Source of the DNA: Myxococcota bacterium
Lineage (GTDB): Bacteria; Myxococcota; SpSt-1050
Length of the DNA stretch: 64,000 bases
Direction of reading: 5' to 3'
Assembly: GCA_049969675.1 (NCBI GenBank)
Contig: JBMFOP010000001.1
Span: 1 to 64,000, forward strand
The notes beneath the pieces are model-generated. The model had not been told where the DNA came from. It did not search any database and was given only the letters and a program-made list of their open reading frames with translations. The position numbers were made by a program, and so were the translations under genes. Positions 1 through 64,000 of this stretch are shown one piece after another (position 1 is the stretch's first letter; each line of letters opens with the position of its first letter).

Positions 1-119
1 CTCTCTGCACCAAACGCCTCCCTCTGGGCTTTCTCTCCAAATCTCTCAAAAAACTTGATTATCCTCATCCTCTCCTGTGCTATCTCGCTTCCATTAAATT
101 TTCTAAGGCTATAGAGCAT
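1..119 (-). mobile_element. N-terminus of a probable transposase (IS481/integrase-core-like), runs off the window start
   Basis: Not in the ORF track. Minus strand AGGAGG-N9-ATG(119) gives MLYSLRKFNGSEIAQERMRIIKFFERFGEKAQREAFGAE..., which resembles the helix-turn-helix N-termini of such transposases (recognition from memory). Confidence 0.55.
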
Positions 120-247
120 ATCCAGAAACCTCCTATAGCCTCTTATTCTACTAAATATCCTGTATGCTTTTAAATAAAAAATCCATCAATCCCTAATGTC
201 GCATATGTATCTTAACTTTTGTGCTACTAGTAGGGTGTGTGAGGCTT

Positions 248-1123
248 TTAGATCGTCTGTGGATTAAGGTCTGCAAATAGCCTTCTCAACTTCTCTTTGA
301 GTCTCTCTTCAATCTGTCTAACTCTTTCTCTGGTAATTCCAAATGTCTCGCCTATCTCTTCAAGTGTCTTTGGATTATCGCTCATAAGCCTGTTGTATGC
401 AATATATCTCTCTTTATCGCTTGCATTCTTTAAGAACTCTGTGAGGCGGCTCCTTACGATATTGCTCTCCTCCTCTCTAATCATCTTTTCGTCATAGGAG
501 GGTTCATCACTGGCTATTTTATCCAGAAGTGTCCTATCGTCATTTTCAGAGGTTGAGGCGTCAAAGGAGAGGTCGGAGTTATTGAGCCTCTTCTCCATCT
601 CCTGAACATCTTTTATCCTGACACCGAGTTTTTCGGAGATGAGTCGGGTCTCATTGTCGTTGATATTTTCATCCATACCCTTTCCAGAGAGTCTCAGGAT
701 CTCCCTCTTTGTCCTGGCGAGTGAATAGAATAACTTTCTCTGTGCCTGTGTGGTTCCAATCTTGACGAGACTTCTGGTCTTGAGTATAAACGATTGAATA
801 TATGCCCTTATCCACCATATTGCGTAAGAGATAAACCGATACCCTTTATCGGGGTCAAATTTGGTCAAAGCCTTGATTAATCCCAGATTCCCTTCCTGAA
901 TTAAATCTGAAAGCCTTACATTGTAATGGATATATTCAAGCGCAATCTTGACCACAAACCTCAGATTGGATGTTATTAGTTTATGCGCGGCTTTGATATC
1001 TTTTGTCTCTTTATACCGTTTTGCAAGGGCATATTCCTCATCCGGTGTCAGAAGTGGATATTTTCTGACTTCCCTTAAATATATTGAGACTGAGCTGTCA
1101 TTAATTTCCATGCTGTTAATCAT
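248..1123 (-). CDS. rpoH: RNA polymerase sigma-32 (RpoH)-like sigma factor
   Basis: Sigma70-family motifs YLREVRKYPLLT, NLRFVVKIA, DLIQEGNLGL, YAIWWIRA and TRERVRQIE, plus RpoH-box-like IGTTQAQRKLFYSL. Confidence 0.85.
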   Translation of the reverse strand: MINSMEINDSSVSIYLREVRKYPLLTPDEEYALAKRYKETKDIKAAHKLITSNLRFVVKIALEYIHYNVRLSDLIQEGNLGLIKALTKFDPDKGYRFISYAIWWIRAYIQSFILKTRSLVKIGTTQAQRKLFYSLARTKREILRLSGKGMDENINDNETRLISEKLGVRIKDVQEMEKRLNNSDLSFDASTSENDDRTLLDKIASDEPSYDEKMIREEESNIVRSRLTEFLKNASDKERYIAYNRLMSDNPKTLEEIGETFGITRERVRQIEERLKEKLRRLFADLNPQTI

Positions 1124-1159
1124 ATCATCTACCTCCCTTATTTAGATGCTGATTAATCA

Positions 1160-1393
1160 TCATGGTTTCTTCCTTAATTTCCTGTTCTTAATATCTGCAA
1201 TTGCCATTTTGAATATCTCTGGCTCCTCCAACCAGTTCAGAAGCCCATCTGTCTTACAGAATTCCTCTTCAAATATGTTCTCATCCACCATAAAATCTAT
1301 GCAAAAATCGTAGAAAGCCCGCATCTCATCACTTCCAGATTTGAGCACAATGTTTTTATTATTATTGCCATTATTATAACTCATTTCTATCAC
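1160..1393 (-). CDS. Small hypothetical protein upstream of rpoH
   Basis: 77-aa ORF directly downstream of a perfect sigma70 consensus promoter and 36 nt upstream of rpoH. Confidence 0.5.
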   Translation of the reverse strand: MIEMSYNNGNNNKNIVLKSGSDEMRAFYDFCIDFMVDENIFEEEFCKTDGLLNWLEEPEIFKMAIADIKNRKLRKKP

Positions 1394-1408
1394 CTTCCGG
1401 CATTTAAA

Positions 1409-1437
1409 ATTATAATCATTAGAATTATTCCTGTCAA
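1409..1437 (-). promoter_or_regulatory. Sigma70 promoter
   Basis: Minus strand TTGACA-17 nt-TATAAT, an exact consensus. Confidence 0.8.
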
Positions 1438-1459
1438 GTCAGCCGGAATAGCAATAAGA

Positions 1460-1535
1460 TGGAGCGGGCGACGGGATTTGAACCCGCGACTTTCACCTTG
1501 GCAAGGTGACACTCTAGCCGCTGAGTTACGCCCGC
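1460..1535 (-). tRNA. tRNA-Gly(GCC)
   Basis: GCGGGCGTAACTCAGCGG...TCACC-TTGCCAA-GGTGA...GGTTCAAATCCCGTCGCCCGCTCCA: cloverleaf, anticodon GCC, CCA encoded. Confidence 0.97.
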
Positions 1536-1653
1536 CCGAAATGGAAAGGTCTTACTATAAAAAAAGATGTCGTTTGTCAAGGAAATAAGTTTTTTGCTTT
1601 AAATTTGAGATATCTTGTAGTAAATACGGCTACCAGTTTGAGGAGTGATAGAG

Positions 1654-3012
1654 ATGTTTGAAAATCTGACTGAAAAATTTTCAAGTGTGATAAAGAAGTT
1701 AAAAGGAGAGGGGAAGATAACTGAGAGTAATATTCAGGACGCGATTAAGGATGTCAAGCTCTCTCTACTTGAGGCAGATGTCAATTACAATGTTGTGAAG
1801 AATTTTGTAGATGCCGTAACCAGAAGGGCGCTCGGTGCTGAGGTCTTAGGCAGTATTACCCCGGATCAGCAATTTGTAAAGATTGTGCACGAAGAACTTA
1901 TCAATATGATGGGGAAGGACTCTACCGGTGTGGATCTCTCCGGAAAGCCACCGGTGGCTATTATGATGGTGGGGCTGCAGGGCTCTGGAAAGACTACCTC
2001 AGCCGGGAAGCTGGCGAGGTATTTGAAGGTCAACAACAGGAAGCCTTATCTTGTATCCTGCGATATCTATAGACCGGCAGCCATTGAGCAACTGAAAAAG
2101 GTGGCGCTCACGGTCGGGGTGCCGGCATTTGATACAAACCCTGAGAATAGTCCGGTTGATATATGCAGGGCGGCGATAGGACAGGCATTGATAAAGGGGT
2201 GTGATGTAGTCATAATTGATACGGCAGGTAGATTGCATATAGATGAAGAGTTGATGAAGGAGCTTGAGGAGATAAAGGCAGCCATTAGTCCCAAAGAGAT
2301 TCTATTTGTTGCAGACGCAATGACAGGGCAGGAGGCGGTAAATGTAGCATCTACATTCAATCAGAGACTTGATATCACTGGCGTCATTCTTACAAAAATG
2401 GATGGGGATGCAAGAGGCGGTGCGGCACTCTCTGTAAGGGCGGCGACAGGAAAGCCAATAAAATTTGTCGGTGTGGGCGAGAAGATGGATGGATTTGAAT
2501 TATTCCACCCCGATAGAATTGCATCCAGAATATTAGGGATGGGAGATGTCCTCTCTCTGGTGGAGAAGGCTCAGGAGGCCTATGACCAGAAGAAGGCACT
2601 TGAGATTCAGAAGAAGCTCTCAAAGAATGAATTTACCCTTGAAGACTGGCTGGATTCATTAAAGTCTATGGAGAAGATGGGCTCTATTGAGGACCTGATA
2701 GACTTAATTCCCGGATTTGGTGGGATGAAGAAGCAACTGAAGGCGATTGGTGCGGTGAGACCTCCAGAGAAGGAGTTGAAGAAGATAATTGCTATTATTA
2801 ATTCAATGACAAAAGAGGAGCGTAGAAATCCCTCAATATTAAATGGTTCCCGCAGAAAGAGGATTGCGAGTGGCTCTGGAACAACTGTTCAGGATGTGAA
2901 TACCCTTATAAAGCAGTACCTTGAGATGAAGAAGATGATAAAGAGGTTCAATCAGGGAGGGCTCTCCTCACTATTTTCTCAGATGATGAGAGGTAAGATG
3001 CCCCTTAAATAA
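1654..3012 (+). CDS. ffh: Signal recognition particle protein
   Basis: LLEADV, GLQGSGKTT, DTAGR, TKMDGDARGG, RILGMGD and a Met-rich M domain; start taken at MFENL after AGGAG. Confidence 0.97.
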   Translation: MFENLTEKFSSVIKKLKGEGKITESNIQDAIKDVKLSLLEADVNYNVVKNFVDAVTRRALGAEVLGSITPDQQFVKIVHEELINMMGKDSTGVDLSGKPPVAIMMVGLQGSGKTTSAGKLARYLKVNNRKPYLVSCDIYRPAAIEQLKKVALTVGVPAFDTNPENSPVDICRAAIGQALIKGCDVVIIDTAGRLHIDEELMKELEEIKAAISPKEILFVADAMTGQEAVNVASTFNQRLDITGVILTKMDGDARGGAALSVRAATGKPIKFVGVGEKMDGFELFHPDRIASRILGMGDVLSLVEKAQEAYDQKKALEIQKKLSKNEFTLEDWLDSLKSMEKMGSIEDLIDLIPGFGGMKKQLKAIGAVRPPEKELKKIIAIINSMTKEERRNPSILNGSRRKRIASGSGTTVQDVNTLIKQYLEMKKMIKRFNQGGLSSLFSQMMRGKMPLK

Positions 3013-3079
3013 CTAATAAAAAGATTTTGTAGCAATTTTTTTTAATTTGTGGTACTATATAATTGCGTGGGGGTAGGTT

Positions 3080-3706
3080 ATGAGTAAGACCATTGAAGAA
3101 TATATGTCTGAGGCGAATTCCCTTAAAAATGGGGTATTGAGTTCAGATTATCTGTTAAGATATCCTGAAACCTTAGCAATTATAGAGAGATTTTACTCAG
3201 AACTGAATAAAAAGAATTTTGGGGATAATAGTATTTATCAGATTGAAGCTGAGATAGTGGAGAGCCTTGTTAGAGGTGCGATGGTAAATATCAATTCATA
3301 TAAAACCTCAGAGAAGAGACTCCAGATTGTAGCGGTATGCGGACTGAGAGATATGATAGAGAATATACTGAAGTTTGGAGGTTTTAAAATAGTAGGGAGG
3401 CAATTGCCACTTGAAGACCAGTTTGCTGAGATCGCTTTAATGCAGGGGCGACTTCATAGAATCCCGCGAGGATTAAAGGATGCGGCGCTCAAAGGATTTC
3501 CAGATATGCTGGTAGACCTTATTGATGAGATGCTGGGACCATTCTTCTGTTATGGGGCTGGATTTGTATATAAAAACGAACTTGTGGGGAATCTTGCTAT
3601 AATAGGTAGACAGCTTGAAGTGGATATGGTAAGGGCTGAGATTATAAATTCATTGCTCCCGATCTTTGCAATTGTTGAGATGATTTACAGATGTTTCTCA
3701 AAGTAG
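3080..3706 (+). CDS. Hypothetical protein (C-terminal half possibly GAF-like)
   Basis: 208-aa ORF with plausible composition; no recognised motif. Confidence 0.6.
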   Translation: MSKTIEEYMSEANSLKNGVLSSDYLLRYPETLAIIERFYSELNKKNFGDNSIYQIEAEIVESLVRGAMVNINSYKTSEKRLQIVAVCGLRDMIENILKFGGFKIVGRQLPLEDQFAEIALMQGRLHRIPRGLKDAALKGFPDMLVDLIDEMLGPFFCYGAGFVYKNELVGNLAIIGRQLEVDMVRAEIINSLLPIFAIVEMIYRCFSK

Positions 3707-3727
3707 TTCCCATAGAGGGGGTTAGAT

Positions 3728-3976
3728 ATGGAAATTGACATTGTAAGGATTTATTGTAAAAAGAGATATTTGAGGCAATCTTTTTATTGTAAGTGCAGGG
3801 AGGATGTCTTTAAGTTGCGATATAATGTTTATTGCAGGGAGATGGGAGTTGTAGAGCCAAATGAGAGAGAGGAGATCTGTGACAGGTTTGATTCTGTGGG
3901 AAATACAGTAATATTTGCTGCAAGAGTAAATGACAGAGTTGTCGGCACTATAAGATTGGATACAGTGGAATCCTGA
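3728..3976 (+). pseudogene. Truncated GNAT/N-acyl amino acid synthase (FeeM/acyl-HSL synthase-like) N-terminus
   Basis: EDVFKLRYNVYCREMG...DRFD...VVGTIRL, then a stop after 82 aa. Confidence 0.6.
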
Positions 3977-4163
3977 ACTGATTGGCAATCCTTACAATCT
4001 GTTGTACTTCCTCAACCTTTGAGGGGAGAAGTAAAGCCATTACATCTCTTCTGGTGCCAGAGACATTATTAATATATGGAGTTAGTGCCTCACCGGTTAT
4101 TACATATTCATTACCCAGAACTTTTCTAAATTCACCAATTGCATTTTCTATTGAGTTGCTCAT
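3948..4163 (-). pseudogene. Truncated FAD-binding oxidoreductase (VAO/PCMH family) N-terminus
   Basis: AAGGAG RBS; FRKVLGNEYVIT...LLPSKVEEVQQIVRIANQFRIPLYPI, then a stop before the expected Gly-rich FAD loop. Confidence 0.7.
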
Positions 4164-4344
4164 TTAATTCTCCTTATGACGGAAGTGCTTTTACTATTTG
4201 ATAGGATAATTTTCAAATAAAAAATTGAGGTTTTTGAGTGAATGTGAAATGTGGATTTGAGGTAAATAAGTGCTTATCAGGTTTTCTTGCTGGAAATTCT
4301 ACCTGTTTAGTGCTATCTGATAAACATCATCAGGAGATTATTTT

Positions 4345-6840
4345 ATGAAGAAGATTCTTATGGTAATTATATCTATCATATTATTCTATGCCTGTAAGAC
4401 GATTCACTATGTAACCTACAATATCAGTCCGAATAAACCAGCACTCAGCGGGAAGGTAAGCTCCTCGGTTGTAAAGTCAGATGTCTCAATAATCTTTGAT
4501 AAATATCTCATCCCTCACATTGAGGCGTCAAATGATTACGACGCATTTTATGCATTGGGCTATGTCCATGCTATGGAACGACTATTTCAGATAGAATTGA
4601 TGAAACGGTTTGCATATGGGAGGGTTGCGGAGACATTCGGAAATGTAAAGTTCGGTACAAATAGCATTTTTGCGGATGCTGTGACAATGGATGTCTGGTT
4701 AAGGACGATTGGGCTCTGGAGGGCAGCAGAGGTATCAATAAAGGATATGGATGAAGAGAGCGGAGAGATTGCAGAGGCATATTGTAATGGTATAAATGAT
4801 TATATTAAAAATGGGAATATCCCGATTGAATTTAAGCTTTTAGGGATCAAACCAGAGCCGATAAAACCTGTTCATCTGATTGCAATAGGTAGAATCACCG
4901 GATGGAGTCTGTCTGTCAATTCTATGCAGGAGCTGATAAGATATCTTTTGAGTGTAGAGCTTGGAGAGGAGATTCAGAGAGAATTATTCCCTCCACTTAA
5001 TTATAAGGGGAGTGCGATTGTGGATATAAAATCTGCTTCATCCAATCCTGAGCAAAGAAGCGGTATGAAAGTAAACAGAGAATATTATGAGTCTGCACTC
5101 ACAATTTTAAGAGGTTTTAGTGTGCTTGAAAATCTTGATGTCTTTTCAATTCCAAAAAATGCCTCAAACAACTGGGCTATATCGGGAGAGAAGACAATAA
5201 GTGGCTTTCCAATTCTTGCAAATGACCCGCATCTTCAGCATTCAGCACCTTCAATCTTTTATGCTGTTCATCTTAAGACGCCAGATTTAAATGTTATTGG
5301 GGTGAGTATCCCCGGCACTCCTGCTGTTATTCTTGGGCACAATGAGAGGGTTGCGTGGGCTGCTACAAATACATTTGCAGATGTGCAGGATTTATATTTT
5401 GAAAAGATTGACCCCAAAGACCCAAATAAATACCTGACTGCTTCAGGCTCAAAAGAATTTTATTATGAGGAGCATACTATCTTTGAAAAGAGAGAAGATG
5501 GAAAATTTATACCTCACAATTTTACAATCAGACATACCATACACGGTCCGGTCTTAAATGATGCTATGGGGAGTGCAACCAGAAATTTGCCTTTGATTAC
5601 ACTCAAGACTACAATGTATCATTCGGCAGGTGATTTCAAGGCTGTATATGGATTTATGAAGTCAAAAAATATCTATGAATTTAGAGAGGCGCTTAAGTTC
5701 TGGGATATCCCGATTCAAAACTGGGTGGTGGCAGATAGAGATGGAAATATAGGGTACTTCCCATTTGGGAGAATTCCAAAGAGGATTGGTTGGGATGGGA
5801 CAATGCCAGTTGAGGGGTGGAGTGGGAGGTATGAATGGGATGGGTATATCCCTTATGAGGAGTTGCCCCAGCTGATAAATCCCGGGATTGGAATAATTGT
5901 TACAGCAAACAATAAGGTGGTGGAGCCAGATAAATACAAATATCCTTTTACACTGGATGCGATGCCATCATATAGGGCGGATAGGATAAAGGAGCTCCTT
6001 TCAAAGAAGGATAAATGGGATGTGGAGTCTGTAAGAAAGATTCAGATGGATGTATATTCAAAGCAGGCAGAATATATTATGCCAACAATAAAAAAGGTAC
6101 TATCAAATTCCACACTAACAGATTTTGAGAAAAGGGCATTTGAGTTTCTCAAAAATTGGGATTATTCTGCCAGAGAGGATTCAATAGGTGCTACCCTCTT
6201 CTTTGTAACTCATAAGATTCTTTTTGAAATGACCTTAAAGGATAACCTTTCGCCAGTTCTATATAATCTGATATTGAATACGCCTTATTCACACGGATTT
6301 TTTGATAGGTTTATTGTTGAAAATGAGAATTCAAAACTCTGGGATATCAAGACCACGGAGATAATTGAGAAGAAAGATGATATTATTTTGCTTGCATTCA
6401 AAAAGGCAGTATTCTCTTTAAGAGAAAATCTAACTGATAATATACAGGAGTGGAGATGGGGCAGGATTCATCAGATTCTATTTGCACATCCTCTTGGCTC
6501 TGATGAGAGGGTAAGTAAGACTTTTAATGTGGGATTGATTCCGACTTCAGGGGCACGGGAGACTGTGAAGGCGGCGTCTTACAGGTTTGAAAGTTCACTC
6601 TTTTTTACCGATATAGATGGAGCTGCATTCAGGCAGGTCTGTGATATGAGGGAGGCGGATGAATGCGATATTATAATTGACCTTGGACAATCGGGATGGG
6701 CAAAGACAGATGGATATTCAAATGCCCTTCCATTGTACCTCAAAGGTGAATTCTGGGATACATCAATGAATCCAAAAAAATATAGAGAATCTTTGAGAGG
6801 AGAAATAAGAATTCTCCCTATCTCAAAGATTAAAAGATAG
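4345..6840 (+). CDS. Penicillin acylase family Ntn-hydrolase, possibly a lipoprotein
   Basis: IPHIEA, ALGYVHAMERLFQ, SNNWAISG (beta-subunit N-terminal Ser), LANDPHL, HGPV, WRWGRIH; FYAC lipobox-like. Confidence 0.92.
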   Translation: MKKILMVIISIILFYACKTIHYVTYNISPNKPALSGKVSSSVVKSDVSIIFDKYLIPHIEASNDYDAFYALGYVHAMERLFQIELMKRFAYGRVAETFGNVKFGTNSIFADAVTMDVWLRTIGLWRAAEVSIKDMDEESGEIAEAYCNGINDYIKNGNIPIEFKLLGIKPEPIKPVHLIAIGRITGWSLSVNSMQELIRYLLSVELGEEIQRELFPPLNYKGSAIVDIKSASSNPEQRSGMKVNREYYESALTILRGFSVLENLDVFSIPKNASNNWAISGEKTISGFPILANDPHLQHSAPSIFYAVHLKTPDLNVIGVSIPGTPAVILGHNERVAWAATNTFADVQDLYFEKIDPKDPNKYLTASGSKEFYYEEHTIFEKREDGKFIPHNFTIRHTIHGPVLNDAMGSATRNLPLITLKTTMYHSAGDFKAVYGFMKSKNIYEFREALKFWDIPIQNWVVADRDGNIGYFPFGRIPKRIGWDGTMPVEGWSGRYEWDGYIPYEELPQLINPGIGIIVTANNKVVEPDKYKYPFTLDAMPSYRADRIKELLSKKDKWDVESVRKIQMDVYSKQAEYIMPTIKKVLSNSTLTDFEKRAFEFLKNWDYSAREDSIGATLFFVTHKILFEMTLKDNLSPVLYNLILNTPYSHGFFDRFIVENENSKLWDIKTTEIIEKKDDIILLAFKKAVFSLRENLTDNIQEWRWGRIHQILFAHPLGSDERVSKTFNVGLIPTSGARETVKAASYRFESSLFFTDIDGAAFRQVCDMREADECDIIIDLGQSGWAKTDGYSNALPLYLKGEFWDTSMNPKKYRESLRGEIRILPISKIKR

Positions 6841-6893
6841 TCTTGAATACTCATTATATGAAATATATAATAGTAAAGGTTGAGAGGTTGAGG

Positions 6894-8855
6894 ATGGTTA
6901 GAGTATTTCTTTACATTCTGGGCATTTGCTTTTTTAGCAATCTGGCAATATCACAGGATTCTGAATTTACAGCAAATGATATATTTTCAAAGGATATTGA
7001 GGAGTTAATAAATATAAAAGTGGAGACTGTTCAATCTGCATCAAAGGCTCTGGAAAAATTGTATCAGGCTCCGGCAGCAGTAACAATTTTTAATAGATAT
7101 CAGATAGAGATTTTTGGATGCAGGACACTCTCTGATATACTCAATTTGATAATGAGTTTCTATATAACTTACGATTACAATTATAATTATGCCGGGGTAA
7201 GAGGGGTTTATAAGCCGGGTGATTACAACTCAAGGATTCTACTCTTAATTGATGGGCATCAGATAAATGATAATATATTTGACCAGGCGTTCTTAGGGAC
7301 TGATTTTATACTTGATATTGACCTCATTGATCGCGTGGAGGTGATTCGTGGTCCACTCTCTTCCCTTTATGGTGGGAATGCAATTTTCGGTGTAATCAAT
7401 GTCATTACCCGAAGCCCGGACTCTCAGGAATTCTCTTTCTCCTCTGGAAGCAATGATACATATAAGGGTAGATTGACACTCTCTTATAACTCCGATGAGA
7501 ATATAAAACTTATGGCATCTGCAACTTATTATACATCTCTCGGAACGGACCTCTACTTTAAGGAGTTGGAGGCACGAGGATATGGAGATGGGAGAAATTA
7601 TACAGGAGATTATGATAGATATCCCTCCTTCTTTGCAAAAGGTCTGGCAGGTAATTTTACAGTGATGGGAGGTTATATAAAGAGGACAAAGGGAATTCCA
7701 ACCGGTGCCTGGGATATCATCTATAATGATAAACGGAACAGGTCAATTGATACGAGAGGTTTCTTTGAATTAAAATATAATCAAAACTTTTCAAATGATA
7801 TTTATACTACTTCAAGGGTCTTTTATGACTTTTACTCTTATGAAGGACATTATATTTATGAGGATGATATTCAATCCGAATTAGATACCGGTGCACTCAT
7901 TGGTTTTGAACTCAAGGGGGGAGTTGAGAAGGATAGATACAACTTTGATATAGGTCTTGAATTTAAGGATAATCTCAAACAGAATCTTTATGTTTATAAT
8001 ATTAATGCGGGGGAGGTACTGGATTTCAGGCATGATTCCATCTCCACCGGTCTCTATACGAGTCTCATCTATAATCTTATGGAAAATTTTAGAATTAATC
8101 TCTCAGGGAGATACGATTATTTTGAATATTATGATAATGCCATCTCTTCAAGAATTGCCCTCATTTACAATCCATTAAAAAAGTCAACTATAAAACTAAT
8201 TGCCGGGAACTCCTATAGACCACCCAATATCTATGAGGTTTATTACAATGACGACAATCAGACGCAGAAGGCGCCTCTACATCTAAATCCGGAGATGGTG
8301 TATCAGACAGAACTCTTATTTGAGCATAATTTTACAGATGAGTTTTCTGGATATGCCTCTATATTTTATTCAAAGATTGACGATATGATAGCTTTTGAGA
8401 TTGACCCGACTGACAAACTTATTGTTGCAAAGAATCTCCCATCTGTTGCTGTTGCAGGTTTTGAATCGAGAGTTGCCTATACATCTCAGAATGGGCGGAT
8501 GCTGGGAATAAATTATAACTACTCCAATGCGCTTGATGATTTCAGGAGCAGTTTCCCTGAGCATATTGTAAAGATTAGAGGTGCATATCCTGTATTGAAG
8601 AATAGACTTATCCCCGCCTTCTCTGTTAATTATATCTCTGGTGCAAAGACCCTCAATGATGACAATATTGATGCGGTCATCCTCGCAAACTTTAACCTAT
8701 TGTACAGGAATCTTTTCAATCATCTTGACCTGTCGCTCAGTATTTATAATATATTCAATCAGAAGTATTATGTCCCCGCATCTGTTGAGCATAGTATGGA
8801 CAGGATACAACAGGAAGGTATTAACTATCAAATTAAGATTGGGGGGAAGTTCTGA
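6894..8855 (+). CDS. TonB-dependent outer membrane receptor
   Basis: Plug motif IDRVEVIRGPLSSLYGGNAIFGVINVIT, YNIFNQKY and C-terminal Phe; start taken at MVRVF. Confidence 0.92.
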   Translation: MVRVFLYILGICFFSNLAISQDSEFTANDIFSKDIEELINIKVETVQSASKALEKLYQAPAAVTIFNRYQIEIFGCRTLSDILNLIMSFYITYDYNYNYAGVRGVYKPGDYNSRILLLIDGHQINDNIFDQAFLGTDFILDIDLIDRVEVIRGPLSSLYGGNAIFGVINVITRSPDSQEFSFSSGSNDTYKGRLTLSYNSDENIKLMASATYYTSLGTDLYFKELEARGYGDGRNYTGDYDRYPSFFAKGLAGNFTVMGGYIKRTKGIPTGAWDIIYNDKRNRSIDTRGFFELKYNQNFSNDIYTTSRVFYDFYSYEGHYIYEDDIQSELDTGALIGFELKGGVEKDRYNFDIGLEFKDNLKQNLYVYNINAGEVLDFRHDSISTGLYTSLIYNLMENFRINLSGRYDYFEYYDNAISSRIALIYNPLKKSTIKLIAGNSYRPPNIYEVYYNDDNQTQKAPLHLNPEMVYQTELLFEHNFTDEFSGYASIFYSKIDDMIAFEIDPTDKLIVAKNLPSVAVAGFESRVAYTSQNGRMLGINYNYSNALDDFRSSFPEHIVKIRGAYPVLKNRLIPAFSVNYISGAKTLNDDNIDAVILANFNLLYRNLFNHLDLSLSIYNIFNQKYYVPASVEHSMDRIQQEGINYQIKIGGKF

Positions 8856-9385
8856 TGCAAAATGTTACTCTGTTGATATTGATAATCAATCTGGTCTTCC
8901 TGTGTGACTCTATTGCATCTCCACCTACAGAGTATCAGGTCAAGGCGGCATTGATATATAATTTCTTAAGATTTGTTGACCTAAAGGAAGATAGGGTTGT
9001 GAATAATGAGATTCATCTATGCTCCTTTGAAAAGAATCCACTAAATAATGAAGTAAAGAAACTGGATGAGAAATCTATAGGAGATAGGAAGATACTCTTC
9101 TCAGAGGTTCATTCCGATAGTGAGATTCATAGCTGTTCGGTACTGCTGGTGGATAAGAGGGATACAGAGTCATTAAAGAGGATAATTGAAGTAGCCTACA
9201 GGGAAGGGATTCTCCTGATTGGGGATACTGATGGGTATGGGGAGCTGGGTGTGGTTATAAATATGTTTATTAAAGATGAGAAGGTAAGGTTTGAAATAAA
9301 TCTTGAGGCGGCAAATAAGTCAGATGTGAAGGTCTCTTCAAGATTGCTTTCTGTTGCAAAGATAATAAAGAACCTCAAAAAATAA
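8855..9385 (+). CDS. YfiR/HmsC family periplasmic protein
   Basis: EYQVKAALIYNFLRFV, VRFEINLEAA and SSRLLSVAKII; signal peptide; TGATG overlap with the receptor gene. Confidence 0.9.
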   Translation: MQNVTLLILIINLVFLCDSIASPPTEYQVKAALIYNFLRFVDLKEDRVVNNEIHLCSFEKNPLNNEVKKLDEKSIGDRKILFSEVHSDSEIHSCSVLLVDKRDTESLKRIIEVAYREGILLIGDTDGYGELGVVINMFIKDEKVRFEINLEAANKSDVKVSSRLLSVAKIIKNLKK

Positions 9386-9388
9386 TTT

Positions 9389-11683
9389 ATGGATAAAAGA
9401 TTCCATTCTAAACTGTCAAGTAAGATTATCATATCCGTCTTATTTTCAATCCTGATCTCCTTTCTTGCAATTGGGTTAATAGTTCATTATTTATCAAGCA
9501 GAATTATCAGAGATAGAATAATCTCTGATTTGAGACTACACGCAAAGATCATTGGTTCAAACTCCTCAGCGGCACTCCTCTTTGAGGATAAGAAGGTTGC
9601 AAAAGACATCCTGTCTTCATTGAGATTACTGCCAGAGATTCAATCGGCGATTCTATTTGATAGATCGGGGAGGGAGTTTGCATATTTTATCCGTGAGGGA
9701 GGCATTTATATTCCTTATTATACAGAGGTTCTGAATTCAGATAAGCAGATAGTTGTGGTTGAGGAGATTGAGATTGAGGGTGAGCAGATTGGGAAGATTG
9801 TTATTGTCTCAAATACAGACAGGATAACAGGACAGACGAGGCTTGTAACCTATGGTGTGATATTCGGAATAATTGGTGCCCTTTTGATTGCATATATCCT
9901 GATGTCTCTATTTACAAAAGTGATATTTAAGCCGGTAAAGAATCTACTTGATGTAATGCATAATGTCTCTGAGAAGAGGGATTATTCATTGCGTGCTGAG
10001 ATTGTTTCAGGAGATGAGTTTGGCAGTATTGCCAGTAGTTTTAATGAGATGCTTGCACAGATACAGTTGAGAGATGAAGAGATAAATCGCTACAGGGAAC
10101 ACCTTGAAGATGAGGTGAAAAAGAGGACGAAGGAACTTGAGGAATTGAGTATCAGACTTGAAAAGGAACTTGAGGAAGTGAAGAGGATGGAGGAGATAAT
10201 ATCCCGTTCTGCAACCGAGTGGAGAACCACATTTGATTCAATAAATGATGCGGTATTCCTGCTGGATAGAAATGGTAATATATTGAAATGCAACAAATCA
10301 GCAATAAAAATTCTGGGAGTGACTTATTCTGATATTATACAAAGTAATATCTGTAAGGTTGCACACAATTCTGATAATTGTAATTGTGGAATAAGTGATG
10401 CTTTCAGGGATAAAATAAGGGTTACCAGAATATTGCATATAAAAGACAAGATATATCAGATTTACTTTGACCCGATTATCTCAAAGGATAATCTGATGGG
10501 TCTTGTCCATATTATGTCCGATATTACAGAGAGACATCTGATAGAAGAGGGTATTCAACATATGCAGAAGATGGAGGCAGTTGGAAGACTTGCCGGAGGT
10601 GTTGCACACGATTTTAATAATCTACTTTCTATTTTGACCCTTTATACCAGTTCTTTATTAAAGCGCCTCAAGGATGATGAACGTTCCTTAAAGGAATTAA
10701 GTGAGATAAAGAAGGTTATAGAACGGGCGACAAACCTCTCAAGGCAGTTGCTTACATTTAGCCGAAAGCAGATAATCAATCCAGAGGTCTTTGATATCTG
10801 TGATGCCCTGAACTCCTTACATAAGATGCTATCCCGATTGATAGGTGAGCACATTGATATTAAACTGGAGTTGCCTGAAGGTGGTTTTTATATCTTTGCA
10901 GATAGGTCTCAATTTGATAATGTAATAATGAATCTGGTGATAAATGCAAAGGATGCAATGCCAGATGGTGGAGTTATTACTATAAGCGCGGAGAAGAGGG
11001 TGCTTAAGAGAGAGGATATATCTATTCCGGAGCTCTGGGATAGGGATTTTATAATTCTCAAAGTTGCAGATAATGGTGAGGGTATGAGTGAGGAGATTCA
11101 GAAGAAGATATTTGAGCCTTTCTTTACCACGAAGCCGAAAGGGAGAGGGACAGGGCTCGGGCTCACTATTGTATATGGTTTTGTGAGACAGTGTAACGGC
11201 TATATTGATGTCAGAAGTAGACTGAAAGAGGGGACGACATTTACATTGTATTTTCCACCTGCCGCACAGAGAGTTTCTAACAGACCGGTAAGTGCATTGA
11301 TTAAGGCTTTAACAATTAAAAATTTGAGTATATTGCTTGTGGAGGACGATGAGGATGTGAGACGCTCTCTTAAAAAGATGCTTGAAGATAATAGTTTCAG
11401 GGTGATAGATAAGGGGAGGGCAATTGAGGCGATTGGATTACTTAGAGATAGAAAGGATAGAATTGACCTGATAATCTCAGATATTGTGATGCCAGAGATG
11501 AATGGAATTGACTTTTTTAAGAAGGTGAGGGAGTTTGATAGCGAGATTCCATTTATTTTAATGACCGGTTATTCAGATGAGTTTTTACCGCAGGAGGATA
11601 TTTCAACATACAGAGATATCCTGATTCAGAAGCCCTTTACCGAAACCCAGATTATAAATAAAATAAGGGAGATGATAAAGTAG
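9389..11683 (+). CDS. Hybrid sensor histidine kinase (CHASE8-like sensor, HAMP, PAS, HisKA, HATPase, REC)
   Basis: Two TM helices, AALLFED sensor motif, DEFGSIASSFNEM HAMP, AHDFNNLL H-box, NLVINAKDAM, FEPFFTTK, GTGLGL, SDIVMPEMNG. Confidence 0.93.
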   Translation: MDKRFHSKLSSKIIISVLFSILISFLAIGLIVHYLSSRIIRDRIISDLRLHAKIIGSNSSAALLFEDKKVAKDILSSLRLLPEIQSAILFDRSGREFAYFIREGGIYIPYYTEVLNSDKQIVVVEEIEIEGEQIGKIVIVSNTDRITGQTRLVTYGVIFGIIGALLIAYILMSLFTKVIFKPVKNLLDVMHNVSEKRDYSLRAEIVSGDEFGSIASSFNEMLAQIQLRDEEINRYREHLEDEVKKRTKELEELSIRLEKELEEVKRMEEIISRSATEWRTTFDSINDAVFLLDRNGNILKCNKSAIKILGVTYSDIIQSNICKVAHNSDNCNCGISDAFRDKIRVTRILHIKDKIYQIYFDPIISKDNLMGLVHIMSDITERHLIEEGIQHMQKMEAVGRLAGGVAHDFNNLLSILTLYTSSLLKRLKDDERSLKELSEIKKVIERATNLSRQLLTFSRKQIINPEVFDICDALNSLHKMLSRLIGEHIDIKLELPEGGFYIFADRSQFDNVIMNLVINAKDAMPDGGVITISAEKRVLKREDISIPELWDRDFIILKVADNGEGMSEEIQKKIFEPFFTTKPKGRGTGLGLTIVYGFVRQCNGYIDVRSRLKEGTTFTLYFPPAAQRVSNRPVSALIKALTIKNLSILLVEDDEDVRRSLKKMLEDNSFRVIDKGRAIEAIGLLRDRKDRIDLIISDIVMPEMNGIDFFKKVREFDSEIPFILMTGYSDEFLPQEDISTYRDILIQKPFTETQIINKIREMIK

Positions 11684-11695
11684 AAGGAGGAAGAT

Positions 11696-12079
11696 ATGTG
11701 GGAGTATCTAAGACTCCATGAGGAGTTTATAAGAGGGGCGATTAGAGAGGTGCAGAATAAGGAGGAGTTGATTCAGCTCAGAGATTTTCATATAAGACAG
11801 ATTGGATTTATGCAGCACGAGAGATTGATTCATCTGATAGTAACAATGTTTGTAGCATTATTTACCATTATGTCTTTTGGCTTATGCTACTTTGCACCTG
11901 CAATTCCGACAGGGCTTTTGTGCATGTTGTTTATTATTTTAACAGGCGCGTACATCCTTCACTATTTCAGGCTGGAGAACGGCGTTCAGAGATGGTATCA
12001 CATAGCAAATGAGATTGAGAGGTTGATAGGAAATCAGGGCGCTATTTATGAAAATCATAAGATACAAGTGAATAAATAG
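11696..12079 (+). CDS. Small hypothetical membrane protein
   Basis: Strong AAGGAGG RBS, two TM segments, QHERLIHLIVT and HYFRLENGVQRWY motifs. Confidence 0.8.
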   Translation: MWEYLRLHEEFIRGAIREVQNKEELIQLRDFHIRQIGFMQHERLIHLIVTMFVALFTIMSFGLCYFAPAIPTGLLCMLFIILTGAYILHYFRLENGVQRWYHIANEIERLIGNQGAIYENHKIQVNK

Positions 12080-12258
12080 TTGTATGACATTACGACAACA
12101 AATATTGAGAAGATTTGTAGATCTTTATCTACCATTTTGAGGTGGATATTAAAGATGGGCGGGGCGAAATTATTGCCAGGGTGAAGAGGATAAAGGGAAG
12201 AGAAGGCGAAGCGTCATTGTGAGTCATAAATATTACATCATTTCAATTAGTTAGCATC

Positions 12259-12273
12259 TGGCACAAGATTTGA
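12259..12273 (+). promoter_or_regulatory. Sigma54-like -24/-12 promoter (TTGA variant)
   Basis: TGGCACAAGATTTGA about 40 nt before ATG 12313; near-consensus IHF site TTTCAATTAGTTA at 12241-12253. Confidence 0.55.
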
Positions 12274-12312
12274 CATACATAAATCATCACTGACTTTTAA
12301 GGAGGTAGAGAA

Positions 12313-15300
12313 ATGTTTAAGAGATTGTTTTTATTGGTTTTTTTGGCTTTTGTGCTGGGAGGCATCTACGGGTGTGATGAGAGGTCAGTAGAGCCGCAGG
12401 GTGATGACTTTGTTAAGGGGCAGAGTGATTTTGTATCTGCTGGTAGAGGTGGTGGAGGTAGATATTCTGAGGATAGCTCTATGGATGTCGGAAGTAGCAA
12501 GAATGAGGAAAATGGAGGGACTGATTCTAAAAGGACGATTGAAGAGGGTGATATTGTAAAACTCATTAACAATGTCCTGTTTGTCCTGAACCAGTATAGA
12601 GGGCTCCAGATAATAAATCTTGAAAATCCAGATTCTCCCGAATTGATCTCACAGGTCCCCATCTACGGTTATCCTGTTGAGATGTATATAAGGGATAACA
12701 GGGCATATATCGTCGTCTCAAACTACTTCTCTTATAGTTGGGGACTCACCGGAGTTGCCGATGGAAATAATGAGCCATTCTTTGGATCCATAATCAGGGT
12801 GGTGGATATCTCAGATTTGAATGTTCCAAAGATTATTGGTGGTTTTCAGATTGAGGGGAATGTTACTGATACGAGAATTGTTGGGGATGTGCTCTATGCG
12901 GTCTCCAATAGATATTCCTACTATTATTACAATGGGAATACCCGTGATAACAGGGATACTACTACTGTTTATTCAATCAATATTGAGGACCCAAAGAATA
13001 TCTTTATTGCTGACAGACTTGAATTTGAGAGAAGTAATCTGTCTTATGAGAATAATGTCCATGTCACAACTGATGCAATCTTTCTCTCCCAGTACAAATG
13101 GGGGTATATTAATGAATATGGTTATAGTGTAGAGTCAGATGCAACAGATATTACCTACATTGATATTTCAGACCCGAATGGTAAGCTCAGTATTGGCGCA
13201 AAGTATGAAATCCCCGGCGTGGTGATTAATAGATGGCAGATGGATTTTTATGATGGATATTTCAGGGTTATCACCCCGGATAGATACTGGGGGAATGGTT
13301 TCCCCAATCTATATGTCTTCAAGGTCAATAGTAAAGACGATATTAAGCCAGTCTCAAGGCTGAGGATTGAGCCACCAAAGCCCGAATCGCTTACATCTGT
13401 TAGATTTGATGGTCCAAGGGCTTATGCGGTAACATATGAGCAGAAAGACCCGCTGTTTATCATTGATATAAGCAATCCTCAGAACCCGGTACAGAAGGGT
13501 GCGATAGAGATGAGCGGATGGCTGGACTATATTGAGCCACGCGGTGATGTGCTGGTGGCGTTAGGGCACGATGATGCTGATGGACAGATGAGCCTTGCTG
13601 TCTCTATGTTTGATGTAAAGGATGTGGATAATCCAAAGATGATTTCACGTGTAAATTTTGGAGAGGGTTGGGGCTGGGTCTCAGAAGATATGAATGATAT
13701 CCATAAGGCTTTTAAGGTTCTGGATGATATCAATCTTGTAATAATCCCTTTCTCATATTGGTCTGGTAAAAATTCTGCTTATATTTCTGGAATTCAATTG
13801 ATAGACTATTTCAACAATGCAAATATTCAGGGACTTGTCAAAAGGGGTCTTGTTGAACACTCCGGTTGGGTTCAGAGAGGTATCCCTTATGCAAACGAGA
13901 AATTACTCACAGTCTCAAATGAGGCTTTACAGGTTGTGGATATATCCAATAGAGACAAACCAGTATTAAATGCACAGATTGAACTCGCAAGAAATGTCAT
14001 TGACTTCTTACCGGTTGATTCAAAATACGGCCTTGAGCTCTCAAATACCACCCTCTACTATTGGGGTAGAGATGCAAAGAGCAAGGTCAATCTTGTCCCG
14101 CTCTCAACTCCAAATACTCCAAGGCCATATCAATCAGTAGAACTGAATGGATATTTCAACAGACTCTATAGAGTAGGGTCCAAATTTGTGGCAGTAGGTT
14201 ATAACCGGGATAGTAATAATGGCAGTTATAAAGTTGTTATCAAGAGTCTCTCTCTTGAGAATTCACTCTTAAAATTGATAGATAGTGCTGAATTTAAGGG
14301 TAATTTTGGCTGGTATTACTATGGTTGCCCGATGTATGAGTATGGTGATGCCGACAGCAGGAAGGGTGGATATTATTATGGAGCTTGTTATGGCGGTGGT
14401 TCTGTCGCAGAGCAACTACCTGACGGGACACTTGTATTCTCAAGTCTAAAATACGATTATTCCTATGATGAAAACAAATACAATTATAAATATACTGTGA
14501 TATTAAAACAGGTAAAGGTCTTATCTGATGGCAAGATTCAGGTGAGTGATGATTTTACTATTGAATTGCCAGAGAATGCATATACTGGTGGACTTTCATA
14601 CCAGAATATGAAGGCGTACATTACATACTATGTTCCTTTAAATCTCAATGGAAATTATTATCTTGCAAAGGCATATGTCAGGGTCGCAGATTTCTCAAAT
14701 TTTAATGATATTAAATTCTCAAAACCTATAAATGTCCCGGGTACTGTAATTGGTGCATCTTTGAGTGGGAAGTATATTTATACAGTAGATTATCAATATT
14801 ATGCCGATTCAAAAGATGATTATCGTACTGTTGGTTATCTGAACACACTCTTTCTTGGAGATGAGAAGGCATATCTTATGGACAGGATTGAGATACTCCC
14901 CGTATCAACTCTAAACTCCTATTCATATATCAGCAGTTATATAGTGCAGGACGAGAAATTTTACTATACCATCTATAGCTATAGTTGGGATAAAAACTAT
15001 GAAAATTATAAATTCTCAAATCTTCTCAAGACAGTAAGTCTTGTTGACCCTGAGGATATAGTGCCCAAGTCCTCAATCTCCCTCAAGCCTCAGAGTACGG
15101 GGACGATGAAAATTATATCAGATAGACTCTTTATTTCTGCCTATGACTATGTGTCCGGACTTTTTGTCTATAAACTGACTGACCCATTTAATCCGGAATT
15201 TGAGGCATTTTATAGAACAGATGGCTGGACCTCTGCTGAGAATGTCTCAGTAATGGATAACAGGGCATTTGTTACAGCAGGTCCTTATGGTGTTCAGGTG

Positions 15301-15315
15301 ATAACTCTAAAATAA
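12313..15315 (+). CDS. Secreted beta-propeller domain lipoprotein (Beta_propel-like)
   Basis: Lipobox IYGC, IEEGDIVK, VRFDGPRAYAVTYEQKDPLFIIDISNP and repeated LVIVD-like strands. Confidence 0.82.
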   Translation: MFKRLFLLVFLAFVLGGIYGCDERSVEPQGDDFVKGQSDFVSAGRGGGGRYSEDSSMDVGSSKNEENGGTDSKRTIEEGDIVKLINNVLFVLNQYRGLQIINLENPDSPELISQVPIYGYPVEMYIRDNRAYIVVSNYFSYSWGLTGVADGNNEPFFGSIIRVVDISDLNVPKIIGGFQIEGNVTDTRIVGDVLYAVSNRYSYYYYNGNTRDNRDTTTVYSINIEDPKNIFIADRLEFERSNLSYENNVHVTTDAIFLSQYKWGYINEYGYSVESDATDITYIDISDPNGKLSIGAKYEIPGVVINRWQMDFYDGYFRVITPDRYWGNGFPNLYVFKVNSKDDIKPVSRLRIEPPKPESLTSVRFDGPRAYAVTYEQKDPLFIIDISNPQNPVQKGAIEMSGWLDYIEPRGDVLVALGHDDADGQMSLAVSMFDVKDVDNPKMISRVNFGEGWGWVSEDMNDIHKAFKVLDDINLVIIPFSYWSGKNSAYISGIQLIDYFNNANIQGLVKRGLVEHSGWVQRGIPYANEKLLTVSNEALQVVDISNRDKPVLNAQIELARNVIDFLPVDSKYGLELSNTTLYYWGRDAKSKVNLVPLSTPNTPRPYQSVELNGYFNRLYRVGSKFVAVGYNRDSNNGSYKVVIKSLSLENSLLKLIDSAEFKGNFGWYYYGCPMYEYGDADSRKGGYYYGACYGGGSVAEQLPDGTLVFSSLKYDYSYDENKYNYKYTVILKQVKVLSDGKIQVSDDFTIELPENAYTGGLSYQNMKAYITYYVPLNLNGNYYLAKAYVRVADFSNFNDIKFSKPINVPGTVIGASLSGKYIYTVDYQYYADSKDDYRTVGYLNTLFLGDEKAYLMDRIEILPVSTLNSYSYISSYIVQDEKFYYTIYSYSWDKNYENYKFSNLLKTVSLVDPEDIVPKSSISLKPQSTGTMKIISDRLFISAYDYVSGLFVYKLTDPFNPEFEAFYRTDGWTSAENVSVMDNRAFVTAGPYGVQVITLK

Positions 15316-15344
15316 TAAAATCCTCAATGAATATACCCTCCTTG

Positions 15345-15375
15345 AAGAGCCGATTTTGAGATCGGCTCTTTTTTT
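15345..15375 (+). terminator. Rho-independent terminator
   Basis: AAGAGCCGAT-tttgag-ATCGGCTCTT followed by a T run. Confidence 0.85.
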
Positions 15376-15443
15376 ATTTTCATTATTTATAATTTGATAT
15401 TGCGATATTTTTTGCTAATAATACCTCTTTTAGGAAGGAGGAG

Positions 15444-16682
15444 ATGGATATGAATATATCAGAGAGAATGAAGAGATTCTTTAATAATCCGACAGAGGAA
15501 GATTGGAACAACTGGCAGTGGCAGATTAGAAACAGGATAACCACGCTTGAGGACCTGAGTAAGATAATAAATCTTACAGAGGAGGAGAAGGAGGGTATTA
15601 GAAAGGTCCTTAAAGTGTACAGAATGGCGATAACCCCCTATTATGCCTCGTTGATGGATGAGGATAATCCACTCTGTCCTATCAGAATGCAGGCGGTTCC
15701 GACTATATATGAGACTCACAGGTCCAGTTCAGATCTGCACGACCCTCTGGCAGAAGACAGGGATATGGTGGCACCAAACCTTGTACACAGATATCCAGAC
15801 AGGGTGTTATTTCTTATTACAGACCAGTGTTCAATGTATTGTAGATTCTGTACGAGGCGGAGACTTGTGGGTCAGGTGGATCAGCCGAGGAAGATTGATG
15901 AACTGAAAAAGGCATTTGAATATATCAGAAAGAATAAAAGGGTCAGAGATATCATAATCTCAGGTGGGGACCCGCTTACTACTTCGGATGAGCATATTGA
16001 ATATATCCTGAAGGAATTGAGGGCAATCAAGCATGTTGAGATAATAAGGCTCGGTTCAAGAACTCCAGTTGTATTGCCTATGAGAATTACCGAAAACCTG
16101 ATTAAAGTCTTGAAAAGATATCAACCAGTATATCTAAATACACACTTTAACCATCCGAAGGAGATTACTGAGGATTCCCGCCGCGCCTGTGAGAGATTGG
16201 CAGATGGTGGTATTGTTGTCTCAAATCAGTCGGTCCTTTTAAGAAGAATAAACAGTTCCTATGTCATAATGAAGAAGTTGTGCCATCAGTTATTGAAGAT
16301 AAGGGTCAGACCTTATTATATCTTCCAGTGTGACCTCTCGGAGGGTATTGAGCATTTCAGGACGCCAGTCTCAAAGGGCTTTGAGATAATTGAAAGGATG
16401 AGAGGACATACCTCAGGTCTTGCAGTTCCGACACTTGTAGTGGATATGCCGGGTGGAGGAGGAAAGGTACCGATATTCCCAAACTATCTGATTTCTATGA
16501 GTGAAAATGCCACTGTCTTTAGAAATTATAAAGGCTTTATCTCTGTCTATCAGGATCCGATTGAGCGAGATTGTAGTTGTCCAACGGAATCTGATTATGA
16601 TAAAGATGTGGTGGCACATTCCCCTGAAGGGCTGGGTAATCTCTTTGACAGGAAGAAGGTCTCAATAGAGCCCAAGGAGTGA
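15444..16682 (+). CDS. kamA: L-lysine 2,3-aminomutase (radical SAM, PLP)
   Basis: WNNWQWQ, HRYPDRVL, CSMYCRFCTRRR, SGGDPL, HFNHP, PGGGGKVP. Confidence 0.95.
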   Translation: MDMNISERMKRFFNNPTEEDWNNWQWQIRNRITTLEDLSKIINLTEEEKEGIRKVLKVYRMAITPYYASLMDEDNPLCPIRMQAVPTIYETHRSSSDLHDPLAEDRDMVAPNLVHRYPDRVLFLITDQCSMYCRFCTRRRLVGQVDQPRKIDELKKAFEYIRKNKRVRDIIISGGDPLTTSDEHIEYILKELRAIKHVEIIRLGSRTPVVLPMRITENLIKVLKRYQPVYLNTHFNHPKEITEDSRRACERLADGGIVVSNQSVLLRRINSSYVIMKKLCHQLLKIRVRPYYIFQCDLSEGIEHFRTPVSKGFEIIERMRGHTSGLAVPTLVVDMPGGGGKVPIFPNYLISMSENATVFRNYKGFISVYQDPIERDCSCPTESDYDKDVVAHSPEGLGNLFDRKKVSIEPKE

Positions 16683-16685
16683 GAT

Positions 16686-18251
16686 ATGCTAAAGGTGAGA
16701 TTTGATAAGAGGTTGGTTGTTGAATCACGGGAGTATGCAAAAACTATTGCAACAGATATTTACAACAGATTTATCAAAGGGTTCTCAACAGATTCTATAG
16801 AAAGGACCACATTGAGATTCCTTGGGATTGAGGGCTCTACCTCATATGGACATCCTAAAGTGAATGCGGTGGTGGATGCTATTAAGAGGCAATACGATAT
16901 TACAGGAGGTGTTTTGAATTATATTGCACACGAGATGGCTGTCTCTCAGGTAGATTTTTTATCGGCGGTAGATATCATAATAAATGGTACTCTTTCAACT
17001 TTGAAGCCAAGTAAAGAGGCACTTGATAGGGCAAAGGGGGAGATTGAAGAGATTGCACGTAAGAAATACGATGAGATAGTCTCAAAGAGGGTCATGAGAG
17101 AGAGGTTTAGAAATTCATTTCCACCTCAGAAGAGGCCACTCAAATATCTCATTGTTGCAACTGGCAATATTTATGACGATGTAATTCAGGCAATATCAGC
17201 AGCGGAGGCGGGTGCGGATATTATAGCAGTTATCAGGTCCACCGCTCAATCGCTTCTGGACTATGTGCCGGAGGGGGCAACTACTGAAGGATATGGTGGA
17301 ACCTATGCGACTCAGGAGAATTTCAGGATAATGAGGTCTGCCCTTGATGATGCCTCAAAGAGGCTCAACAGATATATCTATCTTACAAACTACTCAAGTG
17401 GTCTATGTATGCCAGAGATAGCATATCTTGGTGCATTTGAGGGGCTGGATGTGCTATTAAATGATGCAATGTATGGCATCCTCTTTAGAGATATAAATAT
17501 GAAGAGGACCTTCTGTGACCAGTTCTTCTCAAGGATGATATGTGCTATATCAAAGATTATTATCAATACAGGTGAAGACAACTATCTTACAACCTCTGAT
17601 GCGATGGAGAGGGCACATACAGTACTGACCAGTCTCTTTATAAACGAGGCATTTGCAAGGCTTGCGGGTATGAGAGAAGAATATATGGGACTGGGACATG
17701 CCTTTGAAATAAATCCACAGATTGAAGATTCACTCTCATTTGAGTTATCTCAGGCGCTATTGATAAGGCAGATATTCCCGCGCTCTCCTATTAAATATAT
17801 GCCCCCTACAAAACATATGACCGGAGACCCCTTTTATAGTAATCTACTTGATGCGATGTTTAATCTAACAAGTAAGTTGAGCTCACAGCATATCCATCTG
17901 CTTGGTATGATGACAGAGGCTATGCACAATCCGTTGATGATGGACAGATATGAGAGTCTTAAAAATGTAAACTACATCTTCAACGCGGTCAGTACCTTAT
18001 CCGAGCAGATTACAATAAAGAAGGATTCGCTTTTGAATAAGAGGGCGCAGGAGGTATTACATAGGGCGTATGAGTTACTGAAGAAGGTAAGAGATGAGGG
18101 GCTGGACAGGGCAATTTCTGAGGGTGAATTCGCCGATATAAAGAGATTTAGCGATTCTGGCAAAGGTGTTGATGGTGTATATAAGGTAAGAGATGATTAC
18201 TTTAATCCAGTATTTAATCTGCTGATTGAGAAGACTGGAGGTGAGCGATGA
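16686..18251 (+). CDS. kamD: D-lysine/beta-lysine 5,6-aminomutase alpha subunit
   Basis: YLIVATGNIYDD, AVIRSTAQSLLDYVPEGATTEGYGGTYATQENFR, NYSSGLCMPEIA, KYMPPTKHMTG. Confidence 0.95.
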   Translation: MLKVRFDKRLVVESREYAKTIATDIYNRFIKGFSTDSIERTTLRFLGIEGSTSYGHPKVNAVVDAIKRQYDITGGVLNYIAHEMAVSQVDFLSAVDIIINGTLSTLKPSKEALDRAKGEIEEIARKKYDEIVSKRVMRERFRNSFPPQKRPLKYLIVATGNIYDDVIQAISAAEAGADIIAVIRSTAQSLLDYVPEGATTEGYGGTYATQENFRIMRSALDDASKRLNRYIYLTNYSSGLCMPEIAYLGAFEGLDVLLNDAMYGILFRDINMKRTFCDQFFSRMICAISKIIINTGEDNYLTTSDAMERAHTVLTSLFINEAFARLAGMREEYMGLGHAFEINPQIEDSLSFELSQALLIRQIFPRSPIKYMPPTKHMTGDPFYSNLLDAMFNLTSKLSSQHIHLLGMMTEAMHNPLMMDRYESLKNVNYIFNAVSTLSEQITIKKDSLLNKRAQEVLHRAYELLKKVRDEGLDRAISEGEFADIKRFSDSGKGVDGVYKVRDDYFNPVFNLLIEKTGGER

Positions 18252-18997
18252 GCCAGTTGTTTTCAAATCTGATAAAGGCATATGGGGATAGAAAGGACGA
18301 TGGGGTGGTGCAACTCTCATTTACCCTTCCAGTGGAATATAATCAGAAGGCAAAACAGATTGGTAAGATCTTCGCTGAAAAGTTAGGATTGAGGGAGGTA
18401 AATGTCACCACTGTGGAGAAGATAGGTCCGAGTTTTACGATGTTTGTTGTATATGGACATTCTGATGTGGTTTTAGATGTGGAGAAGATTGATATTCCAG
18501 TTGTAGAGTTTACCATTTATTCGCGTGAGGAGGTAGATGAACTGATAGGAAGAAATATAGGTAGGAAGATAAAGGTGGTGGGTGCCTGCACCGGATTTGA
18601 TGCCCACACCGTGGGTATTGATGCTATATTGAATATGAAGGGCTTTGCCGGGGATTATGGGCTTGAGAGATATAGATGGTTTGAGGTATATAATCTGGGT
18701 GCCCAGATAACGAATGATACACTCATTGATAAAGCACTTTCTACAGATGCTGATGCCATTCTACTTTCACAGGTTGTAACTCAGAGGAATATTCACAAAG
18801 AGAATTCTCTGGATTTTATAAAGAAGATTGAGGAAAAGGGATTGAGAGAGAGATTTATCATTATTCTGGGTGGACCGAGGATAGACCATCCTCTGGCAGT
18901 ATCGCTCGGTTTTGATGCAGGCTTTGGTGCAGGGACAAAGCCATCTGAGGTGGCAAGCTATATATACTTTAGAATGCTTGAAAGGGTAAAGAGATAA
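18248..18997 (+). CDS. kamE: Lysine 5,6-aminomutase beta subunit (B12-binding)
   Basis: YGDRKDDGVVQLSFTLP, DAHTVGIDAILNMKG (DxHxxG and PLP Lys), GFDAGFG. Confidence 0.95.
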   Translation: MSQLFSNLIKAYGDRKDDGVVQLSFTLPVEYNQKAKQIGKIFAEKLGLREVNVTTVEKIGPSFTMFVVYGHSDVVLDVEKIDIPVVEFTIYSREEVDELIGRNIGRKIKVVGACTGFDAHTVGIDAILNMKGFAGDYGLERYRWFEVYNLGAQITNDTLIDKALSTDADAILLSQVVTQRNIHKENSLDFIKKIEEKGLRERFIIILGGPRIDHPLAVSLGFDAGFGAGTKPSEVASYIYFRMLERVKR

Positions 18998-19830
18998 TGG
19001 AGGAGAGAATGGATAGAGAACCACTAATCATTACAGTTGCAGCCGTTGGAGCCGAGACAACAAGGGGGCAGACGCCCTATCTACCTATTACAGCAGAGGA
19101 GATAGGTGAGGAGGCTGAGAGAATCAGGGATGCGGGTGCCTGTATGATTCATCTACATGTAAGGAAGGAAGATGGAACTCCCACTCAGGATAAGAGGGTC
19201 TTTGAGAGGGCAATTGCGGAGATAAGGAGACGAACAGATATAATTATTCAGGTCTCCACCGGTGGCGCAGTCTGGATGACCGCAGAGGAGCGGGCTCAAC
19301 CACTTGAACTGAATCCGCAGATGGCTTCCCTTACTGTTGGAACCTGCAACTTCCAAGATGAAGTCTTTTCAAATCCATTTCCGCTTATAAGAAAACTTGC
19401 ACGGATGATGAATGAGAGAGATATCATTCCAGAGATTGAGATATTTGATGTAGGATTTCTGGATAATGTTAGGCTATTGATTAGAGAGGGAGTGCTCCTG
19501 CCACCTCTTCACTTTGACTTTGTAATGGGTGTCCCCGGGGCGATGGGAGCAGACGAGCAGTTGCTTGACTTTCTTATCTCAAGACTCCCTGAAGGTTCCA
19601 CCTGGTCTGTGGCTGGTGTCGGTAGATATGAATTCCCGATGGCAGAGCTCGCAATCAAGAAAGGGGGGCATGTGAGGGTCGGACTTGAAGACAATATCTA
19701 TCTTGAAAAGGGAGTTCTGGCAAAAGGAAATGTAGAACTTGTAAAGAAGGTGGTGGAGATGGCTGAGAAGATGAACAGACCCATTGCCACTCTAAAAGAG
19801 GCGAAGAGGATATTAAGGTTGAAGAGGTAA
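18997..19830 (+). CDS. kce: 3-keto-5-aminohexanoate cleavage enzyme (BKACE)
   Basis: LIITVAAVGAE, IHLHVR, STGGA, HFDFVMG, GGHVRVGLEDN; coupled to kamE. Confidence 0.92.
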   Translation: MEERMDREPLIITVAAVGAETTRGQTPYLPITAEEIGEEAERIRDAGACMIHLHVRKEDGTPTQDKRVFERAIAEIRRRTDIIIQVSTGGAVWMTAEERAQPLELNPQMASLTVGTCNFQDEVFSNPFPLIRKLARMMNERDIIPEIEIFDVGFLDNVRLLIREGVLLPPLHFDFVMGVPGAMGADEQLLDFLISRLPEGSTWSVAGVGRYEFPMAELAIKKGGHVRVGLEDNIYLEKGVLAKGNVELVKKVVEMAEKMNRPIATLKEAKRILRLKR

Positions 19831-19841
19831 AGGGGGACTTT

Positions 19842-20558
19842 TTGGGTTTTATTGACATACATACACATATTATCCCGAATGTAGATGATGGGGCGAAGGG
19901 CTTTGATGAGGCAATCGTGCGAATCAGAGGGTTACATTCTTTCGGGATTGATACAATAATTGCCACTCCTCATAAGCGCGGGGAACTCTTTGATTTTGAT
20001 GAGGAACTGGTGAAGAGAAATTTTAACTTACTTTCAAATAGATTGATTGAGGAGGGCATTGGTGTAAAGATATACCTCGGTGCAGAGTATTATTTTGGGG
20101 TTGATTTGTTTGAAGATATTGGGGGCAATACTCTATATACACTCGGAAATTCAAAATATATCCTTGTAGAATTTAAGAGTCTGAGATTTTCACAGCAGGA
20201 CAGGGAGAGGCTTTTCAGGATATTTACCTCCGGTTATAAAATAGTTGTTGCACATATCGAGCGTCATAGATTCAACTCCGAATCCTTTTCTACACTTGAA
20301 TATTTGAAAAATAATTCAGCCCTCTTTCAATGTGATATAATGTCGCTCTCCGGGCTCTGGGGAGAAGAGGCGAGACTCTTTATGGAAGAACTCTTAAATA
20401 GAAATTTAGTAGATGTCATTGCTACCGATGTCCATTGTAAAGAATTTGAGAGTGGACTGCTTGAGAAGGGTTTTAGTCGCCTTAAAGAGTTGAGAGGTGA
20501 TGGCTCTTTAGAGAGTTTTATGGGTGAAGTCCTTAAAAAGAGGTTAAATCTATTATGA
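19842..20558 (+). CDS. CpsB/CapC-type PHP protein-tyrosine phosphatase
   Basis: IDIHTHIIPNVDDGA, IIATPH, LGAE, AHIER, ATDVH; TTG start. Confidence 0.88.
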   Translation: MGFIDIHTHIIPNVDDGAKGFDEAIVRIRGLHSFGIDTIIATPHKRGELFDFDEELVKRNFNLLSNRLIEEGIGVKIYLGAEYYFGVDLFEDIGGNTLYTLGNSKYILVEFKSLRFSQQDRERLFRIFTSGYKIVVAHIERHRFNSESFSTLEYLKNNSALFQCDIMSLSGLWGEEARLFMEELLNRNLVDVIATDVHCKEFESGLLEKGFSRLKELRGDGSLESFMGEVLKKRLNLL

Positions 20559-21604
20559 AAAGATACTTAAACCTGTTAATCTCCATTTTACTCGGATTGC
20601 TCTTCTTATATCTCACATTTAAGGGAGTGGATTTTGAAAAACTGATGAATTCGTTTTCACAGATTAAGTGGACATACATAATTTTCTATCTCTTCTTTCT
20701 CACTGGAATTCAGATTGTCAGGACTACAAGGTGGGGGGTGATGCTCAGACCTATCAAGGAGATAACATTTAAGGATTTATATATTGTGAGTTCAGTCGGA
20801 TTTATGGCCCTTGTAACACTACCATTGAGATTGGGGGAATTTGCCAGACCATATCTTATTTATGAGAGATGCGGAGTCTCTATGAGTGCGGCTATGGCTA
20901 CCATTGTGGTGGAGAGGGTCATAGATGGAATTACAATCGGATTTGTCTTCTTTGCAACATGGATTATTCTCGGACTTACATTAAATACTACTATACCACC
21001 TTTTCTCGTCAATGCAGGGATAATCTTCTTTGTAATATTTGTAGTAATTTTTATCATCTGCATCCTGATGTATCTAAAGCAGAGCTTCTTTGAGGAGGTG
21101 GTGAGATTTATCTTCAGGATTTTTTCTCATAAACTTGCGGAGAAGATAGTCGGGATACTGAATAGATTTATCTTCGGACTGAAGTCGCTTCCAGATATCA
21201 GGAGCTTTCTAAATATCTTCTTTCAATCTATGATTTACTGGGGCTTAAACGCCACTGGACTCTATCTGATGTTCTATGCCTGTGGACTTCAGACTGAAAA
21301 TGGGAATGAACTACCATATATCGCCGCTTATGTGGTACTCTGTATGCAGGTAATCGGTATTACAATCCCATCCGGCCCGGCCTTTGTTGGACCATTTGAC
21401 TTCTTTACACTCAAGGCGCTCGAACTGTTTGTAGCACCGTCTCTTATGAACTCCAGCGCACTCCTGTATGTATTTATAGTTCATACGATGCAATTTCTAC
21501 AACAGACATTATATGGGATAATATTTATCTTTACTGGATCTGTCTCATTCAAGTCCATAATCTCTTCCTCAAGGCGAATAAATGATTTTTTAGAACCGAC
21601 ATAA
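20555..21604 (+). CDS. Lysylphosphatidylglycerol synthase TM-domain (UPF0104) flippase-like membrane protein
   Basis: Multiple TMs; RW, LPLRLGEFARPY, TIVVERVID, IPSGPAFVGPF. Confidence 0.85.
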   Translation: MKRYLNLLISILLGLLFLYLTFKGVDFEKLMNSFSQIKWTYIIFYLFFLTGIQIVRTTRWGVMLRPIKEITFKDLYIVSSVGFMALVTLPLRLGEFARPYLIYERCGVSMSAAMATIVVERVIDGITIGFVFFATWIILGLTLNTTIPPFLVNAGIIFFVIFVVIFIICILMYLKQSFFEEVVRFIFRIFSHKLAEKIVGILNRFIFGLKSLPDIRSFLNIFFQSMIYWGLNATGLYLMFYACGLQTENGNELPYIAAYVVLCMQVIGITIPSGPAFVGPFDFFTLKALELFVAPSLMNSSALLYVFIVHTMQFLQQTLYGIIFIFTGSVSFKSIISSSRRINDFLEPT

Positions 21605-21716
21605 CTATTGATTTTGAATACTAAAACACCACAATTATTCCTCCGCACTCAAATTTTTCTGTTTTTCTTGACACAGAAATTTTACACTTTATTGTATATT
21701 AAAGGACTATCAAGAC

Positions 21717-21881
21717 ATGAAAATTGAGATGTTTCAAGACTCTTTACCGGTTGCCTGTCATTCTGGATTGGCCAATCGGATTATATACGGAGCTATTGAA
21801 TATGCCAGAAAGATTGGATTTGAGCCCCATAAAGACTTTTTAATGTCCCTGTTTGTTCTAAATGAGACACCTATTACTTAA
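21717..21881 (+). pseudogene. 54-aa ORF, probable fragment of a longer conserved hypothetical protein
   Basis: Not in the ORF track: MKIEMFQDSLPVACHSGLANRIIYGAIEYARKIGFEPHKDFLMSLFVLNETPIT*; YGAxxYAxxxGFxPHxDF is a motif I recall from longer hypothetical proteins. Confidence 0.45.
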
Positions 21882-21899
21882 ATTTTGGGATGTTAGGGA

Positions 21900-23009
21900 T
21901 TAATTGCTTAAAATAGACTCTATCTTTTCTTTCATAATAATAGAAGTAATGTAACCTCTGAACATATCTTTTACTTGATTGAGTTTCTTCTTTATTACGG
22001 AGATATGTTCTTTGTTATTGATAATGGAGATTGTGGTGCTGACTATATCGTGGTGTGAGAGATAAGGGCTGATGAGCTCGGTTATAAATCTCTCATTCAA
22101 AATAATATTTGGCATAATAGTGGTATCTGTATGTAATAGGAGTCTGCCGGCGATGTATGTGTAGATATCTGGTTTATAAACTCCGATAAATGGAATTCCT
22201 GCAAAGGTGGCCTCCATTGTAGTTGAACCCGAACTTATGATTGAAAAGTCTGAGGCTTTGATTAATGATGATGCTGAGAGGGGAGAGTATAGAATCTTAT
22301 TTCTAACTTTTAGAGATTTTCTATTTATGTCTGATATCACAATCTTATAGTTGGGAAGCTTCTCTGAGAGGAGCATTGCAGTATCTTCAAAGAGGGAGAA
22401 ATGTCTTTTGAGCACATTCTCTCGTGTGCCGGGGAATAAACTGATGATCCTCTCCCTCTTCTTTAATCCGAGTTTGTTTTTGTGTTTTTCAATATCTTCA
22501 TCCATAGTTATCTGTTCAAACTTTGGGTGACCAACAAACTCTGCATCTACTTCAGAATCTTTCAATATCTCTTTTTCAAACGGAAATATTACAAATACCT
22601 TTTTAAAATATCTCTTGAGATACTTAACCCTGTATCCCCTCCACGCCCATATCTGAGGGATGATAAAGTAGTATAGATTGATGCCTTTATTGTAGAGAGT
22701 TCGTGCCAGTAGCATATTGAATTCGGGGTTGTCCACAAAAATTATATCAGAAATCCTATGCCCGGTTATGTAATGATTTATCTCAATGAATGTTTTCAGA
22801 TACAAAGAGAGTATATTGCCTTCAAGAGTGAGTCCATTGAATGATGGTATATAAATATTACTTCTCAATTCCTCCTGTATAATGGAGTAATCGGGGGCAA
22901 CGATACGGATACTATTTATAAACTGTTTATCAATTTTATTTATGGCAGGGAGGATGCTCTCAACTCCGGACCTCTCACCGGTTATTATTAAAAGTCTTTT
23001 ATCTGTCAT
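21900..23009 (-). CDS. lpxB: Lipid-A-disaccharide synthase (divergent)
   Basis: IITGERSG, VDNPEFN, PQIWAWR, IFPFE, FVGHP, LFPGTR, SGSTTME, MPNII; start taken at MTDKR. Confidence 0.85.
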   Translation of the reverse strand: MTDKRLLIITGERSGVESILPAINKIDKQFINSIRIVAPDYSIIQEELRSNIYIPSFNGLTLEGNILSLYLKTFIEINHYITGHRISDIIFVDNPEFNMLLARTLYNKGINLYYFIIPQIWAWRGYRVKYLKRYFKKVFVIFPFEKEILKDSEVDAEFVGHPKFEQITMDEDIEKHKNKLGLKKRERIISLFPGTRENVLKRHFSLFEDTAMLLSEKLPNYKIVISDINRKSLKVRNKILYSPLSASSLIKASDFSIISSGSTTMEATFAGIPFIGVYKPDIYTYIAGRLLLHTDTTIMPNIILNERFITELISPYLSHHDIVSTTISIINNKEHISVIKKKLNQVKDMFRGYITSIIMKEKIESILSN

Positions 23010-23553
23010 ATCTCTTTGTGAAATCCCTCCTTGAATCCATTGCCATATTTGCAAGTCTATCTGCCTCTCTGTTCTGCTCTCTCGGGATGTGTTTTATAGA
23101 GAAACTCTTGAATTTTTGAATCAACTCATTTGCCTTTCTATACAATGGAATCAGATTCGGACTCTTTACTAAATAGATACCCCGCATTTGTCTCTCAAGC
23201 AGCTCGGAGTCTGTATATACGGTGAGTGTGTTTGCCTTTAGCCTGATGCCATTTGAAAGCGCAAGTATTAGTGCATTATATTCAGCCTCATTGTTGGTAA
23301 TGCTCTCAAAGTATCTGACACTCTCAATAAGCCTCCTGTTATTTCTAAAAATTATGCAGGCGGATGCCCCACAGCCGGGATTACCCCTTGATCCCCCATC
23401 TATATATGCTATTAGTTCATTTTTGATAATATCTCCATTTTCAAGAAGAGTTATAATTTCATTTACAACATTTTCAGCCTTATCTGTCTCTACCCCATAT
23501 TTTATTAAGATGTTATAGATTCTATCCTTTAGGTCTTTTTTAGACATTAACAA
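22999..23553 (-). CDS. rnhA: Ribonuclease HI (archaeal/actinobacterial-like type) with N-terminal extension
   Basis: YIDGGSRGNPG, TNNEAEYNAL, TDSELLERQMRG, HIPREQNREADRLAN. Confidence 0.9.
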   Translation of the reverse strand: MLMSKKDLKDRIYNILIKYGVETDKAENVVNEIITLLENGDIIKNELIAYIDGGSRGNPGCGASACIIFRNNRRLIESVRYFESITNNEAEYNALILALSNGIRLKANTLTVYTDSELLERQMRGIYLVKSPNLIPLYRKANELIQKFKSFSIKHIPREQNREADRLANMAMDSRRDFTKRYDR

Positions 23554-24291
23554 TCAGTTGCTATTTGCAGCCGGGTTCTCATCCAGTATCTCTTCAATGT
23601 AGATTATCCTCTGACAGCTTGGACAGGTCTCAATGGAGATAGCCGCATATACCTTGGTGAATAGTTGGGGAGGTATTCCCATGTGGCAACCCGCACAGGT
23701 CCCATTCACTATCGGGACGATTGCCAGTCCATTTCTTCGCTCCTTGATTCTGTCATATTCATTCAATATCTCCGGTTTGATTCCTCCTAATTGCTTCTTT
23801 CTCTCCTCAGTGAGTTTGTCTATATTGGCATTTATATCTTTTGCCCTGGTATTGAGCTCTTCCTCATCTTTTGCCAATCTCTCTTTAATAATATTTAATT
23901 GCTTCTCTTCCTCTGTAATCAGCCTCTTGAAGGAATCCATCTCCTCAAGTATTTTAAGCACCTCATCCTCCATCTCATCCAGTGCCTTTTTGAGTACCTC
24001 AATCTCATGCATCAGTGCTATTCCCTCTCTTGAATTCCTGGATTCATTGAATCTCGCCTCCCACTTTTTGAGGTTGGTCTTTTCTACCTTAATCTCCTCC
24101 TCAATCTTATTCTTCCGTGTCTCCAGCTCCTTTATCTTTTCGTTCTTTTTGGCAATGGACTGCTCAATTGTGGATAACTCCTCAAGGGTGGTCTCTCTCT
24201 TCCTGTTTAAGAGATTCAGCTCGTTTTTGTATTTGTATATCTCAACATCAATCTTCTGTATATTCCTTAATAATTTAAGTTGATTAATCAC
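23554..24291 (-). CDS. Coiled-coil protein with C4-type zinc ribbon (CT398/HP0958-like)
   Basis: Long coiled coil followed by CAGCHM...CPSCQRII. Confidence 0.9.
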   Translation of the reverse strand: MINQLKLLRNIQKIDVEIYKYKNELNLLNRKRETTLEELSTIEQSIAKKNEKIKELETRKNKIEEEIKVEKTNLKKWEARFNESRNSREGIALMHEIEVLKKALDEMEDEVLKILEEMDSFKRLITEEEKQLNIIKERLAKDEEELNTRAKDINANIDKLTEERKKQLGGIKPEILNEYDRIKERRNGLAIVPIVNGTCAGCHMGIPPQLFTKVYAAISIETCPSCQRIIYIEEILDENPAANSN

Positions 24292-24313
24292 CTGCTCCTC
24301 CTTGTTTTAAAAC

Positions 24314-24345
24314 AAAAAGAGCCGCTTTTATGACTGCGGCTCTTC
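24314..24345 (-). terminator. Rho-independent terminator downstream of the tRNA
   Basis: Minus strand GAAGAGCCGC-loop-GCGGCTCTTTTT. Confidence 0.65.
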
Positions 24346-24428
24346 TCTAATATAAAGCTGAACCTTGCTATGTTCAAACGGTCTTTATAACGTCCTGTAT
24401 AGTAATAAATATACATCTCTTAAAAAAC

Positions 24429-24501
24429 TGGGCCCACCAGGACTCGAACCTGGAACCAACCGGTTATGAGCCGGTAGCTCTACCACCTGAGCTATGGGCC
24501 C
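24429..24501 (-). tRNA. tRNA with CAT anticodon, probably tRNA-Ile2 (lysidine)
   Basis: GGGCCCATAGCTCAGGTGGTAGAGCT-ACCGG-CTCATAA-CCGGT...GGTTCGAGTCCTGGTGGGCCCA; paired 1:72 and no 3GC anticodon stem, so not initiator; CCA not encoded; Ile2 versus elongator Met is inferred. Confidence 0.9.
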
Positions 24502-24583
24502 AGATGAAAAGGGTGTTAAACACCCAAACAGGGCGAGCAATGTAATCCAATTTATGGATTTGGTCAACAGAAAATTTTAATAT

Positions 24584-25384
24584 TTATGAATTTTTTTCAA
24601 GTCTTAAGCCCTCCGGTATCGGACTGCCTTTGAAGTAGATTGTTGAATCTTCATCTACCTCAAAGAGACCGAGTGCAATGTAATCAAGCGTGAGAGGTAA
24701 TATCTTCCAGTCTCCCCCTTCTTTTAGCCTATTCTGATTTATCTGCTCAGCGCTCTTTAGTTGTTCTTTATCTAACGGGTCAAATCCGTCTGGCAAAATT
24801 ATCTCAACAGGTTCTGATATTAATAGCAGCCTTCCATTATCAACTATCTCCTCTACAATATGTGTGCTTGAACGAATAAATCTCTCCTTTGCGAGAATGG
24901 CATCTCTTATGGGATGTGCCCCTACATATCTCCTCTTCCCATTCCTATCCCTGATACTCAAATCCGCTGGATGTACATTTATTGCAAGATATCTTTTGAT
25001 AATCACATTTGTTAAGATGCTCATATAACCAGCAAGGACTATGATATCGGGATTGTATTTTTTTATCTTATCAAGCGAAATTTTATCAAACTCCTCCCTT
25101 ATTGAGAGGTCCTTCTTAGGTAGCCCCTTTGATCTATAAAAGGCTTCTATATCATTTATCTCAACAGGGATATTGTGCATTTCTCCAATCCTCACGGCAT
25201 TGGATTTGGGATTGTCAGTAAGAATCCCTACGACTTTATATAGGTATCTACCTCTAATTTTTAATGTCTCTTCCTGATGTTCAATTATTTTTATAAGATT
25301 TGTCCCCGAACCAGATATAAATGCTACAACTTTGAGGATATCATCACTTTTCTTAATGAGTCTATTAAGAACTTTCATATTCAC
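24584..25384 (-). CDS. Formyltransferase, PurN-like (phosphoribosylglycinamide formyltransferase family)
   Basis: FISGSGTNL, LAGYMSIL, INVHPADL, STHIVEEIVDNG. Confidence 0.82.
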   Translation of the reverse strand: MNMKVLNRLIKKSDDILKVVAFISGSGTNLIKIIEHQEETLKIRGRYLYKVVGILTDNPKSNAVRIGEMHNIPVEINDIEAFYRSKGLPKKDLSIREEFDKISLDKIKKYNPDIIVLAGYMSILTNVIIKRYLAINVHPADLSIRDRNGKRRYVGAHPIRDAILAKERFIRSSTHIVEEIVDNGRLLLISEPVEIILPDGFDPLDKEQLKSAEQINQNRLKEGGDWKILPLTLDYIALGLFEVDEDSTIYFKGSPIPEGLRLEKNS

Positions 25385-25479
25385 CCCTTATCCCTGTTGA
25401 TACAATGTTTTGTGGTTTCTTGCAAATACTTTAATTGCCTTTTGCATCTGGATTACTTTTTCAATTGTTATAGAGATTT

Positions 25480-25711
25480 TGACAATATGACTGATTTATC
25501 AGCCTAATTTTTGACAAAATGTCAGACCTACCTTTAAAATCTTGCTGTCTGGTATTCATCCAGTTAATTAGAATACTGACACCTTCTTCCCCATCTTTTA
25601 AAATTGAGGCGTAATATCAATAAATTACAGAATATCTTTCTCAATTTTTGAGTGAACGATTTTGGCATATCACCCTATTTGTGGTATCTACTATTCTGGA
25701 ATGCAAATTGA
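25480..25711 (+). promoter_or_regulatory. Candidate sigma54 promoter region of the T2SS operon
   Basis: TGACAATATGAC (25480), TGACAAAATGTCA (25512), IHF consensus TATCAATAAATTA (25615-25627), TGGAATGCAAATTGA (25697-25711). Confidence 0.45.
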
Positions 25712-25728
25712 AAAATCAAAAAGCCACT

Positions 25729-26646
25729 ATGGTTGTTATATCATTTATTAAAAGAAATTTATGGCTATTAAATTTGTTCTTTATCTTCCTTTTCAGTTTC
25801 CTTATCTCCCAGTTTATATCTACATTCATAGAATTTAAGCTCAGGACCCCTCCTGAGATACCAAAGTTCAATCCCCCATCTCTCTCATCTATTCAATCAA
25901 TACCCTCAGAACAATCTAAAATTGAAGATATCAAGAGTAAGAATTTCTTGAAGACAGTTGTGGCAGGGCCTCCGCCTTCAATTGACACCTCGGTTGAGGT
26001 AAATGATGAGGGTCTGAATGAGGACCTGCCTGTGGCTGGAAGTATAAATTACAAACTCGTGGGGACGGTGGTCTCCTCAATTGAGAGGTATTCTCTGGCA
26101 ATATTAATTGACAATAGTACAAACACAACAGGTGTATATTCTGTGGGTGATCAACTTCAGGATGCAGTGATAACCAGCATTGAACGAAAGAGGATGTATT
26201 ATAAACGGGGGAGGAGGATTGAATACCTTGATCTTGAAGAGGTGAATAAAGAGAATGTTCCTAAGTTTAAGCCTGCACCAGCCGCGGTTGCCCCTCCATC
26301 TGAGGAGGGTGTAAGAAAGATTGCAGAGGGCAAATATGTTGTATCTCAGAGCGAGCTTGAAAGGACACTTACAAATTTAAACGATGTTGCGATGCAGGCC
26401 CGTATTGTTCCAAACTTTGAAGGGGGTAAGGCAAACGGATTTAAGATATTCAATATAAAGGCAAATTCAATCTACGAAAAGATTGGATTAAAAAATGGTG
26501 ATGTCATTCAAAAGATAAATGGCTTTGAGATAAATAGCCCCGATAAAGCCTTTGAGGTCTATCAGAAACTCAAGGATGCAAAGGCTATTAATGTGGAGAT
26601 TAACAGGGGTGGCTCAAATATGACGCTGGATTATACAATAAGGTGA
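25729..26646 (+). CDS. gspC: Type II secretion protein C (with PDZ)
   Basis: N-terminal TM, KLVGTVV HR domain, ARIVP...GFKIFNI...GLKNGDVIQKING PDZ; exact start uncertain. Confidence 0.9.
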   Translation: MVVISFIKRNLWLLNLFFIFLFSFLISQFISTFIEFKLRTPPEIPKFNPPSLSSIQSIPSEQSKIEDIKSKNFLKTVVAGPPPSIDTSVEVNDEGLNEDLPVAGSINYKLVGTVVSSIERYSLAILIDNSTNTTGVYSVGDQLQDAVITSIERKRMYYKRGRRIEYLDLEEVNKENVPKFKPAPAAVAPPSEEGVRKIAEGKYVVSQSELERTLTNLNDVAMQARIVPNFEGGKANGFKIFNIKANSIYEKIGLKNGDVIQKINGFEINSPDKAFEVYQKLKDAKAINVEINRGGSNMTLDYTIR

Positions 26647-26663
26647 AGAATGAGGAGATTTTT

Positions 26664-29255
26664 ATGAATAGACGGATTTTGATTTTTCTTGCTTCAATAT
26701 TTATGACCCTCTTCTCTTTTGAACTGATGGCGCAGGTGGAGAAGAGGCCATCTCTTAATATCCCAACCAAGGGGATATTGCGAGGTAAAGATGTATTGAA
26801 TCCACAAAATCTGAAGAAGAAGAGGCCACCTCAGGAGGTTGTTGCACCGGAGAAGGAGCAGAAGGCAGAAATCAAAAAGGAGGAGAATCTACCTAAGGGT
26901 GAGGTATTAAAGGGTGAAGAGAAGGTGGAGATATCGGAGGCATCGGAGTCCAGTTCCTGTCTCAAGAGCAGAGGGAAGGGACCATATAAACTTGATTTTA
27001 ATAAGGCAGATATCATTGATATTGTGAAGTTTATCTCAGAACTCACCTGTAAGAATTTCATTATTCCAGATAATTTACGACAGGGTAAGATTACAATTAT
27101 GTCGCCGGAGCCGATCAGTGCTGAAGAAGTTTACAGGGCATTTCTATCCGCCCTTGAGGTCAATAAGATTACCATTGTACCAGCAGGTAAATATCTCAAG
27201 TTGATGGGTCAGAGGGAATCCATCTCTTCCACAATACCAACAGTCGTGGGAGATGAGAAATACCCGATAGATGACCGTATGATAACCAAGATTGTAAGGG
27301 TGAAGTATGTTGACCCCAATACATTGCTTCCGACTCTTAAGCAGCTTGCGAGCAAGGATGGGGATATATTTCTCTATGCCCCGACAAATGCGCTGATTAT
27401 AAGCGATACAGGTAATAATCTCTACAGACTTGAGAAGATAATGGAGGAGTTAGATAAGCCGGGCTTTGTTCAGGAGATCCACCTCTATCAATTGACCTAT
27501 GCCGTTGCCTCCCAGATGGCTGAGAAACTGACCAATATATTTGATGTTAAGGGTGGCCAGGGTGGCGCCCCGGCACCTACATTCAGGCCCGCCCCTGCAC
27601 CCGGAGAGCAGGCACCTCCCTTGAGGGAGAAGAGAGATGATGAGGATACAAAGATTTCTAAGATAATTGCGGACGATAGGACGAATAAACTTATCATAAT
27701 TGCCACAAAGAAGTCTTTTGAAGATATAGTTGAGGTGATAAAAAAACTGGATGTGCCAGTCCCCGGAGAGGGTCAGGTCCATGTTTACTATTTGCAATAT
27801 GCAGATGCTGACCAGCTTGCCAACACACTCTCTCAACTTGCACAGGGGTATAAAGGTGCGAAGGGTGCATCTACCCCCAAACCACCTACGGCTGCCCCAT
27901 CTGCCCCGGGTGCCTCTGCTGAACTCTTTCAGGGAGAGATCAAGATCACCGCTGACAAACCTACAAATTCGCTTTTGATAATTGCCAATCAGAGTGATTA
28001 CAAGAATCTTGTGAAGGTGATTGAAAAGTTAGATGTGAGGAGGAGACAGGTATTTGTTGAGGCTGTGATTATGGAGGTCTCTCTTGATAAGAGGAAGAGT
28101 GCCGGTCTGGCATTCAATGCAGGGATGGGAATGGAATATGATGGGCAGAAATTTCCAGTCTTCGCGGGGACTATGCTTGGTGGACTCAATTCACTGGTCC
28201 TTGAACCTTCATCACTGGCGCAGCTTGGAGGCTTTATCTCCGGTGCTCAGGGTCCTCCAGTTGAAGGTGTGGAACTGGGTGGTGCTACCAAGATAAGTTT
28301 ACCGAGTTTTGGTGTGATATTGAGGGCACTGCAGTCAAATTCAGATGTCAATGTCCTATCAACCCCGCATATTCTGACCACGGATAATGAAGATGCTGAG
28401 ATACTGGTAGGACAGAACATCCCATATCAGGCGGGCTTTACCTCAACCCTCGGTGGGGCAAATCTGACCTCCTGGACACCGATAGTATCCATTCAGAGAC
28501 AGGATGTGGCTCTCAAGATGAAGATCAAACCACAGATAAATCAGAGCGACTATGTAAAACTCAATATTGAACAGGAGGTCTCAGAGGTGGCAGGGACAGA
28601 CCCCGTATTGGGTCCTACCACTACAAAGAGGTCTGCAAAGACTGTGGTCGTTGTAAAGGACCAGCAGACTGTCGCAATAGGTGGTCTTATGAGAGATAAT
28701 CAATCTGTCTCTGTCTCAAAGGTCCCCATTCTGGGAGATATCCCAATTATTGGATGGCTATTTAAGAGTAAGGAGACCAAGACGACCAAGACTAATCTCT
28801 TATTGTTCCTGACGCCGTATATTATAAATGATAAGGATGATTTTAGGAGGATATTTGAGAGGAAGATGAGAGAGCGGAAGGAGTTTATTGAGCGTTTTTA
28901 TGGTGCAGGGGCAGAGTATGATATCTACATTGATTACAATAAGAAACACGGGCCATTCTTTGAGATGAATAAGAAGATGGATTCTGAACTAAATAAATTT
29001 GAAAACGGTGGGAAAGGTGTAGATGATGAGATTCTGATAACACCGGATACTGACCTGAATATGATAAAACAGAATGAAAATCCTGCAAAGGATTCAAAAG
29101 AGCAGCAGGGGGTAGAGAAGAAGATAAATCTCAAGTCTCAGACAGAATCCCCGCCAGTGATAAAAGATAATGCCATTGTGCCCAATCAGGATAAAGTTGA
29201 GGGCGATAAGCCCCTAAAGAATGATGAGCAGAAGGAGCATTTAGAGGTGGAATAG
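26664..29255 (+). CDS. gspD: Type II secretion secretin
   Basis: LDFNKADI N0 domain, TNALII/TNKLII/TNSLLI repeats, QVFVEAVIMEV, NVLSTPHILT, KVPILGDIPIIGWLF. Confidence 0.96.
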   Translation: MNRRILIFLASIFMTLFSFELMAQVEKRPSLNIPTKGILRGKDVLNPQNLKKKRPPQEVVAPEKEQKAEIKKEENLPKGEVLKGEEKVEISEASESSSCLKSRGKGPYKLDFNKADIIDIVKFISELTCKNFIIPDNLRQGKITIMSPEPISAEEVYRAFLSALEVNKITIVPAGKYLKLMGQRESISSTIPTVVGDEKYPIDDRMITKIVRVKYVDPNTLLPTLKQLASKDGDIFLYAPTNALIISDTGNNLYRLEKIMEELDKPGFVQEIHLYQLTYAVASQMAEKLTNIFDVKGGQGGAPAPTFRPAPAPGEQAPPLREKRDDEDTKISKIIADDRTNKLIIIATKKSFEDIVEVIKKLDVPVPGEGQVHVYYLQYADADQLANTLSQLAQGYKGAKGASTPKPPTAAPSAPGASAELFQGEIKITADKPTNSLLIIANQSDYKNLVKVIEKLDVRRRQVFVEAVIMEVSLDKRKSAGLAFNAGMGMEYDGQKFPVFAGTMLGGLNSLVLEPSSLAQLGGFISGAQGPPVEGVELGGATKISLPSFGVILRALQSNSDVNVLSTPHILTTDNEDAEILVGQNIPYQAGFTSTLGGANLTSWTPIVSIQRQDVALKMKIKPQINQSDYVKLNIEQEVSEVAGTDPVLGPTTTKRSAKTVVVVKDQQTVAIGGLMRDNQSVSVSKVPILGDIPIIGWLFKSKETKTTKTNLLLFLTPYIINDKDDFRRIFERKMRERKEFIERFYGAGAEYDIYIDYNKKHGPFFEMNKKMDSELNKFENGGKGVDDEILITPDTDLNMIKQNENPAKDSKEQQGVEKKINLKSQTESPPVIKDNAIVPNQDKVEGDKPLKNDEQKEHLEVE

Positions 29256-29259
29256 ATAT

Positions 29260-30960
29260 ATGGAACTCTTAGGCGAGATAATAGTAAGGGAATTCTCTCT
29301 TGAGCCGTCAAAGATTGAAGAGGCTTTACTGGTCCAGAGACAGAAAGGTGGCAGAATAGGAGAGATACTTATTGGTATGAGGGCAATAAATGAGCGACAG
29401 CTTGCAAAGGCACTCTCAATTCAGTCGGGGGTACCTCTTGCAGATACCATTAAGGCTGAGAAGGTGGACATTGAGCTTATCAAAGACCTGCCGATAAATT
29501 ATCTAAAACAACATAGATTGATCCCTGTTGAACTGAATGAAAGGTATGTTCTCATTCTGATAGCAGACCCTTATAATCTGACTCCGATTGATGTGGTAGC
29601 CTCCCTCTTTAAGAGGCCATATAGACTTATACTCGCCCCGTCAGATGAGGTGATATCAGTAATAAATGGGGTATTTGACAGGAAGTCTCAGGAGGCTGAG
29701 GCGGTGATGGATGATATGGCGACAGCCAATTTAGGAGAGCTCGCATCCGAACTGAATGAGCCTCAGGACCTTCTGGACGCCGGTGATGAGGCACCTATTA
29801 TTAGACTTGTAAATTCGCTCTTTGCTCAGGCAATTCGTGAGAGGGCATCTGATATTCACATTGAGCCGTATGAGAAGGAGATTGTTGTAAGGTTTCGCAT
29901 TGATGGTGTTCTGTATGAGATAATTAAGCCAGCCAAGAGATTTCATTCAAGTATCTGCTCACGCATCAAGATTATGGCGGGACTCAATATCGCCGAGAAG
30001 AGACTCCCTCAGGATGGGAGGATAAGATTTAAGATAGCAGGAAAAGATATTGATGTGAGAGTGAGTGTGATTCCGACTGCCCACGGTGAAAGAATTGTAA
30101 TGAGACTTCTGGATAAGAGTGCGGTTATTCTGGATCTGGAGCAACTCGGTATTTTTGATGATAAACTCAAGGTGGTCAGGGAGCTCATCAGGAGGAGTCA
30201 CGGAATTATACTCGTCACCGGTCCTACTGGCTCCGGTAAGACCACAACTCTATATGCTGCACTTTCAGATATAAATTCGCCGGATATCAATATACTCACC
30301 GCAGAGGATCCAATAGAGTATCAGATAAAGGGTATCTCTCAACTGCAGGTAAATCCAAAGATCGGATTGACATTTGCAGGGGCATTGAGGTCATTTTTGA
30401 GGCAGGACCCTGATGTGATTCTCGTAGGGGAGATAAGAGATCTGGAGACAGCAGAGATAGCCATTCAGGCATCACTCACCGGACATCTGGTCCTGTCTAC
30501 ACTTCACACAAATGATGCAGCGACTGCTGTGACCCGATTGGTGGATATGGGTGTTGAACCATTTCTGGTAGCAAGTTCACTCCTTGCAGTAATGGCACAG
30601 AGATTGGTCAGGGTTGTATGTCCTGAATGCAGAGTACCATATATGCCGACTTATGAAGAGATGGCAAAGATTGGGCTCTCTTCTGAGGAGGTAAAGAAGA
30701 AGGGATTTATCTATAAGAGTCAGGGCTGCGTAAAATGTATGAAGACAGGTTATGCAGGTAGAATCGGGATATATGAACTCCTGATAATAGATGATGAGAT
30801 TCGCCATCTGGTTCTCAAGAATACAGATTCAACTCAGATAAAAAAGCTCGCTGTCTTGAAGGGTATGGATACTTTAAGAGATGATGGGGCGAAGAAGGTG
30901 CTTCAGGGAATAACCACCATTGATGAGGTCCTGAGGGTCACTCAGGAGGATGTCTTTTAA
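29260..30960 (+). CDS. gspE: Type II secretion ATPase
   Basis: ASDIHIEP, GPTGSGKTTT, LRQDPDVILVGEIRD, TGHLVLSTLHTN, CPEC/CVKC. Confidence 0.96.
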   Translation: MELLGEIIVREFSLEPSKIEEALLVQRQKGGRIGEILIGMRAINERQLAKALSIQSGVPLADTIKAEKVDIELIKDLPINYLKQHRLIPVELNERYVLILIADPYNLTPIDVVASLFKRPYRLILAPSDEVISVINGVFDRKSQEAEAVMDDMATANLGELASELNEPQDLLDAGDEAPIIRLVNSLFAQAIRERASDIHIEPYEKEIVVRFRIDGVLYEIIKPAKRFHSSICSRIKIMAGLNIAEKRLPQDGRIRFKIAGKDIDVRVSVIPTAHGERIVMRLLDKSAVILDLEQLGIFDDKLKVVRELIRRSHGIILVTGPTGSGKTTTLYAALSDINSPDINILTAEDPIEYQIKGISQLQVNPKIGLTFAGALRSFLRQDPDVILVGEIRDLETAEIAIQASLTGHLVLSTLHTNDAATAVTRLVDMGVEPFLVASSLLAVMAQRLVRVVCPECRVPYMPTYEEMAKIGLSSEEVKKKGFIYKSQGCVKCMKTGYAGRIGIYELLIIDDEIRHLVLKNTDSTQIKKLAVLKGMDTLRDDGAKKVLQGITTIDEVLRVTQEDVF

Positions 30961-30970
30961 GAGGTAGGAT

Positions 30971-32191
30971 ATGCCAGTCTTTGAGGTAAGAGGATTTGAT
31001 TCGCAGGGCAAATCAATAAAAGATGTCTTTGACGCAGATAGTGAAAAGGCATTGAAGCTTCAACTAAAGAGAGATGGCATATTTATTGAGCAGATAGTAG
31101 AGAGAGGGTCAGGGAGGACCAGACGCCAAGAGCTGGATTTCTCAAAGTATTTTGAACATATAAATATTGCTGACCTCTCTGTGGTTACAAGACAGCTTGC
31201 CACTCTGGTTAAGGCTGGTATCCCGCTGGTAGATGCAATAGCGGCGCTTGTTGACCAGACCTCAAATATGAGATTTAAACAGGTTTTATCAGATATTAAG
31301 AATAGACTGAATGAAGGTTCAAATCTGGCTGATGCCCTCTCACACTATCCAAAGATATTCTCTAACCTCTATGTGAATATGGTAAGGGCGGGTGAGACCT
31401 CCGGTATGCTGGAGATTGTTTTAGAGCGAATTGCTGACTATACAGAGAACCAGGCGAGGCTTAAGTCAAAGATTACCGGTGCACTCACATATCCTGTAAT
31501 AATGCTCTTTGTGGCTATTGGAATTATCTCGTTCTTATTTGTTGCAGTGGTCCCAAAGATTACGAGGATATTTGAGGAGATGAGGGCATCTCTGCCGCTC
31601 CCCACAAAGATTCTAATTGCGATCTCATCCTTTGTGCGTGACTACTGGTGGTTGTTATTTTTGATTATCGGAATGACTATTTATTTTACATTAAAGTACA
31701 TCAGAACCCCTGCAGGTAGGGTGAAGTTTGACAGATTGCTCCTTCAGGCGCCAATCATAGGGGAGATTACCAGAATGCTTGCAATGGCGAGATTTTCAAG
31801 GACATTATCCACGCTCTTGAAATCTGGAGTGCCCATACTTCAATCAATGGATATCGTGAAAAATATCCTGAACAATCAGATACTGGTCTCGGCACTTGAG
31901 GAGGCGAGAAATTCAATCAGGGAAGGTGAGAGCATTGCAATCCCTCTAAAGAAGAGTGGTCAGTTTCCACCACTTGTAATTCATATGATTGCAGTAGGAG
32001 AGAAGTCCGGACAGTTAGAGGATATGTTAAATAATGTGGCTGATACTTACGACTATCAGGTGGATGCAAGGTTGAGTGCACTCACCTCATTGCTTGAGCC
32101 TTTTATGATATTGAGTATGGGTGCGGTTATCTTCTTTATGGTTATATCCATATTGCTTCCAATCTTACAGCTTAATGAATTTATTAAATAG
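30971..32191 (+). CDS. gspF: Type II secretion inner membrane platform protein
   Basis: RQLATLVKAGIPL, AGETSG, ALTYP, GEKSGQL, LLEP. Confidence 0.95.
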   Translation: MPVFEVRGFDSQGKSIKDVFDADSEKALKLQLKRDGIFIEQIVERGSGRTRRQELDFSKYFEHINIADLSVVTRQLATLVKAGIPLVDAIAALVDQTSNMRFKQVLSDIKNRLNEGSNLADALSHYPKIFSNLYVNMVRAGETSGMLEIVLERIADYTENQARLKSKITGALTYPVIMLFVAIGIISFLFVAVVPKITRIFEEMRASLPLPTKILIAISSFVRDYWWLLFLIIGMTIYFTLKYIRTPAGRVKFDRLLLQAPIIGEITRMLAMARFSRTLSTLLKSGVPILQSMDIVKNILNNQILVSALEEARNSIREGESIAIPLKKSGQFPPLVIHMIAVGEKSGQLEDMLNNVADTYDYQVDARLSALTSLLEPFMILSMGAVIFFMVISILLPILQLNEFIK

Positions 32192-32202
32192 GAGGATAAA
32201 AG

Positions 32203-32646
32203 ATGTTGAGAGATTTTCAGGAAAGAGAGAGGAGAAGGTCCCTGAATGAGACAGGTATGACACTTCTGGAGATTATGGTGGTAATCACCATAATCGGGAT
32301 CGTGATGAGCATTGTCGGAGTCTCAGTTATGAAGCAGCTTGAAAAGTCCAAGAAAGATGCGGCCTGTCTGCAGATCAGAAATTTTGAGGAGGCACTTGAC
32401 CACTATAAGCTTGAAAAGGGGAATTACCCCTCTACTGAGGAAGGGCTCGCCGCATTGGTTCAGGCTGGTAAGTTGAAAGGGAAGACAGTTCCCAAAGACC
32501 CATGGGGGAGGGACTACATTTATATCTACCCGGGTCAGAATAATCAGGATGGTCCCGACATTGTCTCCTATGGTGCGGATGGGAGAGAGGGAGGGAGTGG
32601 AGATGGTGAGGACCTGAACAACTGGGGTCCTCCGTGTGTAAAATAG
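32203..32646 (+). CDS. gspG: Major pseudopilin
   Basis: G/MTLLEIMVV prepilin site, YPSTEEGLAAL, PKDPWG, SYGADG. Confidence 0.95.
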   Translation: MLRDFQERERRRSLNETGMTLLEIMVVITIIGIVMSIVGVSVMKQLEKSKKDAACLQIRNFEEALDHYKLEKGNYPSTEEGLAALVQAGKLKGKTVPKDPWGRDYIYIYPGQNNQDGPDIVSYGADGREGGSGDGEDLNNWGPPCVK

Positions 32647-32658
32647 ACGGAATATGTA

Positions 32659-33321
32659 ATGAGACATTGTGAATGTGGAATAACGCTTATAGAGTTTGTT
32701 GTGGTAATTGCCATAATGGCATTTGTAATGGGAGTGTCAATTGTGTCACTCAATAATGTAACATCTTCTGATATGCGTTCTGCTGCATCACAGGTCTCGT
32801 CTGCCATCAGATATCTTTATAACTACTCTGCGCTCACCTCCAGATATTGTAGATTTGGGGTAAGGTTGCAGGAGAATACATATAGCGTTGAATGTTCGGA
32901 TACGCCATTTTATCTCAAGAAGACCCGACTTCAGGTAGTGGGCGATGAGGTAAAGAAGGATGAGGAAGGGGATAAAGATAGGGAGAAGAAATCCAATTCA
33001 TTGTTTGAAGAGCAGGGTGATAAGATATTGAAGGAGCAGAAGGCTGAATTTTTAGAACTCAAATCCCGATTTTTGAAATCAAAGACACTCCCCGGAAGTA
33101 TCTACTTTGATTCAATGATGGTGAGTCATCTAAGCGATAGGATATTTAAGGGGAATGAATATATCTATTTCTTCCCCGGCGGACAGACTGAGAATGCCTA
33201 TATCTATCTCTCCGATACAAAGCAGAATATCTATACAATAAGGTTATATGCATTAAGCGGTAAGGTGGAGGTCATTGGTGGCTTTGTTGAACCGGAAGAG
33301 GAGGAAGAGGAGCAGGAATGA
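32659..33321 (+). CDS. gspH: Minor pseudopilin H
   Basis: G/ITLIEFVVV, FFPGG; position after gspG. Confidence 0.8.
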   Translation: MRHCECGITLIEFVVVIAIMAFVMGVSIVSLNNVTSSDMRSAASQVSSAIRYLYNYSALTSRYCRFGVRLQENTYSVECSDTPFYLKKTRLQVVGDEVKKDEEGDKDREKKSNSLFEEQGDKILKEQKAEFLELKSRFLKSKTLPGSIYFDSMMVSHLSDRIFKGNEYIYFFPGGQTENAYIYLSDTKQNIYTIRLYALSGKVEVIGGFVEPEEEEEEQE

Positions 33322-33992
33322 TGACTCAAAAAAGGGAAGAGACTGGTTTTACACTTTTAGAGGTGATGATATCGCTCGCCATCCTCTCTGTCGCCTTAAG
33401 TGCGGTAATAGGTGTAAATATCGGGGCCATGGCAATCACCGGAAAGTCAAAAGGCATAATACTTGCCGCATCTCTTGCCCGTTCAAAGATGTTTGACCTT
33501 GAGGAGGAGCTCCGAATAAAGGGTTTTCCGGACTTTGATGAACAAATGGATGGAGACTTTGATGCCGAAGGTCATTCTGATTATAAATGGGTGGCTCAAA
33601 TAATAAAGATAAAACTCCCACAGTATTCTGCCCCCGAGGATATTGCATCTATGGCACAGCAGAATCGCGATTCAAATTCGCTCGGTATCTCGCCTGCTAC
33701 CATATCTCCAGAGATGTCAGCCGCTATGGCCGGGCTGCCGATGTTTATAAAGCAGATTGAGGATGCCATTAGAGAGGTGAAGGTGACGGTGATATGGCTG
33801 GAGCAGGAGAAGGAGCAGAGCCTGACGGTTACTACTCATTTCGTCAATATACCGGGTATGGAGATGGGAGTTGGGGGAGATATGATTCAACAGATAACAG
33901 GCGGTTCGGGCTCTATCCCTCTGCCATCATCGGGTTCAATGAATCCTTCTGGCTCAACTCCAAAGCTCAATCCGGGAGTTATAACGAGATGA
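33318..33992 (+). CDS. gspI: Minor pseudopilin I
   Basis: G/FTLLEVMISLAIL, REVKVTVIW; position in the operon. Confidence 0.8.
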   Translation: MMTQKREETGFTLLEVMISLAILSVALSAVIGVNIGAMAITGKSKGIILAASLARSKMFDLEEELRIKGFPDFDEQMDGDFDAEGHSDYKWVAQIIKIKLPQYSAPEDIASMAQQNRDSNSLGISPATISPEMSAAMAGLPMFIKQIEDAIREVKVTVIWLEQEKEQSLTVTTHFVNIPGMEMGVGGDMIQQITGGSGSIPLPSSGSMNPSGSTPKLNPGVITR

Positions 33993-34642
33993 ATAAGAGA
34001 GGAATGACATTACTGGAGATTATAGTCTCAGTGAGCATTGTTGCCGTTATGGCATCGCTGGTATACGGGAGTGCAAAAAGACAGATGGAGGCAAGGGAAC
34101 TCGCTACGAGGATTGAGGAGAGATACTCAATGGTGAGGATAGCGCTCAGCCGTATATGTCGCGAGGTCTCAATGGCATTTCTCTCAAATCATATATCACC
34201 GGATAAGAGGACTCAGACAATATTTAAGGGCGTAAATGAGAGCCCTATAAATAGACTGACATTTAGCTCCTTTTCACATCAGCGATTGAGGTCGGATGTG
34301 CACGAATCAGACCAGAATGTAATCACTTATTATGGAAGGCAGGATAAGAAGAATAGTTCACTTCTAAACATAATGAGGTATGAGAAGAAGATTATTGATG
34401 ACAAACCCGAGGAGTATCAGGAAGGGGAGGTTCTGGCGAGTGGTGTGGTAGGTCTTAGATTTAGATACTATGATGAGGAGAAGAGGGAGTGGGTGGATTC
34501 GTGGGATACAATGGGTATTGAGAGGGGAAATAAACTCCCCCGATATGTTGAGGTAACTTTAACCATTCTGGATGAAAATGGTAAGGAGATATCCTTCGTC
34601 TCAAAGGCGAAGATTCAGATACAGAGACCGCTCTCATTCTGA
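33989..34642 (+). CDS. gspJ: Minor pseudopilin J
   Basis: MNKRG/MTLLEII (ATGA overlap with gspI), WVDSWD...LPRYVEVTL. Confidence 0.85.
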   Translation: MNKRGMTLLEIIVSVSIVAVMASLVYGSAKRQMEARELATRIEERYSMVRIALSRICREVSMAFLSNHISPDKRTQTIFKGVNESPINRLTFSSFSHQRLRSDVHESDQNVITYYGRQDKKNSSLLNIMRYEKKIIDDKPEEYQEGEVLASGVVGLRFRYYDEEKREWVDSWDTMGIERGNKLPRYVEVTLTILDENGKEISFVSKAKIQIQRPLSF

Positions 34643-34649
34643 GGTAATT

Positions 34650-35897
34650 ATGCAGAGGCTTATAAAATGCAGAGGTTCAAAAGGAATGGCAATGCTCATG
34701 GTTGTAACCATTATTGCCATTCTTGCCACAATGGCTATGGACTTCTCCTATGAGGCTATGATAAATCTGCAGCTTACCTCTACTTATAGAGACGAGGTGA
34801 AGGCGTACTTCCTTGCACACTCGGCGCTGAATATCTCCCGACTGGTAATATTTTATCAGAAGCAGCTGGATTCTATGTTGAAGAGTAATAACCTTGCACA
34901 GGTGTTAGGTGGTAATATCCAGCTCTTCAGGCTTATCCCTATTGATAGCGAATTTACAAAGTCCTTTGCCAGTGGTGAACTCTTCTCATCGCTGGGCTTT
35001 CAGGAGATTAAGGAGGAGAGACCTACCCCTATGAAGGATGTTGAGAAAGATGAGGGAGAGGGGCGGGCATTTGCAGGGAAATTTGGGGATTTTGAAGGAT
35101 ATTTCAAAGCCAGTATAGAGGATGAAGAGTCAAAGATATCTGTAAGAAACTTTGATGCCACCCCGTCTCTTAGAAATTTTGCTATGACACAACTTATGCT
35201 TTTAATGCTACCGCAGCAGTACAATCCAATCTTTGAAAATAGGGATATGGACAATCAATATACAACCCGTGAGGATATAGTGGTGGCACTCAAGGACTAT
35301 CAGGACATAGATGATAAACAGTTTGACCTCCTCACACAGCAGGACATCGGCCCACCTGAGGATCTATTCTACTCGGCACTTGAAAGGCCATATCAGACAA
35401 AGAATGCGCCATTTGATTCTCTTGAGGAGTTAAGGATGGTAAGAGGTGTGGGAGAGGTCTTCTTTCATAACTTTGCAGATAGGCTTACCATCTATCCCAT
35501 AAAGAAATTCAACCTCGCAAGCCTTGACGACAGGATGATTTTGAACATAATCTGTATGTTTATTAAGGACAGGAATCACCCCATCTGCACAGACCCAACA
35601 TATACATCTCAACAGAACCTCCTCAGGCGGTTTCAGGAATATAAGGAGATGAAGATGAGTCAGAACCCGCTATTTGTGGTATCTGTTCAGGATATAAAGG
35701 AATTCTGTAACCTTGAGGGGATTATCCTCCATGATGCAATACTTGGTGTAGGTAAGATGGAGGAGCTGCTCACAATGGAGAGTTCATATTTCAGGATTGA
35801 GACCATAGGAGTTGTAGGTAGTGTAAAGAAACGAATTACCGCAGTAGTATATGCAGATAAATCCAGATCAGAACTTTTGTATTACAGAGAGGATTGA
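34650..35897 (+). CDS. gspK: Minor pseudopilin K
   Basis: G/MAMLMV, DEESKI, KNAPFDSLEELRMVRGV. Confidence 0.88.
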   Translation: MQRLIKCRGSKGMAMLMVVTIIAILATMAMDFSYEAMINLQLTSTYRDEVKAYFLAHSALNISRLVIFYQKQLDSMLKSNNLAQVLGGNIQLFRLIPIDSEFTKSFASGELFSSLGFQEIKEERPTPMKDVEKDEGEGRAFAGKFGDFEGYFKASIEDEESKISVRNFDATPSLRNFAMTQLMLLMLPQQYNPIFENRDMDNQYTTREDIVVALKDYQDIDDKQFDLLTQQDIGPPEDLFYSALERPYQTKNAPFDSLEELRMVRGVGEVFFHNFADRLTIYPIKKFNLASLDDRMILNIICMFIKDRNHPICTDPTYTSQQNLLRRFQEYKEMKMSQNPLFVVSVQDIKEFCNLEGIILHDAILGVGKMEELLTMESSYFRIETIGVVGSVKKRITAVVYADKSRSELLYYRED

Positions 35898-35899
35898 TT

Positions 35900-37312
35900 A
35901 TGCCAAAGAGATACATTTCGGTGAGATTCGGGAATGAATCTTATTACGCCCTGATAGGGGAGGAGGTAAAGGGTGGTATAAGGATTTTAGAGAAGAGGTC
36001 TATAAAGGTAAATCAGGAGAATCTCTCTGAGAATGGATTTGATAGAGATGCCTTAAAGACACTGTTTCTCAATGCAGATATTTCAGAGCACATCATAGTC
36101 ATCCCTTATTATGATGTATATACAGGGATTGTAGAATTTCCACTTACAGACCGCAAGAAGATTGAGAACGCACTCTCTTATGAACTTGAAAATGAGACGA
36201 TGGAGAGCCCTGAGGATCTTATTTCAGACTACAGAATTATTAACAATGCAGATGGGAAGACGCAGGTAGCATATTTTGCATCCAGAAAAGAGAACATAAG
36301 GAGATTACTTGCTGAGCTCTCAATGATAGGAGTTGACCCAGCCAATCTGGTGGCTTATCAGAATCTCTATTCAGGATTTTACAGATATATATTTGATAAG
36401 AATTCAGATAGGGCAGTAAAGTCAATTCTGGACTTTTCGGATAATATATTGAGTCTATCCTTTCTTGATTCAGATGGATTTGTCTTCGGGAGGGCATTAA
36501 AAGTTGTAGATATAAATGAAGACCTATCTGTTGTAAAGAACTTCATCACCACTACCATTCAATATTACAGGATGCGTGCACATAGAGAAGTTGTAAGTAC
36601 ATATATTGTTGCAAAGGAGGAAGAATTTGAATTCTTCTATAACCTTTTGAGCTCAGAGATAGGACTCAGCACGGTCTCAAAACTGATTGTCAAAGATTCA
36701 GATTCAAACGATATTGAGGCCGAATTTGTGATGCCTTATTCCTCAGTTGTGGCGAGGTCCGAACTCACCAGGAGACAACTCATCAACTTCAGAAAAGACG
36801 AGTTTGTCTATAGAGGAGAGTTTGAGTTCTTAAAGAGACAACTAATAAAATATGGTATTGCCGTGGTGATTATCGTCCTGCTTGCAATTTCACTTACAAT
36901 CTACAAATTAAGGGCGCTCTCAAAGTATGATGAGTTATTAAATAACTCACTATCTGAGGTCACCAAACAGATATTGGGGAAGCCTTATGACAACTTTACA
37001 ACCGCACTCGCCGTCATTAAGAGCAAGACCGAACCGAAGAATCTCTCAATACCTAAGACATCGGCATTTGACTATTTTATGTATTTCTCAGATGCCTTTC
37101 CGACGGAGGTTGATGTAAATATCCGAACACTTGAGATAGGTGATAAGAAGATTCGTATGGAGGGAGAGACTGATTCATTTGAATCAGTGGATAGGGTAGT
37201 AAATGCATTAAAGAAGAATAGTTGCTTTAAGGATATAACAAAAGGGAAGGTCAAGAAATCACCGGATGGGAAGAGGATTGACTTTGACCTTGCAATAACT
37301 CCCTCCTGTTGA
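35900..37312 (+). CDS. gspL: Type II secretion protein L (PilM/PilN-like)
   Basis: Cytoplasmic domain, INFRKDEF before a single TM, C-terminal ferredoxin-like domain; position in the operon. Confidence 0.75.
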   Translation: MPKRYISVRFGNESYYALIGEEVKGGIRILEKRSIKVNQENLSENGFDRDALKTLFLNADISEHIIVIPYYDVYTGIVEFPLTDRKKIENALSYELENETMESPEDLISDYRIINNADGKTQVAYFASRKENIRRLLAELSMIGVDPANLVAYQNLYSGFYRYIFDKNSDRAVKSILDFSDNILSLSFLDSDGFVFGRALKVVDINEDLSVVKNFITTTIQYYRMRAHREVVSTYIVAKEEEFEFFYNLLSSEIGLSTVSKLIVKDSDSNDIEAEFVMPYSSVVARSELTRRQLINFRKDEFVYRGEFEFLKRQLIKYGIAVVIIVLLAISLTIYKLRALSKYDELLNNSLSEVTKQILGKPYDNFTTALAVIKSKTEPKNLSIPKTSAFDYFMYFSDAFPTEVDVNIRTLEIGDKKIRMEGETDSFESVDRVVNALKKNSCFKDITKGKVKKSPDGKRIDFDLAITPSC

Positions 37313-37320
37313 GGTGTAAT

Positions 37321-37893
37321 ATGAATAAGAGAGTGGCACAATTGAGAGATTCACTCAGCATATGGTATAACTCCCTATCAGGCAAGGAGAAGACATTTGT
37401 TGTAATATTCTCATCATCACTCTTTGCTGTGATGGTGGCATTTATAATAATTTTCATATCTTCTACAATAAATAGTCGATATACGGAGATAGAGGAGAAG
37501 GAGAAGAAGTTGAGGGAGATTATAGAAAATAAAGATAAATACAGAGAGGCAGAGCAGGCACAGAAGGTATTTGAACAGAGGCTGAAGGGAAATAATGTGA
37601 ATCTATTCTCTTTTGTTGAGGAGATATCCAGAAGACTTCAGATAGATATATCCGATATGAATGAGAGGGAGAGTCCGGTCCAGAAGGGAGATAAGATAAA
37701 AGAGCAGACGCTGGAATTGAATATCTCAAAGATCCCGATGGACAGGCTTGTGGATTTTATGAAGGAGATTGAGAAGGGGCAGTATCTGGTAAAGATAAAG
37801 AAGCTCAAGATAAATACGAGATATGAGAAGGAGAATAGGACTCTCAATGTAAATATGATTGTAGCCACATATAAGTCAGTAACCAGGGAATGA
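37321..37893 (+). CDS. gspM: Type II secretion protein M
   Basis: WYNSLSGKEK followed by a TM and coiled coil; position in the operon. Confidence 0.8.
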   Translation: MNKRVAQLRDSLSIWYNSLSGKEKTFVVIFSSSLFAVMVAFIIIFISSTINSRYTEIEEKEKKLREIIENKDKYREAEQAQKVFEQRLKGNNVNLFSFVEEISRRLQIDISDMNERESPVQKGDKIKEQTLELNISKIPMDRLVDFMKEIEKGQYLVKIKKLKINTRYEKENRTLNVNMIVATYKSVTRE

Positions 37894-37899
37894 TATATT

Positions 37900-38781
37900 A
37901 TGAAGATAAAGAATATTCTTATTTATGCAGGTTATGTTCTGGCATTCTTTATAAGCCTTTATATTTTTGTCTATCTTACACTTCCAGATGAGAGGATAGC
38001 GAAGTTCTTTGTTGATAGATATACTGCCATTTATGGTGTGAATATAACCTACAGGAGTGCAGGGATTACTCCTTCTATGAATATCCTCTTAAAGGAGGTA
38101 GAACTTATGATAACGGATATCCCGCAGAAGATAAAGCTTGATAGAGTAGAGGCTGGAATCTCCTTATCTGGTTATCTCTTTGGTACAAAGCCACTTATTT
38201 TAAAGGCAGAAATCTCGGGCGGAAGTATCAGGATAAATGCGGGTGCGAAGAAGGAGAAGATATATTTATCGCTCAATGTCTCAGATTTAGATATTATGAA
38301 AGTGGATTTTATAAAAGATAAGACGGGACTTAATATAAAGGGTCAACTGAATCTCCAGCTGGATATTAAATATGATCAGAAAGAATCAAAGAATAACAGT
38401 GGGAGTATATCAATTGAGATAAAGGGTTCAGAGATAAAAGGTGGAAAGGTTATGGGTTTTGAGATCCCATCTGTAAATACAGGAGATATTAAAGGAGAGA
38501 TAGATATAAAAGAGGGGAAATTTAAGGTATCAAACTTTAAATCAAAGGGGAAAGATGTGGAGTTGAGGCTCTCGGGTGAAGGTGGATTCCTATCGCCGCC
38601 ATCCAGAGGGAATCTCAATCTCTCACTAAGGGTCAGGCCATCACAGGGATTTATTGATAGAGAGGAGAAGCTCAAGACGGTCCTCTTCGGGATCGGTAGT
38701 TCACTTGATAAGGAAGGCTTTTACAACTTCTCAATTAAAGGTACCCTCTCAAATCCAGCATTTAATATAGAGAAGAAATGA
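37900..38781 (+). CDS. gspN: Type II secretion protein N (delta-type)
   Basis: N-terminal TM YLTLP, beta-rich body, IKGTLSNP C-terminus; last gene of the operon. Confidence 0.8.
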   Translation: MKIKNILIYAGYVLAFFISLYIFVYLTLPDERIAKFFVDRYTAIYGVNITYRSAGITPSMNILLKEVELMITDIPQKIKLDRVEAGISLSGYLFGTKPLILKAEISGGSIRINAGAKKEKIYLSLNVSDLDIMKVDFIKDKTGLNIKGQLNLQLDIKYDQKESKNNSGSISIEIKGSEIKGGKVMGFEIPSVNTGDIKGEIDIKEGKFKVSNFKSKGKDVELRLSGEGGFLSPPSRGNLNLSLRVRPSQGFIDREEKLKTVLFGIGSSLDKEGFYNFSIKGTLSNPAFNIEKK

Positions 38782-39091
38782 CACAGACCATAATTGATAA
38801 ATAATCACATCTGTCCAAAATAATTTTTTCATTGAAGCCATAAGATATTTAATCTTTAAGAGGGGCTTTATATGAATATGGATTGCAGCAGTTTTTGACA
38901 AATCCTACAGATAGACCCTTTAAGACCCCACCAATTGTGCCTGATGTAGGGAAACCAACATTGAAGGTTACAAAAGTTGGACAGCATTTAGAAGAAATTA
39001 TATTGAAGAAAAGTGGGCAACCCGATCTTTAAAATGTGAATTTATCCATACAAACCCCTTATTTTACAAATAGTTAAATTCTCAAAGGAGA

Positions 39092-39320
39092 TTGTTTTGG
39101 ACAGCAGTGATATTTAACGACTATTTTTCCCAACTTTATAACAAAAGTTATCAACTGCAAATAGAGAGAAACCTTTTGAGTAAATATAGTATTCTGGATG
39201 TGCTAATAAACATAAGTGGGAAGTTTTTAATCCACTTAATAGCGCCTGAAATAGCCAGACAAACGAGGAGATTAATAGAAAAAACAGACCATCATATTAC
39301 TTAAAAATTGGGAAGTTAGG
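39092..39320 (+). mobile_element. Degenerate transposase C-terminal remnant (IS1634/IS4-like)
   Basis: YQLQIERNLLSKYSILDVLINIS...EIARQTRRLIEKTDHHIT* resembles the C-termini of such transposases (from memory); candidate end ...GGAAGTTAGG. Confidence 0.4.
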
Positions 39321-39786
39321 GCTTAAATTTTTCCTCTATTGCTCTGGTCTATAAAGTGTTATACAGGGCTCTCTAGAGGGATTCAGATATAATTTTATAA
39401 GCTTTTAATATGGCATAAGGTAGATTACAACAACCACAGACTTATAAAAGTCTATTATGATAATGATATTGGCAATGATGAAATCGCGGACGATTATATA
39501 GAATCTATCTATAAATCACTGAGAGATGCAAGGTATATGAACAGGTGCTTATAGAAGATGGATATGTGCAAAAGATTTAGATGATTTTTTGTAGATACTG
39601 CCAATGAAATTAACAAACTTTTGGATTTCTTAATCGTAACTTCTTTAAGGCTTACATTAAAATTTGTGCATATGTGTCAAAATGGATATATTAAAATGTC
39701 TGGATAAAAGTGAGTAAATGTCTGTTTTTTTACTTTACTTTATTGTTTTGTTTTTTTATTTATCAGAGAGTTGTAAGGGAGTTTTT

Positions 39787-41004
39787 ATGTTTATCTCATC
39801 TTTTGGAATGACAGATGTAGGGCGGAAGCGTCCTCACAATGAAGATAATTTTTTTGTGGATAATGATAATAAGATTTATATAGTTTGTGATGGTATGGGC
39901 GGGGCAAATGCCGGGGAGGTCGCATCCAGAATGGCGGTTGATATAATAAGTGCAAGGATGAGGGAACGGATTGATGAGATAAGGGAGTTGAGCTCAGAGA
40001 ATACATTTGATTCAAAACAGAAGATAAAGACAATTATAAGTGATGCTGTATCCGAGGCGAGTCTTAAGATATTTGAGATTGCATCAAGAGAGGAGAGTAA
40101 GAAGGGGATGGGGACGACCCTGGTGATGCTGATAATCTGTGGAGAGAACGCATTTGTTTCAAATGTAGGAGATAGCAGGGCATATCTGATAAGGGATAAT
40201 CAGGTCTATCAGATAACCGAAGACCATACTCTTGTTCAGGAGCAGCTCAAGAGGGGACTTATTACACCCGAGGAGGCAAAGAATGTAACTTATGGGAATG
40301 TAATTACGCGGGCGGTGGGTGTTATGGAATCAGTTATGGTGGATACTACCCACATAGAACTGATGGCAGGTGATATATTCCTCCTCTGCACAGATGGCCT
40401 GCACGGATATACAGAGGATAAGGATGTGCTATCATTTATAACCTGCTCTACCCTTGAAGAGATGGCGAACTGTGCAATAGAATTTGCAAACAGAAGTGGG
40501 GGTAAAGATAATATCACAGCGATATTTGTAAGGGTCTCCACAGAGCTCAAGACCGAGGTCCCGGCATCAGATAAGATTAATCTCCTCAAGTCAGTAAGAC
40601 TGTTCAAATACTGCTCATATCAGGAGATTATGAAGGTCCTATCAGTTGCAACGATAGAGACATTTGAAAAGGATGAGATTATACTTATGGAGAATGAGCC
40701 CGGGGAGGAATTTTATATCATCCTATCTGGAGAGGTGCTGGTTAAAAGCAACAGTAAGCCAATCGCTACATTGGGAGTAGGGAAGCACTTTGGAGAGATG
40801 TCTCTTATTGACCTTGCACCGAGGTCAGCCTCTGTAGTCACCACTCAGCCCTCCAAATTAATCAAGATCAAGAGAAAGGACTTTGTAGCCCTCATTAAGG
40901 AGGATACACATCTGGGTATCAAGTTGTTGTGGTCATTCTTGCAGGACCTTTCGGATAGGTTGAGGATTACAAATATTGAATTGATAAAACACCTGAGTCA
41001 GTGA
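39787..41004 (+). CDS. PP2C (Stp1/PrpC-like) Ser/Thr phosphatase fused to a C-terminal cNMP-binding domain
   Basis: TDVGRKRPHNED, VCDGMGG, MGTT, NVGDSRAY, LCTDGL, GGKDNIT; FGEMSLIDLAPRSASV. Confidence 0.92.
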   Translation: MFISSFGMTDVGRKRPHNEDNFFVDNDNKIYIVCDGMGGANAGEVASRMAVDIISARMRERIDEIRELSSENTFDSKQKIKTIISDAVSEASLKIFEIASREESKKGMGTTLVMLIICGENAFVSNVGDSRAYLIRDNQVYQITEDHTLVQEQLKRGLITPEEAKNVTYGNVITRAVGVMESVMVDTTHIELMAGDIFLLCTDGLHGYTEDKDVLSFITCSTLEEMANCAIEFANRSGGKDNITAIFVRVSTELKTEVPASDKINLLKSVRLFKYCSYQEIMKVLSVATIETFEKDEIILMENEPGEEFYIILSGEVLVKSNSKPIATLGVGKHFGEMSLIDLAPRSASVVTTQPSKLIKIKRKDFVALIKEDTHLGIKLLWSFLQDLSDRLRITNIELIKHLSQ

Positions 41005-41135
41005 GGAGAATGGATTGATTTTACTCTATCAATTGTGTGAAATATAATTGTTATATTTTGCGAGACAGAAGATCGATTTTTATATTTATTTGCAACTTTT
41101 TGAGCAGTGATTAATCTAAATAGATTGGAGGAGAT

Positions 41136-41549
41136 ATGGCATTTAAGGTCACATGGAAAAAAGATATGTTATTTGAAGGGGAGAGTCCAGAAGGGCATAA
41201 GGTAATGATGGATACCTCAAAGGAGCATGGAGGGAGTGATTCAGCCGCTGCTCCGATGCAACTTGTTCTACTTGCACTTGGCGGTTGCACAGGTATGGAT
41301 GTAATAGCAATCTTAAGAAAGATGAAGAATATCCCCGAGGAATTTTATATGGAGATTGAATCTGAGAGGGCACCTGAGCACCCGAAGGTTTATAAGAAGA
41401 CCAATATAAAATATGTCTTTGTTGGGGATTTGAAAGAGGAGAATGTAAAGAAGGCTATTGAATTATCTCAGACCAAATACTGCTCGGTCTCTGCTATTTT
41501 GAGAGGAGTTGGTGAAGTAAATTATAGTTACGAAATAAAGAGGAGGTAG
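41136..41549 (+). CDS. OsmC/YhfA family protein
   Basis: PMQLVLLALGGCTGMDV...SQTKYCSVS. Confidence 0.9.
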   Translation: MAFKVTWKKDMLFEGESPEGHKVMMDTSKEHGGSDSAAAPMQLVLLALGGCTGMDVIAILRKMKNIPEEFYMEIESERAPEHPKVYKKTNIKYVFVGDLKEENVKKAIELSQTKYCSVSAILRGVGEVNYSYEIKRR

Positions 41550-41553
41550 GCAG

Positions 41554-42519
41554 ATGGAGTTTCATCTTTCGGGGACGAAGAATAAAAGTGTATCTAATGA
41601 TATTAAAAATCTTATTATCTTAGGTGGTGGTCCTGCAGGTCTTACAGCAGCCATTTATGCAGCAAGGGCTATGCTAAGCCCTCTATTGATTGAATCCGGT
41701 GTGATGGGGGGGCAGGCAGCGATTACTGATATTCTTGAAAATTATCCCGGTTTTCCAGAGGGTATAAACGGTGCGAGGCTCACCTCATTATTTGAGGCTC
41801 AGGCAAAGAAGTTTGGCACCGAAATTATTATGGATGATATTGGTAAGATAGAGGTAGTAGATGATATTATCTTGCTTAAAGGGTATAATACAGAATATCG
41901 AACAAAGGCTCTAATTATAGCAACTGGTGCCTCTTATAAGAGACTCGGTGTAAAGGGGGAAGAGGAGTTTATTGGCAGAGGTATATCATTCTGTGCAACC
42001 TGTGATGGCGCATTTTTCAAAGATGCAAAGATAGCGGTTGTAGGTGGTGGTGATTCAGCAGTAAAGGAGGCGATATTTTTAACCCGATTTGCAAGCGAGG
42101 TCTATATAATTCATAGGAGAGATGAACTCAGGGCTGAAAAGATTATTCAGCAACAGGCATTTTCAAATCCCAAGATAAAGTTCAAATGGAGTACTGTTGT
42201 GGAGGAGTTTTTAGGGGATGAATCTGGGATAAAAAAACTGAGATTGAAAGAGCTCAAGAGCGGGAATATCTATGAAGAGGAGTTTGAAGGTGCATTCATC
42301 TTTATTGGTCATAGACCCAATACAGAGTTATTCAAGGGCATTGTTGATATGGATGAGAATGGCTTTATTATTACAGATGAGAATATGAAGACATCACAAA
42401 AGGGTATATTCGCGGCCGGAGATGTGAGGAAGAAGGGTTTGAGACAGGTAATTACTGCTGCCGCAGATGGTGCCATCGCTGCCTTTATGGCTGAGGACTA
42501 TCTGAGCCATTCTAAATAA
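41554..42519 (+). CDS. trxB: Thioredoxin-disulfide reductase
   Basis: GGGPAGLTAAIY, ENYPGF, CATCDG, GGGDSA, IHRRD, FAAGD. Confidence 0.96.
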   Translation: MEFHLSGTKNKSVSNDIKNLIILGGGPAGLTAAIYAARAMLSPLLIESGVMGGQAAITDILENYPGFPEGINGARLTSLFEAQAKKFGTEIIMDDIGKIEVVDDIILLKGYNTEYRTKALIIATGASYKRLGVKGEEEFIGRGISFCATCDGAFFKDAKIAVVGGGDSAVKEAIFLTRFASEVYIIHRRDELRAEKIIQQQAFSNPKIKFKWSTVVEEFLGDESGIKKLRLKELKSGNIYEEEFEGAFIFIGHRPNTELFKGIVDMDENGFIITDENMKTSQKGIFAAGDVRKKGLRQVITAAADGAIAAFMAEDYLSHSK

Positions 42520-43039
42520 GAGATGGAGATATTGTGGTAAAATTTTTATAACCAGACATCCGCCGTACGGAATAATCTGTAAAAGATATCTGTCCAGAAT
42601 AAGTCTTTAGTAAAAGGCTTTTGCAGATGTAAAATTATTCATATCTATATGGAGTTGAATCACAAAAGCCAGAATCTTCAATACAGTCTTGATATTCATA
42701 AAAATACTCCTTTCTGTCCCTGAGCCTGCCCTCAGGAACCTGATTTGATTCTGGCTGGCAGGAGCCTGTTTCTTTACTTACCCTGTAACTTAAATGCCAT
42801 GGCTGATGCAATCAATGGTCCAGATACAGCCCCAGATAGTAAAGAAGTAACTACAGAATAGGCAGCAAAACTCCCTGGTACTCAAGACTGCAATGTCGTT
42901 TCTCCCTATCATATAAGTTTATCAGTTGTTTCATAATGCTGTGCGCAATTATGGGGCACCACCAAATTTTTGAATATAAAAATTTTATGGGAAGGCTTTT
43001 TCATAAATGGGATAAGAGAGGGAAATAATCTGGCAGGGA

Positions 43040-43237
43040 CTATTCTGTTTCAATATCAATTCTTTCATAGTATTTCCCATCATTGCTGTTCTCTCTCTTC
43101 TCTTTTTGTGTTATGCTCTCTTCCTCTGGAATTGAATCTTCAATATAGAGTGGTAATTGGATTTCCCTACGCCTTTCTCTTCTTTTTTCCTTCTTCAATT
43201 TTTCAATAATGAAGGCGTCTAACATAAATCTCACCAC
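43040..43237 (-). CDS. Small charged hypothetical protein (MLDAFIIE... type)
   Basis: ORF directly behind a full sigma54 promoter architecture; start may be at MLDAF (43225). Confidence 0.65.
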   Translation of the reverse strand: MVRFMLDAFIIEKLKKEKRRERRREIQLPLYIEDSIPEEESITQKEKRENSNDGKYYERIDIETE

Positions 43238-43253
43238 CTTTCAAATTACCAGT

Positions 43254-43401
43254 ATGCATCCCTTGTGCCAGAAAATAATGCATAAATATCAATATGTTAG
43301 GCTTGAGCCCCCTTAAACTTTGTGACAATATTGTCATATTTACGAATTCTTGCATAGCCTGATAAATATATGTTTGAGCAAGGCAATTGACAACTTTGTC
43401 A
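43254..43401 (-). promoter_or_regulatory. Sigma54 promoter with IHF site and two palindromic upstream boxes
   Basis: Minus strand TGGCACAAGGGATGCAT (43270-43254; GG-N10-GC); TATCAATATGTTA (43287-43299); TGACAATATTGTCA (43323-43336); TGACAACTTTGTCA (43388-43401). Confidence 0.7.
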
Positions 43402-43513
43402 GAAATTTAAAATAAGTATAAAATAAATTCCTTATTTTTATAAATATTGTATTCTGACTGTGGTGTATGTGGGATTTTTCTTTAACATCTTATACTATGG
43501 AGAGAATGTGATT

Positions 43514-44503
43514 ATGAAAAAGGGAGTAGTATTATTTCTTTTATTGAGCTTTCTCCCCTCAATTCTTCCTGCCCAATCGTTAGAGGATATACAATTAAAG
43601 AAGAAGGAGGAGAGGCCTCCAATGCTTGATCTGGGCTTTTTGGGGACTTTTGAAGGTTCTATGGGAATTAATGCAGATAGACCTGAATATTACAATGTTG
43701 TTTATGTGGCTCCTCAACTTAAGATAGGACAGTTTATACGGGCACAGCTGAATATGACTATGAACAGGGCTATCCTTGGTAGGCAGGAAAATGCCTTCTC
43801 CTGGACACCTGAGGATTTCTCTCTTGAGTTTGCCCATCTCAAAATCTATAAGGAGCCTTTTACCGGAATCAGCCTCTCGGCTCGAGCAAGATATTATATT
43901 CCTACCTCCAAGCAGTCACAGGATGCCAACTCTTATGGGCAGATGAGAGGATATATTAAATTCTCTTATACTATCTGGAGATTATATTTTGCAGCAGAAT
44001 TTAACGCGCAAAAATACTTCAACGAGTACTATACATGGAATACAAAGGAGGAGGTTGGGACGGAGAAGTGGTATCATCAGGCTGGTAAAGATGAATATGT
44101 AGAGAATAATACCTCCTACGGATTTGGCGAGACATATACTGGTTCTATCAATATTGCTGATGGGCTTGATTTCTCTCTTATATGGGGGATGTATCAGAGC
44201 CAGAAGTATTCACCTGATAGTGGTCATCCGGAGTCATCTGGTAGCAGTTATTTGCAGCTTCCAAGAAGTACTGTCTGGGGTCACACCTATAGATTTGCCG
44301 CTGATCTTACCTATGGAATTGGGAGTATTCCTGCAATAAGGGACTCAGAGACACTTAAAGGAACTCCAGTACCAAATCTGTATATCTCATTAGGATATTC
44401 TATTTTTGCACCACAATTAAAGAATGGCGGAAGGGAATCAAATTTGAATCCGTTTGATCCGAAATATGCCCAATTATATGCAGATTTAAGTCTTGTATTT
44501 TAA
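43514..44503 (+). CDS. Hypothetical outer-membrane beta-barrel-like protein
   Basis: Signal peptide, aromatic-rich alternating strands, C-terminal LYADLSLVF beta-signal. Confidence 0.65.
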   Translation: MKKGVVLFLLLSFLPSILPAQSLEDIQLKKKEERPPMLDLGFLGTFEGSMGINADRPEYYNVVYVAPQLKIGQFIRAQLNMTMNRAILGRQENAFSWTPEDFSLEFAHLKIYKEPFTGISLSARARYYIPTSKQSQDANSYGQMRGYIKFSYTIWRLYFAAEFNAQKYFNEYYTWNTKEEVGTEKWYHQAGKDEYVENNTSYGFGETYTGSINIADGLDFSLIWGMYQSQKYSPDSGHPESSGSSYLQLPRSTVWGHTYRFAADLTYGIGSIPAIRDSETLKGTPVPNLYISLGYSIFAPQLKNGGRESNLNPFDPKYAQLYADLSLVF

Positions 44504-44526
44504 TTTTTTTAGTAAAGGAGAGAATT

Positions 44527-47500
44527 ATGAGCAAGAGAACATTTTTAGCAATTATCATTATGGCACTTTTGCTTTCTTTCTGTGCTACAGAGCCAGAGCC
44601 TCTGGATAGGACGCAACCAGAGGCAGTCAACAAAGCCATTTTTAGTGGTGAATGGATTTATAAAGCAACTGTAACTGATACAGATTGGGATAATAAATTT
44701 ACATTTATAGGAGAAGAGACGAGCTCTTATATGGGAGATGCCTTCAAGCTTAGATGGGAAATTACAATGGACTATCTAAATGCATATAAAGTTGCACAGA
44801 GGTATATGACCCTTGATGGCAGATTGGTTGAGAATGATGCTGGAGATAAGAGTCTGGTGCTATCTTTTAGAATCAAAAAGCATTACGATATAAGATACCG
44901 ATATAATAGTACGACAAGGGAAGACCTGAATGTTATTGAAGAGAATTATGATAGACCCTGGAATGAGAGAGAATATATGGAGGTTGATTGGTCGCAGAAT
45001 CTGGCTACCAATGTGAGCAATCCGTTGCAGATGGACCTTGCCTCCGGAGAGCTTGTGAGAGAGCCGGTCTCAGTTTATGAAAATGTAGAATTCTTTGCGA
45101 GAGGTGCTACAAAGGATGAAGATTACAAGATTGATACGAGGAAATGGAATCCCAAGAAAGACCCTGAAGTCTATTTAATAAATATTGACCTCAAAGAGTC
45201 AATCAGGTCTCGTCTTGAGAGCTGGATACAACTTTATTATGGTGAATATATGCCTCCGGTGACAGTTAAGACCCGTCACTCACTTATGAAGGCCCTTCCT
45301 ATAGATCAGCAGACCTATAAACCAATGCAGTATGATGATTATTTCTTTAGAAGGTTTGGCTTCTTCAGAACCGAGTATGATACCTATGACCCCGAGAGGG
45401 GACCAATGGAGAATCAGAAACAATACCTTATTAACAGATGGGATTTTTCAAATGGTAAGAAGTTGATATGGTATGCCTCCCCAAGTTTTCAGGAGCAGAT
45501 CAATGAAGGCGATTCAGACCTGAAGGGCTATGCACTCAGGGTTATTGAAGAATGGAATAAGGTACTGAAGGAGGCTCTCGGCAGAACAGATGATGTCCTT
45601 GAATTTAGAGAAAATGAACCTTTGTGTAACGCTGGTGTTAAGGTGATCACAAATTCTGATGGGGTGAAAGTCTGTGAGGATGGGAAACAGGTAACAAATC
45701 TGGATGGCAGTAAGAGATGGAAGTATGAAGTGGGTGATCTAAGATATTCATTCTTAAACTTCATTAAAAAACCTCAAAATGCATCTCCGCTTGGCTATGG
45801 TCCGTTAACGCCTGATGCAGATACTGGTGAGATAGTAAGTGCCACAGTAAATGTATATGGTAATTGGGTGGATTATGTGGTGAGAAGGGCTATGGATCAG
45901 TATGATGTTGCAGCAGGTTTATGTACGCTTGACAATGTAAAGGACGGCTTCTTTTATAATCCAGAGACAGGGAGGTGTGATAGTCAGGTATTTATAGGCA
46001 AGTACAAAGGGGGAGTTGTTCAACCAAAGGCGGCCCCACCATCAGAAGGTGATAAGAAGAATAAAAACAGGTTGAGAACACTCACACCAGCTCTTAAGAC
46101 GGCATATTATCCCAAACTTGATATTCACAAACCAGACCCACAAATCCCCCAGGAACAGATGAAGAAAGACCTTGAAAATCTCAAAGTGCTTTATAAAGAC
46201 CAGCTCAAACATCCTGTTGCGCTGGATCTTAACGGATTTAAGAGCATTAAAGGTACAAAATTTGAATCAATGCTTGTCCCACATTCTACATTCAATTCAT
46301 TGCTGCCCTATGCAAAATCAGCAGATGATGCTGAGGTGGTAGCACTCCTTTCTCCAGCCAGAAGACTCTCTCCAGAATTTCTATATGCAATGAAGAAGGG
46401 TCAGGAGAAGAGGATGCATTATTGTGACGAACCGATTATGTTTGAACCAGCGATTAATGCATTTGTAGAGGAGATGAAAGATAAACCCAGAGATGAAGTA
46501 TATAAAATTTTGAGGAACTGGATATGGTATACAACAGCGCTTCATGAGATGGGACATACACTTGGATTAAGACACAATTTTAGAGGGTCTGTAGACCAGA
46601 GAAATTTCTCTCAAGAGTATTTTGCAGCCTACGATGAATACTGGAAACAGATTGATGCAATAAGAGGCAAATACTGGAATAGAATCAAAAATGGAGATGC
46701 AGAGGCATACGAGGCATATGTTCAGGAGGTTGATGATATAAAATCCATACACAATAGATATGCCTCAACATCTATAATGGACTATCTCGGCGATTGGACA
46801 AAGTGGCAATATCCTGTTGGGAGCTATGACAGGGCGGCAATTCTATTTGGATATGGAAAGAAGGTTGAGGTTTCTGATGGAAAAGGAGGATGGGTACTTG
46901 CGGATTATATGGACGGCGATTTCAGACAGAAAGATTTCTATGATGAAAATGAACTCGCAGAATCTGGAAGGAAGGTTAGATATTATATGTTCTGCTCGGA
47001 TGAAAAGGTATTTGATGACGCCTTCTGTACCAGATTTGATGTTGGGACAACTGCTACTGAGATCGTAAGGAACTTTATTAGAGATGCACAGCCTGCATAT
47101 TTCTTCAAGAACTTCAAGAGACATTCAGCGATGTTTGATGAGAGGAGAGACAGTTACTATATCAACAAATGGCTCTGGACTTACTATACTTATGGCAAGG
47201 CGTTAGGCGAAATGACTCTCGGTTCAATAAGGTATGAAGAGATGTGGGGCTCCATATTTGATGGAATTGATGCAATTAACAGAGGTCCAGAGACAAGGGA
47301 TATGGTTCCGGGGTATCATAGAAATGGTGGTGAAGACCTATTAAGGGCTTCAATGATATTCTATTATTACCTGATTTATGATGTCTTAATGAGGCCTGAT
47401 TACGGTTATTATCAGTTGAGCTATGATACATCACATCAAAAGTACTGGGAATCCACCGAACCACAATATCTTGATGACTCAAAACCCAGTACTTATGTGC

Positions 47501-48513
47501 CTGCTGGGATTGGTTGGGGGTGGATGGATAAATACGACCAGCAAAGAGATATCAATCAGTATTATCCTCATCTTGAGAGGATTGGTGTGGAGCTTGACAA
47601 GATAATTGCACTTGAGATACTGTCAATCCCTGCGGCACTAAATGAACCGTTATATTTTGAAAAGGCAAATGGTGTCAATTTCTGGAACTCTCTCTGGACA
47701 AATAACGGCAGTCAACTCTGGGAGGTAATTAAAGGACTTATCACAGATAACTTCTCACATTATCAAAATCCATGGTGTATTAAATGTGATGCCGCATGCA
47801 GGGCGGACCCGATAAATCATCCTCCAGAGATTAAGACATATCCTGTTGACCTGCTTGAAGGTATGAGAAAAGGCAGACTGATTGGTGGCTGGGTAGAGCC
47901 GACAAGGCCAAATAGATGTGGCTCCGACGACGAGTCTCCGATGCAGCCCGGAATGGATGCACTCTTTGCAATCTATCCGATTTTCTACGCTATTGCCGGT
48001 GCATCACATCCCTGGTATCATAATTCACTATCAGATTATCTTGATTCGCAGGTCGTTGGTGGTGCTCATAGGTTTGATCCACCTCCGGGTGCAAAGACGG
48101 TTACAATGGTTAATAGCTCCGGGACAAAGACATATCTTGCAGCCCAGACGGATGACAATCTGAGTATCTCATATCAACTCGTTTCAAATGGGAGATGGAT
48201 AAATAATCATCTTGCCTATTACACCGCCTGTAATAATGGTGAAGTACCATCTCAGGAGTTAAGAACTGAGATGAATAAAAATTGCAATGATTGGGAGAGC
48301 TGTTGTTCTGATGTCCTTGATTGTTATAATCCTTGGTTAAATCCAAAACCAGAATATTGTGATGCAGAAGGATGGGACATTTTATTTATGTATGATGGAT
48401 TTAAGTATAGAAATCTGGATAGAATTGAGGCAATGCTTATAATGATGCAGGATATGATTGATATCGCCGGGCATTACCAATGGAGGGTCCCTGGGTACCT
48501 TGAAGAACCCTGA
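44527..48513 (+). CDS. Large zinc-dependent metalloprotease lipoprotein (metzincin)
   Basis: Lipobox LSFC; HEMGHTLGLRHNF zinc motif; SIMDY Met-turn; YMFCSDE; Cys-rich C-terminus. Confidence 0.88.
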   Translation: MSKRTFLAIIIMALLLSFCATEPEPLDRTQPEAVNKAIFSGEWIYKATVTDTDWDNKFTFIGEETSSYMGDAFKLRWEITMDYLNAYKVAQRYMTLDGRLVENDAGDKSLVLSFRIKKHYDIRYRYNSTTREDLNVIEENYDRPWNEREYMEVDWSQNLATNVSNPLQMDLASGELVREPVSVYENVEFFARGATKDEDYKIDTRKWNPKKDPEVYLINIDLKESIRSRLESWIQLYYGEYMPPVTVKTRHSLMKALPIDQQTYKPMQYDDYFFRRFGFFRTEYDTYDPERGPMENQKQYLINRWDFSNGKKLIWYASPSFQEQINEGDSDLKGYALRVIEEWNKVLKEALGRTDDVLEFRENEPLCNAGVKVITNSDGVKVCEDGKQVTNLDGSKRWKYEVGDLRYSFLNFIKKPQNASPLGYGPLTPDADTGEIVSATVNVYGNWVDYVVRRAMDQYDVAAGLCTLDNVKDGFFYNPETGRCDSQVFIGKYKGGVVQPKAAPPSEGDKKNKNRLRTLTPALKTAYYPKLDIHKPDPQIPQEQMKKDLENLKVLYKDQLKHPVALDLNGFKSIKGTKFESMLVPHSTFNSLLPYAKSADDAEVVALLSPARRLSPEFLYAMKKGQEKRMHYCDEPIMFEPAINAFVEEMKDKPRDEVYKILRNWIWYTTALHEMGHTLGLRHNFRGSVDQRNFSQEYFAAYDEYWKQIDAIRGKYWNRIKNGDAEAYEAYVQEVDDIKSIHNRYASTSIMDYLGDWTKWQYPVGSYDRAAILFGYGKKVEVSDGKGGWVLADYMDGDFRQKDFYDENELAESGRKVRYYMFCSDEKVFDDAFCTRFDVGTTATEIVRNFIRDAQPAYFFKNFKRHSAMFDERRDSYYINKWLWTYYTYGKALGEMTLGSIRYEEMWGSIFDGIDAINRGPETRDMVPGYHRNGGEDLLRASMIFYYYLIYDVLMRPDYGYYQLSYDTSHQKYWESTEPQYLDDSKPSTYVPAGIGWGWMDKYDQQRDINQYYPHLERIGVELDKIIALEILSIPAALNEPLYFEKANGVNFWNSLWTNNGSQLWEVIKGLITDNFSHYQNPWCIKCDAACRADPINHPPEIKTYPVDLLEGMRKGRLIGGWVEPTRPNRCGSDDESPMQPGMDALFAIYPIFYAIAGASHPWYHNSLSDYLDSQVVGGAHRFDPPPGAKTVTMVNSSGTKTYLAAQTDDNLSISYQLVSNGRWINNHLAYYTACNNGEVPSQELRTEMNKNCNDWESCCSDVLDCYNPWLNPKPEYCDAEGWDILFMYDGFKYRNLDRIEAMLIMMQDMIDIAGHYQWRVPGYLEEP

Positions 48514-48539
48514 TGGGATATAATATTATAGATATTTTG

Positions 48540-48567
48540 AAAAAGGCGGTTTTATACCGCCTTTTTT
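48540..48567 (+). terminator. Rho-independent (bidirectional-looking) terminator
   Basis: AAAAAGGCGGT-tttat-ACCGCCTTTTTT. Confidence 0.85.
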
Positions 48568-48692
48568 GTTGACAACTGCAATGATGTGATGTATTAGAAG
48601 TAGTGTCTTTTACTCCCCGCTTAAAATTCAATATTGCGGGTAAATGAATACCAAAATTCCGTCCTTGGTCAACTAATTTGTCAGGAGGTAAA

Positions 48693-49940
48693 ATGAACTT
48701 ATCAGAGTTAAAAGAACTGAAGATTCAGGACCTTGTAAAACTTGCAAAGGACCTCAATGTAGAGGGTGTGAGAGGTATGAGGAAACAGGACCTCATCTTC
48801 GCTATCCTTCAGGCTGAGGCTGAAAAGAACGGTCTGATATATGGAGAGGGAGTGCTTGAGGTCCTTCCAGATGGTTTTGGATTTTTAAGGGCTTCCGATT
48901 ATTCCTATTTACAGGGACCGGATGATATTTACATCTCGCCTTCACAAATTAAAAAATTTAATCTCAGAACTGGAGATACTGTGCTTGGGCAGATTAGACC
49001 CCCTAAAGAAAATGAACATTATTTTGCAATGATAAAGATTGATGCGATCAATTATGAAGACCCCGAAATTGCAAAAGACAAGATTCTATTTGACAATCTG
49101 ACACCACTTTATCCTAATCAGAAGTTTAATCTGGAATATGACCCTGAGAATTACACTACTCGAATTATTGACCTGTTTGCTCCTATCGGGAAGGGACAGA
49201 GATGCCTTATTGTCTCTCCACCGAGGGCTGGTAAGACTGTACTTCTTCAGAATGTGGCAAATGCACTTACTGCTAATCATAAGGATGTATATCTAATAGT
49301 CCTTTTGATAGACGAGAGGCCGGAGGAGGTTACTGATATGGAGCGGTCAGTACAGGGAGAGGTAATCTCTTCAACATTTGATGAACCTCCTCAGAGACAT
49401 GTTCAGGTCGCTGAAATGGTTATTGAGAGGGCAAAGAGACTTGTTGAACATAAAAAAGATGTGGTGATACTGCTTGATTCTATTACAAGGCTTGCGAGGG
49501 CGTATAATACTGTTGTTCCACCTTCTGGAAAGATTCTTTCTGGTGGTGTGGATTCAAATGCCTTGCATAAGCCCAAGAGATTCTTTGGTGCAGCTCGTAA
49601 TGTAGAGGAGGGAGGTTCACTCACAATCATTGGAACGGCATTGATAGATACCGGTTCAAGAATGGATGAGGTAATATTTGAGGAGTTCAAAGGTACGGGT
49701 AATTGTGAAATTGTACTTGATAGAAAATTGATGGAGAAGAGGATTTTTCCAACGCTTGATATTCCCAAGAGCGGAACAAGAAAAGAGGAATTGCTCCTAC
49801 CAGATTGGGCACTTAAGAGGATCTGGATATTGAGGCAGCTCCTTGCACCACTAAATCAGGTAGATGCAATGGAATTTATTCTTGAAAAAATAAAACGCAC
49901 TAAAACAAACAAAGAATTTTTAGAATCAATGAATCAATAA
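48693..49940 (+). CDS. rho: Transcription termination factor Rho
   Basis: [49 protein letters not shown]. Confidence 0.98.
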
Positions 49941-49950
49941 CAATGTCCTT

Positions 49951-50556
49951 ATGATTAAGAGAATTTTTTGCTTGATTTTAGTACTATTGAACCCTTTACT
50001 TTATGTAGAGTGTTCAGATAGTAACTCTGACAATAATCTATCAGATGCGGGTGCGGATGTATTAATAAGTGGCTGCAATACAATATCCGATTGTTCAGAT
50101 AAAGAGACTAAAGACTCTGTCTGTGTTAAGAAAGGTTGTGTATCAATAGGAGAGGCCTCAAAGTTTCTCCATATAGTATTTTATCCAAAATACATCAGTT
50201 CTGTGGTAAATGATATCAGTTATTTTACATATTATTTCTTTTATCCACTTGATGTGGAAGGGAATAATTTATCCTGTGAAAAACTCCTGAGTGATTTCAA
50301 CTTTAGTCAAAAGAGAGACCTCAACATTATTCAATCATATGAAAAACAGGCGACCATCTCAGCTACTGGCTCAGAGATGTATACACTCCCGTTGCCCACG
50401 ATAAAAGACTCTCTATTGTTCTTCATCTTTTATCAGGAAAATGGGAGTGTAGTTGCTATTGGTTGTAGCGAGAAGATTGATACTACATCAAATGATTCAG
50501 TGGGTATCTTCCCCTGCAAACCAGAGCAGATAAATGCCTGTCTGGGAGAGTTCTAA
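49951..50556 (+). CDS. Hypothetical exported Cys-rich protein, possible lipoprotein
   Basis: Signal-like N-terminus with Cys, SDAGAD linker, several Cys residues. Confidence 0.65.
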   Translation: MIKRIFCLILVLLNPLLYVECSDSNSDNNLSDAGADVLISGCNTISDCSDKETKDSVCVKKGCVSIGEASKFLHIVFYPKYISSVVNDISYFTYYFFYPLDVEGNNLSCEKLLSDFNFSQKRDLNIIQSYEKQATISATGSEMYTLPLPTIKDSLLFFIFYQENGSVVAIGCSEKIDTTSNDSVGIFPCKPEQINACLGEF

Positions 50557-51494
50557 TCTGAGTTACCATTTGTTCTTTCAAACTCCCTTTTTAGATTTTT
50601 ATAGTTGTCCGCGGTATAGCAGAGTGTATCTGTTATCTTATAGGTCTTATCTTCAATCTCTATCCTGGTCTGTCTGATTCTACAGGCGGCATTTATAGAA
50701 TGACCAATTTCACCAGAAAGTTCAACTATCTTATCAAAGTTGTCAGTATTTTCAGAGGATCTTTCAGCGGCTATCTGTGCAGAGGTAATTGTGGCATCAG
50801 TGGATTTGTCTAAGAGCTCAAAGGTCTGTTCTTCTTTAATTTTCTCTCGGAGTTGTTTTTTTGTCTTAGGATTATCTTCTGACAACTCTTTTGCATCTTT
50901 AGCAACAGCAGTTGTATCCTGCTTTATCCTCTTTGCCTCATCAAATCCAAATTTTTCATTTTTAGCAATATTTTTGGAATCTGACACAAGATTGGCAGAG
51001 CTATTTGTTAGAGAAGCACCGATTAATATGCCTTCTTCTCCTTTTTTCTGATAACCAATCAATGCACCGGTGGATGTCAATCCACTCTTAAGTGCGGTTT
51101 CTTCTATACTGTTGCCGATAGAACCTGCAGCCAGAGAGTTAGCAATATTTGCCCCTCTTTGCCCATTTTTAACCGCACCAATTGAAGTAGCAGACCCAAC
51201 AGCACACATTTTTGCTCCTGCTAAAATGAATGAATCCCCTGAGCCAGTTTTGATAAAGTTATTAATGTCTCCTGATGCAACCCCAGCAGTTTTTGAGACC
51301 AAATTTAAGGTTGTCGCTCCTTCGTCATATCCCATCTGTTTTAAATTTTGAGATGCCCCTTCTATTACACCTATTCCCGCAGATGCATAATCTCCTGTTG
51401 CCACATCTAAACCGGCACATGCATAATCTCCTATGTATTTATATTTTTCTGGTAAAAGATTATCGGTTGCATAGTTTAATAACTTTCCTAACAT
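50553..51494 (-). CDS. Hypothetical Gly/Ala-rich helical protein, translocator- or pore-former-like
   Basis: AAGGAGG RBS, no signal peptide, glycine-zipper-like segments, C-terminal coiled-coil-like region. Confidence 0.7.
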   Translation of the reverse strand: MLGKLLNYATDNLLPEKYKYIGDYACAGLDVATGDYASAGIGVIEGASQNLKQMGYDEGATTLNLVSKTAGVASGDINNFIKTGSGDSFILAGAKMCAVGSATSIGAVKNGQRGANIANSLAAGSIGNSIEETALKSGLTSTGALIGYQKKGEEGILIGASLTNSSANLVSDSKNIAKNEKFGFDEAKRIKQDTTAVAKDAKELSEDNPKTKKQLREKIKEEQTFELLDKSTDATITSAQIAAERSSENTDNFDKIVELSGEIGHSINAACRIRQTRIEIEDKTYKITDTLCYTADNYKNLKREFERTNGNSD

Positions 51495-51495
51495 A

Positions 51496-52248
51496 TTAGT
51501 CCTCCTTTTCTTTTAATCTATCAATTTCACTACTATTCCCTGTCCAATATGCATAAGCGTATTGATCTGTTTCTGTCATAAGCTTGAGATTTGTCTCGTT
51601 TTCCACTTTTTTGGTATTTCTTTCAATAGAGGCAGCTAATCTTATACAGTTGCTGGCATCAAAATTAAATGCATCTATATCTCCGCTCTTTAACTTCTGA
51701 ACCTGTTCTCTATAGTTATCAAGCCCTTTACCTTTATTTGGAGTCTCTTTATCTCCTCCCCTTTCTTCAATTTCTACAAAGTTTTCAAGAACAGTTAGAA
51801 GACGTTGCTTTTCAGATTCACTCATATATGGATTATTTAAAGAATCGTTGATATTTTTTATGGATGCCTGAAGGCTTTTGAGATTTCTTCTCAATTCTTC
51901 TTCGTTCTTTGCTTTATTGTTAACATTTCCCAGCCCTGCTACATTGACACCCATCCAGTCCAGAGATTTGTCCAATACAGTGCCAATAGGAACAATTGTA
52001 CCAAGTGCATGACCACATAGATTAAATAGACCTTTTCTCCTTTTTCTCTTTTTTTGAGCGGACTGATATTTATTTTTATAATTTTCAATAATTTTTTCTA
52101 TGTCCTGATCTGTCAACTCTGGTAAATACTCCTTTCTCTCTGTTTGATTTCTCTGGTGATTCTGTACTTTTGGTGATTGATATTGAATATCTGAATATAC
52201 ATTATAGATATTATCAGTACTATAATTGATGTTATTACTAATTTCCAT
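51496..52248 (-). CDS. Hypothetical protein with basic patch, hydrophobic segment and coiled coil
   Basis: GGAGG RBS before MEISN; Asn/Ser-rich N-terminus; KKRKRRK-GLFNLCGHALGTIVPIGTVL. Confidence 0.7.
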   Translation of the reverse strand: MEISNNINYSTDNIYNVYSDIQYQSPKVQNHQRNQTERKEYLPELTDQDIEKIIENYKNKYQSAQKKRKRRKGLFNLCGHALGTIVPIGTVLDKSLDWMGVNVAGLGNVNNKAKNEEELRRNLKSLQASIKNINDSLNNPYMSESEKQRLLTVLENFVEIEERGGDKETPNKGKGLDNYREQVQKLKSGDIDAFNFDASNCIRLAASIERNTKKVENETNLKLMTETDQYAYAYWTGNSSEIDRLKEKED

Positions 52249-52263
52249 ATTACCCTCCATATA

Positions 52264-52809
52264 TTATTTCATATTGTGAATTATAGTCTTTAAGGCATCA
52301 TCTTTAGATTTATTATAATTGGAAATTAATTCAATATTTCTCTCTTCCATATGCATCTGGTCAATAAGTTTTTGCATAAGCGCCGGATTTTCATTTAATG
52401 CCTTAAGTAATTTTTCATCTCCATTTCTAAATGCAATAAGGAGTTCTGTTCCGCTCTTCTTTGAATAATCCTCAGTTGATTGATTGGTAGTAGAATTATT
52501 GGCGTTTGTTGTGGAGTTGGTCTGATTATCTGATGATGTTTTATTGGTTGGTGAAGCGGTTGTGTTAGTTGATTCATTGGAATAGTCTCTTGCCTTTGCC
52601 GGAGCAGCTTTCCATTTCCTCTTATGATCCTTTGCCTTTGCCGGAGCGGGTTTAAAATGCATCTTGCCGTTGTTCTCAACCAGGTCATCTGAGTTTGACT
52701 GGTTTACATTACCGTTAGGAGATGGCGTCTGATATACACCATTCTCATAAGTCATCTCTGAATCGGTCGTGTAATTGTTTGTGTTGGTCCCTGTTACTGT
52801 TGTACTCAT
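52264..52809 (-). CDS. Low-complexity protein with a T3SS needle (SctF)-like C-terminal helix
   Basis: AAGGAGG RBS; Thr/Asn/Ser-rich N-terminus; C-terminus NPALMQKL...ISNYNKSKDDALKTIIHNMK. The CDS is solid, the function is inferred. Confidence 0.6.
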   Translation of the reverse strand: MSTTVTGTNTNNYTTDSEMTYENGVYQTPSPNGNVNQSNSDDLVENNGKMHFKPAPAKAKDHKRKWKAAPAKARDYSNESTNTTASPTNKTSSDNQTNSTTNANNSTTNQSTEDYSKKSGTELLIAFRNGDEKLLKALNENPALMQKLIDQMHMEERNIELISNYNKSKDDALKTIIHNMK

Positions 52810-52876
52810 AACTTTCCTCCTTTAAATTGTTGAAAAAAAATGTTAATAAAAAAACCATCATACTTTATTTTAGCTC

Positions 52877-52891
52877 TCAATTTGTGTGCCA
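52877..52891 (-). promoter_or_regulatory. Sigma54-like -24/-12 promoter (TTGA variant)
   Basis: Minus strand TGGCACACAAATTGA, about 68 nt upstream of ATG 52809. Confidence 0.55.
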
Positions 52892-52908
52892 GATTATAAA
52901 GGAGAGAG

Positions 52909-53334
52909 ATGAAGAGATTGGCAATAGATTATGGAAAGAGGAGGGCGGGTTTGGCGATTACAGATGATACTGGTAATGTAATAATGCCATATAAAATTAT
53001 TTACTATAAAGATAGCGAAAGTTTTATTAAACAGATAAAAGAGATCTTAAGCCAACTACAACCTGCAGAGATTGTTATGGGTCTTCCACTAAATATGAAT
53101 GGTTCAGAGTCTGAGATGTCAAAAGAGGTTAAGAGAATATCTAAAAGGATAAAGAAAGATTCAAATATTGAAATAAAATTATATGACGAGAGACTGACGA
53201 CCTTTGAGGCACAACAAATGCTGACAGAACAGGGGATCTCGGCTAAAAAACAGAAAGAGATAATTGATATGTATGCCGCATATTGTATATTGAAAGGATA
53301 TATTAACGAAGAATTGGAGAAGAGGAATGATTAA
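52909..53334 (+). CDS. ruvX: RuvX/YqgF nuclease
   Basis: LAIDYGKRRAGLAITD, VMGLPLNMNG, DERLTT, IDMYAA. Confidence 0.92.
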   Translation: MKRLAIDYGKRRAGLAITDDTGNVIMPYKIIYYKDSESFIKQIKEILSQLQPAEIVMGLPLNMNGSESEMSKEVKRISKRIKKDSNIEIKLYDERLTTFEAQQMLTEQGISAKKQKEIIDMYAAYCILKGYINEELEKRND

Positions 53335-54373
53335 AAAAATATTGTTGGCTTTATTGTTTATTGTTTTGTTGTTTGTGGTCGGCTCTGTGTATCTATATAA
53401 AAGCACCAGAGAGTTTTTACAGACGCCTTATAAGAGTGAAAAAAGAGAGGTCTCTCTTAGAATTAAGAAGGGTATGAGTGATAGTGAAGTGGCAAGGCTG
53501 ATTTATGAAAAGGGACTTGTCTCCAATGAAAAGAGGTTTTATTATTTTTTGAGGTTTTTGCATAAGAAGAAAGGGCTTGAGGTGAAGTCTGGTGAATATC
53601 TTTTGAGTCCCGATATGACTCCCTGGGAGATTGCAGAGAAGATGATTAAGAGAGATGTAATCAGGTACAGGGTAACTATCCCTGAGGGACTTCGTTATGA
53701 GGAGGTGGCACAGATACTTGAGAGAGAGGGGGTTGCGATTGCAGATGAATTTATTAATCTTTGTAAGGATAGGGTATATCTCTCTTCCCTCGGCATTGAA
53801 GGTGAGAGTTGCGAGGGGTATTTGCTTCCAGATACATATATGATTGAGAAGGGACTTGATGTAAAAGAGGTCTTCAAGATTATAAATGATGAATTTAAAA
53901 AGAGGGTGGGGGCTGGTTATATAGAGAAGGCAAAGGAGATGGGTTTCAGTCTCTATCAGGTGTTGATTATTGCATCTATGATTGAGAAGGAGGCAAGGCT
54001 TGATTCAGAGAGGCCAATTATTGCGTCTGTTATCTTAAACAGATTGAAACGAGATATGGGCCTTTATATTGATGCAACTGTAATATATGGTCTGATAAGA
54101 GAGAGAGGTGGATTTAATGGGAATCTTACAAGAAAAGACCTTGATACACCGACTCGTTATAATACATATCGGGTCAAAGGACTCCCTCCAACTCCGATAT
54201 GCAATCCGGGGATTAAGAGTATCAATGCGGTATTGATGCCAGCCAGAACAAATTACCTGTATTATGTCTCAAAAAATGATGGCACGCATCATTTCTGTGA
54301 GGATATTGAATGTCACAATAAGGCTGTTAAGAGGTATCAGATTGATTATTTTAAGAAGAATAATAAGAGATGA
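53327..54373 (+). CDS. mltG: Endolytic transglycosylase
   Basis: VTIPEG, EGYLLPDTY, ASMIEKE, NRL, YNTY, GLPPTPICNPG. Confidence 0.94.
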   Translation: MIKKILLALLFIVLLFVVGSVYLYKSTREFLQTPYKSEKREVSLRIKKGMSDSEVARLIYEKGLVSNEKRFYYFLRFLHKKKGLEVKSGEYLLSPDMTPWEIAEKMIKRDVIRYRVTIPEGLRYEEVAQILEREGVAIADEFINLCKDRVYLSSLGIEGESCEGYLLPDTYMIEKGLDVKEVFKIINDEFKKRVGAGYIEKAKEMGFSLYQVLIIASMIEKEARLDSERPIIASVILNRLKRDMGLYIDATVIYGLIRERGGFNGNLTRKDLDTPTRYNTYRVKGLPPTPICNPGIKSINAVLMPARTNYLYYVSKNDGTHHFCEDIECHNKAVKRYQIDYFKKNNKR

Positions 54374-54806
54374 GAGTTTTTTGTTTTTATCTTTGGTCTT
54401 TCTTATAATAGATATTAATTGCAAGAAAGAATTATCTCCTGAAGAGCAGATAAGGAAAAATATTGAGGAGATGGTTGAATATGCCAATAAAAGACATGTC
54501 GGCAAGATTATGGATTTTATTTCCAATGACTATAAAGACAGCTATGGAAATAAGAGAGATTCAATAAAGGCAATTCTTATTCAGAACCTGATGTTCAGGA
54601 AGAATGTTAAGGTCTATCTAAAAAATATAGATGTAAAGGTTGAAAATCAAATTGGATTTGCTACAATTGGGATAATTGTAAAAGAGGGGGAAGGGATAAT
54701 GCCAGATAATGCTGATATAATGAAAATAGAATTGAAATTTGCGAATATGGAGAATAATTGGTTGATTATTTCTGCGATATGGAAAGGTCACCAGAGCCCT
54801 TTCTAA
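54370..54806 (+). CDS. NTF2-like (DUF4440/SnoaL-type) putative lipoprotein with an apparent 1-nt frameshift in the signal-peptide poly-T
   Basis: CKKELSPEEQIRKNIEEM...IMDFISNDYKD...WLIISAIW; ATG 54370 overlaps the mltG stop but is out of frame by one T. Confidence 0.6.
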
Positions 54807-56187
54807 TGGTAGATAGATAGATAGATACAGTTGATAAAAGAAATGCAATAATTAAAGAATATTTGAATAGAGAATTGAAGATTTCGGGTGGTATCTCATT
54901 GATCTTCTCAACTTTATTCCCAAAAAGGGTAGTGCTAAAAAATGAGACTGAAATTCCTCCAATAACTGTTCCGAGGCTCATCCCAAGGTTTCTCATTGTG
55001 GCAAGTAGTCCTGTAGTGATTCCAGTATTATTCATTCCGCTAATATTTAATAATGCTGTGGTGTTGGGGCTATTGAAGATGCCAAGTCCGGATCCAATAA
55101 TTATTTGTGCGATTGATATCTGTATAAGTGCTGATTCAATCCTTGTAAGGGCTAAAAGTAACATTCCTATTGTAAGTAAAATCATACCTGTAATGCATAA
55201 TTTATAATATCCAATTTTATCACTGATATAACCTGAGACTCCAGTAGTTAAAAACATTGCAATAGATGTTATACTCATAATAAAACCGGTCTGTTGTGGT
55301 TCAAGGTTCAGGACAAGTTTGAGATAAAATGGTATAAGAAAATTGGAGATGGAGAGTGCTGTATATCCAATCAGAAGTGAAAATAATCCACCATAATATG
55401 CTGGTATCTTTATTAGATTTATAGGGAAGAATGATTTATCAACTTTGATTTCATGCTTTATTAAAATTAGAATTAAAATTATTCCTATCAAAAGCATAAA
55501 AAGTGAAATTGTGGTAGAATTGCTGTGCGATAACATTGACATTGATATAAGAATAAGTGGGATGGATAATGACCAGAGCAGCATACCATAAATATCATAG
55601 TGATTCTGCTCTTCCTTTAATTGATAATTTTGCTGATAATCTACTATCCACATTATGGCTACAAAAATTATGATTGAAAAAGGAAGATTTATTAGAAATA
55701 GCCACTGCCAGCTAAGATATTGTAAAATAAGACCGCCAATTGGTGGTCCAATAATCAGTCCGAGAGAAATACCTGTAGTATGCATTCCTATTGCAAAACC
55801 ACGTTTCTCTGGTTCAAAGACACTGAGCAAAATAGCTGGACCACTTGCAACCATAAAAGATGCCCCAATTGCCTGTATAATTCTCATAGAAATTAACAGA
55901 CTTATTCTTTCACTCGGTAATACTATAAGTGATGAGACCCCAAATATGAGAGTACCAATTAGAAATATCTTTTTATGACCAAAGATATCCGCTATTTTGC
56001 CACATATGGTTAATATAGATGTAAGAACAATAAGATATACCACAAGAATCATTTGTGATTCATTCAGGCTTAGATGAAGAATTTTAGCAAGGTATGGGAG
56101 TGCAGAATTCAGTGAGCTTGAATTTATTGTTGCCATCAGGCTGGATAGACTCATTATTAGTAAGGTTGTCCATTTTTTCCCATTCAT
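54766..56187 (-). CDS. MFS transporter, DHA2 (EmrB/QacA)-like
   Basis: About 14 TMs, GKIADIFGHKK motif A, RIIQAIG, GPPIGG, WQWLFLINLP. Confidence 0.9.
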   Translation of the reverse strand: MNGKKWTTLLIMSLSSLMATINSSSLNSALPYLAKILHLSLNESQMILVVYLIVLTSILTICGKIADIFGHKKIFLIGTLIFGVSSLIVLPSERISLLISMRIIQAIGASFMVASGPAILLSVFEPEKRGFAIGMHTTGISLGLIIGPPIGGLILQYLSWQWLFLINLPFSIIIFVAIMWIVDYQQNYQLKEEQNHYDIYGMLLWSLSIPLILISMSMLSHSNSTTISLFMLLIGIILILILIKHEIKVDKSFFPINLIKIPAYYGGLFSLLIGYTALSISNFLIPFYLKLVLNLEPQQTGFIMSITSIAMFLTTGVSGYISDKIGYYKLCITGMILLTIGMLLLALTRIESALIQISIAQIIIGSGLGIFNSPNTTALLNISGMNNTGITTGLLATMRNLGMSLGTVIGGISVSFFSTTLFGNKVEKINEIPPEIFNSLFKYSLIIAFLLSTVSIYLSTIRKGSGDLSISQK

Positions 56188-56191
56188 ATAT

Positions 56192-57070
56192 TTATTTTTT
56201 CTTTATAATCCTTATACCGAAAATACTTGTCATTCCGTCTCGTGTGTATGCATATCCCTCAGAAAAGACATAGATGAGTGTCTTCTTCGCTTTTTCATCT
56301 TTAATCTCTTCAAGGTCGGAGGTTGTATTTACTTCAAGTCTATGTTTTATTCCCGATATTGTAAATAAAGCAGATTTATTATAAGTAATTCCCATATCCA
56401 TATTGACAGAGATGGCTTTATTTATCTCGGTGAAGTTATTGCTGGTCTTGAAGAAATCTGCGGAATCTGAGAATAGGGCAAAAGTGGTGTTCTTTGTAAA
56501 TCCTGCCAGCAACCAGCTCCTGAACAGATTGTCAGACATAAACAAGATCTCCGGCATATCAAAATCTGGCTTTTCACTCTCTGCCTCTAAAAAGAGTAGG
56601 TTCCCTTTGAGCGGAGGTCCATCTTTTCCAAAGAAGGCAGTATTGATATAATACCTGTAATTTACATCATTGACTGTTTTTGTATAAGTTGCCCTTTTTT
56701 TCTGAGCAAGGGATATTATGTTGAAATTATAATTTAGATTTGATGTGCCAACCTCTATTTGATTTTGATCAAGCATCTTTATAATAATATTTTTTCTGAA
56801 CCCGAATTTTTCAAGAGGTGTATCAGATATGAAGTTATCTTCATATAGGTTCTTTATTTTATCACCTGCCAGATATTTTACAGCGATTGATGTATCTGTC
56901 TTCTCTCTGATGGAAGTGCCTCTCCTTGTTGTATCTATCAAAATTATAATCGGTTTCTTCTCTGCATCAAATCCGAGGTAAATTATCTGATTCTTGATAG
57001 TTCGGGCTGAGCTCTTACCTGATATTACAAAGATGAAAAAAATAATTACCAGAAAAAGAGACTTCTTCAT
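56192..57070 (-). CDS. Hypothetical exported protein
   Basis: 292-aa ORF with signal peptide MKKSLFLVIIFFIFVISGKSSA. Confidence 0.7.
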   Translation of the reverse strand: MKKSLFLVIIFFIFVISGKSSARTIKNQIIYLGFDAEKKPIIILIDTTRRGTSIREKTDTSIAVKYLAGDKIKNLYEDNFISDTPLEKFGFRKNIIIKMLDQNQIEVGTSNLNYNFNIISLAQKKRATYTKTVNDVNYRYYINTAFFGKDGPPLKGNLLFLEAESEKPDFDMPEILFMSDNLFRSWLLAGFTKNTTFALFSDSADFFKTSNNFTEINKAISVNMDMGITYNKSALFTISGIKHRLEVNTTSDLEEIKDEKAKKTLIYVFSEGYAYTRDGMTSIFGIRIIKKK

Positions 57071-57133
57071 TATACAATTCCCTCACCCCATTAAATACTA
57101 TATTGACTGTTCTAATTTTGCAATCATAGAGGT

Positions 57134-58048
57134 TTATTCATTTGTTGGCAAAACTTTTGGCACTACTGATAGTATATTGGCAATCTGCTCCTCCTCTTTG
57201 ATATCAGAAGGGATATCAACTATCTCATAATTTGCCAGACTGGATAATATCTTTGCGATTAGTTCATGGTTGATACTATGTCCAGCCTTATAAAACTCAA
57301 ATTCACCCACGACCTTATATCCGATAAGAGATATGTCACCCAATGCATCCAGTATCTTATGTCTTACAAATTCATCTATGTATCTGAGAGGCTTATCATT
57401 TAGTATCTTGAAGTCATCCACAACAATTGCATTCTCAAGGCTTCCGCCTTTAATCAATCCCATAGAGCGCATCTTCTCAATGTCCTTATATTCGCAAAAT
57501 GTCCTTGCAGGGGCTATATCATCAACAAAGGATTTTGGGTTGATATTTATAGCAAAAGTTTCTCTGCCAATTACCCTGCTTGGGAAATCTATTGTATATT
57601 TTATTCTTAATGTGTCAGACGGTCTTACTATAGCATAGGCATCATTGTATTTTATCGTTAACTGTCTTCTGATATGCAGTCCTTTTTGGTTCTTTCTCTG
57701 AATCCTTATGCCTGTTTGTAATATCTTATTGACAAATTCAGCCGCTGAGCCATCCAAGATTGGAATCTCTTCATTCTCGCTCTCTATGATGGCATTATTT
57801 ATTCCAATTGCATATAGAGTTGCAAGGAGATGTTCTGTTGTATAAATACTTTTTATGCCGTTTGATAAGGCTGAGCAGAGGTTTGCAGTAATTGAGTTTG
57901 AATGAGTGGCTTTTATAAATGAGTCTTCAATCTTAAAAGATATACCAGAATCTACATCGGCTGGCGAAATTCTTATATGATTGTATTTTCCTGAGTGTAA
58001 TCCTATTCCAGATATTTCAATAGATGATTTCAGTGTCATCTGATACAT
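57134..58048 (-). CDS. lpxC: UDP-3-O-acyl-GlcNAc deacetylase
   Basis: GIGLHSG, TEHLLA, EIPILDGSA, APARTF, RHKILDALGD, GH. Confidence 0.95.
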   Translation of the reverse strand: MYQMTLKSSIEISGIGLHSGKYNHIRISPADVDSGISFKIEDSFIKATHSNSITANLCSALSNGIKSIYTTEHLLATLYAIGINNAIIESENEEIPILDGSAAEFVNKILQTGIRIQRKNQKGLHIRRQLTIKYNDAYAIVRPSDTLRIKYTIDFPSRVIGRETFAININPKSFVDDIAPARTFCEYKDIEKMRSMGLIKGGSLENAIVVDDFKILNDKPLRYIDEFVRHKILDALGDISLIGYKVVGEFEFYKAGHSINHELIAKILSSLANYEIVDIPSDIKEEEQIANILSVVPKVLPTNE

Positions 58049-59076
58049 CAGAAAAGTGTCTCCTGTTGAATCTGATTCTTCTTTAATGGCTTTTTGTTTA
58101 AGTGTTTATATGCCAGAGTGGTTGCTATCCTTCCGCGAGGAGTTCTATTTAGGAATCCGGACTGGATGAGATAGGGCTCATATACCTCCTCAATTGTATC
58201 CTTCTCCTCGCCAATTGCGGCGGAGATGGTATCTATACCTACAGGTCCACCTCCAAATTTGTCTATTATACATTCTAAAATCCTGTAGTCCATCTTGTCA
58301 AGTCCCAGATTGTCAACTCCGAGTTGTGTGAGAGCAAAGTCAGTAACCTCCCTATCTATTACTTTCTTATCTTTGACCTGTGCAAAGTCTCTTACCCTTC
58401 TTAAAAGCCTGTTTGCAATTCTTGGTGTCCCCCTTGACCTGCTGGCTATCTCAAGTGCAGCATCATCTTCTATAGCAATTGAAAGTATTTTAGCACTCCT
58501 GATGACGATCTTTTTCAGGTCTTCAGCGCTATAAAAATCCAGTGTCTCCACATATCCAAATCTATCTCTGAGTGGTGAAGAGAGGAGTCCAGCCCTTGTC
58601 GTTGCACCGATTAATGTAAATGGTTTGAGTGGAAGATTTACAATCCTTGCATGTGCCCCCTCTCCAATAATAATATCAAAGTGGAAGTCCTCCATTGCGG
58701 GGTATAGATTTTCCTCAACTGCGGCATTTAATCTGTGAATCTCATCAATAAAAAGGACATCATTGTTGCCAAGATTGGTAAGTAGCCCTGCGAGGTCGCC
58801 TTTCTTTTCTATGGCTGGACCGGATGAGATAAATATATTTACTCCAAGTTCACCTGCAATTATATGTGCCAGTGTTGTCTTTCCGAGTCCGGGTGGGCCA
58901 CAGAGCAATATATGGTCAAGAGATTCCCTCCTCTCCTTTGCAGCCCTTGCAAATATCTTGAGATTGCTTACAATCTTCTCCTGTCCAACAAACTCCTCAA
59001 AATTTTGTGGTCTGATTGATGCCTCATATCTGGCATCATCTGCCCTTTTAATCGGTGAAATCTCTCTCGGTTCCAT
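58048..59076 (-). CDS. ruvB: Holliday junction helicase
   Basis: [42 protein letters not shown]. Confidence 0.98.
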
Positions 59077-59082
59077 AATAAA

Positions 59083-59679
59083 TTAAACAGACTTAATAAT
59101 ATTCAGTGCCTCTTTAAAAAGAGTATTAAAGTCATTATTACCTATATTTTTCAAATTGGCAATAGCTTTTTCAGCCTGATTCGGTTTATAACCGAGATTT
59201 ATAAGGGCGGAGAAGAGTTCCTCTTTAATGGCGTTATCTATCTCGCCCGTCTTTACCGGTGTAACTGTAATAAGTTCACTGAGTTTCTCTTTTAATTCAA
59301 GGATTATCTTCTCTGCTGTCTTCTTCCCTATACCGGGCACAGAGGATAAGAATCTGATATCCCCACCTGCAATAGCATTTATAATGTTCTGAAAGGACTC
59401 TCTGGATAAAATTGCAATTGCCTTCCTGGGACCAATATCTGAGACTGAGATAAGATACTTGAATAATCTGAGCTCTGCCTCCTCCAGAAAGCCAAAGAGT
59501 GTAATCTGGTCTTCTCTGACATATAGATATGTGTGAATCCTGATTTTTGACTCTTCTATCTGGAATCTCTCAATAATATTTTGAGGGCATAGTATCTCAA
59601 ATACAACTCCAGCATCAGTCTCTATATATATTGCAGCATCAGTTTTCTTAATAGGTCTTCCAATAATCTGTGCAATCAT
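59083..59679 (-). CDS. ruvA: Holliday junction branch migration protein
   Basis: HTYLYVRED, LFGF, VPGIGKKTAEKIILELK, ALINLGY. Confidence 0.95.
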   Translation of the reverse strand: MIAQIIGRPIKKTDAAIYIETDAGVVFEILCPQNIIERFQIEESKIRIHTYLYVREDQITLFGFLEEAELRLFKYLISVSDIGPRKAIAILSRESFQNIINAIAGGDIRFLSSVPGIGKKTAEKIILELKEKLSELITVTPVKTGEIDNAIKEELFSALINLGYKPNQAEKAIANLKNIGNNDFNTLFKEALNIIKSV

Positions 59680-60149
59680 ACTGATACTCCTCTGAATGCA
59701 CCTGAAATGGCAATTGCCAATGCATCCGCTGCATCCTCGTACGGTATTTCCGGGAGATTCAGTATTATTCTAACCATCTCCTGAACCTGATTCTTGGAGG
59801 CATTCCCGTTGCCACAGACAGACTTCTTTACCTCCCTTGGAGATAGCTCAACGACTCTCAGATTGAATCTGACAAATGCCAGTATAGCCGCCGTCCTTGC
59901 AGATGTAAGCATTATGGTAGAGTGGATATTCTTTGCATAAAATGCGGTCTCCATACAGACTACATCAGGTGAGAATCTCTTAATCAGATCTTCGGATCTG
60001 TCGTAGATATTTGATAGTTTTTCAAAGTAATTATTCTTATTTTCACTAAAAATTAGACCATTATCAATATGTATAACTTTACTCCCCTCTTTTGAGATTA
60101 TTCCGTATCCACACTTATTTATTCCGGGGTCAAACCCGAGTATCTTCAT
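59676..60149 (-). CDS. ruvC: Crossover junction endodeoxyribonuclease
   Basis: ILGFDPG, VKKSVCGNGNASKNQV, DAADALAIA. Confidence 0.95.
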   Translation of the reverse strand: MKILGFDPGINKCGYGIISKEGSKVIHIDNGLIFSENKNNYFEKLSNIYDRSEDLIKRFSPDVVCMETAFYAKNIHSTIMLTSARTAAILAFVRFNLRVVELSPREVKKSVCGNGNASKNQVQEMVRIILNLPEIPYEDAADALAIAISGAFRGVSV

Positions 60150-60905
60150 CTATCTCTGTTCCTGCATTGAATTCAGCAGGTTTTCATCTATGTCAATATT
60201 TGAACTTACATTCTGGACATCGTCGTGTTCTTCCAGATTCTCAATTAATCTCAATACGGATTCTGCATCCTTATTGTCCGGTTTGACATAGTTTTGGGGG
60301 ATAAAACCTATCCTTGCGGAGATTGGAGTAATTCCCTTTGCCTTAATGGCTCCAAGAACCTTAGAATAATCCTGAACACTGGTATATACTGTATAGGTTC
60401 CATCTTCATTTATTACATCATCTGCACCTGCATTAAGAGCAAGTTCCATCAACTCATCTTCAGATATCTTATCTCCTTCAATTATTATCTCACCCTTCTT
60501 GCTGAACATCCAGCTGACACACCCCGACTCACCGAGATTACCATTGAACTTACTGAATATCTTTCTGAGCTCTGCTGTGGTTCTGTTTTTATTATCTGTG
60601 GCAGCCTCAACTATTATTGCGACGCCGGCCGCTCCATAACCTTCATATATACACTCTTCGTAATTAACACCTTCAAGTTCGCCGGTGCCTTTTTTGATTG
60701 CCCTTTCTATATTGTCTGATGGCATATTGGCATCTCTTGCCGCATCTATGGCTGTCCGGAGCCTCGGATTATTATCTGGGTTGCCACCACCCATTCGTGC
60801 TGCAATGGTTATCTCTTTTATGAGTTTGGTAAAGAGCCTTCCTCGTTTTGCATCTGCCGCGCTCTTCTTATGTTTAATGGTCGCCCATTTGCTGTGTCCG
60901 GACAT
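60150..60905 (-). CDS. yebC: YebC/PmpR family protein
   Basis: [37 protein letters not shown]. Confidence 0.96.
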
Positions 60906-60916
60906 TTAATACCTCC

Positions 60917-61204
60917 TTATTTTTTATCTGTTTGAATATTTTCAGGTGGTAAAACAGAGACATAGTTTCTTTCTTTCTTTCTTATCGATCTTATCGAATA
61001 CTTTACTTTCCCATCAATCAGTGCGAAGAGTGTATAATCTCTACCCATACCTACATTATGTCCGGGGTGGATCTTTGTGCCACACTGTTTCACCAATATG
61101 TTCCCAGCCTTTACAAACTGACCATCATAAATCTTTACACCTCTATACTTTGGGTTGCTGTCTCTGCCGTTTCTACCTGCACCCTGAGCCTTCTTTCTAC
61201 CCAT
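60917..61204 (-). CDS. rpmA: 50S ribosomal protein bL27
   Basis: [25 protein letters not shown]; follows rplU. Confidence 0.95.
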
Positions 61205-61214
61205 TGTAATCCTC

Positions 61215-61529
61215 CTATCTGGATTCTATTGAGATTATCTTGATTTCGGTAAATGGTTGTCTGTGGCCTTTGAGTTTCTTAAAGCCTTTTCTCCTTTTTC
61301 GCTTAAAGACCAGAACCTTATCGGATTTGTCCTGTCTGATGATCTCGGCAACAACCTTTGTATCAGGGATTATTGGTCTTCCAATCTTTGGAGATTCTGT
61401 TCCTCCGATAAAAAGAACCTCTCTGAGTTCTATCCTTTCCCCAACATTACCGTTTAATTTTTCAACCCTGATTTTATTGCCTTCTTCAACTCTGTACTGC
61501 TTGCCACCTGTCTGAATTACTGCATACAT
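61215..61529 (-). CDS. rplU: 50S ribosomal protein bL21
   Basis: [12 protein letters not shown]...GHRQPFT; GGAGG RBS. Confidence 0.97.
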
Positions 61530-61688
61530 ATCAATCCTCCATAAATAAGGAGTTTGCATATACACAATATTGTTGCTATTGTCAAGCCTATCTTTTTTCA
61601 AAACATTTATAGTTCTTAAGTCTGTAATTCTTGCAAAATATCTGGTTTTGTAATATTATTGATGCCTCTTTGTGTGAAAGGAGGATTA

Positions 61689-62204
61689 ATGGGCAAGAGT
61701 CCATCAGAGATAAGGCAGGAACAGAGAAAGCCAGTAAAAGTATTTATTAATTTCAGGACAATAGACCAGTTTTATTCTGAAATAGGGACGAATCTATCTC
61801 TCGGAGGTGTATTTGTCAGGTCATCCAATCCGCTTCCGGTAGGGACCGAGATTAAGATTAGTTTTAATATCCCGCAGTTTGGCTGTTATCTGGAATCTCA
61901 GGGAGTGGTGGTGCACAATGGGACTCTGGAGAATCCAGGTATGGGTATAAAGTTTAAGGGGTTATCAGATAGGGCAAAAAAGCTATTGCAGGATGTGCTG
62001 GATCACGAATTGTTGCCGCCAGGGGAAGAGCCGTCAGATGGAGAAAAGGGTGAGAGAAAAAAGACTAAAGTTACAGTGACTGTTGAGTCTCAGAATAAAG
62101 GAATAAAAAAGGCTAAGAGTTCAAGGACTGTTAGTAAGAGAGTTTCAAAAAAGGAAATATCAAAAGATTCAAAAAAAACTAAATGTGCAAAACGAAAGAG
62201 GTAG
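61689..62204 (+). CDS. PilZ-domain protein (TIGR02266-like) with a Lys-rich tail
   Basis: RQEQR (RxxxR), NLSLGGVF (NxSxxG), PGMGIKF. Confidence 0.85.
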   Translation: MGKSPSEIRQEQRKPVKVFINFRTIDQFYSEIGTNLSLGGVFVRSSNPLPVGTEIKISFNIPQFGCYLESQGVVVHNGTLENPGMGIKFKGLSDRAKKLLQDVLDHELLPPGEEPSDGEKGERKKTKVTVTVESQNKGIKKAKSSRTVSKRVSKKEISKDSKKTKCAKRKR

Positions 62205-62226
62205 AGTATAGTATCATAGGGTTTTA

Positions 62227-63045
62227 ATGATAGTAAGAGAGCCTAAATATAGTGGTAAATTTTATCCAGAAAAGCCCAGAGTCCTCATCTCTATGTTGCA
62301 GGATCTGTACAATAGGGTTGAATTTTCCCGGAAGAAGATAAGGTCTAATGGAATCCTGTTGCCACACGCCGCATATCACTACTCCGGGCATGTGGCTATG
62401 TCTGTCTTGAAGTGCATAGAAATTCCAGAGAATATAATAATCTTTTGTCCAAATCACAATGGACTCGGGGAGGATGTAAATATTGTCTCTGAGGGACGCT
62501 TTATAACACCTATTGGAGATGTTGCTATAAATTCGGATATTGCAAGGGGTATTATGAAAGATATCCCCGAAGTAAAGGAAGATATAAAGTCTCATCTGAT
62601 AGAACATTCAATTGAGGTGCAACTCCCGTTATTAAAATACCTTAGAAACGATGTAAGAATTGTTCCCATACTTATTAAGAAACTTAAAGCAAATATTCTT
62701 ACAAAATTGATATCTGATTTTGCAAATTTCTTTAAGGGTTCTGGTGCTTCTGACATTCTATTTCTCTCAAGCAGTGACCTCTCTCATTATGAGAGATATG
62801 ATGAGGCAATAAGGAAGGATAAGCTGCTCTTAAAATATGTTGAGAAGATGGATATCTATGGGCTCAAAAAGGTAATTGAAGAAGAACATATCTCTATGTG
62901 TGGATATGAGGGCACAGCAATCAATATGGAGTTGTGTCGTCAGTCTGGTGCTACTCAGGGGATAATTAAGAGGTATGATACAAGTAGTTCAAGCGATGGG
63001 AATTATGAGAGTGTTGTGGGGTATGCAGGGGCCTGTTTTGTATAG
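62227..63045 (+). CDS. MEMO1 family protein (AmmeMemoRadiSam protein B)
   Basis: SGKFYP, PHAAYHYSG, PNH, EHSIEVQLP, SSDLSHY, SMCG, VVGYA. Confidence 0.92.
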   Translation: MIVREPKYSGKFYPEKPRVLISMLQDLYNRVEFSRKKIRSNGILLPHAAYHYSGHVAMSVLKCIEIPENIIIFCPNHNGLGEDVNIVSEGRFITPIGDVAINSDIARGIMKDIPEVKEDIKSHLIEHSIEVQLPLLKYLRNDVRIVPILIKKLKANILTKLISDFANFFKGSGASDILFLSSSDLSHYERYDEAIRKDKLLLKYVEKMDIYGLKKVIEEEHISMCGYEGTAINMELCRQSGATQGIIKRYDTSSSSDGNYESVVGYAGACFV

Positions 63046-63047
63046 TT

Positions 63048-64000
63048 ATGGATAATGCAAAAGTAAAGGCTTTATATAAAGGTGATATATCCAGAATTAA
63101 TATCTGTGAGCTTTTGATAAGGCTTGGGGTCTTAAAAGAGAATGGATATGTGGAGATAATTATTGAAGAGTTGAGGATAAAAATTTATCTATATATGGGG
63201 GATATTGTTAATATTGAATCTGATGATATCAATTTCTCACTTGCGGGATTCTTAAGGAAGAGGAATAGAATCAGTGAAGAGCAGTATGCAGATGTAAAGA
63301 AGATGGTGCAGGCTGGAGATAATAGTACTGCAGAGGTACTCCTGACCCTCGGGTTAATCAAACCATTTGAGGTTATTCAGTTCATAAACGAATTTCTTAT
63401 ATGTGCTCTCGGCAGGATAGCGACTTTTTCAAAGGGGATTTATGTTTATTACAGGATTGAACAGGATGTCTATCCTTTCCCGGTAAATCTGAGATTCAAC
63501 ACAGTAGATGCTGTAAAGAATGTGATATTTAATCATCTCCCCGATGAATATTTTATAAGGCTCTTTGCAAGACATAATGAGATTGATGTCATATTGCGAA
63601 GTTCAGGGCTGACCATTGAGAATGCAAGGCTTGGTCCAAAGGAGTTGCGATATCTTAAAGCCATCTGTTCTTCAGGGAAATTTGTAGATTATCTCCCTGA
63701 AATTAATCCCACTAACTCAGAACATATCTATAAACTCAGGGCTGCATATTATTTTAAGTTGTGTGCATTTATTGAGATGAGGAGAGGGAAAGAGAGTTTT
63801 GAATCAGTATTCCATATTGAGAACCTGAAAGATAATCATTTTGGGGAATGTGGAGTGGTTCCCCCGTCAGAAAAGGCTTTAGAAAAAGAGGGATGTAAGA
63901 TTGATGATGAGGAGGAGAAGAAGATATCAGAGCTGACAGCCCTCTTTGAGGAGATGAAGAAGAAGAATTTCTTTGAAAGATTGAATGTCAGCGAAGATGC
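63048..64000 (+). CDS. DUF4388 (PATAN-like) domain protein continuing into a DnaJ domain; truncated by the window end
   Basis: Not in the ORF track. The frame from MDNAKVKALYKGDISRINICELL...SLAGFLRKRNRISEEQY matches the frame of the last codons, NFFERLNVSED (J-domain start). Confidence 0.7.
   Translation, partial: MDNAKVKALYKGDISRINICELLIRLGVLKENGYVEIIIEELRIKIYLYMGDIVNIESDDINFSLAGFLRKRNRISEEQYADVKKMVQAGDNSTAEVLLTLGLIKPFEVIQFINEFLICALGRIATFSKGIYVYYRIEQDVYPFPVNLRFNTVDAVKNVIFNHLPDEYFIRLFARHNEIDVILRSSGLTIENARLGPKELRYLKAICSSGKFVDYLPEINPTNSEHIYKLRAAYYFKLCAFIEMRRGKESFESVFHIENLKDNHFGECGVVPPSEKALEKEGCKIDDEEEKKISELTALFEEMKKKNFFERLNVSED

What the first reader, a model, noticed from the sequence alone, without database searches (positions are those of the whole stretch)
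50553..52891. Orphan sigma54-driven three-gene operon resembling a T3SS needle plus translocon module
Seen: three tightly coupled minus-strand genes with gaps of 15 nt and 1 nt, each with a strong SD, none with a Sec signal peptide. The first two have Ser/Thr/Asn-rich N-termini. They follow TGGCACACAAATTGA and sit between the rho and ruvX regions. Known: T3SS substrates lack signal peptides and have disordered polar N-termini, and translocators (SctE/SctB) combine coiled coils with Gly/Ala-rich hydrophobic segments. Myxococcus xanthus uses an atypical 'needleless' T3SS* in contact-dependent prey killing. Inference: this may be a detached filament/translocon or effector cassette for a myxobacterial-type T3SS encoded elsewhere, or a stand-alone filament-plus-pore system.
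Basis: partly seen in the sequence, partly recalled or inferred. Interest (0 to 1): 0.82.

Follow-up and report, generated by a model that had tools for sequence, protein, structure and literature searches.

The report
Needle-like gene in 'needleless' secretion system

Summary
The three genes, their 15- and 1-nt gaps, ribosome-binding sites and sigma54-type site are real and conserved as a unit beside ruvX in all 4 same-order genomes held. The genome (Myxococcota) encodes a scattered non-flagellar type III secretion core without a dedicated secretin, and its main operons carry the same promoter motif. Gene 1 is a variable polar arm plus a strongly conserved C-terminal helix pair whose last 35 residues are homologous to the gene heading the sctI-sctJ-sctL-sctN operon. 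This tail family occurs in 171 of 201 phylum genomes, 168 of them with SctJ. A broad profile of the family ranks Shigella/Salmonella needle proteins first in the PDB (best E 9e-4), but four narrower profiles and the reciprocal Pfam search miss or do not reach significance, so needle homology is probable, not proven. The translocon reading is weak: gene 2's hydrophobic stretch is absent from 4 of 8 orthologs, gene 3 is only marginally hydrophobic, and low-confidence models match no tip or translocator. Verdict: a lineage-restricted satellite operon of a myxobacterial T3SS; its wider value is the hint that 'needleless' myxobacterial systems keep a divergent needle-like gene.

The parts
52877..52891 (-). 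sigma54-type -24/-12 site TGGCAC-N5-TTGA, same class as the sites heading the T3SS operons on C49 and C69
   Evidence: rpoN present in 5 of 5 genomes
52816..52821 (-). AGGAGG ribosome-binding site of gene 1
52264..52809 (-). Gene 1 (P0001, 181 aa): variable Ser/Thr/Asn-rich arm with short F-x-x-APAK repeats, then a conserved helical C-terminal domain; candidate needle/pilin-like subunit
   Evidence: orthologs 159-272 aa long
52267..52473 (-). C-terminal 69 residues of gene 1; the last ~35 are homologous to the protein encoded before sctI (C49:11971-12453) and weakly to SctF needle C-termini
   Evidence: E 1.8e-5 among 5485 own ORFs; hhalign 97.6%, 35 columns; dN 0.03 to G002
51496..52248 (-). 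Gene 2 (P0002, 250 aa): soluble helical-bundle protein of no known family; candidate tip/adaptor or chaperone
   Evidence: (pLDDT 69, pTM 0.60)
51916..52092 (-). Lineage-specific insertion in gene 2 (about residues 53-111) holding the basic patch KKRKRRK and the only hydrophobic stretch; absent from 4 of 8 orthologs
50553..51494 (-). Gene 3 (P0003, 313 aa): Gly/Ala-rich amphipathic helices, conserved N-terminal P-x-x-Y...D-x-x-C-A-x-x-D motif, charged helical C-terminal half; candidate membrane-active cargo
   Evidence: (pLDDT 62, pTM 0.44)
52909..54373 (+). Divergent ruvX-mltG neighbours; the operon sits beside them in G000-G004 (context, not part of the module)

Best explanation
This is a conserved three-gene operon under a sigma54-type site whose first protein shares its C-terminal helix with the gene that heads the genome's sctI-sctJ-sctL-sctN operon, and it is likely a detached substrate module of that scattered, secretin-less type III secretion system. 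Shown: the operon, its conservation in the order, the T3SS core, the shared promoter motif and the shared tail. Inferred: sigma54 switches the operon on with the T3SS genes; the polar N-termini of proteins 1 and 2 would route them through the export gate; protein 1 would co-polymerise through its needle-like tail with its paralog into a rod extension or filament, displaying its long variable arm outward; protein 2 would act as its soluble cap, adaptor or chaperone; protein 3 would be the exported, possibly membrane-inserting cargo. My odds: T3SS-linked operon 0.8; tail homologous to SctF/HrpA 0.6; protein 1 polymerises 0.45; protein 3 inserts in a target membrane 0.25.
For: T3SS core with no flagellin: SctV (scores 631 bits to the SctV model, 566 to FlhA, both under cut-off), SctR/S/T/U, SctI/J/L/N, flagellin 0. 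Same promoter class: ranks 2 (C49 operon), 4 (this operon), 5 (C69 operon) and 3 (TPR lipoprotein-FHA pair whose homolog lies next to sctV in L086 and L096). Tail homology: second-best own-genome hit of the ortholog profile is the pre-sctI gene, reversed-profile control best E 0.14, hhalign 97.6%. G000-G004 each hold exactly two tail genes. Tail family in 171 of 201 genomes, SctJ in 173, both in 168, neither in 25 (my tally). Broad profile A10: 10 of the top 11 PDB hits are MxiH/PrgI, best E 8.7e-4, aligned to the very C-terminus; 6 of 32 members hit T3SS_needle_F, 6 HrpA_pilin, 5 the NCBIfam HrpA model; ESM Atlas lists needle-F-bearing clusters at 0.90 and 0.89. Tail under strong constraint: dN 0.03 against 0.23 for ruvX with synonymous sites saturated.
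Against: Needle match depends on 7 divergent rows: profiles A4, A9 and A15 give no needle hit and A13 gives E 0.28-0.52 below designed repeat proteins; PF09392 does not find gene 1 in any of 5 genomes; no gene-1 ortholog hits a needle family on its own, and 6 of 32 members also hit an unrelated helical-bundle family. The promoter class is not T3SS-specific: an outer-membrane barrel, a lipoprotein, a radC-like gene and a pilin-like gene also rank high, and the matrix was trained partly on orthologous sites. No T3SS gene lies near the operon in any genome. Genes 2 and 3 have no informative homolog or fold. SctJ is in 86% of the phylum sample, so its presence in the 5 operon genomes says little. 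No dedicated secretin, so the way across the outer membrane is unexplained.
Confidence: 0.52

Rival explanations
1. The operon is T3SS-linked, but the shared tail is a targeting or docking helix (rod-like, or binding the export gate), not a polymer-forming needle domain; the three proteins would be ordinary exported cargo or regulators and no filament is built.
For: Homology to the pre-sctI family is firm for only 35 columns; the family is attached to very different N-termini and reaches 26 copies in one genome, often far from T3SS genes; the needle match is fragile. Earlier finding e1-2326454 (unchecked) reports a rod-like orphan family that travels with a sigma factor rather than a secretion machine.
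Against: The tail ends at the last residue in register with needle C-termini and is preceded by a helix and a Pro-containing turn as in needles; SctI is encoded separately right after the paralog; the best PDB matches are needles, no rod protein is listed.
Confidence: 0.22
2. One reading: gene 1 is the needle and genes 2 and 3 are an SctE/SctB-like translocon pair that forms a pore in target cells.
For: Gene order and coupling; gene 3 has a Gly/Ala-rich stretch reached by only 18 of 2105 own proteins and a charged helical C-terminal half; gene 2 has a hydrophobic stretch in this genome.
Against: Gene 2's hydrophobic stretch is absent in 4 of 8 orthologs, whose best 19-residue hydropathy is 0.41-0.95; gene 3's is at most 1.43 in 6 of 7 homologs; no translocator family hit; no small class II chaperone gene in the operon and no LcrH/SycD match over cut-off in the genome; genes 2-3 found in only 5 of 201 genomes while the T3SS is in 173.
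Confidence: 0.12
3. The operon has nothing to do with the T3SS: a sigma54-regulated cytoplasmic or surface module whose first protein kept an old helical tail by descent or chance.
For: No physical linkage to T3SS genes; sigma54 regulon is broad; helical hairpins give false hits.
Against: Tail family tracks SctJ across the phylum; its closest own-genome relative heads the T3SS operon; most polar N-terminus in the proteome; three of the other four top promoter sites head T3SS-linked operons.
Confidence: 0.11
4. A stand-alone filament-plus-pore system working without a T3SS.
For: Self-contained operon kept at one locus across an order.
Against: No export signal of another pathway seen, no transporter in the operon, and 5 of 5 carriers have a T3SS ring gene.
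Confidence: 0.03

Closest known systems
'Myxo' non-flagellar T3SS (Abby and Rocha 2012, PMC3459982), including the needle-less T3SS* of Myxococcus xanthus, MXAN_2434-2464 (PMC10433427, PMC12075869, PMC12428579)
   Same: Export apparatus, ATPase, SctJ, SctI present; no flagellin; the 3 secretins found sit in T2SS, type IV pilus and Tad-like clusters. A Tad/Kil-like cluster is in the same genome.
   Different: Here the core is split over at least 4 loci with sigma54-type sites; the papers state that Myxo systems lack SctF, tip and translocon, whereas a needle-like tail gene precedes sctI here and in both loci of a complete two-locus genome (G117); this operon has no counterpart in those loci. 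Long or short type could not be assigned: SctN, R, U, V score better with the larger G117 locus, the tail gene, SctI and SctJ slightly better with the smaller.
SctF needle subunits (PrgI, MxiH; PF09392) and HrpA pilin (PF09589, NF053530)
   Same: C-terminal helix-turn-helix ending at the last residue with matching conserved positions; no signal peptide; variable N-terminus.
   Different: 181 aa (159-272 in orthologs) with a long polar repeat arm against 80-98 aa for the PDB chains; below every family cut-off; a second, detached copy besides the cluster paralog.
Translocator/tip operons (SctA-SctB-SctE, e.g. lcrV-yopB-yopD; Bsp22 and EspA filament proteins) (architecture recalled, not tested against sequences other than through Pfam, NCBIfam and PDB searches)
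   Same: Coupled operon of signal-less helical proteins, one Gly/Ala-rich, kept apart from the export core.
   Different: No conserved transmembrane segment in gene 2, marginal in gene 3, no chaperone gene, no sequence or fold match.

Membership tests
Myxo-type non-flagellar T3SS (host system) | Export apparatus SctRSTUV, ATPase SctN, SctJ, SctI in the genome | tested here: met
   (several divergent, under curated cut-offs)
Myxo-type non-flagellar T3SS (host system) | No flagellin and no dedicated SctC secretin | tested here: met
   flagellin 0 in a 99.9% complete genome; 3 secretins, assigned by neighbours to T2SS, T4P and Tad-like clusters
SctF needle subunit (gene 1) | Scores over the cut-off of PF09392 or TIGR02105 | tested here: not met
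SctF needle subunit (gene 1) | Detectable homology of the C-terminal helix to PrgI/MxiH | tested here: inconclusive
   E 8.7e-4 with broad profile A10; E 0.28-0.52 with A13; none with A4, A9, A15; Atlas 0.89-0.90
SctF needle subunit (gene 1) | Small (about 80-100 aa) protein encoded in the T3SS cluster | tested here: not met
   181 aa and detached; the paralog (160 aa) is in the cluster
SctF needle subunit (gene 1) | Exported by the T3SS and polymerises into a hollow filament | not testable with these tools
   needs secretion assay and cryo-EM
Myxococcota pre-sctI tail family (unnamed; gene 1) | Conserved terminal helix Q..E.R....SN..K..D..K..I.N+R | tested here: met
SctE/SctB hydrophobic translocators (gene 2) | One or two conserved membrane-spanning segments | tested here: not met
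   hydrophobic stretch absent in 4 of 8 orthologs
SctE/SctB hydrophobic translocators (gene 3) | One or two conserved membrane-spanning segments | tested here: inconclusive
   best 19-residue hydropathy 1.0-1.43 in 6 of 7 homologs, 2.0 in one; Gly/Ala-rich
SctE/SctB/SctA (genes 2, 3) | Sequence match to a translocator or tip family | tested here: not met
   Pfam, NCBIfam; PDB profiles
SctE/SctB/SctA (genes 2, 3) | Fold like a tip or translocator | tested here: inconclusive
   models pTM 0.60 and 0.44; best Z 5.9 (rmsd 5.0, 119 aligned) and 8.3 (rmsd 3.1, 81 aligned) to unrelated helical proteins
Translocon operon | Class II (SycD/LcrH) chaperone encoded with the translocators | tested here: not met
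   none in the operon; 34 weak TPR matches genome-wide, none over cut-off
sigma54 promoter | Conserved -24 GG / -12 TGC-like elements upstream and rpoN in the genome | tested here: met
   transcription from it not testable

The most novel reading that the evidence does not exclude
Myxobacterial type III systems are not needle-less: the gene in front of sctI, present in most of the phylum, is a divergent SctF/HrpA that builds a filament, and this operon is a detached, co-regulated second subunit with its own cap and membrane-inserting partner, a non-canonical needle-tip-pore module aimed at other microbes that works without a dedicated secretin.
Probability: 0.25. Interest if true: 0.85.

Novelty: new variant of a known kind. 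Interest (0 to 1): 0.62.

Why it matters
The five papers read here describe the myxobacterial T3SS as lacking needle and translocon and leave open how its substrates get out; Abby and Rocha built an evolutionary step (loss of SctF) on that absence. A needle-like tail gene that tracks SctJ across the phylum and stands before sctI names a concrete gene to delete or tag in a laboratory myxobacterium, and this operon gives three candidate substrates. If only the T3SS link holds, it is still a rare look at the cargo side of these systems.

Tried and rejected
Pfam and NCBIfam on the three proteins: nothing over cut-off. Paralogs of genes 2 and 3 in the own genome: none. Needle search with narrower profiles: negative or not significant; reciprocal PF09392: no match to gene 1. 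ESM Atlas for gene 3: nothing above 0.84; Atlas structure hits for gene 1 were sigma-factor helices under the naming bar. Foldseek and VIA-align on both models: no E<=0.001 hit, and no tip or translocator among the rows shown, which does not exclude them. Complex prediction of the gene 1 tail, protein 3 and protein 2 (partner): no answer, score 0.00, neither support nor evidence against. RNA runs: no RNA holder listed. The sixth hits in the phylum searches for genes 2 and 3 (G148, G116) were dropped because they lie in or opposite unrelated long ORFs. Three long repeat proteins among the 23 representative hits (P0021, P0025, P0029) and P0030, P0033 were left out of alignments A11/A13. My interim idea that the host system is the 'short' Myxo locus was dropped. 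A genome-contig scan with the G004-like group gave 4 loci and no new complete operon. Gene 1 itself was not folded (both jobs went to genes 2 and 3). No paper describing this operon or an SctF-like gene in myxobacteria came up in 6 searches; the library lacks most subscription papers, Thiery et al. 2022 was not read, and no supplements were opened.
Full report
Observation. The window holds three minus-strand ORFs at 52264-52809 (181 aa, P0001), 51496-52248 (250 aa, P0002) and 50553-51494 (313 aa, P0003), with gaps of 15 and 1 nt and clear SD sequences. They lie between rho plus a convergent lipoprotein gene and the divergent ruvX-mltG pair. TGGCACACAAATTGA begins 82 nt above the first ATG. The bare pattern occurs 70 times in the genome, but the site is kept upstream of the orthologs in G001-G004 and in 4 of 4 metagenome loci, and rpoN is present in 5 of 5 genomes. 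Gene 1 has the most Ser/Thr/Asn-rich first 25 residues of 1645 ORFs scored and gene 2 is in the top 8; gene 3 is ordinary. None has an N-terminal hydrophobic region (hydropathy only).

Organism and spread. A near-identical protein is labelled Myxococcota by its source. The genome is 3.05 Mb, 39% GC, 99.9% complete. All three genes, in order and beside ruvX, are found in the 3 same-genus genomes and in the one same-order genome of another family, and in 3 of 4 metagenome loci, the fourth ending after gene 1. Profiles of genes 2 and 3 each match 6 of 201 phylum genomes at E<=0.01; five are G000-G004 and the sixth was dropped as spurious in each case. Between G000 and G002 synonymous sites are saturated while dN is 0.03 for the gene 1 tail, 0.26 for gene 2, 0.43 for gene 3, 0.23 for ruvX and 0.017 for rho: real genes, with the tail strongly constrained.

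The host system. The genome has one SctV, a cluster ending in fliO-like, sctR, S, T, U on C69, a cluster [unknown]-sctI-sctJ-small gene-sctL-sctN on C49, and no flagellin. Most parts score better to non-flagellar than flagellar models but under the curated cut-offs; SctL scores better to FliH. The three secretins sit in T2SS, type IV pilus and Tad-like clusters, judged from neighbours. This matches the 'Myxo' T3SS of Abby and Rocha (PMC3459982; passages and section 9 read), described as lacking secretin, SctF, tip and translocon; passages of PMC10433427, PMC12075869, PMC10849154 and PMC12428579 repeat this for the M. xanthus T3SS* and leave the export route open. A matrix from 9 sites of relatives (6 orthologous to this promoter, 3 from pre-sctI promoters, none from G000) ranks the C49 operon 2nd, a TPR-lipoprotein/FHA pair 3rd, this operon 4th and the C69 operon 5th of 89 sites; 9 real sites exceed 20 bits against 1 in a shuffled genome. 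The TPR/FHA pair has homologs beside sctV in L086 and L096. Other high sites head unrelated genes, so the motif shows a shared promoter class, not an exclusive regulon.

Gene 1. Orthologs have arms of very different length with short APAK repeats and share only the last ~65 residues. The ortholog profile's second-best hit among 5485 own ORFs is the gene before sctI (E 1.8e-5; reversed-profile control 0.14), and the two families align over 35 columns at 97.6%. The four-sequence profile alone hits 111 of 201 phylum genomes, always at a C-terminus in the 26 loci inspected; 23 of these 26 are homologs of the pre-sctI protein, and sctI or sctJ lay within the 3-kb locus in 5 of 26, with further adjacent cases in larger fetches. 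The broad profile A10 matches 171 of 201 genomes and SctJ 173; by my tally 168 have both, 3 only the tail, 5 only SctJ, 25 neither (kin are not independent, the SctJ model can catch FliF, and unpublished G195 is in the counts). G000-G004 have exactly two tail genes each. In G117, a complete genome with two T3SS loci, each locus has a tail gene upstream of sctI.

Is the tail a needle domain? For: A10, built only from phylum sequences recruited from gene 1, returns 12 PDB hits at E<=10, of which 10 of the top 11 are MxiH or PrgI (best E 8.7e-4) and the other a 43-residue chain of a needle co-chaperone entry, aligned to the last residue; 6 of 32 members hit T3SS_needle_F, 6 HrpA_pilin and 5 the NCBIfam HrpA model below cut-off; the Atlas feature search lists Myxococcota clusters at 0.92-0.90 and clusters with 23-27% needle-F members at 0.90 and 0.89. 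Against: profiles A4, A9 and A15 give no needle hit and A13 only E 0.28-0.52, so the signal rests on seven divergent rows; PF09392 misses gene 1 in 5 of 5 genomes; no gene 1 ortholog hits a needle family singly, and an unrelated helical family is hit as often. I put homology to SctF/HrpA at about 0.6. Gene 1 fails formal SctF membership.

Genes 2 and 3. Gene 2's basic patch and only hydrophobic stretch lie in an insertion missing from 4 of 8 orthologs, so it is not a conserved membrane protein; its model is a soluble helical bundle (pLDDT 69, pTM 0.60) without a meaningful match. Gene 3 is Gly/Ala-rich (18 of 2105 own proteins reach the same level) with best hydropathy 1.0-1.43 in 6 of 7 homologs and 2.0 in one; its model is poor (pTM 0.44) and matches nothing specific. 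Only 5 homologs came back from the profile search of the protein database. There is no chaperone gene in the operon. A membrane-active role for protein 3 remains possible; a canonical translocon pair is unlikely.

Mechanism. Best reading (0.52): a lineage-specific satellite operon of the scattered T3SS. Sigma54 would turn it on with the sct operons; protein 1 would be exported and join its paralog through the shared tail in a rod extension or filament, with the variable arm outside; protein 2 would cap or chaperone it; protein 3 would be the cargo. How any of this crosses the outer membrane is unexplained; a Tad/Kil-like cluster is in the same genome, which is the partner proposed for T3SS* in PMC12075869. 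Rivals: tail as a docking tag without polymer (0.22), full needle plus translocon (0.12), no T3SS link (0.11), stand-alone system (0.03).

Novelty and verdict. Six literature searches found no description of this operon or of an SctF-like gene in myxobacteria; subscription papers and supplements were not seen. Earlier scan notes on scattered myxobacterial T3SS pieces agree with the setting but are unchecked. New variant of a known kind; interest 0.62, carried by the testable suggestion that 'needleless' systems keep a divergent needle-like gene (novel case 0.25, interest 0.85 if true).

Noticed in passing
G000:C1:105088-110220 (L093, outside the window): Tad/Kil-like cluster: secretin with pilus N-domain, FHA-fused T2SSE ATPase and a double-FHA/TPR protein, on the same contig as the finding.
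   Followed up: partly
G000:C17:17680-19334 (L089): TPR lipoprotein plus FHA/YscD-like membrane protein under a top-ranking sigma54-type site; homologs lie next to sctV elsewhere (L086, L096), so probably another detached T3SS piece.
   Followed up: partly
G009, also G050, G018, G024, G038, G044: The needle-like tail family is expanded to 11-26 matches in some genomes, on proteins with unrelated N-termini.
   Followed up: no
G117:C1 loci L095:2710-3279 and L060:15124-15591: Both T3SS loci of a complete two-locus genome carry a tail-family gene upstream of sctI; the smaller locus shows no SctN in the 20 kb fetched.
   Followed up: partly
L059:317-1135 and 2212-3021; L049:7703-7981: Tail-family proteins whose N-termini are Gly/Ala-rich and amphipathic, two of them directly beside sctV; they combine features of gene 1 and gene 3 in one chain.
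   Followed up: no
window 25648-34642: Type II secretion gene cluster with a sigma54-type site at 25697.
   Followed up: no
window 44527-48513: 1328-aa lipoprotein with a met-zincin motif, conserved upstream of rho in the genus.
   Followed up: no
window 49951-50556: Cys-containing lipoprotein of no known family, convergent with gene 3 and overlapping its stop by 4 bases; conserved in the genus.
   Followed up: no
P0005: Database protein 98% identical to the first half of gene 3 and then unrelated sequence; looks like a chimeric assembly or gene call.
   Followed up: no
G000:C139:2367-3017 and C66:5013-5732: An outer-membrane beta-barrel (rank 1) and a Cys-rich lipoprotein (rank 6) carry the same promoter class as the T3SS operons; the barrel is a candidate outer-membrane partner.
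   Followed up: no
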